IMG/VR virus record: IMGVR_UViG_3300027969_003137
Location: 23,519 to 87,518 of that record
Length of the DNA: 64,000 bases
Source: a virus
Strand: one strand, 5' to 3'
In this document: positions 1 to 64,000 of the stretch, piece after piece
Layout of the letters: each line of letters starts with the position of its first letter
How positions within the stretch are numbered: the stretch's first letter is position 1
Position numbers and translations under genes: made by a program
Notes under the pieces: model-generated
Seen by the model: the letters and a program-made list of their open reading frames with translations, nothing else
Told to the model about the DNA's origin: nothing
Databases searched by the model: none

Positions 1-255
1 TACGCAGACGCATACGACGATGCTCAAACTGATCCATTAATTAGAGATTGGGTAGTTGAAACGAAAAAGAAAATTCCAGGATGGAAAAATTTAAGTCGTC
101 AAGAAATTTTTAACAGGTTATATACACGTCTAGATAAAGTTGCTAGTATGGTCGGAGCAGATCCTAAATGGCGGGAATTTGATCTATCCGTATATATGGA
201 CAATAAAATGCAACTAGAAACAAATTTAGAATATCGACTTTATTCTAAGCCTTGA
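1..255 (+). CDS. 3' part of a hypothetical protein, paralogous to 3723..4301
   Basis: Frame 1 is open from base 1 to TGA at 253-255. It ends RLDKVASMVGADPKWREF...ETNLEYRLYSKP, matching RLDKVADRYGAGEWKPF...ETPLLYRLYTKP. Confidence 0.8.
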   Translation, partial: YADAYDDAQTDPLIRDWVVETKKKIPGWKNLSRQEIFNRLYTRLDKVASMVGADPKWREFDLSVYMDNKMQLETNLEYRLYSKP

Positions 256-809
256 CCTAGAATTGTATACATATGCGGACCTGGCTCTGTTTTGATCCTT
301 ACTGGCGATAACTCTATAGTTGGATTCAATGCCATGGATGTCCACAGATTATCTGCAATATGGTCTACACAAAAAGTTGATACTTTTGCATCAATTGCAT
401 TTTTAATTGCTAATTCTTCAGGAATATTGGTATTCCAGTGCGAATGTGTAAATGCGGCATCAATGGCGCCAAACGCTGGATTTTCTTTTACAATGATAAA
501 CGATGCGCTATCACAATATTGAGCATATATCTGCTCAATAAACATTGAAATACGATATCCATAAAATATAACAACATCAAACTCTAGCCCTGATACTTCT
601 ATAAAGTCGTTTACATGAAAATCTAATTCTTCAAATGTTGAATCATGATATCTTGCCACTCTAGATGTTGGAATATTGTTGTTGTGATTGTTTGCAAACT
701 GTTTTAAAAATACGGTTTTTCCGGATTGATGATAAGCAGCTTCTAATGCATTGATTAGAAAATTTCGTGTACCCGAATTACCGGCTGTAAAAATGTATTT
801 TGTAGGCAT
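240..809 (-). CDS. Hypothetical protein, degenerate sulfotransferase/P-loop-like
   Basis: ATG at 809 with GGAGA SD. N-terminus KYIFTAGNSGTRN; middle segment resembles ORF 1557..2075. Confidence 0.6.
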   Translation of the reverse strand: MPTKYIFTAGNSGTRNFLINALEAAYHQSGKTVFLKQFANNHNNNIPTSRVARYHDSTFEELDFHVNDFIEVSGLEFDVVIFYGYRISMFIEQIYAQYCDSASFIIVKENPAFGAIDAAFTHSHWNTNIPEELAIKNAIDAKVSTFCVDHIADNLWTSMALNPTIELSPVRIKTEPGPHMYTILGQGLE

Positions 810-877
810 AAAAGTCTCCGTGGATCTTGTATCATTATTTATCCACGCAAACATAAACGAACTTAAATAGTACTATT

Positions 878-1564
878 ATGCAATCTCAAAAACAACTTCT
901 AATAACCTGTGGACCGCAAGGTTCTGGGAATCATATATTTGCTAGAATCTTTAGTATGCATCCAGATGTCAATGGATGGGACGAACTTACGGAAAACTAT
1001 TGGGTAGGTCATCAACGAGAAAAATTTGCAATGTATTGGTGGTACCCCCAATTAATGAAACCAGAAGTTTTCGATGACGGACAATACTTTATTACAAACG
1101 TCAGTTATCCATATGTATTTGATGGATATAATATTAAACCAAAAATTTTAGAAGTTGCAAATATAGCCAAGAGCTGGGGCATCGATGTACAGATCGCTGT
1201 AATTGCTCGAGATGAAAAAATATCTAGATTACAACAAGAACGGATAAGAAAAAAACCCACAATAGATTATGCTAAAGATTATATTATCAATACGTTGTTG
1301 GCTAGTGATTTTCCTGTAAACTTTATAAGTCTAGAAACATTTTTTTGTTATAAAACTAACTATCTAAAATATTTAGAAAAAACTTTAAATTTTCCAATAG
1401 ATCATACCAGCCCAGAAATTTTAAAATTCATCGACGATCAGAGCCCAAATGAAAAATATATAATTCCTGCTGAACCCTATCCTGGTGAGGAACTAAAAGG
1501 AGTAGAGGGCGAAGAGATCGATGAATTGTTTAGCCCCATGTCTAAAGGAAACAAAGATGATTAA
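878..1564 (+). CDS. Sulfotransferase-family-like protein
   Basis: N-terminal LLITCGPQGSGNHIFARIFSMHPDV resembles the sulfotransferase PSB loop followed by HPDV; later IAVIARD. Confidence 0.55.
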   Translation: MQSQKQLLITCGPQGSGNHIFARIFSMHPDVNGWDELTENYWVGHQREKFAMYWWYPQLMKPEVFDDGQYFITNVSYPYVFDGYNIKPKILEVANIAKSWGIDVQIAVIARDEKISRLQQERIRKKPTIDYAKDYIINTLLASDFPVNFISLETFFCYKTNYLKYLEKTLNFPIDHTSPEILKFIDDQSPNEKYIIPAEPYPGEELKGVEGEEIDELFSPMSKGNKDD

Positions 1565-2075
1565 TTCAAATAAGATATATTTTATAACTTCACCGTTAGG
1601 ACAATATAATGTCTGGTGTTTGGACAAGCTCAAAACACTGTTTCATTACGATGATAATAATAAGATTTATTTTAGATTCGGCTCGTTATCAAGACTAGAC
1701 CTAGAACTGATGTACGATCACTATGATCGAATATCATTGATCATCAACGATCAAATTTCCAATTTTCATAATACAAACTTTTTTTATTATGGTTGGGAAA
1801 TTTTGCCGTGTTTAGATGAACTCTACAGAGATTTTCCGGGGTCTGAATTTTTATTAGTCGTTAATAATTTAGATGATGATTCATTTCAACTTGCAGCAAA
1901 CAAAAAAAAGGGCAAGTTAAAAGATCCTGCATTTGTAGCTGCTGCCGAAGCAAATCAAAAGACAGCAATTAAAAATTTCATCAAGGGTAAAATTTACACA
2001 GATCGAGTTCGAGAGAGAAAATCTGAAAATGGGGCTGTTGAAAGATCTATTACTACCTACTATTTAAAAAATTAA
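1557..2075 (+). CDS. Hypothetical protein, related to 240..809
   Basis: ATG at 1557 after AAGGA. YYGWEILPCLDELYRDFPGSEFLLVVNN aligns by eye with FYGYRISMFIEQIYAQYCDSASFIIVKEN. Confidence 0.6.
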   Translation: MINSNKIYFITSPLGQYNVWCLDKLKTLFHYDDNNKIYFRFGSLSRLDLELMYDHYDRISLIINDQISNFHNTNFFYYGWEILPCLDELYRDFPGSEFLLVVNNLDDDSFQLAANKKKGKLKDPAFVAAAEANQKTAIKNFIKGKIYTDRVRERKSENGAVERSITTYYLKN

Positions 2076-2076
2076 T

Positions 2077-2982
2077 ATGTATCAAGACAAACTAATAGAT
2101 GCCATGGCTCAAATTTATTTTAATATTAAAGATGAAGTATTTGAATCATATCTCGAAAGTTCTGGAATAGATTATATTGCAATATCAGCTGGCATACCCG
2201 GCGGAAAAGATTGTTCGTTAAGATTAAAACAAAAATTCAACAGTAGAATACTGTTAGGAACTAGTAAACGATTTGACCAACGGGATGACTTTGATCCTCA
2301 ATACATCAACACAATTATACAAGAACTCAAAGACCCGTCCTATCGATATATAGGCGAGTTGCATTTTACTCATGCCGACAAAGAAGATGGCGAAATAAAT
2401 GATGAACTTGAAAGGCGTGTTAGTGCAGTATCGCCTAATACTAAAAAATTATTAGATCATATTTCTGCATATCAAGTACCTGTTTTTTTTCATTGGGAAG
2501 TGTTTCATTGGGAAAGAGATTGGCCAGAGATTAGTAAAATGTTAAAGTCTTATCCTAATTTAAAATTTGTTTGGCCGCACTGCGGGTTTGCTACCGTTGA
2601 CCAAATAGATAAAGTACTATCAGAACATCCAAATGTTTATGCTACACTAAGTAAACGAGAATTAAAAAGATGGAAGAACTTGTGGATAGGACCCGATAAT
2701 ACAGATCTTGGGGGGTTTCAGATAGTTAATTCCGAATGGTGGGATAAAGTAGATAGTAATTCTATAGTAGACGACCATAACAAGATTAGACAAGAATGGG
2801 TCACACTAATTGATAAATTTCAAGATCGATTTTTATTTGCCACTGATGCCCATAAAACTTTAAGATGGAACAGCTACAACAATATTGTGTTATGTTGGAG
2901 AAACATTCTTGGACAACTAGATGCAGATTTAGCCAAAAAAATATCCTATACCAATGCTGCAAAGCTATATAAGATATCATAA
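2077..2982 (+). CDS. Metal-dependent amidohydrolase (Amidohydro_2/TatD-like TIM barrel)
   Basis: Motifs IGELHFTH, PVFFHWE, WPHCG, DRFLFATD and ISYTNAAKLY. Confidence 0.8.
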   Translation: MYQDKLIDAMAQIYFNIKDEVFESYLESSGIDYIAISAGIPGGKDCSLRLKQKFNSRILLGTSKRFDQRDDFDPQYINTIIQELKDPSYRYIGELHFTHADKEDGEINDELERRVSAVSPNTKKLLDHISAYQVPVFFHWEVFHWERDWPEISKMLKSYPNLKFVWPHCGFATVDQIDKVLSEHPNVYATLSKRELKRWKNLWIGPDNTDLGGFQIVNSEWWDKVDSNSIVDDHNKIRQEWVTLIDKFQDRFLFATDAHKTLRWNSYNNIVLCWRNILGQLDADLAKKISYTNAAKLYKIS

Positions 2983-2991
2983 AGGAATAGC

Positions 2992-3726
2992 GTGACAAAG
3001 GCCAAAGTAAAAAGAATATTTGTGTGCGGTCCTCCGGGAGGCATGTTCTCAACCATAGATCGATACCTGCGTGTGGGATTGCTTCAACATGTTGACAATT
3101 CTGATATAACGCCCCAGAGATTCTGGGGCGGACATATTGGTGCTTACTGGCACCCGGGCAACGAACCTAGTTGGGACTGGATATTAAACTTCGGCGAATA
3201 TGATCGAGATCACATAATAGAAACACTAGACAGTGCATATTCAAACCCAATACCCGATGCCAGCGAAAAAGAATTCATCATACGAACACACAAAAGCCAT
3301 TTCTGGGCCTTGCATTATGACAAAATTATAGAGTTATTTCCCGAAGCAGACATAATTACAACAATTATAGAACCGCATGTTGCTTTTATATGGTGGGAAC
3401 TATGTGGTGGCCACGACACTGTACATAATAATTACAAATTTTTTCATAGGAACTATGAGGCTATCTGGCAAGAAATAAATGTACAAACTACGGCAACAAA
3501 GAAATTTGTTGAAAAATATAATATTACTCCTGTCTATTATGATATGGATTTTCTTACAAAAAATTATGGGACTATGTCTATACATTTAAAAAGAATGGCA
3601 GCAGAAGGCATGCGCCATCCGGGCGGATACAATCATTTTTTAGGGGGAATGGCAGATGGTACAGGGTTGAGCGATAATGTGAAAGTTGCCTTTAAACCGG
3701 GATGTCCTAGACAGTTTAATCTATGA
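2992..3726 (+). CDS. Sulfotransferase-like phage protein
   Basis: RIFVCGPPGG at the N-terminus; HKSH...IIELFPEADII resembles the sulfotransferase fold KxH..FPxAKII pattern. Confidence 0.5.
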   Translation: MTKAKVKRIFVCGPPGGMFSTIDRYLRVGLLQHVDNSDITPQRFWGGHIGAYWHPGNEPSWDWILNFGEYDRDHIIETLDSAYSNPIPDASEKEFIIRTHKSHFWALHYDKIIELFPEADIITTIIEPHVAFIWWELCGGHDTVHNNYKFFHRNYEAIWQEINVQTTATKKFVEKYNITPVYYDMDFLTKNYGTMSIHLKRMAAEGMRHPGGYNHFLGGMADGTGLSDNVKVAFKPGCPRQFNL

Positions 3727-4301
3727 GAATGAATTATTGGTTAGGCGGTGGGTACACTGCCCATATTCCTCGTGAAATCTTAGAAAAAAATGATAATACT
3801 ATCAATACACCTATATTACCAACAGTTAGTCATCATTCTAGATTTGAATGGATATACAAATATATAGGCGAAAAGAAATCTGTAATTCCTGCATTAAAAT
3901 TGATGTTTTATACTACTGATAAAGAAGAGTATAATCTCGGTACACATAGTCTTAATCTAGATGACGGTGATTTCTTTTTTAAATATTGTCTACCTCATAC
4001 TCCGCCTGGATCTAGATTTTGGTTTTTTAAATTGAAAACTGTTAAGTTATATTTAGAAGAATACGAAGACTCTCTAAAGAATGTCACAATGACCGATTGG
4101 ATGGAAGTTAAACGATTAGAAAATCCAAAATTAGCAACTGCCTCTAGAGAGAGGATGGCTGAGCTTATGCTCGAAAGATTGGACAAAGTTGCTGATAGAT
4201 ACGGTGCTGGTGAGTGGAAACCGTTTACTCCCAATGACTATTTCGATAATGGGGATCTAAGTGAAACTCCCTTGTTATATCGATTGTATACAAAACCTTA
4301 A
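3723..4301 (+). CDS. Hypothetical protein, paralog of the partial ORF at 1..255
   Basis: 192-aa ORF overlapping the upstream stop (ATGA); shares its C-terminus with 1..255. Confidence 0.8.
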   Translation: MRMNYWLGGGYTAHIPREILEKNDNTINTPILPTVSHHSRFEWIYKYIGEKKSVIPALKLMFYTTDKEEYNLGTHSLNLDDGDFFFKYCLPHTPPGSRFWFFKLKTVKLYLEEYEDSLKNVTMTDWMEVKRLENPKLATASRERMAELMLERLDKVADRYGAGEWKPFTPNDYFDNGDLSETPLLYRLYTKP

Positions 4302-4326
4302 AATTTTACATTTGGTAGTCTAGTAC

Positions 4327-4355
4327 TTGCTATTTAATTATAGACCAACTATACT
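4327..4355 (+). promoter_or_regulatory. Sigma70-type promoter of the tRNA-like RNA
   Basis: TTGCTA-17 nt-TATACT; the predicted start lands at about 4362, the first base of the acceptor stem. Confidence 0.7.
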
Positions 4356-4361
4356 ATACTT

Positions 4362-4472
4362 GTGGTCGTGAGTGGAATTGGCAGACCTCCCGCTTGGCCC
4401 ATAGCCAAGAGTGGGGACGGGACAAAGTCGTAGACAGAGTCTTTGTAGGTTCGAAACCTACCGACCATACCA
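4362..4472 (+). tRNA. Atypical 111-nt tRNA-like RNA (Leu/Ser-type body, extended anticodon arm, two variable-region hairpins)
   Basis: Acceptor stem GTGGTCG/CGACCAT followed by A-CCA; D region GGAATTGGCAGAC; T arm GTAGG-TTCGAAA-CCTAC. Confidence 0.8.
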
Positions 4473-4535
4473 GTTTTAAGCCCCTACAAGCAAGGTGGCT
4501 TATAAGTATTAGAACATAACTATAAGGAAACAATT

Positions 4536-4727
4536 ATGTCAACAACAGTAGAACAACTAAAAGCAGACTTCGAAGCATTCTTAGCAGAGGACGCAAAATT
4601 CACAGCTGGCAACGGTGCAGCAGGAACTCGTGCTCGCAAAGCTCTTCAAGAAGTTGCCAAGGGTGTTAAAGCTCGTCGCAACGAAATCACAGAAGAAAAG
4701 AACGCTCGCAAAGAAGCCAAGGCCTAA
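4536..4727 (+). CDS. Histone H1-like Hc1-family small DNA-binding protein
   Basis: KFTAGNGAAGTRARKALQEVAK...RRNEI, the GNxAAGxRARK signature; AAGGA SD. Confidence 0.75.
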   Translation: MSTTVEQLKADFEAFLAEDAKFTAGNGAAGTRARKALQEVAKGVKARRNEITEEKNARKEAKA

Positions 4728-4731
4728 TAAA

Positions 4732-5238
4732 ATGAGCGATCAAGATTCTATAGTAGATCTTGGTGAAGACAGTGCCACTGCCACAATTGATTGGGGTGGC
4801 ACTGATACCATTACTCTTAGCCCAGGTACGTACGGAGTTGATTTAAGTAGCATGAGTACTATCACCCTACCAAGTCCTAGTACTACTTTTACTTACAGCG
4901 GAATGGGTGCAACTGTTGGTGGCATTACTACTATTAATAATATCAACAGCAATAGTCAATGGACTACAGGAACAACAGGTTATGCATATAACAATACTCT
5001 TACTCCTAACACAGTCAATATCAGTACCACAGGTATTGAAATGGCTGCTGGGACCGATATTACTGTTGGTGGGCAGAGTTTAAAAGAGTTCATGAAGAAG
5101 ATGGAACAGAGACTTGCTATACTAGTACCTGATCCTGCAAAACTTGAAAAGTTTGAAGCACTTAAGAAAGCCTATGAACATTACAAGACCATGGAAAGTC
5201 TTTGTTTCGATGAACCAATTGAAGAACCCGAGCAGTAA
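4732..5238 (+). CDS. Hypothetical protein, Thr/Gly-rich with conserved-looking C-terminus
   Basis: ATG directly after the Hc1 stop; C-terminus MEQRLAILVPDPAKLEKFEALKKAYEHYK. Confidence 0.7.
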   Translation: MSDQDSIVDLGEDSATATIDWGGTDTITLSPGTYGVDLSSMSTITLPSPSTTFTYSGMGATVGGITTINNINSNSQWTTGTTGYAYNNTLTPNTVNISTTGIEMAAGTDITVGGQSLKEFMKKMEQRLAILVPDPAKLEKFEALKKAYEHYKTMESLCFDEPIEEPEQ

Positions 5239-5244
5239 ATACAA

Positions 5245-5910
5245 ATGAATGTTAAACTTTTATCATACAGCCAACCCGCAGTCGAATTTCGAGATATGGG
5301 CATCGAAGATGCGCAGGAACTCATTGCGTATTGCGCCCGTGTCAGCAATCCTGCCAATCAACTCAACACAGACACATCCGAAAAACTCATCAGATACTTG
5401 GTCAAGCACCAACACTGGAGCCCACTTGAAATGGTCTCCGCCTGTATCGAAATCACCACCACCCGAGATATTGCCCGACAGATCCTTAGACACAGAAGTT
5501 TCTCATTCCAAGAGTTCAGTCAGCGATATGCTGACCCTACTAAAGACCTGTCGTTTGTATGTAGAGAAGCACGGCTCCAAGATCCAAAAAACAGACAGAA
5601 CAGCGTCCCAGTCGATGATCAACTCTTACAAAATGAATGGTATCGTGCTCAACAACGAGTTATCTATGCTGCCAAACGAGAATACGAATGGGCCATTGCC
5701 AACGGCATAGCCAAGGAACAGGCTCGTGCTGTGCTGCCGGAAGGTCTTACAGAAAGTCGCCTGTATATGAATGGCACACTGCGTTCATGGGTACACTTCA
5801 TTGAACTACGTTCGGCCAATGGCACACAACTAGAGCATCAGGAAGTTGCTAAGGCCTGTGCCAAAGTAATTGCAGAAATATTTCCATTGGCAGAAAGTCT
5901 TGTCAAATGA
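5245..5910 (+). CDS. thyX: FAD-dependent thymidylate synthase
   Basis: ThyX motif RHRSFSFQEFSQRY; also HWSPLE, EQARAVLP, GTLRSWVHFIELR. Confidence 0.97.
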   Translation: MNVKLLSYSQPAVEFRDMGIEDAQELIAYCARVSNPANQLNTDTSEKLIRYLVKHQHWSPLEMVSACIEITTTRDIARQILRHRSFSFQEFSQRYADPTKDLSFVCREARLQDPKNRQNSVPVDDQLLQNEWYRAQQRVIYAAKREYEWAIANGIAKEQARAVLPEGLTESRLYMNGTLRSWVHFIELRSANGTQLEHQEVAKACAKVIAEIFPLAESLVK

Positions 5911-6290
5911 AAGAAAAGATTGATCAGTTTTGCAAAAACTACGAAATTCAAATCGTAGATGATCAAAAACGTAGGGCCAGATATCACCCTCCTAAGTATT
6001 TTACAGATCCCTCTCGAGCAGACATTGTAAGTAAAGATTTTGTAGAATATGAAACAGAAAAAGTCTTTACCGTTCAAATACCCGAAAGCCGCTTTCGTGC
6101 TCTTGTAGAAATGGAGCAGAGATTTTTTGGCAATCACACGCACGGTTATAGCGATGCTGATATGTTTTCCATGCTGATGGAAAAGGAACGTGAGGAAAGT
6201 TGGTATCGGCAGTCAAATCAAGCTGTACAAAAAGCCTACGAACAATATTCAATCATGCTCAATCTAGTAGGATATCAAAGGAAGATATGA
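5907..6290 (+). CDS. Hypothetical protein
   Basis: 127-aa ORF coupled to thyX by ATGA overlap. Confidence 0.75.
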   Translation: MKEKIDQFCKNYEIQIVDDQKRRARYHPPKYFTDPSRADIVSKDFVEYETEKVFTVQIPESRFRALVEMEQRFFGNHTHGYSDADMFSMLMEKEREESWYRQSNQAVQKAYEQYSIMLNLVGYQRKI

Positions 6291-6640
6291 ACGAAATACA
6301 GATATTATCAGGATGTTTGGCATTTTTAGTATTATGTGGAGCAGTTTATCGACATATCGGATTTGATAAAATGAGAGAATGCTACGGCATTTGGTTTACA
6401 AAGACGTACTGGACAGACTACAATACCGTAGAATTTGCCAGTTGGACCGCTAAAGCCTGCATCATTATTCCCGGATTAATTTTTGGAATTAGTATTTGGT
6501 GGTTGTATTTCTTTACCTTGGCAACAAGTCTAACACTTATCTGGGCCAGTGAAAAGAAACTACTGCCAACACTCGTAGGATTTAACACCATTTGGGTTTG
6601 GATCAGCTGCATGGTTTTGGCACAAAATCTTGTGAAATAA
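6287..6640 (+). CDS. Multi-pass membrane protein
   Basis: ATGA overlap at 6287; about four hydrophobic segments. Confidence 0.75.
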   Translation: MNEIQILSGCLAFLVLCGAVYRHIGFDKMRECYGIWFTKTYWTDYNTVEFASWTAKACIIIPGLIFGISIWWLYFFTLATSLTLIWASEKKLLPTLVGFNTIWVWISCMVLAQNLVK

Positions 6641-6662
6641 AACGATTCAAAAAAGATTCTTA

Positions 6663-6691
6663 TTGACAGGTTTCTAGAAAGATAGTATAAT
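6663..6691 (+). promoter_or_regulatory. Consensus sigma70 early promoter
   Basis: TTGACA-17 nt-TATAAT. Confidence 0.9.
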
Positions 6692-6721
6692 TAAGTTGTT
6701 CAACAGAGAAAACACACTATT

Positions 6722-7561
6722 ATGGCACATCACACAAACTACTGGTCATGCACTCCTTTTGCAGATTGGCTCCGCGGCACTAAAAAACTCAGTGCGGGCA
6801 CCAGCGAGGAATGGGACGATTGGACCACTGCGGCTCAGATGAAGCACAATTTTCGTTACTGGCTAGCTGAAGAGGCCCTAGGCTATATCCAGGATTTTGT
6901 CACTTGGCCTGTTAGAAAGATCTACGATGTTAAGTATTACATCAATAACCGTTGGATTACTCGTACTCACTCTCTTACCGCCCATGCTCGTGATATCAAG
7001 CCTGGCGCTTGGTGTGATGTTGGCAATCGGTTCCTGCCATGCCTATTTAATGAGTTGGTGGATTTTGTCGAAGTCGAATCCGCATGGTCGCACATTGCCT
7101 GGGGAGATAAGGAAGCTCGTGCAAAGTATGATCCTCCCTTTTACGCTACTGGTTGGTGGCGCTGGCGCACTTGGCGTTGCCCTCAAGCAGGTATCGATCA
7201 TCTTGACTGGGCAATGACACTGACTAATACCGACTGGTGTGGTCCAGAGCATCCAGACTACGGCAAGCCAACTGGTCAAGCCATCCGTGCAAAAGAAATC
7301 AAAGAACTTTATGTATGGTGGACCACTACCTATCGTGCTCGTCCTGATCCCTACGATGCCAGTGGCTGGACTGCGGCCTGTGAAGCACAGCGAGAAGCCA
7401 ATGGTGGAAAGTTAAGTTTTAGCACCCCTAAAGATCCTGTACTTAAAAAAGCCAGCGATAAGGCTCATAAGTTGCTTCAAAAGATTGAAGAGGGTTATGA
7501 AAAAGAAGATGAAGCTATGATGATTCGACTGATCAAAGCTCGTGACAGCCTATGGACTTAA
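6722..7561 (+). CDS. Trp-rich hypothetical phage protein
   Basis: 279-aa ORF downstream of a consensus promoter. Confidence 0.8.
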   Translation: MAHHTNYWSCTPFADWLRGTKKLSAGTSEEWDDWTTAAQMKHNFRYWLAEEALGYIQDFVTWPVRKIYDVKYYINNRWITRTHSLTAHARDIKPGAWCDVGNRFLPCLFNELVDFVEVESAWSHIAWGDKEARAKYDPPFYATGWWRWRTWRCPQAGIDHLDWAMTLTNTDWCGPEHPDYGKPTGQAIRAKEIKELYVWWTTTYRARPDPYDASGWTAACEAQREANGGKLSFSTPKDPVLKKASDKAHKLLQKIEEGYEKEDEAMMIRLIKARDSLWT

Positions 7562-7710
7562 ACCTAAACTATTGTGATTGCGAGAATAAAAAATTATACT
7601 CGCAAGAGTATGACGCTTACTATTGCAAGTCTTGCGATAAATGGTTAGAGGATAAATGTGATGACCCAACGTGTGAATATTGTACCAACCGACCACAGAC
7701 ACCAGTCTAG
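7552..7710 (+). CDS. Small Cys-rich putative zinc-binding protein (52 aa, absent from the ORF track)
   Basis: MDLNLNYCDCENKKLYSQEYDAYYCKSCDKWLEDKCDDPTCEYCTNRPQTPV; seven Cys including two CxxC. Confidence 0.7.
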   Translation: MDLNLNYCDCENKKLYSQEYDAYYCKSCDKWLEDKCDDPTCEYCTNRPQTPV

Positions 7711-7861
7711 CCCTTTTAGACGATGGGTCAACGAACTTTGGATGGAGAATCGAGAAGAACGGTTGCTCTATGGCGAAGAACCTGCTACAATAAATCAGTA
7801 TTGGGAACGATACAAATTTTGGCTCAAACGAGAATACAAACATCAACGAGATAAAGCATGA
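7661..7861 (+). CDS. Hypothetical protein
   Basis: GAGG SD upstream; stop overlaps the next start. Confidence 0.6.
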   Translation: MTQRVNIVPTDHRHQSSPFRRWVNELWMENREERLLYGEEPATINQYWERYKFWLKREYKHQRDKA

Positions 7862-8187
7862 AAGCACAGACACCTGCTGAGGGAATTTTAAAGACCAACG
7901 ACTGGGGAGACAGTCGTGCCTATCATGTAGTATGCGAGTGTGGCAGTCCAGACTGTTCTCATAACCTATGGGTCGAGGCAGACGACACCGGCGTGGCTGT
8001 AATAGTCTACACAACCGTTCGGTCTAACTTTTGGTCTAAGCGTCGGTGGACTCACCTTTGGACCTTGCTCACCAAAGGCTATGTAGACTTTGAAGGCAGT
8101 ATTCATCTAAAAGAACAAACAGCATTAAACTACGCAGAAACTCTCAAATTGGCAATCAAAGATGTTAAAGATTTCAAAAAGCCCTAA
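7858..8187 (+). CDS. Hypothetical protein with CxC...C.H motif
   Basis: VVCECGSPDCSH; coupled to neighbours. Confidence 0.7.
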   Translation: MKAQTPAEGILKTNDWGDSRAYHVVCECGSPDCSHNLWVEADDTGVAVIVYTTVRSNFWSKRRWTHLWTLLTKGYVDFEGSIHLKEQTALNYAETLKLAIKDVKDFKKP

Positions 8188-8710
8188 CCGAATGACCTTT
8201 CAACAAGAACGTTCTGAAAAGCGATTGGAAGATCCCGCTATCACTGAAGAACAACGAGTCAACGCACAGGCCTATGTTGACATGTGGGCCGATTGGCGGG
8301 CCGAAGCCGATTCACGAGAACTCACCCCCGAGTGGCAGGAAAACAACATGGAGTACGATCTCCGTACCTGCGAACTGATGTTAAATAAAGTTCGAAGCAG
8401 TGATACCTATGCTCAAAACTTATATGCGGCCATGTGCAATAGACAATTTCAAAAATTGGATCTCATGCCTGTTCTCAAAGACGAGCGATGGAGTGCCAGT
8501 TGGCGTAGTGCCGGTGGAATAATTGCCAATATGCGTGAGGAAGGTGATTACATTGATTGGTACTGCTCTGGCATCGGAGATGGTCTAGGCAATGGTGATC
8601 TAGATGGCACTAAAGGATATGTTCCAGAAAGTGTAGTCACTGATGAAATTCGTGAGGATCTAAAACAATTGGGTTGGATTGTTTTGGATATAGAAGATGA
8701 TGACCGTTAA
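8162..8710 (+). CDS. Hypothetical phage protein
   Basis: Conserved-looking YAQNLYAAMCN, SASWRSAGGIIA and GDYIDWYCSG. Confidence 0.75.
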   Translation: MLKISKSPNRMTFQQERSEKRLEDPAITEEQRVNAQAYVDMWADWRAEADSRELTPEWQENNMEYDLRTCELMLNKVRSSDTYAQNLYAAMCNRQFQKLDLMPVLKDERWSASWRSAGGIIANMREEGDYIDWYCSGIGDGLGNGDLDGTKGYVPESVVTDEIREDLKQLGWIVLDIEDDDR

Positions 8711-8731
8711 GGAGGTTAGAAAGCAACCAAA

Positions 8732-8938
8732 ATGACATATATGCTATACGAAGTTTGGGCCGAAGATGAGGACGGCCATAATGAATTATTAGATACCACT
8801 GCTAGTCAAAAAGAAGCATTTGAAATAGCACAATCTAGTCTCAGCGACGGATATCTATCATCCACAGTTTATCAAGAAACTGATAATGGAGACCCAATCC
8901 TTATCAAAACTTTTCAAAATGACCCGCTTGACAACTAG
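8732..8938 (+). CDS. Small acidic hypothetical protein
   Basis: AAGGAGG upstream; 68 aa. Confidence 0.65.
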   Translation: MTYMLYEVWAEDEDGHNELLDTTASQKEAFEIAQSSLSDGYLSSTVYQETDNGDPILIKTFQNDPLDN

Positions 8939-8956
8939 ACAAAACGATGTTATAAT
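8928..8956 (+). promoter_or_regulatory. Consensus sigma70 promoter with extended -10
   Basis: TTGACA-17 nt-TATAAT, with TGn immediately before the -10. Confidence 0.9.
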
Positions 8957-8988
8957 ATACATATTGTTTAATTAATAGGAGTGTGGCA

Positions 8989-10155
8989 ATGGCAACTAAG
9001 GCAAAACATCTAGCAGAAGCTCGTGCATCTAAAGGCAAAGACTATTCTCCAAAGTGGGACGGTCACGAAGCTTGGGATACTAATCAGTTCCTGCGTCAGT
9101 TCCATATTGCCATGAGCTGGTATCGTTTAGAGTCTAGTGGTAAAGAACTCAAACCCAAAGTGATCAATTGGATGAGTGCTAACGGCTACACCAAAGATCA
9201 AATTGCTGAATTTAAGAAAACCAAAGACAATCGCTGTGGTACAACTGTAGGTGCAATTGCTGCCTGTTTGTTAAAAGGTATGCCACCTGTTCGTGCAGAC
9301 TTTAACGACGGTCGTAGTTCAGCTGTTTGGTTAGGCCAAGCCATTGCCAAGATTGTCAGTGAAGGCAAAGATGACACAGATGACAGCGAAGAAGTAGAAG
9401 TTAAACCCGCCGGCCCTGTTGTTAGTATTCAAGACCGGGTACGTGAAGCATCTTACAAGATGACTGAGGAAATTGAAACAGCCATTGAGGCGTTTCAAAC
9501 AGATCCAGAAACATTTGATCCCAAGGCATTCAAAGTTCTTAACTTACTTAAGGCCCATCAAGCCAAAGCAGCCCATGCTCGAGTTATTCGAGATTTTTAT
9601 GCTAGAGATTTAGATGAGCTAGTGGAAGCGGCCACAACTAAAGACGAACAACTTAAAGAAGCCTACAGTCATCTAAGCAAGATACAACTGCGTAAGATTA
9701 CAGCATTCTATCAAGAAATTGTCAGTGCCTGCGAGATGTTGGCACAAGAAGCCAAAGTCAACCGCAAGCCCAAGGCTAAAAAGGCTGTGCCTGCAGAGAA
9801 GATTATTGCCAAGCTCAAATACAAAAAAGCAGATGAGCCGCTTAAATTGGTGTCTATTAATCCTGCAGATATCCTAGGTGCTAAAGAACTGTGGACCTAC
9901 AATACCAAGAGCCGTAAGTTGGGCAAGTACTTGGCTGCTGAGTTCCAAGAACTTGGCGTCAAGGGTACCACAATTACAGGCTTTAACGAAGCAACATCTG
10001 TACAAAAGACACTGCGTAAACCAGCTGATCAGCTTAAAGAATTTAAGGCAGCAGGTAAAGTGGTGCTACGTAAATTCCTTGAAGATATCAATGCCGTCGA
10101 TACACGCATGAACGGGCGTATCAACGAAGACATAATTCTGTTAAAAATTGTCTAA
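8989..10155 (+). CDS. Conserved hypothetical protein of T4-like phages
   Basis: AGGAG SD; C-terminal ELWTYNTKSRKLG...VKGTTI..F...SVQKTLRKP...NGRINEDIILL. Confidence 0.75.
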   Translation: MATKAKHLAEARASKGKDYSPKWDGHEAWDTNQFLRQFHIAMSWYRLESSGKELKPKVINWMSANGYTKDQIAEFKKTKDNRCGTTVGAIAACLLKGMPPVRADFNDGRSSAVWLGQAIAKIVSEGKDDTDDSEEVEVKPAGPVVSIQDRVREASYKMTEEIETAIEAFQTDPETFDPKAFKVLNLLKAHQAKAAHARVIRDFYARDLDELVEAATTKDEQLKEAYSHLSKIQLRKITAFYQEIVSACEMLAQEAKVNRKPKAKKAVPAEKIIAKLKYKKADEPLKLVSINPADILGAKELWTYNTKSRKLGKYLAAEFQELGVKGTTITGFNEATSVQKTLRKPADQLKEFKAAGKVVLRKFLEDINAVDTRMNGRINEDIILLKIV

Positions 10156-10185
10156 CGTTTAGATCGGAGTTTGATAAATACTGGT

Positions 10186-11061
10186 ATGAACAATACCAAT
10201 ATCGATCAAACTCTAACAGATTTAAGCAGAGTTCTTAAAGAACTTGTTGATGCGGCCCACCAACCTGTTGCCCAAGAAATAACTCAATACTTAGAATTCC
10301 GTGCCCGCAAAGGTGAGGAAAACTTTGGAAAAGGCGTTATTTGGAGCGGTAATGGGTATACTAAACAGTTTGTATTCAACGGAAATCCTGATAGATTTTT
10401 CTCATCAGAAAGCATTGATCTAGATAAAGATCGACATCTTGCTATTGGTGGAACTGTTGTACTATCTAGTAAAGAGCTAGGTACATCAGTGACCAAAAGC
10501 AATTTACAAACTGTTGGTAGACTCAAGGGGTTGATTGTTGATGGTTCATTAAATATCAATCAATACCTGATTTATAACGGTACTACTGATCGATTAGGCC
10601 TAGGCACTGACGCACCCAATGCTGCTCTTAGTGTTGCAGAAAATGCCATTGAAGTTATGTTAGGTACTAACGATGCATTCCATGGAATGGTTGGTACATA
10701 CGCTAGTACAGATTTTGATATTGTCACTGATAATACCGCACGTATTTCAGTAAAGGCCAACGGCAATGTCGAGCTAGGCAATCCCAACCGAAATCCTATA
10801 CAGGTCAAGGTTAACGGAAAACTAAGCGTTGGTGTTGAGAATCCAGATCCTGCTGTTGATTTACATGTGGCAGGGGCTGTACGTTTCAGCGGTCATATTC
10901 ATATGTACGCAGGAGAACCTCCGCAAGAAGGTACCTATGCAGTAGGCGACATTATTTGGAATACCAATGCCAGAGTTGGTACAGGTGTAGGTTGGGTCTG
11001 TCTAAGAGCCGGTAGTCCAGGTGCGTGGTATCCATTTGGTGAGATCAAAGAAAGAGGCTAA
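10186..11061 (+). CDS. Probable virion structural/fibre-like protein
   Basis: Preceded by a TAAATA late box; repeats RLGLGTDAP and LSVGVENP..DLHVAG; C-terminal GDIIWN...GWVCL...GAWYPFG. Confidence 0.6.
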   Translation: MNNTNIDQTLTDLSRVLKELVDAAHQPVAQEITQYLEFRARKGEENFGKGVIWSGNGYTKQFVFNGNPDRFFSSESIDLDKDRHLAIGGTVVLSSKELGTSVTKSNLQTVGRLKGLIVDGSLNINQYLIYNGTTDRLGLGTDAPNAALSVAENAIEVMLGTNDAFHGMVGTYASTDFDIVTDNTARISVKANGNVELGNPNRNPIQVKVNGKLSVGVENPDPAVDLHVAGAVRFSGHIHMYAGEPPQEGTYAVGDIIWNTNARVGTGVGWVCLRAGSPGAWYPFGEIKERG

Positions 11062-11064
11062 ACT

Positions 11065-11697
11065 ATGGCCAACACGGCCCTTGTTATAGGCAACGGCGAA
11101 AGTCGTTTTCAAATCAACCTAAATGATTTTACAGACACACATGTTCTTGTAGGCTGCAATGCCATACATAGGGACTGTGTTGTTGATCATTTGATCTGTT
11201 GTGATCACAGAATGGTTAGAGAAGCATTAGAAAATCCCAGTACCGCAAACTCAACTATTCATGTTAGAGACAACTGGCATCACTATTTTAGAAAGATAGA
11301 AAAAAATAAAAACGTAAAACTTCTTCCCGACCTTCCCTATCAAGGAGATCTTCGTCCTGATAAAGCTATTCATTGGGGGTCTGGTCCGTATGCTGTTCTT
11401 GTTGCCTCACAATTAAATTTACCTACGGTATCACTTGTTGGTTTTGATTTATACGGTAGACAAGATGTTGTAAACAACATGTACAAGGGAACTAATAATT
11501 ATTCTCATCCAACCTCTAGTGCTGTGGATCCTAGCTATTGGATATACCAAATAGGAAAATTGTTTTCATTGTTTCCTAATACTCAATTTAATATCATCAA
11601 TACAGAAGGTTGGAAGATGCCCATAGAATGGCAATACGATAATGTTAAAAAAGAATCTATTGGGGTTGCATTACCTATAAATACCTTGTATAATTAA
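11065..11697 (+). CDS. MptE/DUF115-like Rossmann protein (possible glycosyltransferase)
   Basis: ALVIGNGESR, GCNAIHRD, HLICCD, SGPYA, LVGFDL. Confidence 0.6.
   Translation: MANTALVIGNGESRFQINLNDFTDTHVLVGCNAIHRDCVVDHLICCDHRMVREALENPSTANSTIHVRDNWHHYFRKIEKNKNVKLLPDLPYQGDLRPDKAIHWGSGPYAVLVASQLNLPTVSLVGFDLYGRQDVVNNMYKGTNNYSHPTSSAVDPSYWIYQIGKLFSLFPNTQFNIINTEGWKMPIEWQYDNVKKESIGVALPINTLYN
11666..11694 (+). promoter_or_regulatory. Overlapping sigma70 promoter and TATAAATA late box for queD
   Basis: TTGCAT-17 nt-TATAAT with TATAAATA at 11676-11683 inside the spacer. Confidence 0.7.
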
Positions 11698-11700
11698 TCT

Positions 11701-11796
11701 ATACACACAGGCACAGCGGACTTTTTAACGTCATTCATCCCGCTATATAAACTCTGCATGTCGTCAAACTTGCTACCTTAATAAAGGAGACTAGAG
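11701..11796 (+). ncRNA. Structured 5' leader of queD, candidate preQ-sensing riboswitch variant
   Basis: Stem AGCGG/CCGCT followed by ATATAAAC; hairpin CCTT-AATA-AAGG overlapping the SD. Confidence 0.4.
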
Positions 11797-12246
11797 ATGG
11801 CAAAATTTTTCTCAACAAAACATTACGGACACAACATCGGTCTGTCGGCGGTATTCCGTCAACCCAACGCAGATCACAGTCACTGTCACTTGCTACATGG
11901 CTACAGTCTAGCGTTTACGTTCACATTTGGCTGTGACTCATTAGACAACAAAAACTGGGCAGTAGACTTTGGCGGGCTCAAACCACTCAAGGCATGGCTG
12001 GAAGATAACTTCGATCATAAATTAGCTTTGGATAAATCAGATCCGCACTTGGCCAAGTTTCAAGAACTAGAAGCATTGGATCTAGCAGAGATTAGAATAT
12101 TTGATGGTGTAGGTGCAGAGAAGTTTGCCGAACATGCCTTTAACTTTGCTGATCAATTAATTCGAGAAAAGACCAACAATCGTTGCTATTGTGTTCGAGT
12201 TGAATGTGCCGAGCACGGTGCTAACTCCGCAATATACGAAGCCTAA
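11797..12246 (+). CDS. queD: 6-carboxy-5,6,7,8-tetrahydropterin synthase (6-PTPS family)
   Basis: HCHLLHGY, VDFGGLK, FDHKL, AEKFA, EHGANSAIY. Confidence 0.9.
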   Translation: MAKFFSTKHYGHNIGLSAVFRQPNADHSHCHLLHGYSLAFTFTFGCDSLDNKNWAVDFGGLKPLKAWLEDNFDHKLALDKSDPHLAKFQELEALDLAEIRIFDGVGAEKFAEHAFNFADQLIREKTNNRCYCVRVECAEHGANSAIYEA

Positions 12247-12270
12247 CACAATGTACGCATAAATAATAAT

Positions 12271-13104
12271 ATGCGTACATTTAACATTAACCAACTTACC
12301 ATCGGTAACAAACTACCCTTTGTTCTTATTGCTGGCCCGTGTCAAATAGAAAGTCAGGATCATGCCGAGGCAACCTGTGCCAGACTGATTGCTATTACAG
12401 CATTACTTGGTATTCCTCTGATATACAAAAGCAGTTTTGATAAAGCCAATCGTTCTAGTATTAGCACTAAACGAGGTGTCGGTATTACAGAAGGTCTTGA
12501 CATTCTCAATGCTATCAAGCATACTTTCGGAGTGCCTGTTTTAACAGATATTCACGAATCGTGGCAGGCAAAAGAATGTGCAGACGCTGGTATTGACATA
12601 TTACAAATCCCTGCATTCCTTTGCAGACAAACTGATTTATTATTAGCCGCTGGAGAAACCGGATGTGCTATCAATGTCAAGAAAGGGCAGTTTCTTGCTC
12701 CTCACGATATGAAGAACGTTGCTGCAAAGATTGCGTCAACTGGTAATGAACGTATTATGTTATGCGAAAGAGGATACACTCATGGATATAATAATCTTGT
12801 TGTTGATATGCGTAGTTTACCCATTATGGCAGGCACCGGGTATCCAGTGGTCTTTGATGCCACACATTCTGTTCAGCAGCCAGGGGGATTGGGCACAGTC
12901 TCCGGAGGGGATCGCACTATGGTCCCGTACCTCGCGAGGGCAGCAGTGGCCACCGGATGCGTAAGTGCTGTGTTCATGGAATGTCATGAAGATCCAGATA
13001 ACGCACCCAGCGACGGTCCTAACATGATCAAATTAGACGACCTCAGCGATATTTTAAAAGACCTAATAGCCATCGATGAAATTGTCAAAAGAAAATCTCA
13101 CTAA
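12271..13104 (+). CDS. kdsA: KDO8P synthase
   Basis: [49 protein letters not shown]. Confidence 0.97.
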
Positions 13105-13900
13105 AGATCAGTGGCGCCACTATAAGAAATTTGGGTTTCCTCCTACAGAAATTAGTGTAGAGGAACCAATAGTTCAAGAACCTAAACCCATACCTTCTCA
13201 CACTGAAACAATTTCTGTGTTATGTGTACGGTTTGGCTGGCGATATGGTCGTGAATATGTTGAACGTCTACGCAACATGGTAGCTAGACATCTAACAGTA
13301 CCTTACGAATTTTATTGTTTAACTGACGATCAACATCCAATAGACGGTGTTATCAGCATTGTAAGACCTAATGAAGGCTATGCTAAAGGTTGGTGGCATA
13401 AAGTTCACATGTTCGATCCCAGGTTAAATCTTCGTGGAAGAGTTTTATATTTTGATTTGGATATTGTTATTCACAATAACATTGACAAGTTGGTATTAGG
13501 ATATGACCAAGAGTTTTTGGGCATTAGAGATTTCAACAGAAAATTTAATCCCCAATGGAATATTCTTAATAGTTCTGTTATGAGTTGGCCTGCAGGATTG
13601 CATCCGGATATCTTTACCGTATTCCAAACTAATCCCAAGCAGGCTCAAAAATTACACGGTGATCAAGATTGGATTTGGCAAGTGGCAAAAAGTCGTATAA
13701 CCTTTTGGCCTGAACGATGGATACAGAGCTACAAATGGGAAATCCGAGATAGAAACGAACTTACGTATAGTGGCGGTAAAAGACATTTTAAAGATATTCG
13801 CAGCCCAAAGATACATCCAGAGTGTTCGGTATGTGTATTCCACGGCGAACCAAAACCCGAAGATGTTAAAGACCCTTTTATTGTTGACAACTGGCAGTGA
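13076..13900 (+). CDS. GT-A glycosyltransferase
   Basis: [21 protein letters not shown] (DxD), [19 protein letters not shown]. Confidence 0.8.
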
Positions 13901-13912
13901 TTGTGTTATACT
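13884..13912 (+). promoter_or_regulatory. Sigma70 promoter giving a leaderless transcript
   Basis: TTGACA-17 nt-TATACT; ATG at 13919. Confidence 0.8.
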
Positions 13913-13918
13913 AGTAGT

Positions 13919-14212
13919 ATGACAAATACTATTACCCCCGAAGCGTTACGCACTCTTCTTCTTGAAAATGAGTGCATTGTTGAGTTTACCAAAGTGAATG
14001 GCGAGATTCGATCAATGCCCTGTACACTTAAAGCAGAGTTTATTCCTGATCCTGTCCCTGCCCCGCATTTCACTAATACAGACAATCCCATTGACTTGCC
14101 CAAAGTTAAAAAAGAAAACCCAGATGTTATGAATGTTTGGTGCCTAGATAAAAATGAATGGCGCAGTTTCCGTATTGCTAATGTTATTTCAGCGAAAGTA
14201 AAAAATGCCTAA
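13919..14212 (+). CDS. WYL_2/DUF2693-like SH3-fold phage protein
   Basis: FTKVNGEIRSMPCTL ... VWCLDKNEWRSFRIANV. Confidence 0.75.
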   Translation: MTNTITPEALRTLLLENECIVEFTKVNGEIRSMPCTLKAEFIPDPVPAPHFTNTDNPIDLPKVKKENPDVMNVWCLDKNEWRSFRIANVISAKVKNA

Positions 14213-15242
14213 ACGTATCGGCTTTGCCTGCAAGTGGATCGATGGTCCCAATCAAATTAACGGGATCAAGCAAAAAGACAACTGTAAACAGTATAATACA
14301 GGGTCTACTACGGTATCTTGGTTAAATAGACAACAGAAAGAAACAGCCGAACAGAAGCTCTGGTCCCTGATGGAACAGAATATTGAAAGCTGTCGCTTAC
14401 TGGTTGAAAAGGTAGGTACACTTAATGAAAATCTTAGAATGGTACGACTCAGCAGCGATATCCTTCCTGTTTACACTGAGCCATCTTGGAGCTGGTTTTG
14501 GCGGCTTCCCGATGTTAGGGCATATTGCGAAAGAGGATTTGGACAAATCGGAGATGTGGCTCGTAAGGCTGATGTTCGGTTGTCTATGCACCCTGGCCAG
14601 TTTACTGTGCTTGCATCTGAGTCTGATGATATTGTAAATCGATCAATAGAGGAATTCGAATATCATGTGGACATGGCTAGATGGATGGGATATGGCAAAA
14701 CGTTTCAAGACTTTAAAATCAACGTTCATATCTCGGGTCGACGAGGCCCCAATGGAATACGTGCTGTTCTGGGCCGCTTGACGCCCGAGGCTCGTAATAC
14801 ACTCACAATCGAAAACGACGAAATGACCTGGGGTATTGAACACAGCCTTGAGCTAGTCAATGACTGTGCGTTGGTCATGGACATACATCATCATTGGATT
14901 AAAACTGGAGAATACATTGACCCATCTGACGACCGTGTTAAAAGGATTATTGATAGTTGGCGTGGTGTTCGCCCTACTTTACATTACAGTGTTTCACGGG
15001 AAGACTGTATTATTGACCATCCCGGACATATCCGCCCCGATCTTCCGTCCCTCTTAGAACAGGGCTACAAGAAACAAAAACTCAGAGCCCACTCAAACTT
15101 CTACTGGAACACAGCAGTGAATGAATGGGCACTGAGCTTTAGAGACGACTTTGATATGATGTGCGAAAGCAAGGCTAAGAATCTAGCCAGCTTTGCACTC
15201 TACGAACAAAGTCTTACGCAGCCGGCTTTGCTTTTGGCTTAG
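14205..15242 (+). CDS. uvsE: UV damage endonuclease
   Basis: RIGFACK, RLSSDILP, RLSMHPGQF, TIENDE, VMDIHHH, LRAHS, MMCESKAKNLA. Confidence 0.92.
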   Translation: MPKRIGFACKWIDGPNQINGIKQKDNCKQYNTGSTTVSWLNRQQKETAEQKLWSLMEQNIESCRLLVEKVGTLNENLRMVRLSSDILPVYTEPSWSWFWRLPDVRAYCERGFGQIGDVARKADVRLSMHPGQFTVLASESDDIVNRSIEEFEYHVDMARWMGYGKTFQDFKINVHISGRRGPNGIRAVLGRLTPEARNTLTIENDEMTWGIEHSLELVNDCALVMDIHHHWIKTGEYIDPSDDRVKRIIDSWRGVRPTLHYSVSREDCIIDHPGHIRPDLPSLLEQGYKKQKLRAHSNFYWNTAVNEWALSFRDDFDMMCESKAKNLASFALYEQSLTQPALLLA

Positions 15243-15480
15243 AAGGTGCTTTTGGCTTTGCAGTCTTTGGAGCAGCAGGCTTCTTGGCGAACTGTTGCTT
15301 TTTAGGTGCAGGCTTTTTAGCAGGTGCCTGAGCAACCACAGCCTCTGGTACAACTACCACTGCGTCAACTGCTGGTGCAGGTGATGCCTCTACAACTGGC
15401 ACTGTCTCAACTTTGTATGGTACTTCCGCAGCTTGTTCTGCTGGCTTACCACCAAATAGTTTCTTTAATAAACCGATCAT
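15214..15480 (-). CDS. Ala/Pro/Lys-rich histone H1-like protein
   Basis: AGGAGA SD; tail of PAKK/PKAK repeats; TAAATA box upstream on the minus strand. Confidence 0.75.
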   Translation of the reverse strand: MIGLLKKLFGGKPAEQAAEVPYKVETVPVVEASPAPAVDAVVVVPEAVVAQAPAKKPAPKKQQFAKKPAAPKTAKPKAPSKPKAKPAA

Positions 15481-15521
15481 ATTAAAATCTCCTTGTAGGT
15501 TATTTATGCGCTAAATATAGG

Positions 15522-16082
15522 ATGGCACTACATTTCATCAAATACCTACACGAAGATACTGATACCAGAGAGATAGTTCAAAACAAGTTGAGTTTTGGCA
15601 AAGAAGAGCTTGATCCTGTTATGAGTAAAGCTACTCTAGACTATCACTTTTCTGGGCTAGCTGCCAAGTACGTTGAAAGATACAATGCAGGTGAAGGCGA
15701 TGCTAAGTTTAATTATGGCGGTGCAATGCTGCATAATTTTTACTTTGGAAATCTAACTCCTCCTAGGGCTGCTAATAAGCCCACGGAAATGTCGGGTAAA
15801 CTGATTAACGATGTCTATGGCAGCTTTGATGCATTTAAAGAAGCTGTTGAAAAAGAAGCTATGGCTATTCAAGGTTCAGGTTGGGTGTATATGGACGTTG
15901 CGGGTAAACTGCATACCATACACAATCACGAATATGCTAAAGGAATGAAAATTGCTCTGTTAATAGATTGGTGGGAACATGCATGGGCACTGGACTACCA
16001 ACAGGACAAGGCCAAATACCTTTCAAATATTTGGCGTATCATCGACTGGTCTGTCGTGAACGACCGCTTAATAGGAGAATAA
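15522..16082 (+). CDS. sod: Fe/Mn superoxide dismutase
   Basis: Metal ligands in LDYH, MLHNFYF and IDWWEHAW; GSGW motif. Confidence 0.92.
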   Translation: MALHFIKYLHEDTDTREIVQNKLSFGKEELDPVMSKATLDYHFSGLAAKYVERYNAGEGDAKFNYGGAMLHNFYFGNLTPPRAANKPTEMSGKLINDVYGSFDAFKEAVEKEAMAIQGSGWVYMDVAGKLHTIHNHEYAKGMKIALLIDWWEHAWALDYQQDKAKYLSNIWRIIDWSVVNDRLIGE

Positions 16083-16083
16083 C

Positions 16084-16197
16084 ATGTTAGAAACATTATT
16101 TTGGTTAGCACTAGGTGCAGTTATTGGTTGGAATTTTCCGCAACCGGAATTTGCAAAAACCATACAAGCTAAGATCGTATCAGCATTCAAGAAGTAA
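16084..16197 (+). CDS. 37-aa membrane peptide (absent from the ORF track)
   Basis: AGGAGA SD; MLETLFWLALGAVIGWNFPQPEFAKTIQAKIVSAFKK. Confidence 0.7.
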   Translation: MLETLFWLALGAVIGWNFPQPEFAKTIQAKIVSAFKK

Positions 16198-16253
16198 ACA
16201 AAACCCACGCCGTAGGCGTTGTATATAATATAAACACTCTAAAGGAGAATGTT

Positions 16254-16550
16254 ATGAAGAAGCTAGTTATAGCATTGTTAATTGCAGGTGCAGGTGTTAC
16301 ATCGGCACACGCAGACGGGTATCGTCATCACGGTGGACATTATCGTGGAGGAAACGGTTGGGGTTGGGTAGCACCGTTAGCTATTGGGGGAGTTATTGGT
16401 TATGAACTTAACCGCCCCCGATACTACGACCCGCCAGTGATTGTACAGCAACCAATCTACTCGGTAACCACATCTCAAAACTGCACAGTTTGGACTGAAA
16501 CCCAATATGCAGATGGTACCATAACACGTACTAGGACTTGTACACAATAA
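16254..16550 (+). CDS. Exported Gly/His-rich protein
   Basis: Signal peptide MKKLVIALLIAGAGVTSAHA; AAGGAGA SD. Confidence 0.75.
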   Translation: MKKLVIALLIAGAGVTSAHADGYRHHGGHYRGGNGWGWVAPLAIGGVIGYELNRPRYYDPPVIVQQPIYSVTTSQNCTVWTETQYADGTITRTRTCTQ

Positions 16551-16551
16551 T

Positions 16552-16938
16552 ATGGCATACTCAGATAAAGTAATCGATCATTATGAAAATCCCAGGAATG
16601 TCGGATCTTTTGATAAGAGCGATCCAAGCGTAGGCACCGGTATGGTTGGTGCCCCTGCTTGTGGTGATGTAATGAAATTACAAATAAAGGTGGATCATGA
16701 TACAGGTATTATTACAGATGCAAAATTTAAAACGTATGGCTGCGGATCGGCTATCGCGAGTTCGAGTCTCATTACAGAGTGGGTCAAAGGCATGCACCTC
16801 GACCAAGCCGGAGCAATCAAAAACTCCGACATCGCCGAAGAACTAGCCCTACCTCCAGTTAAGATACATTGTAGCATATTGGCCGAGGATGCTATTAAAG
16901 CAGCCGTTGATGATTACCGTAACCGACACAGCCAGTAA
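16552..16938 (+). CDS. iscU: Fe-S cluster scaffold
   Basis: YSDKVIDHYENPRNVG, GAPACGDVM, YGCGSAIASSS, LPPVKIHCS. Confidence 0.98.
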   Translation: MAYSDKVIDHYENPRNVGSFDKSDPSVGTGMVGAPACGDVMKLQIKVDHDTGIITDAKFKTYGCGSAIASSSLITEWVKGMHLDQAGAIKNSDIAEELALPPVKIHCSILAEDAIKAAVDDYRNRHSQ

Positions 16939-17236
16939 ACGAATTAAACAAAATTTGGCAAAACGTGGCCATGGTGTTGGTATTCGTATAGGTGTAAGAA
17001 CTACAGGCTGTAGTGGTCTAGCATACACCATGGAATATGTGGATGAATACACCGCAGAAGTGGGAGTGACTAATTTTGCACACGACGGGTTTGTTGTATT
17101 AGTAGATGCCAAAAGTCTGGCTTATTTAAACGGGTTGACCATGGATTGGATTCGCAATGGACTCAATGAAGGATTCGATTTTATCAATCCCAACGAGCGC
17201 GATCGTTGCGGGTGCGGCGAAAGTTTTAGAGTTTAA
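16910..17236 (+). CDS. iscA: A-type Fe-S carrier
   Basis: GVRTTGCSGLAY; C-terminal CGCGESF. Confidence 0.95.
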   Translation: MITVTDTASKRIKQNLAKRGHGVGIRIGVRTTGCSGLAYTMEYVDEYTAEVGVTNFAHDGFVVLVDAKSLAYLNGLTMDWIRNGLNEGFDFINPNERDRCGCGESFRV

Positions 17237-17520
17237 TATTTGCCTACAGGCAGTTCAGTGCTGGCCGGCATATCCCAAATCTGCTTGCGTTCAACACCCT
17301 TACGCTGAGCAAATTTCTTGGCATCACAACTAGAGCAGACATGAAAGTAGTTGTTGCTCAAACGCTTGTGATCCATATGTTTTAGATCCCTAGTAAAAGT
17401 TTCATCGCAATTATCGCAACGGAAGACTGCAACGGTCTTTTTACGAACGTATTCATGCGGTGTTCCCAATTTACTGAGTCTAACATGTTGAGTTTGTTGG
17501 GTTTCTTTTTTTAAGAACAT
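17233..17520 (-). CDS. Zinc-finger hypothetical protein
   Basis: FRCDNC ... HVCSSC. Confidence 0.7.
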   Translation of the reverse strand: MFLKKETQQTQHVRLSKLGTPHEYVRKKTVAVFRCDNCDETFTRDLKHMDHKRLSNNYFHVCSSCDAKKFAQRKGVERKQIWDMPASTELPVGKY

Positions 17521-17590
17521 CACGTATTTACATTCGGCTTATAAAACTTTGGGCTAAATAGTAGAGCAACCATACATCTTAGGATCTACC

Positions 17591-20500
17591 ATGGCAAGAA
17601 AAATTATTGATACCGGCGTTGTAGGCAACGACGGCACTGGCGACAGTATACGAGACTCATTCCGTAAGGTAAATGACAACTTTAGAGAACTTTACAGTTC
17701 GTTAGGTTTAGGTGAGAAGCTTACTTTTAAAAATCTAGACGATACTCCTAGCAGTTATCTTGGGCAAGAAAACGCATTACTTGCCGTTAATAATACCGAG
17801 ACAGGAGTTGTTTTTAAACAGTTAACTCCGGGCTCTGGTATCAGTTTAGATTTTACTACCAACATAAACGAAATTAGAGTTAGCTCTGAGTTTTCGGAAG
17901 TTGTTGGAGATTCTAGTCCTCAACTAGGCGGAAATCTAAGTGCAAGATCTGGAGGACTACAATATAGAATTTTAGATCTAGGAACTAACGCACTTCCTAT
18001 CACCCCACTATACGAACACGAAGCTGTTAATAAACGATATGCCGATAGCAAAATTGCTAGAGCAGGTGTTGATACAGTAGATCCTAGAACTGGGTTAACT
18101 AACAGTTCGTTTGGTAGAATGAGCGGACCTCTTATACTTTCTAGAGATCCTGAACCAGAAGACGATGATATTTATGGCGGATTAATTGCTGCAACTAAAA
18201 GATATGTAGACAATTCAGCTTTTGGCAGTTCAGTAAACTTGTATGTTGCAACTTCTGGTCAAGATGATAGAGTTGGGGTTAGTGCTGCTCTACAAGGTCG
18301 TGCATTGGCCTATGCCTATCGCACGTTGGAAGCTGCGCTTAAACGGGCAGAGGAAATAGTATTAGAAGCCAGAAACGAAATTGGTCCTTACAAAAAAACA
18401 TTAACTTATAATAATGGTGCAGCAGAATGTACCTTGGATGACATAACAGACGCTCCCGCCAGTGGTTCTGGGTTTAGCGGATCACCGTTAATGAGTGTGG
18501 ATTCAGTAGTTGTTAATAATGTTGGTGTGAACTATAGACCAGGTGATATACTGACTGTTGTCGGTGGAGCATTTGTTCAGCCAGCTAGAATTGAAATATT
18601 ATCAACCACTGAAGCGGGCGGTGCATTAACATTTAGAATATTATCTACTGGTGTTTACAGCAGTTTACCTCCTACCAACACCAATGTGGCCACTACTGAT
18701 GACAGTGCTAACGGACAACTTGCCACACTGAATCTAACCTATAGAGTCAACAATGTTGTGGTAAATGCTGGTGGAAGTGGCTACGGACTTGTATCTGTTA
18801 GAATTTCAGGTGGTGGCGGGTCAGGTGCATTTGGAACTGCTGATGTCCTTAGCGGCATTGTTCAAAGTATTACCATAACTGACCAAGGTTCTGGTTTTAC
18901 CAGCTTACCTGTGGTATCAGTGTCTCTTCCAAGATTCTTAATTAATACTGACGGATACCGAACAGACTTTACAGGTGATGTGACCACATCAACTCCAAGT
19001 GCTGTTAGAAGCAGAGACATTCGAGAAGGTCTGTATCTTCGAGGTGAATCATCAGGTGCACTGGCACAGATACTATCTCACCAAGGTGCATTAGATAGCC
19101 TCGGCAACGAAATTTTTGATGTGGATCTAAAGTACGGAACTTTTGTGATTGGCGAAGTAATATCTTACGGCGACGTTGCAAAAAATATTCAAATTAGTAT
19201 ATTAGTAGAAACTGGTGTCTACGAAGAAAATTTACCCTTAAGACTTCCCAACAACGTGTCTATTATTGGTGACGAATTTAGACGTTGTATTATTAGACCC
19301 AAGCCAGGCATAAGTTCAAGTCCTTGGGCGTTTTTGCATTTTAGAAGAGACCTATCAGTGGGTGTTGCTGGCACTGACTTGATAACACTAACTGATAGAC
19401 TGTTTGGATATCACTATCTCCAAGACACATCACAGCCCATTTATCCTCTAGTTAACAATCGAGGCTTTTATAGATCAGCTGCACAGCTCCTACAATTAAA
19501 TCGTGTGTTCATACAAAAAGAAGTAGTGGGCTGGATAGCTGATCAAGTGGCAGAAGAAATTTCTCCGTTCACTGCTGCTTTCTTGTACAACAGCGAAACT
19601 TGTGAAAGGGATGTAGGACTTATTATTGACTCTATGATATTTGATTTGAAGTGGGGCGGCTCAAATAGAACCATATCATCGGCACTTAAATATTATGGCA
19701 ATGCCAGCGGATTAATTGCAATCAATGCTCAACTATCACAGACTATTGCGGCTATTCGACGACTGGGCACACTTGCTCAACTGGTTATTCGAAATGTAGA
19801 AATCCAAGAACTTTATCAAGATGCCTATCCTCAAATCATAGACGGTGCCTATATTGCTGAAGTTGGTACTACCGGAACATCATTTAATATTACCGGAGTC
19901 ACTAACGCCAACCCAATTGCAATTACTACCGCTACTGCTCACGGACTAGCTTCAGGCAACCAAATTTTAATTAGTGGAGTAGGTGGTACCACACAAATCA
20001 ATGGCAACGACTATTATGTCACTGTTATAAATGCAACATCATTTTACATATACAGTGATGCTGCAAGAACAATTTCAGTTAGCGGTGTAACCTATGGAAC
20101 ATATACATCCGGCGGTAGTGCCGTTAGTATTGGCGGAGTGGTAGGTGCATTAATTAATGTTGTTATTGATGTCATTGATAATTCAGGAAGTGTTAACTAT
20201 CCTAAAAATAACGACGAGATGGACGTTATATTGTGTAATGACGCTGTACGTATACAGTCAATCACATTCCAAGGGCATGGCGGATTTGCCATGGTACTTG
20301 ATCCAGAGGGCCAGATCCTTGCCAAATCTCCATACGCTCAAGAGTGTGCGTCGTTCTCAAAGGGAACTGGGGCTCAGACGTTTGCAGGCGGCCAATACAT
20401 TGACGGCTTTACCGGCAACTTAAAATTTAAAATTCTAAGTAAAGATTCAAATACGTTCTTGCGTGTGGGCGAGTTGAAGCGCATACCTCAACTGCCTGCT

Positions 20501-23500
20501 TCTTTTATTGTTGAAGACACAGTATATAGAATTAACTATGTTAGAGACTACACATTTAACACAGCAGGTTCTACAGCGTCATTTGTTCTAGATGAAACGA
20601 CTCCTTGGCCGTTTGATTTATTCACCTACAACGAAGCTATCTGCTCTAGAGACGTTGGCCTAATTTTAAATGGCGTTGGCTATGACGTTGTGTTTGGCAC
20701 TAATTATCATTCTAGACGATCTGGTTTGACCTATAGACTGGCAGCTGCCAGCGTGGTCATCGAAGATCAATTAGATTTAACTGTTCGAGCAATAGAAGAA
20801 GCGCACACACTGGCATCTAATTATTTGACATTGTATCCTACTGCGCAGTCAATTGTCGAGACCAGTAAAGTCAATATTGCCAATATTGTTAGAAATGGTA
20901 GTACATTTGCAGCGGCTTTATCGTTTACAAATCCTCCTGGGCTAGCAGCTAATAGAGTCAACGCCAGTTCATTACTGCAAGCAAACATTCAATTTATCAA
21001 AGATGAGACTGTTGGATACCTAGCCTCTACCTACCCCTCACTGTCATTTAATCAAACAACCTGCGCTCGAGATGTTGAGTACCTTGTTGAATCATTGATA
21101 TATGATATTTTGTATGGTGGTAATAGTGAAACTAGAAAAGCAGGTATCAAATATTGGGATGGAGTAGGATCTGCGGCTGTATTGCAAGTTCCTGTAGGAC
21201 AACAAGCACAAACTGCCGACGGCATTAACTATGCCAAATATCTAGCCAAGCAGGTCATTGTTAGTCTAGCTCCTACTATCTCATACACAGCTACTCCAAG
21301 AGTGGGTGGCTCTGCAAGCGATGGTGCCATTCAATCTGTAATCGAAACATTGTTAACTAATGTTGCAGCCATTGTGACCAGCGGTGTAGGATCTGCTACT
21401 GCTGAAACATTGCCTAACCTGGGGGCATACGCATATGCTGGGACTGCTATAACTGCACGTACAATAATTAACACAAATAAAACTGCCATTCAAGCGGCAG
21501 TAATTACTTTTGTAAATGAAAATGCCAATGCCTACGAAGTACTGATGCCTGGTAATAGATCGATGTTGTCCAACGACTACACGCAGATCAATGACCTAGG
21601 TTATGGTATTGTGGTCAACAACGGTGGATTAGCAGAATGTGTGAGTATGTTTACCTACTACTGCCATATCTCATATTACTCGATTGGCGGTGGACAGATT
21701 CGATCAATTGGCGGATCAAGTGCTCACGGTAATTTTGCACTAGTTGCTGAAGGTAGCGATCCTCTAGAAGTTCCAACTCCTGTGTCAACATATTACGATC
21801 TTGCTCAAGGAGCAAGATGTTATTTCCCTTCAGGATCATATGCCAACGTAGCAGGCGGGCTATCAATATATGTTACTAACTATACATATCCGCCGTCACC
21901 AAATTCAGAATTAGAAGTCGACCACGGTCTTGGAACTATATTTAGATATCCAATTACTGGAGTATCTACTGATGATTCGTTGCCTGCTGGAGTGGCAAGA
22001 CTAAGTCTACGAAGTTCCGAAGGTGCAGGCATCACCGGTCTTGCAGCCGTAATTGCCAACACCACTATATTAACCATTAGACAAAACTCCACAGTGGTTC
22101 TAACTGGCAATGCCGTGGACGTTGCTGTTCGACCAAGTACTGGACTAGTGCTTGCTGAGTCCCCTGAAGTATATCGAGTGCTACAATTTGAAGCATATGC
22201 CGACCCTGTGGGTGCTAGAACTATTACTATTGCCCTAGGTACTCCTGGAATTATAACCAGAGCATCTCATGGTCTTCAACCAGGATATCAAATTGTTATT
22301 ACCACAACTGGTGCATTGCCTACAGGATTAACAGCAGGTATAGTTTATTATGTACAGTCAGACGGCTTCACTGCAAATAGTTTTAGACTAGCTACAACAA
22401 AACGTGGTGTTGCTATTAATGCAACCGGCAGTCAAAGTGGGACCCATTCCTACACAGTATTTGGTCTTGCGCAGACCACACTGAGAGAAAATTACAACTA
22501 TATCGATATATCATTATATCCAGAGCAACCATTTGTGACTGCTCCAAGGGTGTGTACAATTTCCATTGCTAATCCTGCGGTAGTTACATTAACCAGTCAC
22601 GGATTTAGTGCAAACAATGTTGTTAGATTTACCACAACTGGTGCATTGCCTAGCGGAATTTCACTTACTAGACTGTATTTTGTTAAAACGGTATTAGATG
22701 CAAATACATTTACCATAACAGATATTGCAACCAGCTCGTCATTACCATTAGAGTGTACGGGAATTCAATATGGTGTCCAACGTGTAGGTCTAGTAATAGG
22801 TCGTGCAGGAGATAGTACTGTTGCCATTGTGCCAATCAGCGGTGCAGAAGAGAATCGAGTCCTTGGTACCAAGATTGTGTACAAAGGTGTAGAGTACACC
22901 GTGCAGGCCTATCAGAATGAAACAACAACTGGAGATAATTATGGATTGATAACTGTCAGCCCTGCGTTATCAAACTCTTTGATTTATTTTACAAGTCTGC
23001 CAACTCTTAAATCTGCGGTACCAAAAGACGAACCAGGCACACTCACAATTAGGATTTCTTTAACTCGTGTGACTTCACATGATCTATTAGAAATTGGTAC
23101 TGGCTCTTATGCCGATACAAATTATCCAAACGAAATTTATGGTCCGGCAGTTAACGCACTAGATCCAGATTCTGAAACTCAAGAGCGTAGTGTAGGTCGA
23201 GTTTTCTATGTGACCACTGACCAATTTGGTAATTTCTCTGTTGGTCCATACTTCCGTGTTGACCAAGGTACTGGTAGTGTGACTTTTGCGGCGTCAATTG
23301 CGCTGTCGAATCTAGACGGTATTGGTTTTAAACGAGGTGTTCCAGTAAGTGAATTTTCAACTGACAGTTCGTTCAGTGACAACGCCACTGACACAGTACC
23401 GACAGAAAATGCTGCAAGAGGCTATATCGAACGTAGATTAGGAATCAGCCATACTGGTGCTGTATTGCCCTTGGGCACATTGATCCCGGCATTCAGTGGC

Positions 23501-24937
23501 GGGTATATGGCTCTTGACGGCCAATTGGCCATGAAGTCCGATATGGATCTAGGCAATTTTAAAATTAGGAATGTGGCGGATCCAGTAAATCCAACCGATG
23601 CCCTCAATCTTAGAAGTTTAACTCTCAACAACTTAGTTGACTTTCAAGCCACTAATCCGCGAAGTGGTGACATTTTAACATTTACTGGTGCAGGGACATT
23701 TGCGCAGAACTCTGCGGTGGTAGGAGATATTAGCCTTAATATTGATTCTACTGCCAACACAGTTGATATTCAGATTAATCCAGGTGTAATTATTGATGCC
23801 GATATTAACAATGCTGCTAATATTGTTCAAAGTAAATTGCTGTTATCATCTGCTACAACTAGAGCAAATGCCGCTGGCATAACACAGGCAGAAAAAGGCA
23901 TATCCAGTTTTGATAATGCGCAGTTTGATGTCACTGACGGGTGGGTCACACTAAAAGACAACGGTGTTAATTTAACAGACCTTCCACAGATTGCAACTAA
24001 AACAGTGCTAGGCAATTCAACTCTGGCAACTGCTAACGTATCAGCTGTGCTGTTCAGCACAGTAGTCAATGACGGTGGCGCCATTAAGAAATCACAGTAC
24101 AATGGCGGAACTGGCTATCTAAGAAGAATTGGTTTTACTTCTACTAATGACGCTGACTATGCTATTGTAGACGAATCTACCAGCGTTGCTGCAAGCACAT
24201 TGGTCAAGCGTGATGTCAACGGCGACTTTGCTGGTAGATTCGTCAGCATAGACAAACTCATTGTTGACACAAAAACCATTCTTGATACTACAACAACCTC
24301 AACAGGTGGATATACTCAGCTGTATGGATTTTCAAATAACGTTGGTATTTTAATTGGTGACGGAACTACCTTGCCTGATCGTAGAACATTCTACGACAAC
24401 GACTCACATACGTTTAGAACATACAATGGTCTGAGTAATGCTCCTATAACTGTAGGATCAATTACTACTCCAGTACTCACTACAGGTGCTGTTAGCTCTG
24501 GTGGTACAATAACTGGTCTTTGGGGGCTAAGTTCTGGTAGTAGATTAACAGCTACCTATGCAGACTTAGCTGAATACTACGAAGGCGATCGTGAATATGC
24601 AGTTGGAACTGTGTTAATATTTGGTGGAGATAAAGAAGTCACTATGTCGTCAACGTACGGGGATCATAAAGTTGTTGGCGTGGTCAGTGATACTGCTGCA
24701 TATATTATGAATGAACAATGCGCCGGCACAAAAAATCTAGTAGCATTACAAGGTCGTGTGCCCTGTAAGGTAGTAGGAAAAATTAACAAAGGCGATTTAA
24801 TAGTAACATCCAATATTCCAGGTGTTGGTATATCAGCAGGAGGCAATGCCAAAACTGGTACCGTTATTGGTAAGGCAATAGCAGATTACAACTCAGATCA
24901 CATTGGCACTATTGAAGTTGCCGTAGGAAGAACATAA
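17591..24937 (+). CDS. Giant virion structural protein (baseplate/tail-associated, 2448 aa)
   Basis: T4 gp9/gp10-like N-terminus GNDGTGDSIRDSFRKVNDNF; GSGY/GSGF repeats; FCCH-like THGL repeats; C-terminal ADLAEYY...GRVPCKV...IGKA chaperone-like domain. Confidence 0.85.
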   Translation: MARKIIDTGVVGNDGTGDSIRDSFRKVNDNFRELYSSLGLGEKLTFKNLDDTPSSYLGQENALLAVNNTETGVVFKQLTPGSGISLDFTTNINEIRVSSEFSEVVGDSSPQLGGNLSARSGGLQYRILDLGTNALPITPLYEHEAVNKRYADSKIARAGVDTVDPRTGLTNSSFGRMSGPLILSRDPEPEDDDIYGGLIAATKRYVDNSAFGSSVNLYVATSGQDDRVGVSAALQGRALAYAYRTLEAALKRAEEIVLEARNEIGPYKKTLTYNNGAAECTLDDITDAPASGSGFSGSPLMSVDSVVVNNVGVNYRPGDILTVVGGAFVQPARIEILSTTEAGGALTFRILSTGVYSSLPPTNTNVATTDDSANGQLATLNLTYRVNNVVVNAGGSGYGLVSVRISGGGGSGAFGTADVLSGIVQSITITDQGSGFTSLPVVSVSLPRFLINTDGYRTDFTGDVTTSTPSAVRSRDIREGLYLRGESSGALAQILSHQGALDSLGNEIFDVDLKYGTFVIGEVISYGDVAKNIQISILVETGVYEENLPLRLPNNVSIIGDEFRRCIIRPKPGISSSPWAFLHFRRDLSVGVAGTDLITLTDRLFGYHYLQDTSQPIYPLVNNRGFYRSAAQLLQLNRVFIQKEVVGWIADQVAEEISPFTAAFLYNSETCERDVGLIIDSMIFDLKWGGSNRTISSALKYYGNASGLIAINAQLSQTIAAIRRLGTLAQLVIRNVEIQELYQDAYPQIIDGAYIAEVGTTGTSFNITGVTNANPIAITTATAHGLASGNQILISGVGGTTQINGNDYYVTVINATSFYIYSDAARTISVSGVTYGTYTSGGSAVSIGGVVGALINVVIDVIDNSGSVNYPKNNDEMDVILCNDAVRIQSITFQGHGGFAMVLDPEGQILAKSPYAQECASFSKGTGAQTFAGGQYIDGFTGNLKFKILSKDSNTFLRVGELKRIPQLPASFIVEDTVYRINYVRDYTFNTAGSTASFVLDETTPWPFDLFTYNEAICSRDVGLILNGVGYDVVFGTNYHSRRSGLTYRLAAASVVIEDQLDLTVRAIEEAHTLASNYLTLYPTAQSIVETSKVNIANIVRNGSTFAAALSFTNPPGLAANRVNASSLLQANIQFIKDETVGYLASTYPSLSFNQTTCARDVEYLVESLIYDILYGGNSETRKAGIKYWDGVGSAAVLQVPVGQQAQTADGINYAKYLAKQVIVSLAPTISYTATPRVGGSASDGAIQSVIETLLTNVAAIVTSGVGSATAETLPNLGAYAYAGTAITARTIINTNKTAIQAAVITFVNENANAYEVLMPGNRSMLSNDYTQINDLGYGIVVNNGGLAECVSMFTYYCHISYYSIGGGQIRSIGGSSAHGNFALVAEGSDPLEVPTPVSTYYDLAQGARCYFPSGSYANVAGGLSIYVTNYTYPPSPNSELEVDHGLGTIFRYPITGVSTDDSLPAGVARLSLRSSEGAGITGLAAVIANTTILTIRQNSTVVLTGNAVDVAVRPSTGLVLAESPEVYRVLQFEAYADPVGARTITIALGTPGIITRASHGLQPGYQIVITTTGALPTGLTAGIVYYVQSDGFTANSFRLATTKRGVAINATGSQSGTHSYTVFGLAQTTLRENYNYIDISLYPEQPFVTAPRVCTISIANPAVVTLTSHGFSANNVVRFTTTGALPSGISLTRLYFVKTVLDANTFTITDIATSSSLPLECTGIQYGVQRVGLVIGRAGDSTVAIVPISGAEENRVLGTKIVYKGVEYTVQAYQNETTTGDNYGLITVSPALSNSLIYFTSLPTLKSAVPKDEPGTLTIRISLTRVTSHDLLEIGTGSYADTNYPNEIYGPAVNALDPDSETQERSVGRVFYVTTDQFGNFSVGPYFRVDQGTGSVTFAASIALSNLDGIGFKRGVPVSEFSTDSSFSDNATDTVPTENAARGYIERRLGISHTGAVLPLGTLIPAFSGGYMALDGQLAMKSDMDLGNFKIRNVADPVNPTDALNLRSLTLNNLVDFQATNPRSGDILTFTGAGTFAQNSAVVGDISLNIDSTANTVDIQINPGVIIDADINNAANIVQSKLLLSSATTRANAAGITQAEKGISSFDNAQFDVTDGWVTLKDNGVNLTDLPQIATKTVLGNSTLATANVSAVLFSTVVNDGGAIKKSQYNGGTGYLRRIGFTSTNDADYAIVDESTSVAASTLVKRDVNGDFAGRFVSIDKLIVDTKTILDTTTTSTGGYTQLYGFSNNVGILIGDGTTLPDRRTFYDNDSHTFRTYNGLSNAPITVGSITTPVLTTGAVSSGGTITGLWGLSSGSRLTATYADLAEYYEGDREYAVGTVLIFGGDKEVTMSSTYGDHKVVGVVSDTAAYIMNEQCAGTKNLVALQGRVPCKVVGKINKGDLIVTSNIPGVGISAGGNAKTGTVIGKAIADYNSDHIGTIEVAVGRT
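22299..22652 (+). repeat. 24-nt exact direct repeat inside the giant structural gene
   Basis: TTACCACAACTGGTGCATTGCCTA at 22299-22322 and 22629-22652, encoding TTTGALP. Confidence 0.9.
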
Positions 24938-27426
24938 TGTCTAGAAAAACAATAAATTCAGGTTCTGCTCCAATACTGTGGAGCACAGTTGACGAAGCAT
25001 TTAATAGAATAAATGACAACTTTACAGAGCTGTATCTAAGCGTAGGTGGTGGCGGTGCTATTGATCTAACAGCAATAAACAGCAACATCAACCCAGGAGC
25101 GAACGAAACATATGATCTAGGATCGCCAACTAAACGTTGGAGAGACATCTATCTTAGTGGCAGCTCGATTCATCTGGGAACAGCGGTAATTACTTCACAA
25201 TACGGTGCAGTTAATCTTCCGGCAGGATCTACCATCGGTAGTCTAGCACTAGACGAAAACTATTTTAAAACTATTGCTGTGCCCGGTCAGCCAAGTATTG
25301 TTGCCGACACCGGAACTGATACACTAATTATTGCAGCCAGCAGTGGTATTACATTGACTACAGCAGCGGGACTTGATCGATTGACTATTGCTAACAGCGG
25401 AGTATTAACCAATGCTGGCGGTACAGGTATTACGGTCAGTGGGTCAACTGGCAATGTTGTAATTAACAATGCGGGTGTAGTTTCAGCCGTTGCTGGATAC
25501 GGTATCAGTGTTAGTTCAGCAACAGGTAATGTCACTATTGCCAATACCGGAATAGTTAGCATTATCACTGACCCAGGATCTGGTATTGCATTAGATACCA
25601 GTGTTCCTGGTACTGTTCGAATTACAAACTCAGCGCCCAGCGTGCCGCAAAATATTTTCCAAACTGTGGCAGTTAGCGGTCAATCAAATGTGGTCGCAGA
25701 TAGTACATCAGACATATTGACATTTGTAAACGGTACAGGCATTAGTATCACTACCAATGCTGGTGCTGACTCGATTACATTTACCAACTCAGGTGTGACC
25801 AGCTTTGCAGTATCTGGTGTTGGTCTAAGCGCAAGTGCTGCCACAGGATCGATCACATTATCCAACACCGGAGTCACTGCTATATCGGCAGGCGATGGCA
25901 TTTCCATTAACCAAAGTACTGGTACAGTTATTGTCACAAACACAAGATTTGGATTTACTTCTATTGCAGTAGGTGGACAATCATCCGTATTAGCTGATAA
26001 CACCACAGACACCTTGGTGTTGGTAGCAGGTGAAGGTATACAATTAACCACAAACGCAGTCAGCGATAGCATCACATTTGATGTGACATACCTCAAGGGT
26101 TCTGTGTTCTCAGACACATCCACACTGGTGATCAACGGTGCTACTGGCACGGTGGTTGGCGCTGTTGCAACTTCAAGTTTACGTACTTCAGAAACCAAAA
26201 TAGCATTAGGATATGGTGCAGGCAGTGTTTCTCAAGGCAATGCTGCGGTTGCAGTTGGACCATTTGCTGGGCAAACAACGCAAGGCCAAAATGCGGTAGC
26301 TGTCGGTTTCAATGCCGGCCAAACTACTCAAGGTATTGCAGCCGTAGCTGTCGGCATAGCATCTGGTTATCTTCTTCAAGGCGTCGACGCTGTTGCAATC
26401 GGAAGCGGTGCTGGTTATACTAGTCAAGGCACGCAATCAGTTGCCATTGGTAAACTAGCTGGTAATACTGGACAAGGCCTACAAGCGATTGCCATAGGAT
26501 CTGGAGCTGGCCAAACTAGCCAGCCCGCAAATAGTATTGTTATCAATGCCAGCGGCTCCATACTCAACGGCGCAGCAGCTGGCTTCTATGTAAGACCAAT
26601 TAGGGAAGTCACTGGTCCGCAAACCGTATACTACAATCCTGTCACATATGAAGTCACGTGGGGACCTGTACCCTCAGGTGGTGTAGGCGGTGGTGGCACC
26701 AGCAATTATGAATTCAGTGTAGCCGGTGATGACTCCACACAGCGAGTGATCAGCAATGGTGAGACATTACGCTTTGCAGGTGCAGGAGGAATTAGCACAA
26801 CCACAGATGGTGAAGGTCGAGTCACAATTACCGGACCAACATTGACCACAGTGGCCACAAGTGGTAGCTATACTGACTTAACAAATAAACCAACCATACC
26901 AGCAGCCTACTCTTCAACCAGTATCGACGCCCTAAGTGATGTTGATACAACCACTAGTGCACCTACAAATGGTCAAGCACTTGTATGGAGCTCAGCAGGA
27001 AGTAAATGGTTGCCTGGCACAGTGTCGGGAGGTGGTGGTGGTACACTGGCATCAAGAGCCGCAGTGGCGGGGACTACTGCAAGCCTAGCTAATGCCGCAA
27101 GAGGCAACTTGACCATTACTGGCTATAAAGGCTACATGCTTTACAAGATTCAAACATCAGCTGCTGCATGGGTAAGAATTTACACAGACATTGCCAGCAG
27201 AACAGCAGATGCAACTAGAGTAGAAGGCGCTGATCCAACTCCAGGTTCAGGTGTTGTTGCTGAGGTAATTACCACAGGAGCACAGACTATTTTGATTAGT
27301 CCAGGTGCATTAGGGTTCAGCAACGAAACTGTTCCAGATACAAATATACAATTAGCAGTGACCAACAAAAGTGGCGGGACAACTACAATCACTGTCACAT
27401 TAACTGCTGTGCAACTAGAGGCATAA
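24937..27426 (+). CDS. Tail fibre-like protein with YadA-head (Hep_Hag)-like repeats
   Basis: AFNRINDNFTELY N-terminus; repeats of VAG..VVAD...DTL; 14-aa AVAVG..AG...QG repeats at about 26200-26520. Confidence 0.8.
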   Translation: MSRKTINSGSAPILWSTVDEAFNRINDNFTELYLSVGGGGAIDLTAINSNINPGANETYDLGSPTKRWRDIYLSGSSIHLGTAVITSQYGAVNLPAGSTIGSLALDENYFKTIAVPGQPSIVADTGTDTLIIAASSGITLTTAAGLDRLTIANSGVLTNAGGTGITVSGSTGNVVINNAGVVSAVAGYGISVSSATGNVTIANTGIVSIITDPGSGIALDTSVPGTVRITNSAPSVPQNIFQTVAVSGQSNVVADSTSDILTFVNGTGISITTNAGADSITFTNSGVTSFAVSGVGLSASAATGSITLSNTGVTAISAGDGISINQSTGTVIVTNTRFGFTSIAVGGQSSVLADNTTDTLVLVAGEGIQLTTNAVSDSITFDVTYLKGSVFSDTSTLVINGATGTVVGAVATSSLRTSETKIALGYGAGSVSQGNAAVAVGPFAGQTTQGQNAVAVGFNAGQTTQGIAAVAVGIASGYLLQGVDAVAIGSGAGYTSQGTQSVAIGKLAGNTGQGLQAIAIGSGAGQTSQPANSIVINASGSILNGAAAGFYVRPIREVTGPQTVYYNPVTYEVTWGPVPSGGVGGGGTSNYEFSVAGDDSTQRVISNGETLRFAGAGGISTTTDGEGRVTITGPTLTTVATSGSYTDLTNKPTIPAAYSSTSIDALSDVDTTTSAPTNGQALVWSSAGSKWLPGTVSGGGGGTLASRAAVAGTTASLANAARGNLTITGYKGYMLYKIQTSAAAWVRIYTDIASRTADATRVEGADPTPGSGVVAEVITTGAQTILISPGALGFSNETVPDTNIQLAVTNKSGGTTTITVTLTAVQLEA

Positions 27427-27427
27427 T

Positions 27428-30115
27428 ATGTCAGAAATGCTGTCGTACATACAGACTAGAAAGTACATTGTCACTGTGTACAACCACGATGACCTTGGTG
27501 TCATCTATGAAGAATTAGAAACAGCAGGTAAGGCTCCGCCTGAAACAGAGATATTTCGTGATGTAGAATGCCTAGAACGCAGACCTATGAGCAGAAATAC
27601 TGTTTATAGGCTGACCGATTGGGAATCCAGTCAATTAAAAAATGATCCCAGAATAAAGGCAGTGAGCATACATCCAGACGAATTAGGTATCCAGGCCGGT
27701 ACTAACACAACCACGCAGACCAGTTCTGCTTGGGACAAATCAAGCGGTACTTCTTCCACAATGAAAAACTGGGCTTTGTTGAGATGCACCGAAGGCCAAC
27801 AACGTGCAGGGTGGGGCGGAACTGGCTATCAAGGCAACGGATCGGGCACTGCGGCGCAAACTGGCACCATCGAATTAACTCAGACCGGGCGTAATGTTGA
27901 TGTTGTGATCTGCGACACTGGACTGCCAACACAGGCACATCCAGAATTTGCAGTTAATGCGGACGGTACGGGAGGATCAAGAGTTGTTAACTACAATTGG
28001 TTTCAACACAATCCAGAAGTCACTGGCGGTGCGGTGGGCACCTACAATCTAGGACTAATTGATCCGCACGGCATGCATGTGGCAGGCACCGTGGCAGGCA
28101 ACACACAAGGATGGGCACGTGACTCCACAATCTATAGTTTATACTATGATACTGGCAACACCGGTAATTTTAGTTTGGTATTTGATTATGTACGAGCTTT
28201 TCATAGAAACAAAACAGTTAATGTTGCAACTGGTAGAAAGAATCCCACAATTGTAAACAACAGTTGGGGTATGAGTGTGTTTCCTAGTGAATGGTCGTTA
28301 ACTGATATTACTGCGGTGACTTACAGAGGAACTAGATATACTCCAGGCGGTGCTACTACTTTCCTTGGAACTAGCGGTGTATGCACCAGTTCGACTAGGT
28401 TGGCAAATTTATTAGGATTAGAAAATTTTGGTAATAGAATAACCACTGCAGGACCAGTTGGTGCCACAGGTGGCACTATCAGTACAAAACCCGCTGCATG
28501 GACTCTAGAATCAAATCAGTCGGCGTATCTTTTAGGAACATCGCCACCAGACGCAACTTATGTAATAACATTAACTACCACAGGTAATAACACCACAATA
28601 AGAGTTAAAAATGATGTTGCCTCGGGTGGCCAAACTGGTCAGACCAGCTTGTCCATGGGCATACAGATAGTTAGACAAAGTGATAACTCTGTGATAACAT
28701 CATTTAGTCAAGGACCGTTTACATCAATCGAAGGCGGTGAGGTCAGTGCTGTCATCGATGAAAATGTAATACTGCCAACTACTGGCACGTATACTATTAC
28801 CTATACAACAGCATTAGACGTTAGTCAAGCTAATAATTCATTAACAGCATTTGCCATGCTGTGTACAATCACACAAACACCAAGTGGCAGCGAAACTGCT
28901 ACAGTTAGCAGTATTACACCCAGCTTGCTAGGAGCAGCAAGTCTAACAGCATCAACCTCTCCCACAGTGGGAAACAACGACGACGGCTATTGGACATTGG
29001 CATTACCTTTTAACATTACCTATCTAGGAACTACATACAGTACACTATATCCTAGTACAAACTTTTATCTAACATTTGGCAATGGTTCAACGGTATGGAG
29101 TGGGGTTAGCATTACCAATCCTGCACTACCTAAGATAATGTGGTGCGCACAAGACAATTCAGTACAAAGAATTTACTACGGCACCGAAGGTGTTGCACCA
29201 AATAGAACATTTAGAGTAAGACAAGAAGGAACATCAACTACCGGCGGAACTGTAGGCAGTCCCTCAATGGTATGCGAGTGGACATTCTACGAAAATGCTC
29301 CTAGTCGAATAGATCTACAAGTTGGGGTTAACAGCGCCAAAACAACTGGCGGTGGTTTTACTACTCAACAACTTAACGATTGGGGATTTATCAGTGGACA
29401 ACGTATTCCTTTAAGGGTTCCTGCCTGCGATGATGATATCGAAGATCTCTACGACGAAGGCATTGTTATGGTAGGCGCTGCAGGGAACGGTCGATGGAAA
29501 CATGATGTACCAGGCGGAGTTGATTGGAACAACACATTTGAAATGGCTGTTAGATATCCTGCTAGCGTTTTGCAACCCTACTATACTCATCGAGGAACAA
29601 GCCCTACCGCCAATGACACATTAGCCTACGGTACACACGACCTACCAGCAATATGCGTGGGCTCAGTTGACACTATTCAAATTGATCAAAAGGTATTATA
29701 TAGTGACTGCGGTGCAGGAGTTGATCTATTTGCCCCAGGTACATATATTGTCAGCGCATTGCCTAGTGGTACTGCTGATCCCAGAAATGCCAGCTATTTT
29801 ATTGGCAAGTATAGTGGAACCAGTATGGCAAGCCCGCAGGTATGCGGTGTATTAGCCTGTGCGTTAGAAGTGTATCCGGATATGAATCAAGAGCGGGCCA
29901 AAGCCTATATAACAGCTATTGCCAAGGCAGGACAAATTACAGCAACATCAGGCGGCCCTACAGACGGGCAAGATTTACAAGGTACGCCTAATTTATATTT
30001 GTTTTACAAAAAAGAACGGGAAACTAGTGGCAACGTATTTCCAAAAATCAATTATAAACCAAGACCCACAACAGGATCCGTTTATCCTAGACCTAGAATT
30101 AAAAGAACATTATAA
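27428..30115 (+). CDS. Subtilisin-like S8 serine protease with a large insertion
   Basis: Catalytic triad in DVVICDTG, HGMHVAGTVAG and GTSMASPQVCG; oxyanion AAGN; VDLFAPG. Confidence 0.92.
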   Translation: MSEMLSYIQTRKYIVTVYNHDDLGVIYEELETAGKAPPETEIFRDVECLERRPMSRNTVYRLTDWESSQLKNDPRIKAVSIHPDELGIQAGTNTTTQTSSAWDKSSGTSSTMKNWALLRCTEGQQRAGWGGTGYQGNGSGTAAQTGTIELTQTGRNVDVVICDTGLPTQAHPEFAVNADGTGGSRVVNYNWFQHNPEVTGGAVGTYNLGLIDPHGMHVAGTVAGNTQGWARDSTIYSLYYDTGNTGNFSLVFDYVRAFHRNKTVNVATGRKNPTIVNNSWGMSVFPSEWSLTDITAVTYRGTRYTPGGATTFLGTSGVCTSSTRLANLLGLENFGNRITTAGPVGATGGTISTKPAAWTLESNQSAYLLGTSPPDATYVITLTTTGNNTTIRVKNDVASGGQTGQTSLSMGIQIVRQSDNSVITSFSQGPFTSIEGGEVSAVIDENVILPTTGTYTITYTTALDVSQANNSLTAFAMLCTITQTPSGSETATVSSITPSLLGAASLTASTSPTVGNNDDGYWTLALPFNITYLGTTYSTLYPSTNFYLTFGNGSTVWSGVSITNPALPKIMWCAQDNSVQRIYYGTEGVAPNRTFRVRQEGTSTTGGTVGSPSMVCEWTFYENAPSRIDLQVGVNSAKTTGGGFTTQQLNDWGFISGQRIPLRVPACDDDIEDLYDEGIVMVGAAGNGRWKHDVPGGVDWNNTFEMAVRYPASVLQPYYTHRGTSPTANDTLAYGTHDLPAICVGSVDTIQIDQKVLYSDCGAGVDLFAPGTYIVSALPSGTADPRNASYFIGKYSGTSMASPQVCGVLACALEVYPDMNQERAKAYITAIAKAGQITATSGGPTDGQDLQGTPNLYLFYKKERETSGNVFPKINYKPRPTTGSVYPRPRIKRTL

Positions 30116-30143
30116 CGGGTAAATATACTAAAGAGAGCGGAAT

Positions 30144-30686
30144 ATGACAATACAACCAATCAATATCGGCAATGCAGTCAACGACGGACTAGGTGATGAT
30201 CTTAGATCAGCCTTTCAAAAGGTAAATGCCAACTTTGCAGATCTAGCTGCCAGCATTACTGTGACCGCTAGTAATTTAGGCGGTGGTAGCGGAGTATTTA
30301 AAAATAAGGTCGGAGTTGATCTACAGTTTAAATCTCTAGTCGCTGGTACTAAAATGTTCATCAATGAACTAACCAACACTATTGTAATTAACAATCAACA
30401 GCCCGACGGCTTTGCTAGAATTGACACAGACCTTGGCATTGTTGAAGCTAGCAGTCATCTTAATATAACCCTTGAAGGTGGAGACAATGTCAACGTTTCT
30501 GCTGTTGGTTCTGTGATTACAGTAGACACCAATTTAGATCTAAATCAAATTATTGCAGGCTTTGACTTTGGAGTGTTGGGCAACAATTTTCAATTCTCCC
30601 CTCAGCTGGCCCTAGCAGCAGCTAATGTAGATTTTGGTACGATTACTAATCCAGGGACCATTAATTTAGACCTTGGTGCATTTTAA
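30144..30686 (+). CDS. Virion structural protein with gp9/gp10-like N-terminus
   Basis: INIGNAVNDGLGDDLRSAFQKVNANF; TAAATA box upstream. Confidence 0.75.
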   Translation: MTIQPINIGNAVNDGLGDDLRSAFQKVNANFADLAASITVTASNLGGGSGVFKNKVGVDLQFKSLVAGTKMFINELTNTIVINNQQPDGFARIDTDLGIVEASSHLNITLEGGDNVNVSAVGSVITVDTNLDLNQIIAGFDFGVLGNNFQFSPQLALAAANVDFGTITNPGTINLDLGAF

Positions 30687-30698
30687 GGATATAGATTT

Positions 30699-33164
30699 GT
30701 GGCTATAACTTGGATCACTCCTGCAGGTAGCTTGGGAATACTAGTAGAAAGAAATACTTTAGAAATTCCCGTTCTTGCAACTTCAAACTCTGGATCTATT
30801 ACCTACAGCGTAATAGCCGGACGTCTACCACGAGGACTGAGATTATCTAACAATGTGATTAACGGCAGTCCTGTAGAAGTGAGACGATTTACAGAATATC
30901 GATTTGTCATACGTGCCAACGACGGAATAGATTTAGAAGATCGTACTTTTGGCCTGTCGGTTGACGGTAGCGATTTGCCCTATTGGTTGACTCAAGAGGG
31001 ATTTTTAAAAGTAGGAGAAAATAATGCTTACTTTGTGTTGGACAATGCCTATGTAGAATTTCAACTGGAAGCCGATGACACTGACATCAATGCCGGAGAC
31101 TCACTGGAATACTACCTAGTACCAGTTGGGGGGGAACTACCGCCGGGATTGTCATTAAGCAAAACCGGCGTAATATCTGGATTTACTGACCCAGTATTTG
31201 CTGTTGACTATTCAGAAACTCAAACCGGATCATACGATACTGCGGCCTTTGACATCCTGCCATTGGACAAGCCTGAAGCAAGATCCAACGGCTTTGACAG
31301 CTTTCTCTATGATAATGTGACCTTTGACTACAACGAACCCAGTCGTGCTCCAAGACGCCTAAGTAGATTTTATACGTTTATTGTTGCTGTTAGTGATGGC
31401 GTTAATGAGGTGCGCAGAGTATTTAGAATATATGTGGTCACCGAAGAATTCCTACAAGCTGACAACACCATAGTTCAAGTTGATACCAATCTGTTCCAGG
31501 CAGATGCCACAGGTGATCGTGTTCCGCTGTGGATTACAGAAAGCAATTTGGGTAGATTTAGAGCAGACAACTATGTCACTATATATCTAGATGTTTACGA
31601 TCCAGTTTCATTGTCGGGCACGATCACTTACTTTCTGTTAGCCACTAACCCCGACGGGTCACCTAGTGTTATTCCTCCAGGATTAATTCTAGATACTATA
31701 ACTGGAGAACTGGCTGGCAGGGTTCCTTATCAGGCCGCTATAACTAAGACCTATCAGTTTACCATGCAGGCTGTGAATTTTCCTACATCACTGGCCGATA
31801 TTAATTATACGTTGGTAGGTGATTGGAGTTCCACTAGAATTTATTTTGAAAACCAAGCTGTTAGATACTTAGGCTTTGTCTATATCTGTTTACAGGAACA
31901 CAGAAACGTGGTTCCAGTAGACGGACCTTATTGGAATTTAGGGGTTGCAACCTCTGAAAAAACATTTACTGTAGATATTATTGGAGAAATAGAAAGTGCT
32001 ATTCAATGGATTAGTTCTAATGATCTAGGTTCTATAAAACCTAATCAACCAAGCACAATAAATGTGCAGGCAGAAAGCCTGCTATACGGAAACAAAGTGA
32101 TATACGAATTACAATCAGGTCTGCTACCTCCGGGGTTGAGTTTGCTTTCTACAGGTATCATTCAAGGCAAGGTAAAACAATTTGCCGATAGTCAAGGTCC
32201 AGGACTAACTAGATTCTTTGACAGAGATTCATCTCTGGTAGACTCAACTGGTACTATAACATTTAATACCACGTTTGATAACAATACTACTAGTTTTGGT
32301 AAACAATTTACATTTAAAATAAAAGCCAGAGATACTGCGAAATTTGCAGAAACTATCAAAGAATTTTTTATTAATGTTATTTCAAGTACAGAAAAAACCT
32401 TTGCAAATTTATATCTAAAAGCATTCCAGACCAAAGACAAAAGATTAAATTGGTATAATTTCATTACCGATTCTAACATTTTTAGAGCAACTGATATCTA
32501 TAGATACGGCGATTCGAACTTTGGAATTCAAACTGAATTAAGAGTGTTGGTATTTGCCGGTATCGAAAGTGTTGGTGCAGTAAGCTATGTTCAGGCCATG
32601 AGTCAGAACCACTATAGAAAGAATTTAAAATTTGGAAATGTTAAATACGCAGTGGCTAAGGATCTGCTAACTCAAGACCCTTTATATGAAGTAATATATG
32701 TAGATGTTGTTGACGAATTTGAAAAAAACGGTAATAGTATCAGTGGTACTGTAAATTTATCTAATAACATTAACAGCAAGATTTTGGTTAGTTATGATGC
32801 TATTAAAGTAGACAGCAATATTCCATTTGCCAGTGATAGTGACCACCAGCGCATATTTCCTAACAGTATCAAGAACATGCGTAGAAGAATTCGAGGAGTA
32901 GGCGAAAGAGATCGAGAATTTTTGCCTTTGTGGATGCGTAGTATCCAAACAGATAGCTTTGTAGAAACAGGTTATGTGAAAGCCTTGATACTGTGCTATC
33001 TACAACCAGGGCAGTCCGAAAGAGTGATTTCTAGAATAAAATCCAGTGGATTTGACTTTAAATCAATCGATTTTACTGCCGATCGATATGTGATAGATAT
33101 TTTAGACGGAGAAATAGAGGATAAATACCTTGCATTCCCGCAACGTGGAGAAAAATTACCGTGA
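30699..33164 (+). CDS. Ig-repeat baseplate/structural protein
   Basis: Repeated W.TPAGSLG and G.LPPGL.L...G.I.G units typical of He_PIG-like Ig domains. Confidence 0.75.
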   Translation: MAITWITPAGSLGILVERNTLEIPVLATSNSGSITYSVIAGRLPRGLRLSNNVINGSPVEVRRFTEYRFVIRANDGIDLEDRTFGLSVDGSDLPYWLTQEGFLKVGENNAYFVLDNAYVEFQLEADDTDINAGDSLEYYLVPVGGELPPGLSLSKTGVISGFTDPVFAVDYSETQTGSYDTAAFDILPLDKPEARSNGFDSFLYDNVTFDYNEPSRAPRRLSRFYTFIVAVSDGVNEVRRVFRIYVVTEEFLQADNTIVQVDTNLFQADATGDRVPLWITESNLGRFRADNYVTIYLDVYDPVSLSGTITYFLLATNPDGSPSVIPPGLILDTITGELAGRVPYQAAITKTYQFTMQAVNFPTSLADINYTLVGDWSSTRIYFENQAVRYLGFVYICLQEHRNVVPVDGPYWNLGVATSEKTFTVDIIGEIESAIQWISSNDLGSIKPNQPSTINVQAESLLYGNKVIYELQSGLLPPGLSLLSTGIIQGKVKQFADSQGPGLTRFFDRDSSLVDSTGTITFNTTFDNNTTSFGKQFTFKIKARDTAKFAETIKEFFINVISSTEKTFANLYLKAFQTKDKRLNWYNFITDSNIFRATDIYRYGDSNFGIQTELRVLVFAGIESVGAVSYVQAMSQNHYRKNLKFGNVKYAVAKDLLTQDPLYEVIYVDVVDEFEKNGNSISGTVNLSNNINSKILVSYDAIKVDSNIPFASDSDHQRIFPNSIKNMRRRIRGVGERDREFLPLWMRSIQTDSFVETGYVKALILCYLQPGQSERVISRIKSSGFDFKSIDFTADRYVIDILDGEIEDKYLAFPQRGEKLP

Positions 33165-33745
33165 CGAGCAATATTAACTATTTGGGCATAAATGAAAACT
33201 TTCCTGTAGCAGGAGAGGACAACGACACGCAGGTGTTTAGAGATAACTTTGATACTATCAAAACCAGTCTTAACACAGCTAAAACTGAGATTACTGATCT
33301 ACAGACCAATGTAGCAAGAACTGACACTGATACCGATTTCAATCGAAAATTGATTAGCAATGCAGTTATGTTAAACAATTACAATAAGAAGTTTGATGGT
33401 GGTGTAATTACTGCGCCGTTGACTGTGGATTATGAAAATGGCAACTATCAAATTTTTAGATTTGGTGTTAGTACTACAGTAGAATTTTTAAATTTCCCAA
33501 ACGACGAATCTAGCCCATCTGGGCTTGGCAAGGTCACATTAGAATTGTACGGTGACGGAACTGCTAGAACATTGACTTTTAGTACCAGTGGCGGAACTGT
33601 TGTTAAAAAGAATGCTACATTTCCTAGTCCGTTTACATTAACATCAGCAGAAGCTGCTGCTGGCAGTGGTAATCCTGTTATTATTGAAGTTTGGAAACAC
33701 AAAACGGATAGAATCTTTTTACACTACCTGGGGCAATTCAGTTAA
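33161..33745 (+). CDS. Virion structural protein
   Basis: INENFPVAGEDNDTQVFRDNF..IK followed by a coiled coil. Confidence 0.65.
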   Translation: MTSNINYLGINENFPVAGEDNDTQVFRDNFDTIKTSLNTAKTEITDLQTNVARTDTDTDFNRKLISNAVMLNNYNKKFDGGVITAPLTVDYENGNYQIFRFGVSTTVEFLNFPNDESSPSGLGKVTLELYGDGTARTLTFSTSGGTVVKKNATFPSPFTLTSAEAAAGSGNPVIIEVWKHKTDRIFLHYLGQFS

Positions 33746-33747
33746 TA

Positions 33748-33984
33748 ATGCTACATCCATTATCTGTTGACCTTTCGGCGTTAAAAGACTCCGAGGTTGA
33801 AGAAAAATTACAAGAATTAACAAGAAAATATTTTGCTGCTCAGCGTTTAGGTAAACCTGAGCTCTTGACACAGATCTCAACTTTTGTTACAATATATAAA
33901 CAAGAGTTATCAAGAAGGTATTTAGAAAAAACTAATCCCGAACTTGATGGAGATTTGGATCAATTAATTAATGTTAACAAATAA
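33748..33984 (+). CDS. Hypothetical protein
   Basis: 78-aa ORF coupled to neighbours. Confidence 0.7.
   Translation: MLHPLSVDLSALKDSEVEEKLQELTRKYFAAQRLGKPELLTQISTFVTIYKQELSRRYLEKTNPELDGDLDQLINVNK
33865..33893 (+). promoter_or_regulatory. Sigma70 promoter for the DnaE-fragment operon
   Basis: TTGACA-17 nt-TACAAT with TGn extension. Confidence 0.75.
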
Positions 33985-34438
33985 TACCAATGAAAATTTA
34001 ATCGAAGGAGTACTTAGACACGGTCCGGATATCCTGGCTCATTGTCAAACTTCTGCCGATATTCAGCAGTATCTAGATAGAATAGCATTTGAACATCTAA
34101 GCTATCCAACACCCCCAACTGACATTGATCCTAAACATTGGTTTATACCGGAAGAGTACAGAACCATGGATATCTTAGATTGGTTATATCATCGATGTCC
34201 TACTCCTGAAATTCGTGAACGGGTAGTTGAGGAACTTAGGTTATTTGCCAAACACGACATGATTCCCATGTTAAAAACCATGAAATATGTTGTAGATACT
34301 CTTAGAGCTAATAATGTAGTTTGGGGAGTAGGGCGTGGATCTAGCGTGGCCAGTTATGTGCTTCACATTATTGGGGTTCACAAGATTGACAGCATTAAAT
34401 ACAATATACCAATAGAAGAATTCTTTAAGGAGATATAA
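33971..34438 (+). CDS. Stand-alone fragment of DNA polymerase III alpha (palm/NTPase N-terminal part)
   Basis: ERVVEEL...YVVD..R.N.V.WGVGRGSSVASYVLHIIGVHKID.IKY.I..E.F; ends before the PDIDxD catalytic motif. Confidence 0.85.
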   Translation: MLTNNTNENLIEGVLRHGPDILAHCQTSADIQQYLDRIAFEHLSYPTPPTDIDPKHWFIPEEYRTMDILDWLYHRCPTPEIRERVVEELRLFAKHDMIPMLKTMKYVVDTLRANNVVWGVGRGSSVASYVLHIIGVHKIDSIKYNIPIEEFFKEI

Positions 34439-34439
34439 C

Positions 34440-34676
34440 ATGGGTAGAGTCTACACAAGTATGCAAGGTAAACAAATCGATATGGAAAAACTACAACTTA
34501 GAAATGAGTTGTCGCCTGCCGTCGGAAACATGAAAGTAAATGCCAGAGGTGATGAGTTGGGTGCTGGTGGTAAAATTGTTCGTACACGAGAACAGATCTT
34601 ACAAGATTATTATAAAAATAATCCAAGAGCAATTGCCGATGAGGTTGTAGGTTCACGTGCAGGTGGAAAGAAATAA
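34440..34676 (+). CDS. Hypothetical protein
   Basis: AAGGAG SD; AVGNMKVNARGDELG.GG. Confidence 0.75.
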   Translation: MGRVYTSMQGKQIDMEKLQLRNELSPAVGNMKVNARGDELGAGGKIVRTREQILQDYYKNNPRAIADEVVGSRAGGKK

Positions 34677-34678
34677 TA

Positions 34679-35038
34679 ATGGCTACAAACTTTGATGTTA
34701 AACATGTTAAGATACGAGCCCTTCATGATTGGGTTATTGTTTCAGACATGGACTTTGGCGAAATTACTACCGCGGCTGGATTAGTTATTCGAAGTGATAA
34801 TGGTAAAACACATGGCATTAAACCTCGGTGGGGTAAGGTTTACTGTATAGGGCCTGAACAAAAAGATGTCAAAGTAGGTGATTGGATTTTAATTGAACAT
34901 GGTCGATGGACTAGAGCCATGCACATTAACGACGGCGAACAAGAAGTCAAAATTCATCGAGTTGATGCTAACTGTATCATAGGCATATCTGATACACCGC
35001 CTACATCGGAAGAATGGTACGTTGCCGATTCAATGTAA
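34679..35038 (+). CDS. groES: Co-chaperonin GroES-like protein
   Basis: IRALHDWVIV, TAAGLVI, GKVYCIGP, VKVGDWIL. Confidence 0.85.
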   Translation: MATNFDVKHVKIRALHDWVIVSDMDFGEITTAAGLVIRSDNGKTHGIKPRWGKVYCIGPEQKDVKVGDWILIEHGRWTRAMHINDGEQEVKIHRVDANCIIGISDTPPTSEEWYVADSM

Positions 35039-35041
35039 TAT

Positions 35042-35281
35042 ATGCACATGAAGAAAAAGTCATGGAGCGTGGAGGAAATTGCCACGCAAATCCATGCCAT
35101 TGCTAGGGAATGTTCTAGTCCCTACAATGAAGGGTTCACTGCATTTGAACTCAAAAAAGATCTCTATCAAATTAAAGAAATCTTAGAAACAGCCATTAAA
35201 CAAAGTCCCACCTTTTATGGCGAACAAGAGTGGTTGACAGAACAAGAAAAAAAGCGTATTATTAAGATATTAAAGTCTTAA
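35042..35281 (+). CDS. Hypothetical protein
   Basis: 79-aa ORF in operon context. Confidence 0.7.
   Translation: MHMKKKSWSVEEIATQIHAIARECSSPYNEGFTAFELKKDLYQIKEILETAIKQSPTFYGEQEWLTEQEKKRIIKILKS
35234..35262 (+). promoter_or_regulatory. Sigma70 promoter
   Basis: TTGACA-17 nt-TATTAT upstream of the NTP-PPase and clamp loader genes. Confidence 0.65.
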
Positions 35282-35290
35282 GGAGATACT

Positions 35291-35671
35291 GTGACTAATC
35301 CATTTCGTGATCAAGAAAAGTTCATGCGGGCCTGCGACCAAAGTGTTGGCAAATTTGACGAACTACAATTTGCATTGTATACTAATCTTATTACTGAAGA
35401 GCATCAAGAATTTCTAGAGGCCACACTAGCAGAAGATCCGATAGAACAATTAGATGCACTTATTGACATACTAGTAGTCACCATTGGTGCTATTCACAGC
35501 ATGGGTGCAGATGCAGAAGGTGCATGGAAAGAAGTAATGATGACTAACTTTGCCAAGATTGATTCGGAGACCGGTAAGGTTCGCAAGCGTGAAGATGGCA
35601 AAGTACTAAAGCCAATCGGTTGGGAGTCACCTGCATTAGGACAGTTTGTATTTAAAAAGGCAAAAGAATGA
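35291..35671 (+). CDS. MazG/PRA-PH-like nucleoside triphosphate pyrophosphohydrolase
   Basis: LITEEHQEF...EQLDALIDILVV...EVMMTNFAK...REDGKVLKP. Confidence 0.85.
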   Translation: MTNPFRDQEKFMRACDQSVGKFDELQFALYTNLITEEHQEFLEATLAEDPIEQLDALIDILVVTIGAIHSMGADAEGAWKEVMMTNFAKIDSETGKVRKREDGKVLKPIGWESPALGQFVFKKAKE

Positions 35672-36582
35672 AAGAACTATGGGTAGAAAAATACCGTCCT
35701 AAAACTATTGACGGCTTTGTGTGGCGAGACGAGGCTCAACGTAAACAGGTAATGACCTGGATCAAAGATAAAAGTGTTCCACATCTATTGTTAAGTGGAC
35801 CACCCGGTATCGGAAAGACCACTATGGCCAAGATGCTGGTAAATGAAATTGGTATCGAAGATGCTGATGTCCTAGAAGTCAATGCTAGTAGAGAAACAGG
35901 TATTGATTTTATTAGAGACAAGATTGTTCCATTCATTTCTACTATTGCTTGGGGTCCGTTTAAAGTTGTACTACTAGATGAGGCAGATCGTCTTAGCCCT
36001 AATGCACAAGATTCTCTAAAGGGTATCATTGAGGAGTATAGTTCCTTTGCTAGGTTTATTTTAACCTGCAATAGTCCAAATAAAATTGTTCCTGCTTTGC
36101 ACAGTAGATGTCAGCAGTTTCATTTTAGCAAACTGGATATGACTGAGTATACTGCAAGAGCTGCTACCATACTGGTCGAAGAGTCTATTGAATTTGATTT
36201 AGAAACATTGGATTTGTATGTTAGTACTGCATATCCAGATTTAAGAAAGTGTATTAACCTGTTGCAACAGCATGTTAATGATGATAAACTTCATGTTCCT
36301 ACAAAAGAAGATGCAGGTACTATGGAGTGGAAGTTTGATATGGTTGCACTTTTCAAAGCTGGAAAAATTACAGAAGCACGTAAACTAATCTGTAGTAAAA
36401 TCCGTGTAGAAGAAGTAGAAGAAGTATTTCGTTGGTTGTACGACAATCTTGATGTGTTTGGTGATGATCAAAAACAAGACTCGGCTATTATCATTATCAA
36501 GCAAGGATTAGCTGATCATACATTGGTAGCTGACCCAGAAATCAATCTTGCAGCCACATTGGTCAAGCTGGCACGTCTCTAA
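35668..36582 (+). CDS. Clamp loader AAA+ subunit (gp44/RFC-like)
   Basis: LWVEKYRP, GPPGIGKT, NAS, LLDEAD, SRC, DLRK.IN. Confidence 0.93.
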   Translation: MKELWVEKYRPKTIDGFVWRDEAQRKQVMTWIKDKSVPHLLLSGPPGIGKTTMAKMLVNEIGIEDADVLEVNASRETGIDFIRDKIVPFISTIAWGPFKVVLLDEADRLSPNAQDSLKGIIEEYSSFARFILTCNSPNKIVPALHSRCQQFHFSKLDMTEYTARAATILVEESIEFDLETLDLYVSTAYPDLRKCINLLQQHVNDDKLHVPTKEDAGTMEWKFDMVALFKAGKITEARKLICSKIRVEEVEEVFRWLYDNLDVFGDDQKQDSAIIIIKQGLADHTLVADPEINLAATLVKLARL

Positions 36583-37055
36583 TGTCAGATGATAAGTCTA
36601 ACTCTGCCAAGGGCCGTACCAGCTACGACTCTACATCAACAGGTTCTCTGATACCATTCTTTAATAGGAATGTGTCAGAGTATCCCACAGAAGCTGGTGG
36701 TGTTAAATTTGATCTAGTGCCTGTCACCAAACAAAAAGATATCATGATTAATCATGCTAGGATTTATGCCCAGCAAGAGTATGATCGAATTATGGAACTG
36801 GTTGCTGTGTTAGAGAATCAAGCTCAGGCAATTAAGCGACGACTGGATATTACTGATGCCGTACATGGAGCCGTTTATCAATTTCAACCTGTAATGGGCA
36901 ACATCTATTGGCTGGCATGGGATAAACGGAAACAGCATACCTTATTAACACAAAACGGACCGAACAATTGGTCTAGTAGTTCACCGGAAGATTACGAATA
37001 CAAGGCGCAGGTAAAGTATATGGGCGACCATACCTGGATGGAAATAAATGAATAA
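36582..37055 (+). CDS. DUF2452-like protein
   Basis: YPTEAGGVKF, AVYQFQPVMGNIYWL, GDHTW. Confidence 0.6.
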   Translation: MSDDKSNSAKGRTSYDSTSTGSLIPFFNRNVSEYPTEAGGVKFDLVPVTKQKDIMINHARIYAQQEYDRIMELVAVLENQAQAIKRRLDITDAVHGAVYQFQPVMGNIYWLAWDKRKQHTLLTQNGPNNWSSSSPEDYEYKAQVKYMGDHTWMEINE

Positions 37056-37293
37056 CAGATATATGATTGTGACCTATGTACAAAAGTCTGATGGTAAATG
37101 GGACGAGCTCACTGAATTTAAAAATAGTATTAGACCAAAACATCTGCAGAATGCCAAGGTCATTCTTGATTTTAGATATAAAAAAGTCGTCAAAAACACC
37201 CTCAATAAAGAAGCTGGATTTGACGACATGTTGGAATTTTACAAGAGGCTGTTAGGAGATCAACTAACACCCTATCTGCCTCCTGAGCTTTAA
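37048..37293 (+). CDS. Hypothetical protein
   Basis: 81-aa ORF coupled to the upstream gene. Confidence 0.7.
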   Translation: MNNRYMIVTYVQKSDGKWDELTEFKNSIRPKHLQNAKVILDFRYKKVVKNTLNKEAGFDDMLEFYKRLLGDQLTPYLPPEL

Positions 37294-38030
37294 GTTTCTC
37301 CGTAGATTGCTAGTATCTCCTTGACAGCTTCATGGCGTTCAACGTCACTCACAGTAAAATGACAGGTGTCTACATATCTGTGATTTTCAAAGTTATTATA
37401 TAACTTCAGGAATTCAAGCAACCCATTATTGCTTGGGCGGTCGGCCTGCTGTAGATCTCCAGTGACAACCATTCTAGATCCCTGTCCTAGTCGAGTCAGC
37501 AGCATCTTCATCTGACTAGGCGTTGTGTTTTGCATTTCGTCGGCTATAACGATGGCATTCTTAAACGTTCTGCCTCGCATATAAGCTAGTGGACTGGTTT
37601 CAATGATTCCTTCTGCAACCATATGTTCAATCTCTTTAGCGTTATAATTCTCGGCAATTACATCAAAGATTGGTCTCGTCCATGGGGCCATCTTTTCATT
37701 AAGATCACCTGGTAAAAACCCGTGTTCCTCATCCACTGAAACAGCTGGTCTGGTAATTATAATTTTATCAACTTCACCGTACTTGAGTTGATCCACCGCC
37801 CATTGTACAGCTAACATGGTTTTACCCGTGCCGGCTGGACCTGTAGCAAATACGATCATTTTAGTTGAATCGTTTAGCTTTAACAGGTAATTTTCTTGAT
37901 TAAGGTTTTTGGGATATATTTGAACTCTTGGACGTTTTTTGTAGGATGTTGTATCTACTATTTTAATTACGTTAGACTCTTGGTGATATTGATTAGCTTT
38001 CAGTGCTACTGCTGCTCTTTTACGCTTCAT
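37290..38030 (-). CDS. phoH: PhoH-family ATPase
   Basis: GPAGTGKT, TRPAV, GFLPGDL.EK, YMRGRTF, DEMQN, TGD..Q.D. Confidence 0.96.
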   Translation of the reverse strand: MKRKRAAVALKANQYHQESNVIKIVDTTSYKKRPRVQIYPKNLNQENYLLKLNDSTKMIVFATGPAGTGKTMLAVQWAVDQLKYGEVDKIIITRPAVSVDEEHGFLPGDLNEKMAPWTRPIFDVIAENYNAKEIEHMVAEGIIETSPLAYMRGRTFKNAIVIADEMQNTTPSQMKMLLTRLGQGSRMVVTGDLQQADRPSNNGLLEFLKLYNNFENHRYVDTCHFTVSDVERHEAVKEILAIYGET

Positions 38031-38046
38031 ATAAGGTTAGCCCTCC

Positions 38047-38103
38047 TTGTTATGTGTTAGGCACGGACCTTTTAACCGACGTGTCCGTGTACGAACACAC
38101 AAG
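38047..38103 (-). promoter_or_regulatory. Long hairpin in the phoH 5' leader, ending at the SD
   Basis: Minus strand CTTGTGTGTT..CACGGAC...GTCCGTG..AACACATAACAAG followed by GAGG. Confidence 0.55.
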
Positions 38104-38174
38104 TATTTAACTCCAGGATCTAAAAGTTATGTGTTATGTTTGTATTTTGACGATAAATACAATTAGGAGAAATC

Positions 38175-38705
38175 ATGGCCGATATTAAAGATATTATACA
38201 AAATATAGAACAGCTTTACGGGTCTAATAACAGCTTGAACATGCTTAAAGATTTTGAGCGTGTTGTAGACGAGTTAGATGTCTATGTTTATGAAAACTGG
38301 ATTGACGGTGAGCTAGTTGCCGGACCCAAAGAATCACGCTACTTTGTAGAGTGTACATTCATGTGGCCCGAAGAAAAGATGCCTGAGCCGCAAGGCGGCA
38401 AGCGCCTATTAGACTACGGTTGCAAAGTTCAGTACGCTGAAAGCAGCATTTCTAAAGTGCGTAAAATTAAAACCCCAGATGATGTTCGTCCTGGTACAAA
38501 GAAAGGCAAGATTGATCATGAGCCTGTGTGGATGGTAAAAATTTCCATGCCCAAGAAATTAATGAACGACATCAATCGTGGTTATAAAAATCTCGATGCA
38601 AATAAAGTAGAAGATATACTAAATCAAAATGGAGTAGTAGCAGCTCAACCAGAAGCTACTGCGCCTGCAGAAGGAGCCGCAGATGCCGCACAGCCAACAG
38701 CTTAA
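38175..38705 (+). CDS. Hypothetical late protein
   Basis: GATAAATA box and AGGAGA SD upstream. Confidence 0.8.
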   Translation: MADIKDIIQNIEQLYGSNNSLNMLKDFERVVDELDVYVYENWIDGELVAGPKESRYFVECTFMWPEEKMPEPQGGKRLLDYGCKVQYAESSISKVRKIKTPDDVRPGTKKGKIDHEPVWMVKISMPKKLMNDINRGYKNLDANKVEDILNQNGVVAAQPEATAPAEGAADAAQPTA

Positions 38706-39429
38706 TGAAGGACTACGTCCAATGGACCTAGCCGAAATGGTTAATAAAACTTTTGAAGTAGATACCTTTCGATCAAAGATGGGCGAGGACCGTGACGTAT
38801 GTGTATTAACATTCACTGTGCTTGATAGAAATCCTGCAAAGGATCTCATGGAGTTTATCGAGAAGGGCTACGACTTTGTGCTAGATGCCGATGTCAGCAG
38901 TGGCGAGAATACCAATGGCGAGTATAGTGTATTTGTTGAATTGTCAAGAACCAAAGACCTTGCTGAACAGATCAAAGAACTAACCTACGGTATTAAAAAA
39001 CTAACAGGTATTGGTGATTGGGAATTCCGCTATCACAAAGACGGCAAGAAGTTTCAGGTATCAGAAGAAACTCTTAAATCAGTTATTCCACCATCGCCAG
39101 GTGCCTATGATGGACTAATGAGCAAGATGCGTACTGAAGGAATCAAACGTTTCTTCAACAAGACTCTAATGGACGATCTAACACTAGACGGTGATATTAT
39201 CACCATTCACAAACCTTTTGACCGACAGGTCAAACTGCGTATGGTTAAAGAAGCTGCTACCGATTCTATTCTAGAAGGTGTAGTAGATCCTATCACAATG
39301 GATGATGTTTCTACTAGCGAAATATTTTGGTTAACCAAAGTACTAGGCGACTACAATATCAACAAGGTAGGCGACAAATTTATGTTTGACAACAACGGTC
39401 AAGCAATGCTATTACAAAGGATAGATTAA
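38683..39429 (+). CDS. Hypothetical late protein
   Basis: 248 aa; N-terminal QQLNEGL is a possible Glu cleavage site. Confidence 0.75.
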   Translation: MPHSQQLNEGLRPMDLAEMVNKTFEVDTFRSKMGEDRDVCVLTFTVLDRNPAKDLMEFIEKGYDFVLDADVSSGENTNGEYSVFVELSRTKDLAEQIKELTYGIKKLTGIGDWEFRYHKDGKKFQVSEETLKSVIPPSPGAYDGLMSKMRTEGIKRFFNKTLMDDLTLDGDIITIHKPFDRQVKLRMVKEAATDSILEGVVDPITMDDVSTSEIFWLTKVLGDYNINKVGDKFMFDNNGQAMLLQRID

Positions 39430-40058
39430 TGAGCTTTACATTCGATTTTACAAAAGACCAACTGAAAGAAATGATTCCCAAGAATTCCTATGTGGATCAA
39501 TGGTTTGAAGCATTAGACAATATACTACCAGAGTACGATATCACAACTCCACAACGTGTGGCTGCTTTCCTAGCACAGTGCGCTCACGAAAGCGGTGGTT
39601 TTGTTTTCCTAAAAGAAAACCTAAACTACAAGGCAGCAAGCCTACGCAGAGTGTTTCCCAAGTATTTTCCAGACGATGCCATTGCTGCTCAGTATGCTGG
39701 CAAGGGCGAAATGATTGCCAATCGAGTGTATGCTAATCGTATGGGCAATGGCTCAGAAGCATCAGGCGATGGATTTAAGTACTGCGGTCGTGGGCTTATT
39801 CAGTTGACTGGCAAGAACAACTACACATTCTTTGCAGGATCGCTAGACATTCCTGTAGAAGAAGCCAGCGAATACCTACAGACATTCGAAGGCGCTGTGC
39901 AGTCAGCCTGTTTTTTCTGGGAACAAAACAAACTAAATCAGTACGCAGATAGTGGTGATATTTTAACAATGACCAAACGTATCAACGGTGGCACCATTGG
40001 TCTAGAAGATCGCATCAAGCATTACGAACACGCATTACACATATTTGGAGCAGCATAA
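39429..40058 (+). CDS. Glycoside hydrolase family 19 endolysin
   Basis: AFLAQCAHESGGF, ENLNY, GRGLIQLTGKNNY, TKRINGG..GL.DR. Confidence 0.95.
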   Translation: MSFTFDFTKDQLKEMIPKNSYVDQWFEALDNILPEYDITTPQRVAAFLAQCAHESGGFVFLKENLNYKAASLRRVFPKYFPDDAIAAQYAGKGEMIANRVYANRMGNGSEASGDGFKYCGRGLIQLTGKNNYTFFAGSLDIPVEEASEYLQTFEGAVQSACFFWEQNKLNQYADSGDILTMTKRINGGTIGLEDRIKHYEHALHIFGAA

Positions 40059-40678
40059 TGACCCTGATAGGATGGCTGTTCGGTATTATTCCTGATAGTC
40101 TTTTTATTTGGATTACCTATATTCTGTTCGGAATAGGTGTTGTGTTATACTCGGCTAGCAAGTTGGTTCCTTGGATTCCCATGATGGGCCAATACAAACT
40201 TCCGGCAGAGCTATTTGGTATTGTATTTCTAGTTATAGGTTCCTATATGTTTGGTAGCTATGGAACTGAAATGGTGTGGCGCGAACGTGTAGCAGAACTA
40301 GAAGCAAAAGTTAAGGTTGCCGAAGAAAAAAGTCAACAGGTCAACACAGTTATCGAAACTAAAATAGTTACAAAAGTCAAAGTCATTAAGGAAAATGTAT
40401 ATGTTAACAGAGAAATCATCAAAGAAGTTGCGGGCAAGCAGTTGGATGCTCAGTGTACTTTGCCTCGGTCTACTGTCAGCTTGCACGACAGCGCCAGTCG
40501 TAATGAAGTTCCCGAGCGTGCCGCCGCAACTGATGGAACCCCCAGCGGAGTTGAAGCCAGTAGGCTCCTCGACAGAGTCGTTGAAAACTACGGGGCCTGC
40601 CACGAAAACGCAGAAAAATTAAGGGCGTGGCAAGAATGGTACAGGGAGCAGAAGAAAATCTTCGAAAGTGTTAAATAG
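40058..40678 (+). CDS. Inner-membrane spanin (Rz-like)
   Basis: N-terminal TM segments, coiled coil, two periplasmic Cys, ends NYGACHENAEKLRAWQEW; follows the endolysin. Confidence 0.75.
   Translation: MTLIGWLFGIIPDSLFIWITYILFGIGVVLYSASKLVPWIPMMGQYKLPAELFGIVFLVIGSYMFGSYGTEMVWRERVAELEAKVKVAEEKSQQVNTVIETKIVTKVKVIKENVYVNREIIKEVAGKQLDAQCTLPRSTVSLHDSASRNEVPERAAATDGTPSGVEASRLLDRVVENYGACHENAEKLRAWQEWYREQKKIFESVK
40446..40622 (+). CDS. Outer-membrane spanin lipoprotein (Rz1-like), fully embedded in the +1 frame
   Basis: MLSVLCLGLLSAC lipobox, then Pro-rich TTAPVVMKFPSVPPQLMEPPAELKP. Confidence 0.8.
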   Translation: MLSVLCLGLLSACTTAPVVMKFPSVPPQLMEPPAELKPVGSSTESLKTTGPATKTQKN

Positions 40679-40707
40679 TAGTACATAATCCAAAAGGAGC
40701 GAAAACC

Positions 40708-41085
40708 ATGGAATTGGAACAAATCAAAGAAAAGATGAGTGCTGGCGAAGCCAAGGGCGCACTGATCGAAAAGGTAACATTTGCTGTGTTACCCATCATG
40801 TTTGCCTGTGTGGTGTACTTGATGAATGCGCTGAGTCATGTTAATACACAGTTGACCATTCTTGAAAGCAAGATGCAGTTGGTGGTGACATCAGACAACA
40901 AACAAGCACCAAACATGGGTGCTGAACTGGCTCGTGAAAAACTACGCCAAGACTTCATGCAGGCCAACACAGAAGCACTAGCAAGAAGCGGTGCCAACAA
41001 AGCAGTGCTGGACACATTGGTATGGCGTGTGCAAGAGTTAGAAAAGCACAAAGAGAAACAAACCAGCAATGTTGGGAAGAAGTAA
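40708..41085 (+). CDS. Single-TM coiled-coil protein
   Basis: AAGGAG SD; TM segment TFAVLPIMFACVVYLM. Confidence 0.75.
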   Translation: MELEQIKEKMSAGEAKGALIEKVTFAVLPIMFACVVYLMNALSHVNTQLTILESKMQLVVTSDNKQAPNMGAELAREKLRQDFMQANTEALARSGANKAVLDTLVWRVQELEKHKEKQTSNVGKK

Positions 41086-41087
41086 TC

Positions 41088-41651
41088 ATGTCCTTGATTG
41101 ATTCAGTATTAAACCTAGTAACCAAACAACCCAAAGATCTCAACGCTCCTAAGCCTCCAGTTGGATCACGTAGCGAACGTGAAGCAAAATTAAAAGACAA
41201 AGCAGGTATGGTTATTAGCATATTTGCATTGTTACTAGCAGTTAACAGTTGGTACGGTGGTAAACTATCTAGCACAGTATTAAACAATACACTAGGTGCT
41301 AACAACACATGGGCACAATACCAAGCTAAAGCAGGTCGTGGTGTAAGCTATGAAATTGCTGCAAAAACTACAGCTGATACAAAACTACGTGCAGAATTCC
41401 AAGCTGAAAAAGAGCGCATGGACAGTGACAAGAAAGAGCTTGCTGCTAAGGCAAGAGAAATGGAAGCAGTTCGTGAAGAAGCTAAGAAGTCTAGTCCCTG
41501 GATTGCATATGCTAATACGGCATATCAGTTGGCCATTGTTGTTCTATCAGCAAGCATTTTAGCCGTTAGTATGGGAATGTTTTGGGGTAGCTTTGTAGTA
41601 GCCGGTTTTGGTATACTGCTAAGTCTAAACGGCTTATACCTTTGGTTTTAA
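41088..41651 (+). CDS. DUF4337-like membrane protein
   Basis: ANNTWAQYQAK; QLAIVVLSASIL; three TM segments. Confidence 0.7.
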   Translation: MSLIDSVLNLVTKQPKDLNAPKPPVGSRSEREAKLKDKAGMVISIFALLLAVNSWYGGKLSSTVLNNTLGANNTWAQYQAKAGRGVSYEIAAKTTADTKLRAEFQAEKERMDSDKKELAAKAREMEAVREEAKKSSPWIAYANTAYQLAIVVLSASILAVSMGMFWGSFVVAGFGILLSLNGLYLWF

Positions 41652-41653
41652 AA

Positions 41654-42376
41654 ATGAAAACACAACTACTATTAGAGTTTGCCAACATAGCGCAAACTAC
41701 CTACGACAATCCTAAAGACTCTAAAGCTAAGTTTAAAGCACTGGGCTATACCATTGTTCAATTCTTTGACATCGATGGCGCACAGGCATACCTGTTAACT
41801 AATGGCACAATAACAGTATTGTCCTTTAGAGGTACCGAAGTGACACAGAAGTCAGATGTATTGGCAGACTTAAAAGCCGGTAAGAATATTGAAGCCTGTG
41901 GTGGCAAGGTACACGTTGGCTTCAAAGGTGAGATAAACAAACTATGGCCCAGTATCTCTAAAGCGTTAACAGACAATCCAGGTAATATATATGTAACTGG
42001 ACACAGTCTTGGTGCTGCCATGGCAACTATTGCTGCTAGTCGTATGCAGGATCGTGTAACGGCATTGGTAACATTTGGTTCACCGAGAGTGGGCAATAAA
42101 GAGTTTGTTGACAGTGTGTTTGTTGACCATTATAGAGTACAGAACAACTGCGATGATGTGACCAAAGTTCCTTTTATGTTGATGGGATTTACACACCACG
42201 GAACACACAAGTATATGAACTTCAATGGTGAGTTTAGAGACTTGACTCCTTGGCAACAGGTAAAAGACATGGTCCGTAGCAGATTGCGAGCCAGAGCCAA
42301 GGGTCAAAAGTATATTGGCGTTTTTGATCACATGATGGCAAACTATATTTCCAAGTTAGAGAAGTTAGGAATGTAA
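41654..42376 (+). CDS. Class 3 lipase (alpha/beta hydrolase)
   Basis: SFRGTE, VHVGF, VTGHSLGAAMA, TFGSPRVGN, DDVTKVP, C-terminal DH. Confidence 0.92.
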   Translation: MKTQLLLEFANIAQTTYDNPKDSKAKFKALGYTIVQFFDIDGAQAYLLTNGTITVLSFRGTEVTQKSDVLADLKAGKNIEACGGKVHVGFKGEINKLWPSISKALTDNPGNIYVTGHSLGAAMATIAASRMQDRVTALVTFGSPRVGNKEFVDSVFVDHYRVQNNCDDVTKVPFMLMGFTHHGTHKYMNFNGEFRDLTPWQQVKDMVRSRLRARAKGQKYIGVFDHMMANYISKLEKLGM

Positions 42377-42396
42377 AAATTAAATAGGAGCGAAAA

Positions 42397-42930
42397 ATGA
42401 GCGAAGCAGTAAAAAGCGCAAGCGAACAAAAGAAAGAAGATTGGATGAACTCAAAATGGCGTCCAATGATGGGTTGGATGTATATGGTTGTCTGTATGAT
42501 GGACATGGTTATATTTCCAATCTTATGGAGTCTATTACAAACAATGACTCATAGTCCTATTACACAATGGAATCCACTAACGCTACAAGGTGCTGGATTA
42601 TTCCACATTGCAATGGGTGCAGTTTTAGGTATTGCGGCATTTGGTCGTACACAAGAAAAACTAGGAGGAGCAAACAATGGCGGAATACAAACACCAGCAA
42701 CAGGATTTGCGAGCGGGCCTTCAACATTTGGCCAACCGCAATCAGGAGGCTTCGGCAACTCCAGCGGTTTTAATTCACCAGCACCAAACACAAGTTTTGC
42801 GCCAGCACCAAGTTGGGGCACAACCCCAGTGGCAGCATCCGGCGGATTCGGCGCACCAGCAACAGGTCAAGTAGTAGCAGGGTTTGGCGGCAAGCCGGCA
42901 CCCATGCAACCAGAGCAACCACAAATTTAA
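42397..42930 (+). CDS. Holin of the 3TM/GTA-holin-like family with a Gly/Pro-rich tail
   Basis: KWRPMMGWMY ... GAVLGIAAFGRTQEK. Confidence 0.7.
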   Translation: MSEAVKSASEQKKEDWMNSKWRPMMGWMYMVVCMMDMVIFPILWSLLQTMTHSPITQWNPLTLQGAGLFHIAMGAVLGIAAFGRTQEKLGGANNGGIQTPATGFASGPSTFGQPQSGGFGNSSGFNSPAPNTSFAPAPSWGTTPVAASGGFGAPATGQVVAGFGGKPAPMQPEQPQI

Positions 42931-42940
42931 AGGAACTATT

Positions 42941-43177
42941 ATGAAAAAGTTTTTAATTGCATTAAGCATTATTATTTGGAGTTTTGTAGGATATCAAGTA
43001 TCAGCATATGCCGAAGATGATGCTCCCAAGACTAGAAAAGTCTGTGTAGACGTTCAAGGTAAAGACGGTAAACCCGTTATTGATCCAAAAACTAAGGCAC
43101 CAAAACAAGACTGCAAAGAAGTTAAAGCACACAAAAAACACGAAGGCACCAAGCCCGAGGATGTTAAGAAAAAATAA
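42941..43177 (+). CDS. Small exported protein
   Basis: Signal peptide MKKFLIALSII...SAYA; two Cys; basic tail. Confidence 0.7.
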   Translation: MKKFLIALSIIIWSFVGYQVSAYAEDDAPKTRKVCVDVQGKDGKPVIDPKTKAPKQDCKEVKAHKKHEGTKPEDVKKK

Positions 43178-43203
43178 TAGCAATCTAGTTTAGGTATTAA
43201 ATA

Positions 43204-43231
43204 TAAGGCTGCTTGACGCAGCCTTACTTTT
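43204..43231 (+). terminator. Intrinsic terminator after the lysis cassette
   Basis: TAAGGCTGC-TTGAC-GCAGCCTTA followed by CTTTT. Confidence 0.75.
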
Positions 43232-43241
43232 CGTATATAAT
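43213..43241 (+). promoter_or_regulatory. Sigma70 promoter for dnaJ (leaderless)
   Basis: TTGACG-17 nt-TATAAT; ATG at 43248. Confidence 0.8.
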
Positions 43242-43247
43242 ATAAAC

Positions 43248-44105
43248 ATGAACTACTATTCAACTCTTGGTTTACAAAGAAACGCCTCTGAAGACGATAT
43301 CAAAAAAGCATATCGAAAAATGGCAATGAAACATCACCCCGATCGTGGGGGTGATGAAAAAACATTTAAACAGGTTTCCGAAGCCTACGAAATACTCAGC
43401 GACCCCCAGAAAAAACAAATGGTAGATATGGGTGTTGATCCCAAGACTCAACAGGCTGGTGGAGGCCGACATCAACAGGGACCATTTGAATTCCACTTTA
43501 ACAGTGGCAATTTTGAAGATGTCTTTAGCAACTTTGGATTTGGGGGTGGCGGTCCGTTTGGATTTGGTGGACGCCAGCCTCAAAGAAATAAAACGATCAA
43601 CATCAATGTGGATCTATCACTAGAAGATGTACTTAACGGCAAAGAACTAGAGGCCGAACTTGCCGTACCTAGTGGCAAGAAGAAGATTATTAACATCAGT
43701 ATTCCGGCAGGTATCGAAGGCGGCCAGCAGATCAGATACCAGGGTATGGGCGATAATGCAATCCCAGGTATACCACCCGGCGATCTAATTGTTAACATAC
43801 GAGTTGCTCCTCATCCTATCTTTAGAAGAGACGGGGATTCTTTACTTGTAGAAAAAGATATATCAGTATGGGATGCCTTGTTGGGATGTAATTTAACTTT
43901 ACAAACACTGGACGGTAAGAATTTAAATATCACTATCCCGGCCGGAACACAGCCAGAGACTGTGCTGAGCTGTAGGAACGAAGGCGTGCCAAATATGCGC
44001 AACAGATATCGAGGCAACTTGCTACTTAAAATTAAAGTGGTCGTTCCCAGGAATCTAACTGTAACTCAGATCACGACAATAGAGAATCTAAAGAATGGAA
44101 TTTAA
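43248..44105 (+). CDS. dnaJ: DnaJ/CbpA-type co-chaperone without zinc finger
   Basis: J domain with HPD, G/F-rich linker, C-terminal domains (GDL.V, IPAGTQ). Confidence 0.93.
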
Positions 44106-44598
44106 ATTAGGACCCTATAACAGCCTATCGCAAACAAGCACTGAATGGCTATTTGATACGTCCGAGTCAATTGCTCAGGCTCGAGAGCTTGAAGATGCTA
44201 TGATAAATTTTATGGTGGCAAATAAAGGCATTGGACTTGCTGCCAATCAGATCGGTATAACTAAACGTGTGTTTACCATGGGCAGCAACAATATTGAAGG
44301 ATTCCCCTTTCCCTTTGCTGCATTTAATCCTAAAATTATAAGTGCCGGCTCTGAAGAAGATTTAACTGAAGAAGGATGCCTAAGCTATCCTGACCTATGG
44401 TTAAAAGTTAAAAGACCTACAAACATTGTTGCAGAATATCAAGACTGTGACAGTAATACACATACCGTTGAGATGTCTGGCTTAATTGCTAGATGTTTTC
44501 AACATGAATTAGATCATCTAAATGGTGTGTGTTTTGTTGACAAAGTATCACCTATGAGATTACAATTAGCTATGAAGAAGTTAAGGAAAAGGAAATAA
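44095..44598 (+). CDS. def: Peptide deformylase
   Basis: [24 protein letters not shown]. Confidence 0.96.
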
Positions 44599-46934
44599 TG
44601 ATCGAACCGAGCCAAAATTTACAACAGATTTTTGATAATGCTGTGTCAGTTGCTAAAGACATGCAACATGAATACATCACAATCGAACATCTTGTTTACA
44701 GTATCATGTGTGATCAAGAATCATACCAAATCATAGAAAACTATGGTGCTGATGCTAATTTTATTAAAACAAATCTAGATCATTATATAAAAAATAATCT
44801 TAAAGAAATTATTGTTAATGAAACAGACCATAAACCTAAAAAGACCAGTTCTGTAGAACGTGTACTGAATCGCTGCTTTACTCAAGTGCTGTTTAGCGGG
44901 CGGCAAAAGATGGAAGTTGCTGATATTATTATCAGCGTACTCAGCGAGAAAAATAGTTTTAGTTTTTACTTTTTAACAAAAGGTGGACTAACCAAAGACA
45001 AATTTGTTAAATACTTCCAAGAAAATATCGTTATTGATGAAGAAGACCATCCACCAATGCAGGTAACCAATAATAATCAGATGGAAAGAATCATTAATCA
45101 ATTCTGTACTAATCTTAGCCTACAGGCTAAACAACGTAAAATAGATCCCGTTATTGGGCGGGAAGAGGAACTTGAAAATATTCAATTGATTCTAGCTCGG
45201 CGTAGTAAGTGTAATGTCCTGATGGTTGGAGAACCGGGTGTAGGTAAAACTGCTATTGCAGAGGGACTTGCACGTAAAATCTTTGAAAAGAAAGTTCCTA
45301 AGTTTATTCAAGACCATCAAGTCTATACACTAGATATCAGTGCCCTACTTGCAGGTTCTAAGTATCGTGGTGACTTTGAAGAACGCATCAAAGCTGTATT
45401 AGCAGCATTAGAAAAGAAAGGCAAGATCATATTGTTTATTGATGAAGCACATATGATGCAAGGCGCTGGCGCTGCTAATAACAGCAGCAACGATATGGCC
45501 AATATGTTAAAGCCTATTCTTACCAAAGGTATTATTAAATTAATTGCATCAACTACTTGGGAAGAATATCGCAAGCACTTTGAAAAGGATCGTGCGCTCA
45601 TGCGTCGATTCCAACGTGTCACTATCGATGAGCCTACACCAGAGTTAAGTGTTAAGATTGTTAAGGGTATTAGAAAATACTACGAGCGGCATCACAATGT
45701 TAAAATTACAGATGCTGCTATTGATCAAGCCGTAAAGCTGTCTGTTAAATATATGGCAGACAAGAAGTTGCCCGATAAGGCCATTGACATTATCGACTGT
45801 GCCGCAGCACGTTATAAATTAAAAGACGATCCAGAAATGGAAGGAGTTGAACAACTAGTCGATGTTGAACAAATTACCTATGAACTTTCTAAGATGATCA
45901 ATATGCCTTTAGAAATGGTAGCACAAAAAGAAAGTAAAAATCTAGCAGAACTAGAAAGCGGAATGAAGTCTGCTGTTTACGGTCAAGATGGCGCAGTAGA
46001 TACATTACTAGATAAAATCTTTGTAGCACAAGCAGGTATGAAACAGCCTAATAAACCTATTGGCAGCTTCTTGTTCCTTGGCCCTACTGGCTGCGGCAAA
46101 ACAGAAACAGCAAAACAGCTTTCTGAAAAAATGTCAATGCCGTTAATACGATTCGATATGAGCGAATATCAAGAAAAGCACAGTGTTGCTAGATTAATTG
46201 GCGCTCCTCCGGGCTACGTGGGTTATGAAGATAATGCGGGGCAACTAATTACTAAACTACAAGAAATGCCTAATTGTATCTTGTTGCTAGACGAAATTGA
46301 AAAAGCTCATCCAGATGTTTCAAATATTTTGTTAGGCTTTATGGACAACGGGTTTGTGACTGGATCTAACGGCAAACAAGCAGACGGCCGCAATTGTATT
46401 CTTGTTATGACTTCAAATCTAGGTGCTAGGGACAATGAGAATAACACCATTGGCTTTGGTGATTTAGATAAAGACGGAGAGGATGATAAAGCACTTAAAA
46501 AGTTCTTTGCTCCTGAATTCCGCAATCGATTAGATGCTGTTATCAAATTCTCTAAACTTTCACAATCTGTTGTATCACAAATTGTTAAAAAGTTTATTGC
46601 TGAATTAAACAGTCAGTTGAAAGATAAGAATATCGAAATTACTCTAAATGCAGATGCAATAAATTGGTTATCCAATAACGGTTTCGATAAAAAGATGGGT
46701 GCTAGGCCGTTGGCTCGATTGATTGATAACAAGATTAAATCGCCATTAAGTCGTAAAGTGCTGTTTGGTGAATTGCAAAACGGCGGTAATATTGCAGTTT
46801 CAGTTGTTAACGGAGATTTAAATTTTGATATCGGGCCGTTTCTAACTAAGGAACAAAAACGGGCAATTAAACGAGGAACACCAACTGAGGTAGTACAAGA
46901 TGTATCAGAAAATACAGAAAACCAAGACAACTAA
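44598..46934 (+). CDS. clpA: ClpA-like Hsp100 ATPase
   Basis: Clp N-domain, two AAA modules (GEPGVGKT, GPTGCGKT), GAPPGYVG, IGF ClpP-docking loop, MGARPL. Confidence 0.93.
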   Translation: MIEPSQNLQQIFDNAVSVAKDMQHEYITIEHLVYSIMCDQESYQIIENYGADANFIKTNLDHYIKNNLKEIIVNETDHKPKKTSSVERVLNRCFTQVLFSGRQKMEVADIIISVLSEKNSFSFYFLTKGGLTKDKFVKYFQENIVIDEEDHPPMQVTNNNQMERIINQFCTNLSLQAKQRKIDPVIGREEELENIQLILARRSKCNVLMVGEPGVGKTAIAEGLARKIFEKKVPKFIQDHQVYTLDISALLAGSKYRGDFEERIKAVLAALEKKGKIILFIDEAHMMQGAGAANNSSNDMANMLKPILTKGIIKLIASTTWEEYRKHFEKDRALMRRFQRVTIDEPTPELSVKIVKGIRKYYERHHNVKITDAAIDQAVKLSVKYMADKKLPDKAIDIIDCAAARYKLKDDPEMEGVEQLVDVEQITYELSKMINMPLEMVAQKESKNLAELESGMKSAVYGQDGAVDTLLDKIFVAQAGMKQPNKPIGSFLFLGPTGCGKTETAKQLSEKMSMPLIRFDMSEYQEKHSVARLIGAPPGYVGYEDNAGQLITKLQEMPNCILLLDEIEKAHPDVSNILLGFMDNGFVTGSNGKQADGRNCILVMTSNLGARDNENNTIGFGDLDKDGEDDKALKKFFAPEFRNRLDAVIKFSKLSQSVVSQIVKKFIAELNSQLKDKNIEITLNADAINWLSNNGFDKKMGARPLARLIDNKIKSPLSRKVLFGELQNGGNIAVSVVNGDLNFDIGPFLTKEQKRAIKRGTPTEVVQDVSENTENQDN

Positions 46935-47586
46935 CCGTAAGTTTTACGGCAAGTGGTTATACAAGGTTTCCGTTCATGCTCCGGGAGTAGCCATACTGAG
47001 ATCTAAATCTCCTCCCGAAGCAATAGCATTTTTAAATATGCCTATGCCTGACAACTCGTACAGACACAGTTTAATTGTTAAAGCACATACTAATGCAAGT
47101 TTGTTGACAAAGTTGTTTAAATTCTTAGAACCAATACCTGCAGAGGAATGGACTAAGCGTATAGAAACTAATCAATTTGATTTTTATACCAATAGTAAAA
47201 GTCTCTATGAACAATTTTGCAAAAAATTTGCTAGTATCTTGGTACAAAATTTTGAACCAGAAGAAGATAACTTAGAATTATTAAAAAATCAGTATACCAT
47301 TATAGTTAAAAATCTACCACATAAAAAATATCAATACAAAGCATTCCTTAAACCCCACAAAATGAAAGGTGATATTGATGCTAAACACAAATATATCCAA
47401 TGGGTAGAAATGCAGGGAGACAAAGTTAGGCTTACTCCCATTGTAAAAGAGTGGTTTATTAAAACTGAATGGAACTGGGATCGTAGGTATCTATTGGTCG
47501 AAGACGCATCAACCTTGCTGATGCTACAAATGCGCAGCGGAGAAGCTATAGGCAAGGTATATGAATACGTTGTAGTCGATAAATAA
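46900..47586 (+). CDS. Hypothetical protein
   Basis: 228-aa ORF. Confidence 0.7.
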   Translation: MYQKIQKTKTTNRKFYGKWLYKVSVHAPGVAILRSKSPPEAIAFLNMPMPDNSYRHSLIVKAHTNASLLTKLFKFLEPIPAEEWTKRIETNQFDFYTNSKSLYEQFCKKFASILVQNFEPEEDNLELLKNQYTIIVKNLPHKKYQYKAFLKPHKMKGDIDAKHKYIQWVEMQGDKVRLTPIVKEWFIKTEWNWDRRYLLVEDASTLLMLQMRSGEAIGKVYEYVVVDK

Positions 47587-47589
47587 GAC

Positions 47590-47946
47590 ATGTCCACTGA
47601 AACTATAGTTCTGTTATCGAACATCACAGCCGAAGCACCTGATTCCACGTATACATACAGCAATAAACAACCGGGTGCTGGATATCATCGTCAAGGTGAT
47701 GGGTTGCACACTGCTGTCTACACGGTTAATGCTTTTATTGGCTCAGTAAAACTTCAAGGCACACTGGCTTTATACCCAGCTGACACCGATTGGTTTGATA
47801 TAGATGGTACAGATATAGGGCTTGGTTCTGATAGTTCTGCATGGACTACTACAAATTCTATTAATTTTACCGGGAATTTTGTATGGCTACGTGCTGCATA
47901 CAATGTACAGAACGGTACTATTACAGAAATCCGATATAATTATTAA
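47590..47946 (+). CDS. Probable virion structural protein
   Basis: TAAATA box upstream; beta-rich, LQGTL...P...DWFDI...FTGNFVWLRA. Confidence 0.65.
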   Translation: MSTETIVLLSNITAEAPDSTYTYSNKQPGAGYHRQGDGLHTAVYTVNAFIGSVKLQGTLALYPADTDWFDIDGTDIGLGSDSSAWTTTNSINFTGNFVWLRAAYNVQNGTITEIRYNY

Positions 47947-47993
47947 CTGATATCATTCGATAAATATAGTATGACCTTACGGAATCGTATTAT

Positions 47994-48332
47994 ATGCTAT
48001 TGAAAGAAATGTTTAGCCCTATGGGCGCACCAAAAGACGAACAGCCTGACATAGATTGGATCGGCGATCTCAAATTCTATATGGATAATAACGATCAAAT
48101 GCTGAACAAGCATTTTTTCCCTGCGGTTAAACGCCATAAAGAGCATCGTGGCAACCCTAATGCTTACAAAATTTACGTTCGTTCACTAGAAGGCTGCTTA
48201 GAAAGCTATTGCGAAAAGTACGAAGTTGAAGATTACAAAGAAAAGTTCCCTAAAGAAAAACTAGAGGAGTTGGCTAAACAAATAGTCACACAACAAGAAA
48301 AGTTTATGGAAAGAGGCGACTACGATAAATGA
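47994..48332 (+). CDS. Hypothetical protein, possible internal head protein
   Basis: N-terminus MLLKEMF; late box upstream. Confidence 0.7.
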   Translation: MLLKEMFSPMGAPKDEQPDIDWIGDLKFYMDNNDQMLNKHFFPAVKRHKEHRGNPNAYKIYVRSLEGCLESYCEKYEVEDYKEKFPKEKLEELAKQIVTQQEKFMERGDYDK

Positions 48333-49222
48333 AGCTTCTAGAATTATTTGAGCAATCGGGAAAAACTGCTGCCGTAGCGTTTGGTAGAATGAACCCACCT
48401 ACGATCGGTCACCAGAAGGTAGTCGAAGCTATCCTAAAACAAAAAGCAGATGCTCATTTTTTATTTGTTTCTCAAACTCATAAGGCAACTGGCAAAAATC
48501 AAACAAGATTAGAAAACCCACTACCCTTTGATATCAAACTGGGATTTATCCAGCAGGCATTTCCTAATATCGATATCGGAGATACATCTGTAAGCACAGC
48601 CATAGGTATTCTTCAGTATTTAGAAAAACAGGGCTTTGAGAATGTGGTCTTTGTATGCGGCTCGGACCGTGTGCCAAGTTTTACAGAATTGTTCAATAAA
48701 CAAAACGGGGTTGATTATAATCTCAAATCAATTAAGATTGTATCAAGCGGTGCTAGGGATCCCGATGCAGAAGGTGCCGAAGGCATGAGCGCAAGCAAAA
48801 TGCGAGCTGCTGCAATTGCTGGTGACATCGACACATTTAAAACAGGATTACCAGCAGGACTAAGTGGTGATGCTGAGGAAGTATTTTCTGCAGTTAGGCA
48901 AGGACTTGAGCCTTGGTTAAAACAAGAAACTGTGCCCGAAGGATGGAAAAGTAAAGTTGCTGGTGCTACATTAGCAGGAGCCGCTGCACTAGGTAGTGGC
49001 GGTGTGTATGCTCAAAGTTCAGGAGAAGATTATCTTCCAGACATAGTTGCACATGTGACATTTGAGGTTAACGGAAAAGAAATATCCAAAGACATCAATT
49101 TAGGAACACAATACAAGTCTCCAAAAGAGGCTTCCCAAGCCCTTGAAAAATTCTTAAAGTCTAAGGGTATTAAATTTTATGATTTTAGTCTTGAACGTGT
49201 AAAACCCAAAGACGATAATTAA
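48329..49222 (+). CDS. Cytidylyltransferase-like (HIGH family) protein with capsid-targeting-like N-terminus and C-terminal add-on module
   Basis: AFGRMNPPTIGH, NPL, VCGSDRV, RDPDAEG..GMSASKMR. Confidence 0.85.
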   Translation: MKLLELFEQSGKTAAVAFGRMNPPTIGHQKVVEAILKQKADAHFLFVSQTHKATGKNQTRLENPLPFDIKLGFIQQAFPNIDIGDTSVSTAIGILQYLEKQGFENVVFVCGSDRVPSFTELFNKQNGVDYNLKSIKIVSSGARDPDAEGAEGMSASKMRAAAIAGDIDTFKTGLPAGLSGDAEEVFSAVRQGLEPWLKQETVPEGWKSKVAGATLAGAAALGSGGVYAQSSGEDYLPDIVAHVTFEVNGKEISKDINLGTQYKSPKEASQALEKFLKSKGIKFYDFSLERVKPKDDN

Positions 49223-49248
49223 TTAAAACGGGTAATAAAGGGATAATC

Positions 49249-50247
49249 ATGAAAGCAAAAGAATTTATTATAGAACTTAAAAAAGAATCAAAGCCTAGAA
49301 ACTTTGTAGCCAAGAACGCCAAGATGGGCGGTGCTGGCCAGCACAAGGATAAAAAGAAAGCTGAAAAACAAGGTGATGTCAAACACAAGAATAAAGAGTA
49401 CGCAGAAAGTGTAGAGGAAGGCTGGAAAGATAAGGTTGCAGCCGCAGGACTTGCTGGTGCAATGGCATTCGGAGCTGGTGGGGCTCATGCTAGAGTTTCT
49501 GGAGATCAAGATCCTAGTATCAATCGATTAACCGGCAAACCTATTGCAACGCAACAAGCAACCGATGTTGCTCCTGCAAAAGCAGAAGCACCTAAAGGAT
49601 TTAGTAAAGAGTATCTACAGTCTGTAGTAGACGGTAAGCATCCAAGACCAATGGTTAGTGTTGAAAAAGCAAAAGAGCTATTGAAGAATATGTCAGAAGG
49701 CTCATTAAAAGAATTGTCTACTGAAAAGCTAGCACAATATAAAAAGGCAGCCTATGCGGATGCCAAACAGTCAGATGCAGACGGAAAGTACGCTCGTGGC
49801 GACAAACGGTTTAGTGGCATTAATAAAGCTACTAGCAAACAGTTTGACAACGATCTTAAGAAACATAGACAGCAAGGTGTGGCGGAGGCCGGTATGTACA
49901 CCAAGCCAGGTAGTCCGTCTGCCTACGATAGAGACTATCGTGCTAGCGTAAGTGGCATGGGTAAGAAAGACTCGTTAGCATATCAACAAGATGGCGGTGC
50001 TAACGACGAATATCCTAGTGAACCTAATCGTCCGTACCAAGCACCTCAAGACAGGCCAGTACTAAAAGGTTATTATTTCTACAATGTACAGCCTGGACAG
50101 GAAGATGATGCTGGAATGTACGGTGTCAAGAAAACTAAGTCAGGCAAGTGGGCAAAAGCCAAGTATTCAACTAGCGGCCGATCATTTGATATGCAGAAAG
50201 ATGGCGCTGATAAAGCATTTGGTGCAGGTAAATGGTGGTCTCTATAA
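49249..50247 (+). CDS. Modular putative internal head polyprotein
   Basis: MKAKEFIIE; modules bounded by VEEG, MSEG, LKEL and QGVAEA. Confidence 0.7.
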   Translation: MKAKEFIIELKKESKPRNFVAKNAKMGGAGQHKDKKKAEKQGDVKHKNKEYAESVEEGWKDKVAAAGLAGAMAFGAGGAHARVSGDQDPSINRLTGKPIATQQATDVAPAKAEAPKGFSKEYLQSVVDGKHPRPMVSVEKAKELLKNMSEGSLKELSTEKLAQYKKAAYADAKQSDADGKYARGDKRFSGINKATSKQFDNDLKKHRQQGVAEAGMYTKPGSPSAYDRDYRASVSGMGKKDSLAYQQDGGANDEYPSEPNRPYQAPQDRPVLKGYYFYNVQPGQEDDAGMYGVKKTKSGKWAKAKYSTSGRSFDMQKDGADKAFGAGKWWSL

Positions 50248-50453
50248 TGGACGAACTTGCTGATATCAAGCGTCTAGCAGGCATTACTGAGTTCAAAGGT
50301 CTACAGCCATACGGCGGCAGCAATATCAGTATTACAGGTATGACCAATCAAGAACTTGAACGCAAGCATGATATTAGACCCGGTTCACCGGAATGGTTTC
50401 AGTTATGGTTTTCAAAACCATATCTAACAGGCGAAAAAAAGGTAGGAAAATAA
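50247..50453 (+). CDS. Hypothetical protein
   Basis: MDELADIKRLAGITE...IRPGSPEWFQLWFSKPYLTGE. Confidence 0.7.
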   Translation: MDELADIKRLAGITEFKGLQPYGGSNISITGMTNQELERKHDIRPGSPEWFQLWFSKPYLTGEKKVGK

Positions 50454-50780
50454 ATGGTTGAGATAACAGAATCAGCAAAATTAAAGATTATAGATCTGCT
50501 GCTAGAAGAAAATAATCCTAAGCTGGCATTGCGCACCTTTGTACAAGGCGGCGGATGCAGTGGCTTTAGCTATGGCTTTACCTTTGATGAAGAAAAGAAC
50601 GAAGACGATTTTGAATTTCCCATCAACGAACAGTACAACGTATTTGTCGATGCGATGAGTATGCAATACTTGCAAGGTGCAGTTATTGATTATAAAGAAG
50701 AAGCAATGGGCAGTCAGTTTGTCATTAGCAACCCTAATGCCCAATCAACTTGCGGATGCGGGAGCAGTTTTTCAGTATGA
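50454..50780 (+). CDS. erpA: A-type Fe-S insertion protein
   Basis: [47 protein letters not shown]. Confidence 0.93.
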
Positions 50781-50854
50781 ACCCCAACCAGTATCCAGTG
50801 TATCCAGAAGACGATGGCCACGATCGTTATAGAAATCCCTATTCACCAGTGTGA
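50777..50854 (+). CDS. 25-aa peptide (absent from the ORF track)
   Basis: ATGA overlap with the erpA stop; [25 protein letters not shown]; fills the intergenic gap. Confidence 0.45.
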
Positions 50855-50863
50855 GATTATATT

Positions 50864-51484
50864 ATGAAGATAACAGAAATTTTAATCGAAGGTGTAGCAG
50901 GGCCAAAGAACTGCTGGCCTGGTCATAGAAAAGTTGGCACACAACCTGGCACGGGCAAGAATAAAGGCAAGCGTGTCAACGACTGCGAAAAGATTAAAGA
51001 AGCAGGTTCACCAGCACAGCAGGCAGCTATTGCTATTGCCAAAAAGAAAAAGCAAGGTGTGACGGAAGGCTTACACCAAGAATTTGACATGATTGAAAAC
51101 ATCATTGAACAGATTGCAGAGCAACATGCCGTTGACGTTGACCTTGTATGGGAAGATTTATCAACCCTTACAGATGATGAGCTATATGTGTTTGCAGTAA
51201 CATCAGAGATGGTCAACGAAGATTGGCAAAAGGCCAACAAGCGAGACAAGACTGACGGTATGAGCAAGAAAGCTGTCAATGCCTATCGTAGAGAAAATCC
51301 AGGGTCAAAATTAAAGACTGCGGTGACAACTAAGCCCGGCAAATTAAAGAAAGGTTCAAAGGCCAGCAAGCGCCGATCAAGCTATTGTTCTAGATCAGCC
51401 GGACAACAGAAAATGCATAATATCAGCTGTTCAAAAACTCCTGACAAGGCAATATGTAAAGCAAGGCGTCGTTGGAACTGCTGA
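50864..51484 (+). CDS. Modular putative internal head polyprotein
   Basis: MKITEILIEG; modules CWPGH..VG...VNDC, IKEAGSPAQQAAIAI, QGVTEG, VNEDWQK...RRSSYCSRS...ARRRWNC. Confidence 0.7.
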   Translation: MKITEILIEGVAGPKNCWPGHRKVGTQPGTGKNKGKRVNDCEKIKEAGSPAQQAAIAIAKKKKQGVTEGLHQEFDMIENIIEQIAEQHAVDVDLVWEDLSTLTDDELYVFAVTSEMVNEDWQKANKRDKTDGMSKKAVNAYRRENPGSKLKTAVTTKPGKLKKGSKASKRRSSYCSRSAGQQKMHNISCSKTPDKAICKARRRWNC

Positions 51485-51485
51485 T

Positions 51486-52208
51486 ATGAGAGCGCAAGAG
51501 TTTGTAGTCGAAAAGAAAAAACGTAAGCGTAGACCTCGGTATGCTGCCTACGGTCCGGGCCCTTACGGCGGCTACGGATACTATGCTGGCTACAGCGGAG
51601 ACAGTGGATCCGAAGGTGGCGGCGACGGGGGTGGCGGTGGCGAAAGTATAAATCATGAAGCCTCATACCCTGGCAACATCGGCATGATGGAGTTGGCCAA
51701 GTTTTTTAGTATGGCCGATGAAGAACAAAAAACCATGTTCAAGCAACTGCTAGAGAAAGGCAAGAAGGGCTTGGCTTGGAAACTGGTACAAGACATTGTG
51801 GGTGTTAAACTACAGGGGTCAGAATTCAATGAAGATGCCATGATGGGAAAAATTGAAGACGGCGGAAAAATTGTTCGCATATTAAAAAAACAACACAGCG
51901 TACCGTTTAGCGATGAAAAAAACTGGCTGTTGATTGATACTGATCCTGCCAAAGGCAACAAAGGTCTTGGACTTAAATGGGTTCCGGCAAGTACTAGATT
52001 TACCTGGGTACGTCCTTACAAAGAAACCGTGGATGAAAACTTTGCTGATGGTAAGAATCCGCAGGACAAAGGCGATTCAAAACGTCATGGCATTAATACT
52101 AAAGGATCAGTGAGTAGTCTACGAAAAACTGCCAAACAGGGCGGACGCAAAGGACAACTAGCACACTGGCTGGCCAACATGAAAGCTGGAAGGGCTAAAA
52201 AGAAATGA
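51486..52208 (+). CDS. Modular putative internal head polyprotein
   Basis: MRAQEFVVE; modules EASYPGNIGMME, FNED and VDENFADGKNP...AHWLANMK.G. Confidence 0.7.
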   Translation: MRAQEFVVEKKKRKRRPRYAAYGPGPYGGYGYYAGYSGDSGSEGGGDGGGGGESINHEASYPGNIGMMELAKFFSMADEEQKTMFKQLLEKGKKGLAWKLVQDIVGVKLQGSEFNEDAMMGKIEDGGKIVRILKKQHSVPFSDEKNWLLIDTDPAKGNKGLGLKWVPASTRFTWVRPYKETVDENFADGKNPQDKGDSKRHGINTKGSVSSLRKTAKQGGRKGQLAHWLANMKAGRAKKK

Positions 52209-52360
52209 GAGCTCACGAATTTATTTCTGAAAAACGCAAGATTCCCTTTGCGGGAGCAAAAGTTGGGCACAAAGAAGGCCCAGCAGGGCAGTGGCGCAAC
52301 AAAGGTCCCAAGGCAAATAAGCCCGCTAAACAGGGCGACCTAGTAGGCGGCGCTACTTAA
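52205..52360 (+). CDS. 51-aa basic peptide with capsid-targeting-like N-terminus (absent from the ORF track)
   Basis: MRAHEFISEKRKIPFAGAKVGHKEGPAGQWRNKGPKANKPAKQGDLVGGAT. Confidence 0.7.
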   Translation: MRAHEFISEKRKIPFAGAKVGHKEGPAGQWRNKGPKANKPAKQGDLVGGAT

Positions 52361-52374
52361 CTATAAATAATAGT

Positions 52375-52551
52375 ATGAAACTAAAAGAATTGTTCGAGAC
52401 AGCGTCAGGTATGGGTGCAGGAGATGTTGCTACCTTTATTAAGAACGGTTCTGGAGCGGGCGTGGGTACTCTTTTTGGGGGTAGTTATCAGCAGAAATCT
52501 GCCAAAAAACCCAAGGCAAAGAAGCCTCGCGAAAGTATATTAAGAAGATAA
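52375..52551 (+). CDS. 58-aa basic peptide with capsid-targeting-like N-terminus (absent from the ORF track)
   Basis: TATAAATA box, then MKLKELFETASGMGAGDVATF...KKPRESILRR. Confidence 0.7.
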   Translation: MKLKELFETASGMGAGDVATFIKNGSGAGVGTLFGGSYQQKSAKKPKAKKPRESILRR

Positions 52552-52558
52552 ATATAGT

Positions 52559-52861
52559 ATGGACTTTAAAAAACCCGATCACGAAGCAGAAATGGCAAAA
52601 GCAGAACTAGCTCAGATAGCTAAAAATGCTATGGCCATTTATCGTATGATCAAAGAAGGCGACGAGTTAGATGGTTGGATCAGCAGTTATATCTCTGTGG
52701 CCAACGATCATTTAAATTCTGTTCACGAGAAGATGGATTACGAATCTCAAGCACATGGTGCTGTTAATCAAGGTCCTAGAGAATTTGAAGAATCAACGCA
52801 GTACCAAATTAAAAGCAATCTGTGCGAACAGTGGCTAGAGAAAAAATATCAAGGAAGATAA
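52559..52861 (+). CDS. Hypothetical late protein
   Basis: DHEAEMAKAEL...ELDGWISSYISVANDHLNSV; late box upstream. Confidence 0.75.
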   Translation: MDFKKPDHEAEMAKAELAQIAKNAMAIYRMIKEGDELDGWISSYISVANDHLNSVHEKMDYESQAHGAVNQGPREFEESTQYQIKSNLCEQWLEKKYQGR

Positions 52862-52863
52862 AA

Positions 52864-53901
52864 ATGGATTTTAAATCAATCATCAGCAAACTAGACAGCA
52901 TGGAAGCACCTCCACAGACTCCTGCTGCTCCTAAATTGGATAAAGCTGTTCAACTAAACGAAGATGCACAATTGCGTGTACTAAGTGGTCGTTCTACATA
53001 CGTTGCAGAAGCCAAGAAAAAGGCCGAAGAAGATGTCAAAGAAGAAATGAAAGTTGGCGACAAAAAGGCTAGTTCTACAGGTGGCACTATTGAAAAGACA
53101 GCTACTGGTATCAAGCACACAGCTGGCAAGAACTATGGTGGCGATAAGGCTCCTAAAGATGACGACAGTGATGACGAGCCAAAAGCTAAGAAAGCCAAAA
53201 AAGAAAGCATTGAGCCACAATTCAAATCTAAGTTCATGAAGATGGTGGAAGCGGCTAAAGAAGAAAGCGAAGCTGATGCCAAGAAGAAAAAAGAAGACAA
53301 GAAAAAGAAAATGGCCAAGATCATGGACGAAGGTGCTAAGCCAGACTTTCTAGACATGGACAAAGACGGTGACAAGAAAGAGCCAATGAAAAAAGCTGCC
53401 GGTGACAAAGGCGGAGACAAGAAAGACGGCAAGAAAGGTATGAGTGCTGCTCAAGCCAAGTACTTTGGTAAGAAAGAATCAGTTGAAGAAGCTGCTGAAA
53501 TGAAAACTGGTGATAAGAAAAAGTCTTCCACAGGCGGCACAATTGAAAAAACTGCCACTGGTGTCAAGCATACAGCTGGTAAGAACTATAGCGGCAAGGC
53601 AGCAGAAGCTGACAAAAAGAAAACTGACGAAAGCAAGATGATGCCAAAAGGCAAGAAGCGTCCTGTTAAAGAATCAATTGAAAACATTTTATCATTCAAA
53701 GACATGATCAAACTTGTGCAAGAGAGTGGTGGACAACAACAAATTGATGCAGTTGATCAAGAATTGTTTTCTTGGGCTCAACGTGTTGCCAAACAAAAAA
53801 TTGGTGAAGGCCTAAAAGCCGATGTGTATGCAGGTATGGTATATGAGCGTATGGGTGGCGTATTCGAAATGTACGATGTACTAAGCGAAGACCAAAAGTA
53901 A
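52864..53901 (+). CDS. Lys/Glu-rich prohead core/internal-type protein with internal duplication
   Basis: Two copies of EMKxGDKKxSSTGGTIEKTATGxKHTAGKNY; KPDFLDMDKDGDKKEPMK. Confidence 0.7.
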   Translation: MDFKSIISKLDSMEAPPQTPAAPKLDKAVQLNEDAQLRVLSGRSTYVAEAKKKAEEDVKEEMKVGDKKASSTGGTIEKTATGIKHTAGKNYGGDKAPKDDDSDDEPKAKKAKKESIEPQFKSKFMKMVEAAKEESEADAKKKKEDKKKKMAKIMDEGAKPDFLDMDKDGDKKEPMKKAAGDKGGDKKDGKKGMSAAQAKYFGKKESVEEAAEMKTGDKKKSSTGGTIEKTATGVKHTAGKNYSGKAAEADKKKTDESKMMPKGKKRPVKESIENILSFKDMIKLVQESGGQQQIDAVDQELFSWAQRVAKQKIGEGLKADVYAGMVYERMGGVFEMYDVLSEDQK

Positions 53902-53919
53902 TTTAACCAATCGCACTCA

Positions 53920-53953
53920 AAAGCCGGCAATTTAGTTGACCGGCTTTTTCTTT
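53920..53953 (+). terminator. Intrinsic terminator ending the late block
   Basis: AAAGCCGG...CCGGCTTT followed by TTCTTT. Confidence 0.75.
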
Positions 53954-53964
53954 GACTATATAAT
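53936..53964 (+). promoter_or_regulatory. Sigma70 promoter overlapping the terminator
   Basis: TTGACC-17 nt-TATAAT. Confidence 0.75.
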
Positions 53965-53983
53965 AGCTGTATAGGAGAAAATT

Positions 53984-54247
53984 ATGTCAACTAGAATGTA
54001 CGGTCCCGAAGAAAAAGCAAAACTAGAACGTCTTATCAACGAAGGCGGAAATGTGTTGCGTGAATTAGAAGATCTCAAAGAGGGCCTTAAAGAAACTGTT
54101 AAAGCTGTTGCAGAAGAATTACAAATCAAACCATCAGTTATTAACAAAGCAATTGCTATTGCACATAAAGACAACTGGAAAGATCACGAACAAGAATGGA
54201 ATGACATCGAAATGATTCTCGGTGTGACTAAACGCCTGCCTGAATAA
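53984..54247 (+). CDS. Small dsDNA-binding protein (T4 DsbA/GapR-like)
   Basis: Coiled coil EDLKEGLKETVKAVAEELQIKPSVINKAIAIAHK. Confidence 0.6.
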   Translation: MSTRMYGPEEKAKLERLINEGGNVLRELEDLKEGLKETVKAVAEELQIKPSVINKAIAIAHKDNWKDHEQEWNDIEMILGVTKRLPE

Positions 54248-54258
54248 CTAGGCATAAA

Positions 54259-55389
54259 TTGACTCAATCTAATTATTGTGCGGCAATTTATAAGGGACTG
54301 TATGTTTCTGCCGAATCTAATAACCAAGCCAAGATAAGCGCCTGTTGTGTTAACCAAACAGGACCAGCAACATCTGTAATCGATTTTCATAAAGATGTAT
54401 ATCTAACCAATCAACGTGAAGAGTTCAACAAAGGCAATAGACCTAGTAATTGTGACTTCTGTTGGCGCAAAGAAGATGCAGGATTGTCTAGTCGTAGAGA
54501 AAGAAGTATTATTAAACCGTCGGAAGATCCCTATGAAGTTGAATTGTTAACAATGCACTATAATGTTGCTCCGTTATGCAATGCCAAATGTATTACCTGT
54601 GGAAGTCAGTGGAGTAGTGCTTGGGCTGCAGAGGACGAGAAGTTTAATACTGTAGGCGTTGACTTTCGCAGTTTTAATCAAATACGTAAATCTGACCCAG
54701 AATTTAATGTGGACTTTAGCAAGCTAACACAGATTTACTTCAACGGGGGCGAGCCGTTCCTAAGCACAGATGTCAATAGGATCTTAACCAAAGTTAAAGA
54801 ACAACAGGGCTCGTTAGACAAATTGAGCCTAGTGGTCAATACTAATTGTAGCATCATGCCTACTAAGAAAGATGTAGCTCTTTGGAACAAATGTAAGTCT
54901 ATATCTCTAATCTGTAGTGTTGAAGCAGTAGGTGCGCAGTTTGAATATATACGCTATCCATTAAGTTGGGATGAAGTATCTCACAATGTAGATAACTTTG
55001 GCTCACTATTTGATAAACAGCTAGTAATTAATATATCCCCTAATCTAGGAGTACATAATGCTCTAGAGTTTGACAATCTAGTTAATTGGTTCAATGGCCT
55101 TGCACAGGATAATACTACCTATATACTAAATCCAGAACTAACTGTAGGAACGTTATCATTTGACACAGTATCTGCTGATGTTAAAGCGGCCATGCTAGAA
55201 ATTATACCCACAGGACAGCAGTTTGATAAACTCAGACTATTTGTTCAAACGAGTACAAATGGTAATAACTCCAGATGGATTAACACACTTAATAATATAG
55301 ACTATAGACGTGGTCTAAACTGGGCTGAAGTGTTTCCAGAACTATCTAGACTAATACAACAGAATTCAACAGTTGACAATATTAAATAA
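54259..55389 (+). CDS. Radical SAM protein with N-terminal twitch/SPASM-like domain
   Basis: CNAKCITC (CxxxCxxC), FNGGEPF, VNTN; N-terminal C...CC...CDFCW; TTG start. Confidence 0.88.
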   Translation: MTQSNYCAAIYKGLYVSAESNNQAKISACCVNQTGPATSVIDFHKDVYLTNQREEFNKGNRPSNCDFCWRKEDAGLSSRRERSIIKPSEDPYEVELLTMHYNVAPLCNAKCITCGSQWSSAWAAEDEKFNTVGVDFRSFNQIRKSDPEFNVDFSKLTQIYFNGGEPFLSTDVNRILTKVKEQQGSLDKLSLVVNTNCSIMPTKKDVALWNKCKSISLICSVEAVGAQFEYIRYPLSWDEVSHNVDNFGSLFDKQLVINISPNLGVHNALEFDNLVNWFNGLAQDNTTYILNPELTVGTLSFDTVSADVKAAMLEIIPTGQQFDKLRLFVQTSTNGNNSRWINTLNNIDYRRGLNWAEVFPELSRLIQQNSTVDNIK

Positions 55390-55401
55390 TGATAGTACAA
55401 T
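55373..55401 (+). promoter_or_regulatory. Sigma70 promoter (leaderless)
   Basis: TTGACA-17 nt-TACAAT; ATG at 55409. Confidence 0.8.
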
Positions 55402-55408
55402 TAACTTT

Positions 55409-55699
55409 ATGAATGATTTATTAAAACCTACATTTGATTGGATACAAGATGACTTTAAGTCTAACAGGATTCGCTTTTTTATTGAGTTGCTTGCTTGGGC
55501 TATTAGTATTGGTTGCAGTATTACTATGGCAATTACAGTCCCAAACCCTCCGCTTCTTGCTCTTTATCCCGTTTGGATCACTGGCTGTGCTTTGTATGCT
55601 TGGGCTTCTTGGACTAGGAAATCTTTTGGCATGTTGGCTAACTATATACTGCTAACCACTATTGATACAATTGGTCTAGCAAGAATGCTAATTAATTAA
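55409..55699 (+). CDS. Small three-TM membrane protein
   Basis: Three hydrophobic segments. Confidence 0.75.
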   Translation: MNDLLKPTFDWIQDDFKSNRIRFFIELLAWAISIGCSITMAITVPNPPLLALYPVWITGCALYAWASWTRKSFGMLANYILLTTIDTIGLARMLIN

Positions 55700-55744
55700 A
55701 TAAAGTAAGAAGGTAGGCGTGGCCACAAACCGCACATTGGTATT

Positions 55745-55769
55745 TGCAAGCCCTAAATTGCATAGGAGA
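55745..55769 (+). promoter_or_regulatory. Hairpin abutting the DNA polymerase SD (candidate translational operator)
   Basis: TGCAA-GCCCTAAA-TTGCA, then TAGGAGA and a TTG start. Confidence 0.5.
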
Positions 55770-55774
55770 AAAAT

Positions 55775-58444
55775 TTGAGTTATGTAGACGCTTTCTATAA
55801 TAGAGAGCAGGATATGATTCACGTCGTCGAACGTGATGACAAAGGTAATAGACATTACAAAGAATATCCTGCTAGACATATATTTTATTACCCAGATGCC
55901 AAGGGTAAATTCACAAGTATTTTTGGACAACCTCTTTCACGAGTAAGTTCTAAAAATGTCAAAGAACATCGCAAAGAACTTGCAATTCATTCAAACAAAA
56001 AACTGTTTGAAAGTGACATCAACCCGATCTATCGTTGTCTAGAAGACAACTATCTTAATCAAGACGCACCAAAATTAAACATAGCGTTCTTTGACATTGA
56101 GGTCGACTTTGACCCAGAACGTGGCTATGCATCACCTGAAGATGCATTCATGCCTATCACCGCTATTGCTGTTTATCTGCAATGGATGCAGACCATGGTG
56201 TGTTTGGCAATTCCTCCTAAAACATTATCAATGGAAGAAGCACAAAAACAAGTTGAAGAATTCCCCAATACCATGCTGTTTGACAACGAAGCAGACATGT
56301 TAGATACGTTCTTGGATCTAATTCAAGATGCAGACGTACTAAGTGGTTGGAACTCAGAAGGCTTCGATATTCCGTATACTGTTAACCGTGTGACCAAAGT
56401 TCTTAGCAAAGAAGACACACGTAGATTCTGTTTGTGGAATCAGTTTCCCAAGAAGCGTGAGTACGAAAAATACGGTAAAGCTGCGGTCACTTATGACCTT
56501 ATTGGTCGTGTACACTTAGACAGTCTTGAACTGTATCGCAAGTACACATATGAAGAACGACACACATATCGATTGGATGCCATCGGCGAGATGGAAATTG
56601 GTGAAAACAAGACGGTGTACGAAGGTACGCTCGATCAACTGTACAACAATGACTTCCGTAGGTTTATTGAATACAACAGACAAGACTGTATGCTGTTGGA
56701 AAAACTAGACAAGAAACTAAAGTTTCTAGATCTTGCTAATACACTGGCACATGAATGTACTGTGTTGTTGCAGACCACTATGGGTGCTGTGGCAGTCACT
56801 GAACAGGCCATTATCAACGAAGCTCACAAGCGTGGATTCATTGTGCCTAACAGAGTGTCTCGAGAAGAAGGTTTCAGCAATCAAGCTGCCGGTGCCTATG
56901 TTGCTTACCCCAAGAAAGGCATTCACGAGTGGATTGGTTCTTTAGATATTAACTCGTTGTATCCTTCAGCGATTCGTGCCTTGAACATGGGTCCAGAAAC
57001 TATTGTTGGACAATTGCGTCAAGATGGTACCAAAGACTTTATTGCAGCAGAAATTGGTAAAGGAAAGTCATTCGCCTCAGCATGGGAAGGTATCTTTGGT
57101 TCATTAGAATATGCAGCCGTACTGGAAAAAAATGTTGGACGCGAAATCATCATTGACTGGGAAGATGGCGGAGTCGATACTCTGAGTGCTGCTCAGGCCT
57201 ATGATCTAATCTTTGAATCAAATCAACCTTGGATGCTTTCAGCTAACGGTACTATCTTCACTTATGAAAAAGAAGGGATCATCCCTGGATTGTTAAAACG
57301 TTGGTATGCTGAACGTAAAGACATGCAGGCCAAATTAAAAGAATGTATAAAGGCGGGAAATAAAATTGAAGAAGAATACTGGGACAAACGTCAGCTTGTT
57401 AAAAAGATTAACCTCAACAGTCTCTATGGTGCTATTCTTAATCCTGGTTGTCGTTTCTTTGATAATCGTATTGGTCAGTCCACCACACTCACTGGCCGTG
57501 CCATTGCCCGGCATATGGCTGGTAAGGTAAACGAAATTATCACAGGCGAAAACAATCATACAGGTAAAGCCATTATCTATGGTGATACAGACTCGTGTTA
57601 TTTCTCAGCGTACACTACACTAAGAAAAGAAATTGATCAAGGAGCTCTTCCTTGGACTAAAGAATCAGTTGTCGATCTATATGATACCATTGGGGAAGAA
57701 GTAAACTCAACCTTTCCCAAGTTCATGCAAGATGCGTTCCATTGTCCTAAGACTCGGGGTGAAGTTATCAAAGCAGGACGGGAGATTGTTGCCAGTCGCG
57801 GCTTGTTTATCACAAAGAAACGATATGCTGTATTGTATTACGATAAAGAAGGCAAACGTGCAGACATAGACGGCAAGCCCGGCAAGATCAAGGCCATGGG
57901 ATTAGATCTCAAACGTAGTGATACTCCTGTGGTTATTCAAGACTTTTTAAGTGAAGTATTGACCAAAGTTCTAAATAACGGTACCAAAGAAGATGTACTA
58001 GAATATATTACTGCGTTCCGTACTGAGTTTAAAGTTAGACCCGGTTGGGAAAAAGGATCACCTAAACGTGCTAATAACATTTCAGAGTACCGCGACAAAG
58101 AAAAGAAAGCAGGTAAGACTAACATGCCCGGACACGTTCGAGCAAGTCTTAACTGGAACACTTTGAAGCGTATGATGGATGACAAATATTCAATGGCTAT
58201 TACAGACGGTGCCAAGGTGATCGTTTGTAAGGTCAAAGATAATCCAATGGGGTATACATCAGTTGCCTACCCTGTAGATGAACTTAGACTACCTCAATGG
58301 TTTAAGGACTTACCTTTTAACGATGCCGAAATGGAAAATGCAGTCATCGATGAAAAGTTAGAAAACTTGATTGGTGTTTTGGAATGGGACATCAGTTCAA
58401 CTCGCAGTGATAATACATTTGCAAAATTGTTTGACTTTGAGTAA
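55775..58444 (+). CDS. Family B DNA polymerase (T4 gp43-like)
   Basis: Exonuclease motifs FDIEVD, GWNSEGFD, YNRQD; polymerase motifs LDINSLYPS, KKINLNSLYG, YGDTDS, KKRYA. Confidence 0.97.
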   Translation: MSYVDAFYNREQDMIHVVERDDKGNRHYKEYPARHIFYYPDAKGKFTSIFGQPLSRVSSKNVKEHRKELAIHSNKKLFESDINPIYRCLEDNYLNQDAPKLNIAFFDIEVDFDPERGYASPEDAFMPITAIAVYLQWMQTMVCLAIPPKTLSMEEAQKQVEEFPNTMLFDNEADMLDTFLDLIQDADVLSGWNSEGFDIPYTVNRVTKVLSKEDTRRFCLWNQFPKKREYEKYGKAAVTYDLIGRVHLDSLELYRKYTYEERHTYRLDAIGEMEIGENKTVYEGTLDQLYNNDFRRFIEYNRQDCMLLEKLDKKLKFLDLANTLAHECTVLLQTTMGAVAVTEQAIINEAHKRGFIVPNRVSREEGFSNQAAGAYVAYPKKGIHEWIGSLDINSLYPSAIRALNMGPETIVGQLRQDGTKDFIAAEIGKGKSFASAWEGIFGSLEYAAVLEKNVGREIIIDWEDGGVDTLSAAQAYDLIFESNQPWMLSANGTIFTYEKEGIIPGLLKRWYAERKDMQAKLKECIKAGNKIEEEYWDKRQLVKKINLNSLYGAILNPGCRFFDNRIGQSTTLTGRAIARHMAGKVNEIITGENNHTGKAIIYGDTDSCYFSAYTTLRKEIDQGALPWTKESVVDLYDTIGEEVNSTFPKFMQDAFHCPKTRGEVIKAGREIVASRGLFITKKRYAVLYYDKEGKRADIDGKPGKIKAMGLDLKRSDTPVVIQDFLSEVLTKVLNNGTKEDVLEYITAFRTEFKVRPGWEKGSPKRANNISEYRDKEKKAGKTNMPGHVRASLNWNTLKRMMDDKYSMAITDGAKVIVCKVKDNPMGYTSVAYPVDELRLPQWFKDLPFNDAEMENAVIDEKLENLIGVLEWDISSTRSDNTFAKLFDFE

Positions 58445-58451
58445 ATTGCGG

Positions 58452-58480
58452 TTGCTTTTTACTCTAGATCTAAATATAAT
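58452..58480 (+). promoter_or_regulatory. Sigma70 promoter with overlapping TAAATA
   Basis: TTGCTT-17 nt-TATAAT. Confidence 0.65.
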
Positions 58481-58503
58481 CTTAATATACAGGAGAACTT
58501 TCA

Positions 58504-59241
58504 ATGAAAGATATTTTACAAGACATCGTGTCACACACACAAAACCTAGGCTTCTTAACCACAGTTAAAGTCACAGGCACAGAAAAAGGCACAACAGTTA
58601 ATTCAATGGCTGATGATCGTTCAGTTATTATGGAAGCAGAAACTGCTGCTCCTTACTCAGACATGATTGGCGTGTTTGGTATGCCACAACTTAACAAATT
58701 AAAATATTTGTTAGACGGTTCTGAGTATAAGGAAAATGCTAAAATTAGTATCACTACCGCAGAACGCAATGGCGAGACTGTTCCAACCGGCTTACACTTT
58801 GAAAACAAAGACGGCGACTTCAAGAACGACTATCGTTTCATGAACACAGAAATTATCAACGAAAAGATGAAGACTGTTAAGTTCCGTGGCGTCAAGTGGG
58901 ATGTAGAAATTGAGCCTACAGTCAGTGCTGTACAGCGTTTCAACTTCCAAGCAGGTGCTAACAACGAGCATCCAACGTTCTTGGCCAAGACAGATGGCGG
59001 CAATCTAAAGTTCATCTTTGGTGACGCAAGCACACACGGTGGTGAGTTTATCTTTGCACAAAACGTAGCAGGCAAACTCGATCGTGGCTGGACTTGGCCA
59101 GTTATGCCAATCTTGAGCATTCTTAAGATTGCAGATGTTAACAACACTAAGATGTCTTTGAGTAACGAAGGTGCTATTCAGATTACTCTAGATAGCGGAC
59201 TTGCCACTTACAAATATATCATTCCAGCACAAGCGGCCTAA
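58504..59241 (+). CDS. Probable sliding clamp (gp45/PCNA-like)
   Basis: 245 aa directly after polB; clamp-like beta/alpha pattern ending ITLDSGLATYKYIIPA. Confidence 0.6.
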   Translation: MKDILQDIVSHTQNLGFLTTVKVTGTEKGTTVNSMADDRSVIMEAETAAPYSDMIGVFGMPQLNKLKYLLDGSEYKENAKISITTAERNGETVPTGLHFENKDGDFKNDYRFMNTEIINEKMKTVKFRGVKWDVEIEPTVSAVQRFNFQAGANNEHPTFLAKTDGGNLKFIFGDASTHGGEFIFAQNVAGKLDRGWTWPVMPILSILKIADVNNTKMSLSNEGAIQITLDSGLATYKYIIPAQAA

Positions 59242-59242
59242 T

Positions 59243-60880
59243 ATGAAAGCACCGGTTAATTTAACTCCGCTGCAAAAGGACTATGCGGTATACCTGCCAG
59301 CTATTAGTTCTTTTTACAGTACCTATGTTGCTAAACAGCGACTAGAAGAATTCGTACCCACTGATCGAATTCCTGCAGGATTTGATCGTGGCATTGAAGG
59401 TATGAACTTTTTAAATGCTGATCAAGGATACTTTACCTATAAGTATGCTTTGTATTCCGCAGGTCATGCACAACTTGATCTCGAAAAATCAATGACTCAA
59501 GAATCAATGATACAGGATCGTGATCGTCCTAACACAATGATCTTGGGCGACTCTGGTGGGTATCAGATTGGTAAAGGTGTTCTTAAGTTTGATTGGTTAA
59601 ACTTTGAAGGCGCAGAGGCCAATAAGACTCGTAAAAAGATTCTTGAATGGTTAGAGTTGACTGCTGATTGGTCAATGATGCTTGACGTTCCTACTTGGGC
59701 TTGTGATCACATTCACAGTCCTAAGACTGGATTAAAAACATTTGAAGACTGTCTAGACAAGACTCGCTTTAACAATGACTACTTCTTGCAGAATCGCCTA
59801 GGACAAACTAAATGGCTTAACGTATTGCAAGGTGGAGACTGGGATACTGCGGAAAAATGGTATCGTGGTGTTGTGGAGTTCAGCGATCCTAAAGGCAAGT
59901 ATGCCGGTAAGGAAGCTGAAGGTTGGGCATTTGGTGGTGCCAATATGTGCAAGATGGATATCACCCTCAAGCGTTTGATGACAATGCGTGATGAAGGAAT
60001 GCTTACTGGCAAGAACTGGATTCACTTCTTGGGTACTGCACAGTTAGACTGGTCGTGTTTCTTAACACAGATCCAACGTCAACTGCGTAAGCACATTAAT
60101 CCAGAACTCACAATCAGTTTCGACTGTGCAAGTCCGTTTATTGCCACTGCTCACGGACTGGTATACACAAACGCACAGCATACCAACAAGCGTTGGAGTG
60201 TTATTATGGACAAGGCTCCTGATAACAAAGGTCTGTCAGGACGACACGACATTCCTTTTCCGTTTGAAAGCGAGTTTGCAAGTCGACTAACAATGGGCGA
60301 CATTGCATATTATGACTACGGTGTTCGTAAGACAGATGCAGAACTTGGCAATGTTAAGTTTAATCATTTAAACACAGAACATTATCACAAAGTTCCAAGA
60401 CTTAACAAACTGGGTAAAATTCCAAACAAAACATCGTGGGATAGTTTCAGTTATGCATTAATGATGGGACATAATGTTGAATGTCATATTAAAGCAGTAC
60501 AACGTGCTCAGCAATTAATGGACATTGAATGTGCTAAATTCAAACCAGACTGGCGTATGAAAGGTATTGAAGGTAAGAAAGAAATCGAATACAGCGATTG
60601 GGTTCCTAACAAGATTTTATACTTTGGTACATTTGTTGAAGAATTGTTTAATACTAAAACAAAAGACGAAGCATTTGCTATGATCGATTCAGCAAAACAA
60701 TTCTTGAAGAGTCTTGAAGGTGCTCGCTTACAAGGCGGCCCTGCTGATAACGAATTTAATAAGTTATTCACAGTTGAAGATTCAGCCAATGTAAGACTTG
60801 GTCCAGACGGGTTACCTTTATTTGACCAACAAGATGATGATAAACTTCGTGGTTTAGAAACAGAAATTATCGAGGAGTAA
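59243..60880 (+). CDS. TGT-fold guanine transglycosylase, DpdA-like (7-deazaguanine DNA insertion)
   Basis: DSGGYQ, MMLDVP, NVLQG, GWAFGG, HFLG, SFDCASP. Confidence 0.85.
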   Translation: MKAPVNLTPLQKDYAVYLPAISSFYSTYVAKQRLEEFVPTDRIPAGFDRGIEGMNFLNADQGYFTYKYALYSAGHAQLDLEKSMTQESMIQDRDRPNTMILGDSGGYQIGKGVLKFDWLNFEGAEANKTRKKILEWLELTADWSMMLDVPTWACDHIHSPKTGLKTFEDCLDKTRFNNDYFLQNRLGQTKWLNVLQGGDWDTAEKWYRGVVEFSDPKGKYAGKEAEGWAFGGANMCKMDITLKRLMTMRDEGMLTGKNWIHFLGTAQLDWSCFLTQIQRQLRKHINPELTISFDCASPFIATAHGLVYTNAQHTNKRWSVIMDKAPDNKGLSGRHDIPFPFESEFASRLTMGDIAYYDYGVRKTDAELGNVKFNHLNTEHYHKVPRLNKLGKIPNKTSWDSFSYALMMGHNVECHIKAVQRAQQLMDIECAKFKPDWRMKGIEGKKEIEYSDWVPNKILYFGTFVEELFNTKTKDEAFAMIDSAKQFLKSLEGARLQGGPADNEFNKLFTVEDSANVRLGPDGLPLFDQQDDDKLRGLETEIIEE

Positions 60881-61095
60881 TGTCTATGTATGAGCAGAGA
60901 ATTAAACATTTAGAAGAAGCACATCATGCTTTGGACAAACAAGTTGACACTTTGGAAAGAACAGGCCTGTTCGAAGACCTAAAATTAGAGAAATTGAAAA
61001 AAGAAAGGTTGCTCTTAAAGGATAAAATTGCTATACTAAAGCATAAGCAACAACTTCACACACAGGCACAACATGGTTCGACTGAACATATTTGA
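60880..61095 (+). CDS. DUF465/YdcH-like coiled-coil protein
   Basis: HHALDKQV...LKKERLLLKDKI. Confidence 0.75.
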   Translation: MSMYEQRIKHLEEAHHALDKQVDTLERTGLFEDLKLEKLKKERLLLKDKIAILKHKQQLHTQAQHGSTEHI

Positions 61096-61264
61096 ATTAG
61101 ATCAGATTAAAAAAATCTGCGAGTCTGCCGGCACAGAATATTTTACACTTGAACAAAGTGTTGGTTCGGGTATTGGCAGCATACTAACATTAAGCTACGA
61201 TACAGAGATTGCAGACTTTCCTGCTACTGTTAAAGTCGAAGTGTCTGGTGTGGAGAAATGGTAA
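61073..61264 (+). CDS. Hypothetical protein
   Basis: 63 aa; GSGIGS motif, ends GVEKW. Confidence 0.65.
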   Translation: MVRLNIFELDQIKKICESAGTEYFTLEQSVGSGIGSILTLSYDTEIADFPATVKVEVSGVEKW

Positions 61265-61686
61265 TGGAAGATTACGAAGCATTTGCAAACAAGATGGAAA
61301 CAGCTTATCCTAAGATGTTTGAAGGCAAGTACGGTGGGTTTGCAGTAAACAAAGGTTGGTATCCTATTCTTGAAAAGTTGTGTGCTAATATACAACATCA
61401 CATTGATTGGAAAGAGAAGCAAGGTACTCCTGTTCCGCAGGTCACAGTGGCACAGATCAAAGAAAAGTTTGGCGGCTTGCGATTCTACTACGATGGCGGT
61501 GACGATGAGATCAGTGGAATGGTTCGTATGGCTGAAGCATGGGCAGATGTTGCCTGCGAAGAATGTGGCGCCATTGGCAAGAGACGTGATGGTGGCTGGA
61601 TCCGCACACTATGTGATGCTCACGAAGCCGAATATCAAGAACGTAAACGTACACAAGAAATGAAAGCATCGGGGTTTGAAGAATGA
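61258..61686 (+). CDS. Zinc-finger phage protein
   Basis: QIKEKFGGLRFY ... CEECG ... GWIRTLCDAH. Confidence 0.75.
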   Translation: MVMEDYEAFANKMETAYPKMFEGKYGGFAVNKGWYPILEKLCANIQHHIDWKEKQGTPVPQVTVAQIKEKFGGLRFYYDGGDDEISGMVRMAEAWADVACEECGAIGKRRDGGWIRTLCDAHEAEYQERKRTQEMKASGFEE

Positions 61687-62210
61687 AACGTGATTATACA
61701 GATGGTGTTGCCAAAGATATTACATTTTTTACTGGTATCGAGATCGAAAAGACTCCTGCATATGGAATGAAAACTCTATTTGTAGTAGGTGTTCATGATG
61801 ATCAGATCATTACCACTATGGCTCAGAACAATGATTGCACACATATCTATTTTGGTGCTAATCAAAGTTTTAAAACTGAAGGCGTTAATGATGCTCAAAG
61901 CTGGCGTATGTGGGAAGACATGATCTATGTCTGTTTAGAACAAGGCTACTGGTGTACATTGGATTTAGATGTCAGCGAAGTCGAAGGACTGTTAGAAAGT
62001 GGACTTGTAGAAAAGCAACAGTTCATTCCGCAGATTTCGGTTAAACTGCCCTATTTGCAACAGCTAGGGTATAATGCTACAATTAAGATAGACGACAAAG
62101 ATTTTAAAGCAACAAATCCCGGAGTGTGGTGTCATAACCTTCACGACCTACTTGGTAGAGATCGTTTTACCAGTTGGGATCAATATGGCAAAGATGAGAT
62201 TATTAAATAA
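61683..62210 (+). CDS. Hypothetical protein in the dpdA cluster
   Basis: FFTGIEIEKTPAYGMKTLFV, HIYFGAN, KIDDKDF.ATNPGVWCH. Confidence 0.75.
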   Translation: MKRDYTDGVAKDITFFTGIEIEKTPAYGMKTLFVVGVHDDQIITTMAQNNDCTHIYFGANQSFKTEGVNDAQSWRMWEDMIYVCLEQGYWCTLDLDVSEVEGLLESGLVEKQQFIPQISVKLPYLQQLGYNATIKIDDKDFKATNPGVWCHNLHDLLGRDRFTSWDQYGKDEIIK

Positions 62211-62599
62211 TGGCAACCAATCCATACGCCTCAACTGCAAAATCTATTAATCGATTACAAGGCGCATTGACTAAATCATCAATCGGTAGACCCAGGCTAA
62301 GACCATACCTAGAAGAACAACCTATGAAATTAACATTAAAACAAAGAATTCGAAACTGGCTAATGAACGATGACGAGCTAGAGTACGGCAATAGTATTGC
62401 TGTTGACAATGAAGGGCCGGATATTCAATCACAGGGATTTAGACTAAACATCTATAGTGCTAGTGGTGGAACTATCATTGAAACTACCAAATACGATCGT
62501 CAAAAGGACGAACATAAACACAGTCTACACGTGGTTACTGAGGACAAAGACCTTGGAGAAGAATTGGCAAAAATTATCACTATGGAAAGTTTAAGATGA
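62210..62599 (+). CDS. Hypothetical protein
   Basis: 129-aa ORF coupled to neighbours. Confidence 0.7.
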   Translation: MATNPYASTAKSINRLQGALTKSSIGRPRLRPYLEEQPMKLTLKQRIRNWLMNDDELEYGNSIAVDNEGPDIQSQGFRLNIYSASGGTIIETTKYDRQKDEHKHSLHVVTEDKDLGEELAKIITMESLR

Positions 62600-63180
62600 T
62601 TACTCCTACCGAAACACTTATTCTTAATATTGTACGGCATCACTTGCTTGGTAGACAACTGCCAAGTAATTTTGGAGGTGATGCTGGAAGAGCTTGTGAA
62701 AATTTATTAGAAGATGACGTTGGTATTTCTATTAACAGGGGACTTGGCTGTGATATTCCCGAAATTGGTTGGGAAGTTAAATGCCGTAAAGGTACGGCAA
62801 CTAGTGCGCAAACAGTCGCAACAATGCGACCTGAAGATATTATTTCAACACCTTATCCACTTTCACCGGTGTACAACAAGATTCGAAAACAATTAAGGTT
62901 TACAACTAATGATAATGATGTTATCATTGCTATAGACTTATGCGACTTTGATCAGCCTCAGATTCAAGAGTTATTGAAAGAAGCATACGAACATGCAAGA
63001 AGTCTACTTAAAGAGACTCCAGAACTAGAATATACTCCATATGAAGGTTACTGGGGATATTTTGAAAAAACAAAGAAGGGGCGTCCAGAGCTAGATTTTA
63101 GACTAGCTGATGGACAAATGGAAAAACTATTAGCAATGACAGCATCAACTTTTAAGGACATATTTGCATATGGTAATTAA
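62596..63180 (+). CDS. PD-(D/E)XK restriction-endonuclease-like nuclease
   Basis: G..G...E..LE...GI..N....CD....GWEVK resembles the MutH/MvaI/NaeI-type catalytic core. Confidence 0.55.
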   Translation: MITPTETLILNIVRHHLLGRQLPSNFGGDAGRACENLLEDDVGISINRGLGCDIPEIGWEVKCRKGTATSAQTVATMRPEDIISTPYPLSPVYNKIRKQLRFTTNDNDVIIAIDLCDFDQPQIQELLKEAYEHARSLLKETPELEYTPYEGYWGYFEKTKKGRPELDFRLADGQMEKLLAMTASTFKDIFAYGN

Positions 63181-63565
63181 ACAAGACATTAGACCTAACA
63201 AAATGATCTGGGTAACCTTTCGCAAAGAAGGTATTCACTGCTATCCAGCAGCCGCTACAGATCCTAAACTAGCTACAGGAGATTACTATGATGTATCGTT
63301 TCTTGGCACTCCCCATCGCCATATATTTCACTTTCGTGTATGGCTCGGAGTTACTCATAACGACAGAGATGTGGAATTCATTCAGTTCAAGCGGTGGCTT
63401 GAACGGTTGTATTCTAGCGAACAAGGTGTATTGTCGCTAGATTATAAAAGTTGCGAGATGATGAGCGATGATTTGTATGCTCAAATTTCACAAAAGTATC
63501 CCAACCGTGAGGTTTGGATTGAGGTCTCCGAAGACGGAGAAAATGGTTCATTTATTAAGTACTAA
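63170..63565 (+). CDS. Second, divergent QueD-like T-fold protein
   Basis: EGIHCYP, HRHIFHF, HNDRDVEF, SCEMM, EVSEDGENG. Confidence 0.7.
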   Translation: MVIKQDIRPNKMIWVTFRKEGIHCYPAAATDPKLATGDYYDVSFLGTPHRHIFHFRVWLGVTHNDRDVEFIQFKRWLERLYSSEQGVLSLDYKSCEMMSDDLYAQISQKYPNREVWIEVSEDGENGSFIKY

Positions 63566-63578
63566 GAGGAAAGCTACA

Positions 63579-63824
63579 ATGGCTAAGAATTATCGGGATT
63601 ATTCCTATTTTGAAAACCGCCCCGACGTTGTTCGGATCTTTGATGACCTAGATGCATATCTAGATTGGTGCAGATTAGAACTGCAACCATTTAATCCTGC
63701 AGATCTCTACAAGAGAGATTCAACAATTTATCAGAATTATCTGTCAAGCAGACGTCCACGCAGACAGTATCAAGGCAACAAACCGTTCAATAGAACACGC
63801 AATGAGCAGAATTTTTCTCGTTGA
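63579..63824 (+). CDS. Hypothetical protein
   Basis: GAGG SD; IFDDLDAYLDWCR...FNPADLY. Confidence 0.7.
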   Translation: MAKNYRDYSYFENRPDVVRIFDDLDAYLDWCRLELQPFNPADLYKRDSTIYQNYLSSRRPRRQYQGNKPFNRTRNEQNFSR

Positions 63825-64000
63825 TCTAGAAGCAGTTGAGACAAGGTACACAGGTCAATGGAAGACCCATGTGCCTGCACTCTTACGAAAGGCAGGACAT
63901 CATGTCAACATTATATCAGGTCCTACGGACATTCCTAGTGCTACCACTCCTGGGGCATTTCTCAACTTTGGCGGCACTAATATCTACAAGGCTAGTCAAG
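63802..64000 (+). CDS. 5' part of a probable GT-B glycosyltransferase
   Basis: MSRIFLVDLEAVETRYTGQWK.H.P...V.IISG...TTPGAFLNFGGTNIYK; runs off the window end. Confidence 0.55.
   Translation, partial: MSRIFLVDLEAVETRYTGQWKTHVPALLRKAGHHVNIISGPTDIPSATTPGAFLNFGGTNIYKASQ

Follow-up and report, generated by a model that had tools for sequence, protein, structure and literature searches.

Why should seven phage proteins, whose bodies are mutually unrelated save for one 34-aa module, begin with nearly the same residues? They are encoded within 4.6 kb of a 64,000-nucleotide stretch (the window) of an 87,518-bp contig, about 25% of a genome, from an uncultured giant (jumbo) lake phage. The nearest relatives of its DNA polymerase are those of Phosso, Atu_ph07, and RaK2-like phages (43 to 50% identity). 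All seven ORFs that a preliminary description had listed are present on the plus strand, with the starts and N-termini given there (Table 1). The tag takes the form M, K/R/L, x, x, E, F/L/I, I/F/V/L, (x), E over 8 to 9 residues, and six of the seven end in L/I/V-x-E, i.e., hydrophobic-x-Glu. Five of the proteins are basic and lysine-rich (pI 9.55 to 10.45, 13 to 16% Lys). We hold with moderate confidence that these N-termini are T4-type capsid targeting sequences, in a shorter 8- to 9-residue form, on head cargo.

A scan of the whole contig bears out the clustering. The pattern ^M[KRL]x{2,3}E[FLIM][FLIVM] occurs at 8 of the 1145 ATG starts, on both strands, that are followed by at least 25 codons to a stop. 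Seven of these belong to the array ORFs and always fall on the frame's first ATG; the remaining match is a minus-strand ORF of 30 aa. The window and 80 related loci together contain 3038 ORFs of 45 aa or more, read from the first ATG. The tag is found in 107 of them, and all 107 lie on the same strand as the cytidylyltransferase gene (none opposite).

Table 1. Features of the tagged block and its surroundings, in window positions
Feature	Position	Strand	Description
ATAAATA late-promoter-like box	47960..47966	+	34 nt upstream of g1
g1	47994..48332	+	112 aa, acidic (pI 5.4), tag MLLKEMFS
g2	48329..49222	+	297 aa, tag MKLLELFE, cytidylyltransferase-like
g2 internal module	48941..49012	+	aa 205-228
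g3	49249..50247	+	332 aa, basic (pI 9.55, 14.8% Lys), tag MKAKEFIIE
g3 internal module	49420..49491	+	aa 58-81
Untagged ORF	50232..50453	+	73 aa, kept in relatives
Untagged IscA/HesB-like Fe-S assembly protein	50454..50780	+	108 aa, acidic; Pfam PF01521, E 2.6e-18
g6	50864..51484	+	206 aa, basic (pI 9.6), tag MKITEILIE
g7	51486..52208	+	240 aa, basic (pI 9.76), tag MRAQEFVVE
g8	52205..52360	+	51 aa, basic (pI 10.45), tag MRAHEFISE
TATAAATA box	52363..52370	+	5 nt before g9 ATG
g9	52375..52551	+	58 aa, basic (pI 10.35), tag MKLKELFE
ATAAATA box and two untagged late genes	52548..53901	+	both genes begin MDFK
Untagged late gene	52559..52861	+	100 aa, MDFK start
Untagged late gene	52864..53901	+	345 aa, 20% Lys, internal repeat, MDFK start

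In T4, IPI, IPII, IPIII, and Alt carry capsid targeting sequences that are removed by the prohead protease gp21. The N-termini in the T4 record are MKTYQEFIAE (ipII, ipIII), MKTFKEFTS (ipI), and MELITELFDE (alt); the window tags share the N-terminal ending in hydrophobic-x-Glu, with EFIxE as in ipII/ipIII and ELF(x)E as in alt. The g1 tag, which lacks Glu at both positions 8 and 9, may be compared with that of ipI. A score built solely from five T4 head-protein propeptides placed g6, g7, g8, and g3 at ranks 1, 3, 4, and 5 of 996 contig starts (ties at 12.6 and 10.4), with g1, g2, and g9 outside the top 25. This score, together with the hydrophobic-x-Glu ends, upholds the earlier proposal of a likeness to T4 capsid targeting sequences. 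The same score fails on cyanophage S-CREM2, where five tags fall outside the top 20 of 6246 starts. A 9-residue DNA pattern gave 6 sites in five complete isolate genomes versus 1 in a reversed control, with 1 to 2 sites per genome and no arrays. In contrast to the T4 tags, which span 10 to 19 residues, those of the window are shorter. They also lack an aromatic residue corresponding to Tyr4 of T4, which mutagenesis found important for targeting; processing of the ipIII tag is determined by residues 8 and 10 (PMC9026906).

The likeness extends beyond the tag. As in T4, unrelated bodies stand behind one tag, most of them small, basic, and lysine-rich, and one is an enzyme, as is T4 Alt. The T4 internal proteins are basic, with lysines that contact DNA (PMC3012670 and PMC9026906). 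Late-promoter boxes, a position away from the head module, and an S77 protease in a relative complete the resemblance. Nevertheless, T4 has its tagged genes scattered, whereas seven lie in one block here, in a jumbo phage.

Forward ATAAATA or TATAAATA boxes, the latter being the T4 late consensus, occur at 47579, 47960, 52363, and 52548. The idea that TAAATA late boxes drive the block is borne out in part: two of the seven tagged genes (at 47994 and 52375) have a box at most 35 nt upstream. The other five, closely packed or overlapping, could be co-transcribed. An ATG 4 nt downstream of the 47960 box opens a mere 10-codon ORF. The block lies between a ClpA-like gene and replication genes, far from any head module, and the 87,518-bp contig (about 25% of a genome) gave no Peptidase_S77 or Gp23 match. 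In a 188-kb relative that shares this locus (G001), an S77 prohead protease (86 bits, E 1.8e-25) is encoded within a T4-like head module.

The preliminary description had placed an enzyme among the cargo, and g2 does have a nucleotidyltransferase fold and motifs. Its nucleotidyltransferase domain covers aa 11-197, and its TIGH and SASKMR motifs do not vary across 46 homologues; aa 200-233 form a low-confidence linker and aa 238-291 a small beta-beta-alpha-beta domain. By sequence, g2 is assigned to the cyanophage family T4-GC190 (phrog_3041, E 3.7e-50; tblastn gave 560 phage records, mostly cyanophage). The tag appears to be an add-on to this enzyme, since 46 cytidylyltransferase homologues (35 to 87% identity to g2) show at least 90% conservation of Glu8, 51 of 79 homologues match a tag pattern, and the homologues of RaK2, phAPEC6, Phosso, and Atu_ph07 (177 to 201 aa) lack such a tag, with three beginning directly at the enzyme domain.

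T4-GC190 was detected by mass spectrometry in virions of S-SM1 (PMC3037559) and of S-CREM2 (PMC10665884), where the authors themselves did not exclude co-purification. In S-SM2 the homologue starts with MKSFFQFLSE and in S-CREM2 with MKNFSSFLTE, both behind late-type boxes; with 10 residues and Phe at 4 and 7, the cyanophage tags are closer to T4 in length than the 8-residue g2 tag. A 10-residue pattern, ^M[KRQ].[FYLIMW]..[FLIM][LIFMVT].E, written post hoc with the five tagged S-CREM2 N-termini already known, matches 5 of 9564 S-CREM2 starts (ORFs 6, 13, 14, 136, and 154), and all five are among the 52 virion proteins in the published Table 3. A literature search outside subscription journals and supplements found nothing linking the capsid-targeting term with 'cyanophage' save one review's reference list.

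The remaining genes show how the locus is assembled. The g1 stop overlaps the g2 start (ATGA), and relatives keep g1 directly upstream of g2; a family match was sought for g1 and none was found. The C-terminus of g6 is DUF6321 (PF19846, E 7.8e-9; phrog_727). In g7 a Lys/Arg run and then a Gly-rich stretch follow the tag, and its C-terminal NFADGK module is common to relatives, always directly after a Glu. The untagged 73-aa ORF, which in relatives starts with MDELADIK (window position 50247), is probably not cargo. The internal module of g2 follows directly after V-P-E and consists of GWKSK and an uncharged Ala/Gly-rich stretch ending VYA; it resembles a signal peptide, and its AlphaFold2 pLDDT is below 50. 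That of g3 follows V-E-E, with GWKDK and an Ala/Gly-rich stretch ending AHA, and is 62% identical to it over 34 aa (E 1.6e-9). Such internal signal-peptide-like segments in two proteins set the window apart from T4, as does the building of several candidate cargo proteins from modules joined at Glu sites. One of these mosaics is g3, whose module combinations differ among relatives.

The locus is syntenic and mosaic across related lake-phage contigs. In nine of them (L004-L012) the array position is kept while body lengths run from 64 to 509 aa. The g8 body makes up a separate tagged gene in the window and in L009; in L006-L008 it instead forms the last part of a fused g3 homologue. One module stands directly after the tag Glu in one phage and directly after an internal Glu in others. 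T-even internal-protein loci are likewise polymorphic (Repoila et al. 1994, as cited in PMC9026906 and PMC3012670). Both combine a constant tag with quick turnover of gene content between related phages, but the window locus also shuffles below the gene level: a module can have a tagged gene to itself in one phage and lie within a bigger protein in another.

Two peptides said to have been missed by the ORF track prove to be real genes. Compared with its L009 orthologue, g8 (51 aa) has 17 synonymous and 7 non-synonymous codon differences, and g9 (58 aa), kept as a 58- to 60-aa ORF in 5 loci, has 10 and 2. The tag codons also vary synonymously between genes and between orthologues (CTA/TTA, GAA/GAG, TTT/TTC, AGC/AGT/TCA). 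These synonymous changes indicate that selection acts at the peptide level.

Several observations would also suit tags that target the prohead on proteins that are not injected, some or all of them being assembly-core or scaffold parts that the protease cuts and that leave the head. T4 gp22, gp67, and gp68 are cut up by the protease and then leave the head. The T4 scaffold, protease, and vertex proteins carry the same kind of N-terminus; those of gp24 (MAKINELLRE), gp22 (MLKEQLIAE), and gp21 (MNEPQLLIE) are as close to the window tags as those of the internal proteins. Therefore, the tag alone cannot separate injected cargo from degraded core proteins. In G001, the gene in the scaffold position begins MLDFVKQLFE and a small gene adjoining the portal begins MKLLEFFYF. 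Furthermore, the mosaic proteins contain several hydrophobic-x-Glu junctions, and low complexity with much Lys and Gly marks g3, g7, and the 345-aa protein encoded downstream. We consider this explanation unlikely, however: the block is far from any head module, it includes a folded enzyme with intact catalytic motifs, homologues of that enzyme were detected in mature virions in the reports cited above, and rapid turnover of gene content suits arms-race cargo better than scaffold.

The neighboring genes suggest a different possible partner. ClpA-type unfoldases read N-terminal signals, and a full-length ClpA-like gene (44598-46934; TIGR02639, 893 bits versus a cut-off of 993) lies 1 kb upstream of the block, adjoined by a peptide deformylase gene and by an ORF without family match whose N-terminus looks J-domain-like by sequence. 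In L009-L012, too, the ClpA gene is followed by a 228-aa gene, a 118-aa gene, and then the tagged array. The tag could thus be recognized outside the prohead, e.g., by the unfoldase and a DnaJ-like partner, for timed unfolding, degradation, or delivery of the tagged proteins. This appears improbable, as virion-detected S-CREM2 proteins in its published table bear a tag of this kind, the S-CREM2 feature tables examined hold no Clp gene, the window tags match T4 propeptides, and no sequence feature links the tag to Clp recognition. It is very improbable that the N-termini have no targeting role, being leftovers of cassette shuffling or duplication, or first codons selected for translation of late, possibly leaderless messages: module shuffling is clear at the locus, and late boxes 4 to 5 nt before some ATGs mean that first codons could matter for initiation, but the amino-acid pattern survives many synonymous changes, Glu8 is conserved across the divergent enzyme homologues, other late-box genes, such as those at 47590 and 52559, carry no tag, and minus-strand ORFs contribute none of the 107 matches.

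For capsid targeting of cargo, a parallel in large phages comes from phiKZ-like SPN3US, whose ejection proteins gp47, gp53, and gp54 have N-terminal propeptides of 79 to 127 residues; mature gp47 begins with a transmembrane segment (PMC5694885 and PMC7411985). As described there, these are propeptide-targeted head proteins cut after Glu by a gp21-related protease, and the gp53 cut, AQE/GWKETLK, resembles the window junctions E/GWKSK and E/GWKDK, a three-residue GWK likeness that may be chance. In contrast to the window tags, the propeptides are long, the cleavage motif is A-x-E, and there is no sequence homology to the window proteins.

Core binding, cleavage, head retention, and injection of the tagged proteins are steps that we infer. 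The tagged genes would be expressed late. As the prohead assembles, the tag would bind its scaffolding core, and the protein would thereby become enclosed. A gp21-type (S77) prohead protease would then cut after the tag Glu and probably also at internal hydrophobic-x-Glu junctions of the mosaic proteins. The mature pieces, five basic lysine-rich proteins or peptides and one nucleotidyltransferase, would stay with the DNA and enter the next host cell together with it. Thus, because their tags resemble the T4 head-loading tag, the seven proteins, including one enzyme, are probably loaded alongside the phage DNA and carried into the next cell that is infected.

Our analysis suggests that a shortened version of the T4 type of capsid targeting probably acts on a fast-shuffling head-cargo block of a jumbo lake phage. 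The preliminary description had assigned an N-terminal tag like the T4 capsid-targeting sequence to seven ORFs, starting at 47994 (g1, MLLKEMF), 48329 (g2, MKLLELFE), 49249 (g3, MKAKEFIIE), 50864 (g6, MKITEILIE), 51486 (g7, MRAQEFVVE), 52205 (g8, MRAHEFISE), and 52375 (g9, MKLKELFE). All seven were recovered on the plus strand at these starts with these N-termini, each tag lying at Met1 and at the first ATG of its frame. The two strands of the whole contig have 1145 ATG starts that are followed by 25 or more codons before the stop. A tag expression (^M[KRL]x{2,3}E[FLIM][FLIVM]) matched eight of them, seven being these ORFs. Since the tag codons vary synonymously among the seven genes and between orthologues, the peptide is the conserved entity.

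The T4 records give the N-termini MKTYQEFIAE (ipII, ipIII), MKTFKEFTS (ipI), MELITELFDE (alt), MAKINELLRE (gp24), MLKEQLIAE (gp22), and MNEPQLLIE (gp21). Likeness to these propeptides was judged by two hydrophobic residues, one further residue, and Glu at position 8 to 10. L/I/V-x-E ends the tag in six of the seven; the exception, g1 (MLLKEMFS), resembles T4 ipI. Passages of one study name residues 4 (Tyr) and 7 (Phe) as the targeting determinants of the ipIII tag (PMC9026906). After alignment on the Glu, Phe, Leu, or Ile occupies the Phe7 place in g3, g6, g7, and g8, thus in four of the seven, and an aromatic residue occupies the Tyr4 place in none. A test independent of the window's own tags was provided by a T4-only score. 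It compares an N-terminus, by mean BLOSUM62 value, with the seven-residue stretch that closes with the Glu in each of five T4 head-protein propeptides, and it was computed for 996 ATG starts, 167 of which have Glu at position 8 to 11. Here g6, g7, g8, and g3 ranked 1, 3, 4, and 5 of the 996, g6 sharing its score of 12.6 with the ORF at 41654, which is esterase/lipase-like, and g8 and g3 sharing 10.4 with an internal ATG. The tags of g1, g2, and g9, which have eight residues or lack the Glu, fell outside the top 25 of the same starts. Judged by its N-terminus, the esterase/lipase-like ORF could either encode one more tagged protein, the eighth, or match by chance; it adjoins the endolysin-like and holin-like genes.

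A search with g2 led to 80 IMG/VR loci, which were fetched. Counted from the first ATG, the window and these loci have 3038 ORFs of 45 aa or more; 107 of these carry the tag, all on the strand of the enzyme gene and none on the opposite one; as real genes lie mostly on the enzyme strand, the informative part of this control is the zero among opposite-strand ORFs, which are largely spurious. The gene order is conserved in nine close loci (L004 to L012, 60 to 89% identity): ClpA-like gene, 228-aa gene, 118-aa gene, g1, g2, g3, untagged small ORF, IscA, more tagged genes, two MDFK genes, and DNA polymerase. In these loci, the tag is constant and the bodies are variable, g7 homologues spanning 64 to 387 aa and g2 homologues 203 to 509 aa. 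Clustering of the bodies of the 107 tagged ORFs gave no count of independent families, because shared modules chain 91 of them into one cluster. In relatives, proteins beginning MRDLLSKL lie upstream of g1 and have a module in common with g6.

The shuffling is also seen within populations. Contigs from four lake runs were compared at 85% likeness; they may derive from related phages, and the parts they leave uncovered are uninformative. Joints in them skip or replace parts of tagged genes; one, from 51616 to 51828, recurs in three runs, and another, from 51482 to 52033, sets the tag directly onto the last g7 module. Where the window has 49391-49711, 51002-51078, and 51616-51828, the other-lake contigs have 15 to 34 other letters instead; these replacements are population-level module swaps within cargo genes. 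The C-terminal module of g7 (NFADGK...) starts directly after a Glu in every case. It stands right behind the tag in a 64-aa gene of L010 (MRAHEFILE/NFADG) and is elsewhere preceded by VDE, EHE, NVE, or MEE. QQGVAE or KKGVAE closes a g3 module in the window as well as in L004 and L007. The g8 body is a free tagged gene in the window and L009; in L006 to L008 it is instead a fusion at the C-terminal end of the g3 homologue. As sequence patterns, these Glu junctions fit release by cleavage after Glu, the L/I/V three places before the cut being absent at some of them. They could equally be short shared motifs serving as recombination sites.

By sequence comparison, the bodies behind the tag are unrelated. 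In an all-against-all BLASTP, the only module common to two bodies was a stretch of 34 aa in g2 and g3 (62% identity, E 1.6e-9); a weak likeness in the first 33 to 49 residues (E 0.005 to 0.03) was that of the basic stretches just behind three of the tags. The proteins g3, g6, g7, g8, and g9 are basic (pI 9.55 to 10.45, Lys 13 to 16%), and g1 and g2 are acidic. The ORF track had missed g8 and g9, and their proposed status as genes is borne out by synonymous differences outnumbering non-synonymous ones against the L009 orthologues (17 against 7 codons for g8, 10 against 2 for g9). Pfam, PHROGs, and NCBIfam gave no match for g1, g7, g8, or g9, and tblastn against phages gave none for g3. In the protein atlas, g1 had no match and g7 had one, at 0.75, under the 0.9 level above which a match is more than a lead.

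With g2 as the query, tblastn matched 560 phage records, most of which are for the 'cytitidyltransferase' T4-GC190 found in T4-like cyanophages. According to the proteome reports, the T4-GC190 protein is present in the S-SM1 virion proteome (PMC3037559) and, as ORF154, among 52 virion proteins of S-CREM2 (PMC10665884). Passages of the latter report state that such enzymes are often found in cyanophage virions and may co-purify, and that its authors were unable to separate the cytidylyltransferase, kinase, and SAM hydrolase from contaminants (PMC10665884). Of the S-CREM2 virion proteins that are not classed as structural, ORF6 begins MKDFDSFLEE, ORF13 MKDLHSFLTE, and ORF154 MKNFSSFLTE, and ORF14 has a GTG start followed by KRFDAFLTE; the hypothetical ORF136 starts MQTFSMFFSE. 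These five ORFs include the SAM hydrolase, kinase, and cytidylyltransferase. The Cas9-like virion protein ORF12 has a related RFASFMAE at residues 18 to 25 of its annotated start. The S-CREM2 tags have the same length as that of T4 ipIII, with Phe/Leu at 4, Phe at 7, Leu/Met/Phe at 8, and Glu at 10, and positions 4, 7, 8, and 10 are given, in passages of the ipIII study, as its targeting and processing determinants (PMC9026906). A pattern drawn post hoc from these N-termini matched 5 of 9564 candidate starts, all five in the virion list; by the T4-only score, none of the five tagged virion ORFs ranked among the best 20 of 6246 starts. In S-SM2, the homologue starts with MKSFFQFLSE and has a TAAATA box upstream. 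A degenerate DNA pattern detected no arrays of 9-residue tags in Phosso, Atu_ph07, RaK2, phAPEC6, or S-SM2, its six sites in these five isolate genomes comparing with one in a reversed control; at each of the two sites in Phosso, an annotated hypothetical gene begins. Our literature search, which covered open-access main texts other than the primary Syn9 and S-PM2 proteome papers, found no paper joining 'capsid targeting sequence' and 'cyanophage' except a review with 'cyanophage' in its reference list only. Within the same scope, it found none joining 'cytitidyltransferase' and 'virion'. The tagged proteins would be present in mature heads, lose the tag there, and be delivered into the host; the one indirect line of support for this is the published finding of the homologous enzyme in virions of S-SM1 and S-CREM2. 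The main rival, by which some tagged proteins would be core or scaffold parts that are degraded instead of injected, appears improbable.

The proposed cargo had been said to include an enzyme, and an enzyme is supported for g2, which matches phage cytidyltransferase families (phrog_3041, E 3.7e-50; phrog_395, E 2.4e-36) and has the predicted fold and the motifs of the nucleotidyltransferase superfamily. Its score against Pfam CTP_transf_like was 19.2 bits, below the cut-off of 21, and those against the NCBIfam NMNAT models were far under their cut-offs. Invariant in 46 homologues are F18, G19, R20, N22, P23, P24, T25, G27, and H28, and G152, M153, S154, A155, S156, K157, and M158. We take the invariant TIGH to be the (H/T)xGH motif and the invariant SASKMR the second, ISSTxxR-like motif of the nucleotidyltransferase alpha/beta superfamily. 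AlphaFold2 (mean pLDDT 82) predicts a Rossmann-like domain at residues 11-197, with most 10-residue blocks at 87 or higher, an unstructured stretch at 200-233 (pLDDT <50), and a small beta-beta-alpha-beta domain at 238-291. The chains best matched by Foldseek were those of phosphopantetheine adenylyltransferases (PPAT) and NaMN adenylyltransferases (NadD), with a probability of 1.00, E from 7e-7, a target TM-score of 0.6 to 0.75, and 12 to 18% identity, and a PDB sequence search gave chance ankyrin-repeat matches only. On this model, g2 is a predicted member, with a Rossmann-like fold, of the nucleotidyltransferase alpha/beta superfamily of cytidylyl/adenylyltransferases, which includes PPAT, NadD, and CCT. 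A tag expression matches 51 of the 79 g2 homologues with an ATG start, and Glu8 is conserved in at least 90% of the 46. Inspection by eye of the remaining 28 showed related N-termini of 9 to 11 residues in about 15; the other 13 are tagless and start at the domain or bear a Lys-rich extension. The homologues in RaK2, phAPEC6, Phosso, and Atu_ph07 (177 to 201 aa) are untagged, and thus the tag is an add-on. A tag forming part of the enzyme fold was rejected, since some homologues start at the first domain strand without it and residues 1-10 have a mean pLDDT of 57.

As for a protease that would remove the tags, neither Peptidase_S77 nor Gp23 was matched on the 87.5-kb contig (25% complete). A relative that carries the same locus, with a g2 homologue 78% identical (G001; 188 kb, 53% complete), encodes an S77 protease (86 bits, E 1.8e-25), as does a second genome, G003; none was found on three shorter fragments. 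The gene order around the G001 protease is T4-like: a portal-sized gene, a small one, and a scaffold-like one come before it, and a further scaffold-like gene and a capsid-sized gene come after it. This head module (104412-115847) also contains the tag-like N-termini MKITDLIVE, MKLLEFFYF, and MLDFVKQLFE, and MSELLES is the start of the capsid-sized gene.

Variants of the internal g2 and g3 modules (table), all behind V/L-x-E, are present in L004, L005, L007 to L010, and G001, in proteins that are tagged or nearly so. By eye, g2, g3, and eight homologous modules follow a signal-peptide-like pattern, with a basic n-region, an uncharged hydrophobic h-region, and small residues at -3/-1, a rule that any Ala/Gly-rich stretch would obey trivially; a protease would have to expose the module, which is otherwise internal. 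Elsewhere on the contig, such internal stretches occur only in evident membrane proteins, once in the 2448-aa tail-fibre-like protein, and in short ORFs of 85 to 96 aa, which may not be genes. According to passages of one report, the SPN3US ejection protein gp53 is cut at AQE/GWKETLK (PMC7411985); the GWK that this site shares with the g2 and g3 modules is three residues long and may be due to chance. These stretches may be signal peptides, membrane anchors, or linkers. A doubtful proposal is that the cargo consists of polyproteins, the prohead protease cutting after the tag and at internal V/L-x-Glu and freeing g2 and g3 fragments with a hidden signal peptide or membrane anchor, followed by host Sec export. 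Each freed fragment would have the new N-terminus GWK, an Ala/Gly-rich stretch, and A-x-A, and the injected, ready-made proteins would pass through host Sec to the membrane or periplasm seconds after infection, ahead of phage gene expression.

The block had been described as driven by TAAATA late boxes, which is borne out in part, g1 and g9 alone among the seven having a box of their own. ATAAATA or TATAAATA occurs in forward orientation at 47579, 47960, 52363, and 52548, the last being 3' of the last tagged gene; TATAAATA occurs four times forward and never in reverse in the whole contig. ATGA overlaps join g1/g2 and g7/g8, and g6 and g7 are one base apart. Scans for sigma-70 promoters (14 against 15.3 expected) and terminators (6 against 7.6) were at chance level as a whole; the sigma-70 scan includes a site 3' of the block (53936-53964, 11 of 12 positions matched). 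The four boxes, and those at contig positions 14664, 33692, and 35777, stand 4 to 5 nt 5' of an ATG, as in ATAAATA-TAGT-ATG, found twice; the ATG after box 47960 opens an ORF of only 10 codons ending across the g1 start. With a box 4 to 5 nt before the ATG, T4-like late-box spacing puts the transcript start at or beside the AUG. If that spacing applies, the late transcripts would be leaderless.

The contig (87,518 bp, linear, IMG/VR, 40% G+C) has an estimated completeness of 25%, which points to a jumbo phage with a genome of about 350 kb. Its family-B DNA polymerase (55775-58444) is nearest to those of three groups, with 50% identity to Phosso, a Sinorhizobium phage, 46% to Atu_ph07, an Agrobacterium phage, and 43% to RaK2-like phages. 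The stretch occurs in freshwater and lake metagenomes, five runs from four other studies containing 30 to 64% of its sampled words; a search with it found no near-identical DNA in the phage collection. Among neighboring genes, the protein-handling cluster is syntenic in relatives, and the untagged IscA/HesB-type gene keeps its place within the block in all close relatives, with a radical-SAM-like gene (54259-55389) downstream of it. The second MDFK gene is 20% lysine, with the repeat unit KK(A/S)SSTGGTIEKTATG(I/V)KHTAGKNY.

Features in and around the tagged block (window positions in nt; aa where stated)
Feature	Position	Evidence or remark
Endolysin-like gene	39429-40058	
Esterase/lipase-like ORF, begins MKTQLLLE	41654-42376	phrog_21992, E 2.1e-21; joint top T4-only score
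Holin-like gene	42397-42930	
ORF with J-domain-like start (by eye)	43248-44105	protein-handling cluster directly upstream of block
Peptide deformylase	44095-44598	phrog_2890, E 1.7e-37
ClpA-like AAA+ protein, full-length	44598-46934	TIGR02639, 893 bits
IscA/HesB-type iron-sulfur assembly gene, untagged	50454-50780	PF01521, E 2.6e-18; inside cargo block
Two late genes beginning MDFK	52559-53901	3' of array; second is 345 aa
g2 internal module	aa 205-228	GWK(S/D)K, ~17 uncharged Ala/Gly/Leu residues, V/A-x-A; after V-P-E or V-E-E
g3 internal module	aa 58-81	GWK(S/D)K, ~17 uncharged Ala/Gly/Leu residues, V/A-x-A; after V-P-E or V-E-E

If the tags act as in T4, a short removable N-terminal head address would not be special to T-even coliphages; it would extend to jumbo lake phages and to the abundant T4-like cyanophages. 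A simple sequence rule would then predict which enzymes a phage carries into the cell, and such tagging would explain the 'non-structural' proteins that recur in cyanophage virion proteomes, namely the cytidylyltransferase, kinase, and SAM hydrolase. It would also add to the short tags with which phage heads can be loaded with foreign proteins. For uncultured phages, such a block would represent a fast-evolving set of first-strike proteins.

Follow-up and report, generated by a model that had tools for sequence, protein, structure and literature searches.

Signal-peptide-like modules inside two adjacent genes of an uncultured giant T4-like phage as candidate export signals, putatively unmasked by a head protease

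Genes and features of the locus

The window, i.e., the whole 64-kb stretch of DNA that was analyzed, comes from an uncultured giant T4-like phage and carries two adjacent genes, both conserved and both on the plus strand: gene 1 (48329-49222, 297 aa) and gene 2 (49249-50247, 332 aa). Each was found to contain a signal-peptide-like module directly behind a Glu residue, with gene 1 reading TVPE-GWKSKVAGATLAGAAALGSGGVYA-QSSGEDYLPD and gene 2 reading SVEE-GWKDKVAAAGLAGAMAFGAGGAHA-RVSGDQ (Table 1). The original prediction had noted such Glu-preceded segments at 48938 and 49414, and both are real, the two positions being Glu codons within the conserved open reading frames. It had also placed them in the middle of their proteins; the modules are indeed internal in the translated proteins, starting at residue 205 of 297 in gene 1 and at residue 58 of 332 in gene 2, though the latter position is not central.

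The N-terminal domain of gene 1 matched phrog_3041 ('cytidyltransferase', E 3.7e-50) and, weakly, Pfam CTP_transf_like (19.2 bits against a cut-off of 21). AlphaFold2 modelled this predicted nucleotidyltransferase domain at a pLDDT of about 90, and its best Foldseek matches were NadM, NadD, and PPAT (E 7e-6 to 3e-4). In gene 2, the module is preceded by a Lys-rich segment resembling DUF7230, a Pfam family found above its cut-off in the gene 2 homologues P0047, P0061, and P0081, and phrog_26930 matched residues 149-206 further downstream. Against 50,697 GenBank phage records, both blastn in distant mode (positions 47900-50500) and tblastn of gene 2 returned zero matches, and no cultured relative was found.

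Table 1. Features of the two genes, in window positions
Feature	Position	Strand	Basis or remark
N-terminal tag MKLLELFE, gene 1	48329..48352	+	resembles T4 capsid-targeting propeptide; ends L-F-E
Nucleotidyltransferase domain, gene 1, ~residues 12-198	48362..48922	+	NMNAT/PPAT-like fold
V-P-E, putative head-protease site directly 5' of module 1	48932..48940	+	sequence; h-x-E there in relatives
Signal-peptide-like module 1, GWKSKVAGATLAGAAALGSGGVYA, residues 205-228	48941..49012	+	sequence, KD19, AlphaFold2, L035 slot
Passenger (i), 69-aa beta-beta-alpha-beta domain (..LPDIVAHVTFEVNGK..)	49013..49219	+	homologue search, AlphaFold2
N-terminal tag MKAKEFIIE, gene 2	49249..49275	+	sequence, tag pattern
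Lys-rich basic segment, gene 2, residues 17-52, DUF7230-like	49297..49404	+	phrog_1359, E 7.3e-6
V-E-E, putative head-protease site directly 5' of module 2	49411..49419	+	sequence
Signal-peptide-like module 2, GWKDKVAAAGLAGAMAFGAGGAHA, residues 58-81	49420..49491	+	sequence, searches, KD19 1.25
Passenger (ii), RVSGDQDPSINRLTGKPIA..KELLKNMSE, residues 82-150, M-S-E site at end	49492..49698	+	follows module in relatives
Remaining gene 2 modules, residues 151-332; QGVAE junction at 207-211	49699..50244	+	phrog_26930, L035 alignment

Architecture of the module

Modules 1 and 2 share 63% identity across 30 aa (E 4.8e-8) and were found to be copies of the same unit. Within the 87.5-kb record a module 1 query matched only itself and module 2, and in a six-frame scan of the window no GW[KR] site other than these two led into an Ala/Gly-rich run. 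Both possess the signal-peptide-like build that had been predicted: a basic GWKxK start leads into a core rich in Ala and Gly, and a Gly-rich break then precedes an A-x-A end of the signal peptidase type. The window modules end in VYA and AHA, and all 26 distinct module ends were found to carry Ala at both -1 and -3, with position -2 free (N in 13, Q in 4, H in 3, A in 3, S in 2, and G in 1) and Gly at -4 in 20. The same layout is shared by an N-terminal signal peptide of the phage's own, MKKLVIALLIAGAGVTSAHA-DG.

The n-regions GWKSK and GWKDK have net charges of +2 and +1, the free amino end after a cut not being counted, and GW-type variants in relatives keep K or R in this region. As acidic residues lie directly upstream of the module, a cut at the Glu would be needed to make the n-region basic. 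The h-region of about 12 residues lies within the 7-15 expected of a Sec-type signal peptide, and Gly and Ala make up 17 of the 24 residues of module 2. Both modules have a KD19 of 1.25, below the usual membrane-helix threshold of 1.6, and the summed Hessa-type free energy of the core was +4.8 to +5.5 kcal/mol. The best 10-residue KD window averaged 1.75 across 52 distinct GW-type cores, compared to 2.96 for the phage's own N-terminal Sec-type signal. We had expected the GW-type cores to be more hydrophobic than the RR-type (Tat) cores of the family, as Sec signals are relative to Tat signals; this was refuted, the two being equal (1.75 and 1.74), which counts against a clean Sec-type label. 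Pfam TAT_signal (PF10518) gave no match to the window modules at E <= 10, K-x-K replacing the RR pair, and zero PF10518 matches were noted in the related genomes G000, G001, G002, G003, and G005. With its weakly hydrophobic core and lack of RR, the module fits neither Sec nor Tat cleanly.

In the AlphaFold2 model, module 1 has a pLDDT below 50 and is flanked by two confident domains, with a low-confidence helix at residues 205-219. Internal translation starts were considered and rejected in both genes, since no in-frame ATG or TTG occurs within 20 codons upstream or in the first eight module codons; a GTG at residue 202 of gene 1 was likewise rejected, lacking a Shine-Dalgarno-like sequence upstream.

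Conservation of the module and of the preceding glutamate

We sought to characterize the module among relatives, where it was found at positions 49 to 477 of the encoded proteins and ahead of at least five unrelated passengers. The survey across phages that had been proposed thus portrays it as a movable 'address'. A first pattern recovered the module in 81 of 111 database matches (a false pattern match, P0084, being left out of the 81) and a looser pattern recovered an Ala/Gly-rich run in all 111; these two sets, together with a third of 161 pattern matches, were seeded with the window's own sequences, so that all of their counts are biased towards look-alikes. Judged on sequence, the segments are far beyond chance.

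The presence of a Glu site in homologues was the point on which the original prediction had staked its refutation. In this seeded sample, Glu lies directly before the module in 81 of 81 matches and in 158 of 161 pattern matches, the three misses being pattern artefacts. P3 was V, L, I, or M in 155 of the 161 and P2 was E, D, G, or A, with E or D at P2 in 73 of the 81. VEE was the commonest preceding tripeptide (58/81), and the gene 1 site, V-P-E, carries Pro at P2. The module itself may simply include the invariant Glu.

Passengers were found to be swapped exactly behind the A-x-A in relatives, and passenger (ii) follows the module in 94 of the 161 GW-type pattern matches of the same biased set. 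Several chains carry more than one signal, with three in P0174 and two each in P0176 and P0182, and no stop-transfer segment occurs between these tandem signals.

These observations bear on whether the module acts as an internal signal-anchor or cleavable signal in the producing cell with no virion route, the full-length chain being directed to the inner membrane during its synthesis and leaving the N-terminal part in the cytoplasm while the C-terminal passenger crosses the membrane, comparable to the internal signals of eukaryotic-virus polyproteins. Such a reading is simpler, as packaging is not needed, and it agrees with the N-in, C-out layout, basic before the core and acidic after it, as well as with N-terminal domains of cytoplasmic type, namely the nucleotidyltransferase here and sigma-70 region 4 and GNAT domains in relatives. 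However, the chains of P0174, P0176, and P0182 carry several signals without stop-transfer segments, so that an uncut chain would have its homologous passengers separated by the membrane. The acidic residues before the module (P1 always E, P2 E or D in 73 of the 81 seeded matches) would cancel the basic start unless removed, and the tag-like N-termini common to head-core genes would be left unexplained. Nor are Tat signals known to function from deep within a chain. We consider a signal acting in the producing cell unlikely.

Twin-arginine signals in the same slot

The gene 1 ortholog in L035 (5103-6011, 78% identical) differs from gene 1 by a swap confined to the stretch of 24-27 residues that the Glu and the A-x-A enclose. 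Where the window has its GWK module, the L035 slot reads DISRRGFLQG.., a canonical twin-arginine (Tat) signal. Pfam TAT_signal was found at internal positions above its 22.7-bit cut-off in 6 of 10 related proteins, while the other four scored 15.4-17.6 bits, below that cut-off. Relatives carry the full S-R-R-x-F-L-K type motif recognized by PF10518, and in P0158 the N-terminal tag is directly followed by a Tat signal. No TatA_B_E match indicating phage-encoded Tat parts was recorded in G000-G003 and G005, compared to 11 of 14 control genomes matched. The L035 ortholog of gene 2 lacks the whole cassette (approximately residues 48-150), and residues 151-213 of gene 2 align with it. Among these results, the predicted Tat signal of L035 in the slot of module 1 is the strongest new evidence.

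The L035 comparison also bears on a second possibility, in which the module, once cut free, stays uncleaved at the N-terminus of an ejected protein as an anchor or insertion helix, tethering the passenger to the inner membrane of the new host or forming part of a conduit; a membrane-penetrating helix of an ejection conduit had been offered as the alternative in the original prediction. A published analogue exists, and the Ala/Gly-rich make-up recalls the weakly hydrophobic, releasable anchors of the SAR type. However, the invariant A-x-A (26 of 26 ends), with its variable -2 position and its Gly break, answers a need of signal peptidase and not of an anchor, and the hydrophobicity of the core is too low for a membrane helix to be stable. 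The Tat motifs in the slot point to passenger export and would be senseless in a conduit. Since the cassette is dispensable, being missing in the L035 ortholog of gene 2, and since the passengers vary, the conduit becomes less likely, and it was rejected as the main explanation. A role as an uncleaved anchor in general appears distinctly unlikely.

The module may also have nothing to do with membranes, acting as an Ala/Gly-rich packing helix or linker in the head core whose likeness to a signal is coincidental. Small-residue helices can mediate tight helix packing, AlphaFold2 places its low-confidence helix within module 1, and in the relative G001 a Gly/Ala/Val-rich protein (ORF 209963) adjoins the head genes. 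As this would leave unexplained the A-x-A conservation, the above-cut-off Tat swap, and the exchange of passengers behind the A-x-A, we regard it as highly improbable.

Passengers behind the modules

The sequences behind modules 1 and 2 were found to be unrelated, as had been claimed: a 69-aa beta-beta-alpha-beta domain follows the former and a ..DPSINRLTGKPIA.. stretch the latter. Passenger (i) matched 73 representative proteins at E <= 1e-3, and a GW-type, RR-type, or other signal-like run lies directly upstream in the true matches of this unbiased-length search; five repeat proteins with many weak stretches (P0132, P0171, P0179, P0189, and P0191) were judged unrelated and set aside.

AlphaFold2 modelled passenger (i) with a mean pLDDT of 81. 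Foldseek against the PDB returned nothing at E <= 0.001, the best match of a wide VIA-align search (archaeal ribosomal proteins and PurS, Z 7.0) is in the noise range, and the ESM Atlas yielded no usable match to gene 1 residues 200-297. A SPOR-like identity was considered and found no support from the fold searches; the modelled fold of passenger (i) hints at no periplasmic role. In Pfam at E <= 10, the modules and passengers gave only a sub-threshold Flg_new match (14 bits against 27), and no muralytic, holin, or other lysis family was matched by the passengers in Pfam, PHROGs, or fold searches.

Tags, head protease, and late transcription

Six consecutive genes (48329..52551) were found to start with M[KR]xxE[FLI], a pattern with only two matches elsewhere in the 87.5-kb record, neither plausible as a tag. 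In G001 the same kind of tag also occurs on genes adjoining the protease, scaffold, and capsid genes. A tag-like N-terminus was recorded in 92 of 103 Met-started database matches, a biased sample. Under a loose tag pattern, which captures resemblance only, 24 of 53 Met-started passenger (i) matches with a module were positive, compared to 31 of 373 G001 ORFs.

Peptidase_S77, the family of T4 gp21, was found above its cut-off in all five related records. It had zero matches in the window's own 87.5-kb record, a 25%-complete fragment without head genes. With two occurrences in the window, where chance predicts 4.8, the exact T4 late promoter TATAAATA was not enriched. ATAAATA boxes were noted 11-13 nt before the start codons at 47579, 47960, 52363, and 52548, in or beside the locus; suggestive only, they would fit late transcription if the phage uses T4-type late promoters.

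Late transcription would also suit a further scheme, in which the chains are cut in the prohead and small signal-bearing pieces exit the head to be exported late in the producing cell, so that a periplasmic function is coupled to head maturation. After gp21 cleavage in T4, pieces of core proteins and of propeptides are described as leaving the capsid (PMC5694885), and those expected here would be small, module 1 plus passenger (i) amounting to about 10 kDa. However, a late gene with an ordinary N-terminal signal would be a simpler way to the periplasm, and this phage has such genes; folded pieces of 7-10 kDa would also have to leave the prohead. We regard export of pieces escaping from the prohead as very unlikely.

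Comparison to known systems

The internal proteins of T4 form one comparison. T4-type proteases cleave after Glu, Alt for example being cut at ITE-6 and LTE-619 (PMC5694885), and CTS fusions are packaged, delivered at infection, and refold afterwards (PMC9026906). T4 IPI, IPII, IPIII, and Alt resemble the proteins of this locus in having a short N-terminal tag ending in h-x-E, a likeness of form only. Both are also clustered, fast-evolving cargo genes, with processing by gp21 in T4 and a gp21-family protease in the relatives of the window. Each of these T4 proteins consists of one domain that is cut once or twice at its ends and acts in the cytoplasm, whereas multi-module chains occur here with a putative internal cut that would expose an export signal.

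SPN3US gp47, compared by its published description, is one essential ejection protein of a phiKZ-like giant Salmonella phage; this head protein is cut by the prohead protease at an A-x-E motif, its mature fragment starts with a predicted hydrophobic transmembrane segment, and the authors speculate on an interaction with the host membrane at infection (PMC5694885). The passages on gp47 in that paper mention neither a signal-peptidase site nor a Tat motif (PMC5694885). The module differs in being movable and dispensable, in its A-x-A end, and in alternating with true Tat signals.

Like bacterial Sec (signal peptidase I) and Tat signals, the module has three parts, with small residues occupying -3 and -1 and a Gly or Pro break ahead of the cut; it differs in being internal and not N-terminal, in carrying K-x-K for RR, and in going unrecognized by PF10518. 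In eukaryotic-virus polyproteins such as those of flaviviruses, internal signals work co-translationally at the endoplasmic reticulum and alternate with stop-transfer segments. Several modules per chain, separated by signal-like segments whose ends are signal-peptidase sites, are common to both, whereas here the tandem signals lack intervening stop-transfer segments and a separate putative Glu-specific protease site precedes each. The SAR domains of phage endolysins and pinholins are N-terminal, uncut by signal peptidase, and located on lysis proteins. The module resembles them in its Gly/Ala-rich make-up, its weak hydrophobicity, and the few basic residues at its start; it is internal, its passengers match no lysis family, and it does not qualify as a SAR domain.

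Discussion

The reading of the modules as export signals is well supported at the sequence level, because of both the signal architecture and the Tat signal in the same slot of L035. Our main reading is that the two modules are copies of a movable export-signal module in modular cargo proteins, which would be unmasked by the head protease and exported after ejection; we give it a probability of about 0.5. Unmasking and export are inferred from the tag-like N-termini, the gp21-type protease in five of five relatives, and the multi-signal chains, and the steps of cleavage, packaging, ejection, and export draw on the analogy to T4 internal proteins and on the gp21-type protease of the relatives.

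Under this main reading, the N-terminal tag would bring the whole chain into the assembling head, where a gp21-type protease would cut after the Glu of h-x-E. The upstream acidic residues would then be gone and the module would form a new N-terminus. The resulting piece would be ejected with the DNA into the next host, where the host export machinery would move the small passenger across the inner membrane, probably followed by its release by signal peptidase I. Either Sec or Tat, the latter through an atypical motif, may serve as the route.

T4 IPI and Alt, together with the RNA polymerases of phage N4 and of phiKZ-like phages, are examples of packaged head proteins known to function in the cytoplasm once they reach the next host. 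In the papers searched, no account was found of the present arrangement or of host exporters carrying proteins from the capsid on to the periplasm, and no paper was found on DUF7230 or DUF6321. More tentatively, and at somewhat less than even odds in our view, giant T4-like phages may possess a two-stage address system, consisting of a head tag and of protease-exposed Sec/Tat signals that direct export by the host to the periplasm before any phage gene is expressed, with GWK as an RR-less signal interchangeable with Tat. Should the main reading be wrong, the module would still mark a cassette boundary of giant-phage polyproteins that is sharply defined and widely shuffled.

If the main reading is true, these phages would pre-load envelope-acting factors that take effect ahead of all gene expression; such factors might counter competing phages, periplasmic nucleases, or envelope stress. 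It would explain the seemingly impossible internal Tat and Sec-like signals in hundreds of uncultured phage proteins, and it would provide a natural, post-translational test case for the export of proteins that arrive ready-made.

Paired signal-like segments in two adjacent genes

The original prediction placed two signal-like segments in mid-protein, each following a Glu, in adjacent genes, and both were confirmed with the residues first read. A six-frame scan of the window found no further such sites besides these two, and module 1 searched against the whole record matched only itself and module 2 (63% identity, E 4.8e-8).

Table. Features of the window and their coordinates
Feature	Location	Description
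Module 1	residues 205-228 of ORF 48329-49222 (297 aa; gene 1)	..TVPE/GWKSKVAGATLAGAAALGSGGVYA/QSSGEDYLPD..
Module 2	residues 58-81 of ORF 49249-50247 (332 aa; gene 2)	..SVEE/GWKDKVAAAGLAGAMAFGAGGAHA/RVSGDQ..
Ordinary N-terminal signal	ORF 16254-16550	MKKLVIALLIAGAGVTSAHA/DG; same layout as the modules, same AHA end
Structural block	17591-24937	ORF of 2448 aa matching tail-fibre and virion-structural PHROGs, then three ORFs of 821-895 aa
ATAAATA boxes	47579, 47960, 52363, 52548	11-13 nt before ATGs 47590, 47974, 52375, 52559, respectively

The N-terminal domain of gene 1 (48362-48922) is a nucleotidyltransferase by its match to phrog_3041 (E 3.7e-50); AlphaFold2 modeled it at a pLDDT of ~90, and Foldseek matched it to NadM, NadD, and PPAT. 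Module 1 appeared in the model as a low-confidence helix (residues 200-232, pLDDT <50) between two confident domains. The sequence behind it, passenger (i), was modeled confidently as a beta-beta-alpha-beta domain (mean pLDDT 81), and structure searches with it gave no informative match. The N-terminal segment of gene 2 is Lys-rich (phrog_1359; DUF7230 in homologs). It was noted that six consecutive genes (48329..52551), genes 1 and 2 included, start with M[KR]xxE[FLI], a tag resembling the T4 capsid-targeting propeptide (CTS); elsewhere in the 87.5 kb record this pattern gave two matches only, neither plausible as a tag. ORF 50454-50780, by eye an IscA/ErpA-like iron-sulfur carrier from two motifs (one CGCGSSF), lies inside the tagged run but lacks the tag, and is syntenic in the related locus L035. 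The tagged gene 50864-51484 carries a C-terminal DUF6321 (Pfam E 7.8e-9), a domain also found behind a GW-type module in the related protein P0098.

The virus record is 87.5 kb long, with the window as its final 64 kb, and CheckV rates it 25% complete, so the full genome is probably ~350 kb. The + strand carries nearly all genes of the window, and a family B DNA polymerase of the T4 type (phrog_262, E 1e-199) is among the products. No cultured relative was found among 50,697 GenBank phage records (blastn, tblastn). Just upstream of gene 1, a 778-aa ORF (44598-46934) with two Walker A motifs has, by eye, the look of a ClpA/ClpB-type double AAA+ ATPase. If the ATAAATA boxes are T4-type late promoters, their transcripts would be leaderless or nearly so; the exact TATAAATA was not enriched (2 observed vs 4.8 expected), and one ORF start (47994) lies beyond the ATG that follows the box at 47960.

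Architecture of the module

Among distinct module ends preceding R[VT].., Ala occupied positions -1 and -3 in 26/26, position -2 was free (N13, Q4, H3, A3, S2, G1), and -4 was Gly in 20/26. Ala at -1 and -3 with a free -2 follows the signal peptidase I rule; we know of no other selective cause for such a pattern. The product of ORF 16254-16550, used as an in-genome comparator, is small and secreted-looking, with a mature part rich in Gly, His, Tyr, and Arg.

The module core is weakly hydrophobic (KD19 = 1.25), with a positive summed Hessa-type free energy. Core hydrophobicity was 1.75 for GW-type modules and 1.74 for the Tat-type modules of the family, compared to 2.96 for the phage's own Sec-type signal. 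The GW-type module has no RR, and the Pfam TAT_signal profile (PF10518) matched neither the window's modules nor anything in G000-G003 and G005, five related virus records. Because of this Tat-level hydrophobicity, together with the missing RR and PF10518 match, the GWK module has the look of a Tat-style core that begins differently. Since the modules of the window lack both the N-terminal location of Sec signals and the RR motif of Tat signals, we would class them, from sequence, as working like an export signal while belonging to neither class. Their export-signal nature is well supported, at a probability of roughly three in four.

A conserved unit with exchanged passengers

A survey of the module and its downstream passengers across phages, as originally proposed, found a conserved module with exchanged passengers. 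Residues 40-100 of gene 2, used as the query in a word-seeded search, retrieved 111 proteins; 81 of these carried the module by a simple pattern at positions 49 to 477, behind differing N-terminal parts. All 190 collected proteins, a set that is biased because both source searches were seeded with this window, gave 175 pattern matches in 170 proteins. Among the 161 GW-type matches, the passenger was (ii), ..DPxINRLTGKPIA.., in 94, (i), ..LPDIVAHV.., in 42, and ..DGQGG[FY]TGG.. in 15; two further classes accounted for 5, and 5 were unclassified, including two variants of passenger (ii). The passengers switch exactly behind the A-x-A; in the related proteins P0042 and P0099, for example, a gene-2-like module is fused to a gene-1-like passenger. 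Searching 940 kb of sequence (86 loci and records) with a profile of the 24-residue core gave 16 distinct matches at E <= 0.01, with Glu immediately before the Gly in 14/14 of those starting at profile position 1.

A search of 1.84 billion representative proteins with passenger (i) alone, which was neither limited by length nor dependent on a word index, gave 73 proteins at E <= 1e-3. Each true match had a signal-like run with an A-x-A end immediately upstream, of the GWK type in some only, and a subset carried a textbook twin-arginine signal instead (e.g., ..VEE/DISRRGFLRGAGALAAGAALGATGANA/Q..). Of ten such proteins tested, six exceeded the gathering cut-off of Pfam TAT_signal (22.7 bits) at an internal position, and the other four scored 15.4-17.6 bits. 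L035 is syntenic with the window, and its gene 1 ortholog is 78% identical, with divergence concentrated in the 24-27 residues from Glu to A-x-A, where L035 has DISRRGFLQGIGAAAGIGAAGTAQA and the window GWKSKVAGATLAGAAALGSGGVYA. In its gene 2 ortholog the site, the module, and passenger (ii) are all missing as one cassette (roughly residues 48-150). Between close relatives, then, the RR-less form and Tat signals replace one another, and this exchange and the missing cassette together indicate that the slot before the passenger holds interchangeable export addresses and that the cassette is accessory.

Proposed unmasking by a head protease

We infer that the head protease unmasks the module, and several lines of evidence agree. 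A module not usually preceded by Glu in homologs would have spoken against the original prediction; Glu stood immediately before it in 81/81 matches of the first set and in 158/161 of the GW-type matches, the three others being pattern artefacts. P3 was V/L/I/M in 155/161, and P2 varied (E/D/G/A), with Pro at the gene 1 site. In RR-type modules Glu lay, by eye, 2-4 residues ahead of the arginines in 14/14, with Lys at P3 in one protein (P0124). Alternatively, the invariant Glu may just belong to the module. For cleavage by the head protease, PMC5694885 describes T4-type and giant-phage prohead proteases as cutting after Glu at short motifs, with T4 Alt cut at ITE-6 and LTE-619. A Peptidase_S77 (gp21-family) protease scored above cut-off in 5/5 related records tested, three of them at least 98% complete (165-364 kb), and none was found in the window's own 87.5 kb record (25% complete). 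In the related record G001, tag-like N-termini also occur on genes adjoining the portal, protease, scaffold, and capsid genes, and the N-terminal region of the capsid protein has L-L-E and L-A-E sites ahead of its conserved core. A tagged 302-aa protein next to these head genes (G001, locus L117, 209963-210871) starts MKISELLVESQQLDE/G, continues into a long Gly/Ala/Val/Lys-rich repeat region, and may belong to the core or scaffold.

Several signals per chain were found in P0174 (three), P0176 (two), and P0182 (two), with homologous passengers behind the signals and no hydrophobic stop-transfer segment between them; if uncut, such chains would place alternate passengers on opposite sides of the membrane. 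In P0158 a Tat signal follows at once after a 9-residue tag. The residues before the module are acidic (P1 = E; P2 = E/D in 73/81) and would cancel its basic start unless cut off. Upstream of the modules, the related polyproteins P0084, P0174, and P0124 carry sigma-70 region 4 (Pfam E 9e-18, 5e-15) or match GNAT weakly, and cytoplasm-type and export-addressed modules are therefore mixed in the same chains.

Proposed route

Under the proposed route, the tagged chain would be loaded into the head, the head protease would cut after Glu and expose the module, the cut piece would be ejected into the host, and the host would export the passenger. By sequence and analogy, we place this full chain at slightly below even odds. 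For tag, cut, and ejection, the nearest system known to work is that of the T4 internal proteins and Alt; the module itself is best modeled on bacterial Sec and Tat signals. Among published cases, SPN3US gp47 comes nearest to a protease cut that gives an ejection protein a hydrophobic N-terminus (PMC5694885). Literature searches, covering papers without their supplements, found none that describes export signals inside phage polyproteins. Fusions to the T4 CTS are packaged, delivered into the host upon infection, and able to refold there, according to PMC9026906; post-translational export would require the same. No TatA was found encoded by the related phages (G000-G003, G005).

The N-terminal domain of gene 1 is NMNAT/PPAT-like, and the tagged protein is possibly packaged in the head. 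If so, an enzyme of the NAD or CoA pathway inside a phage head would be of interest in itself.
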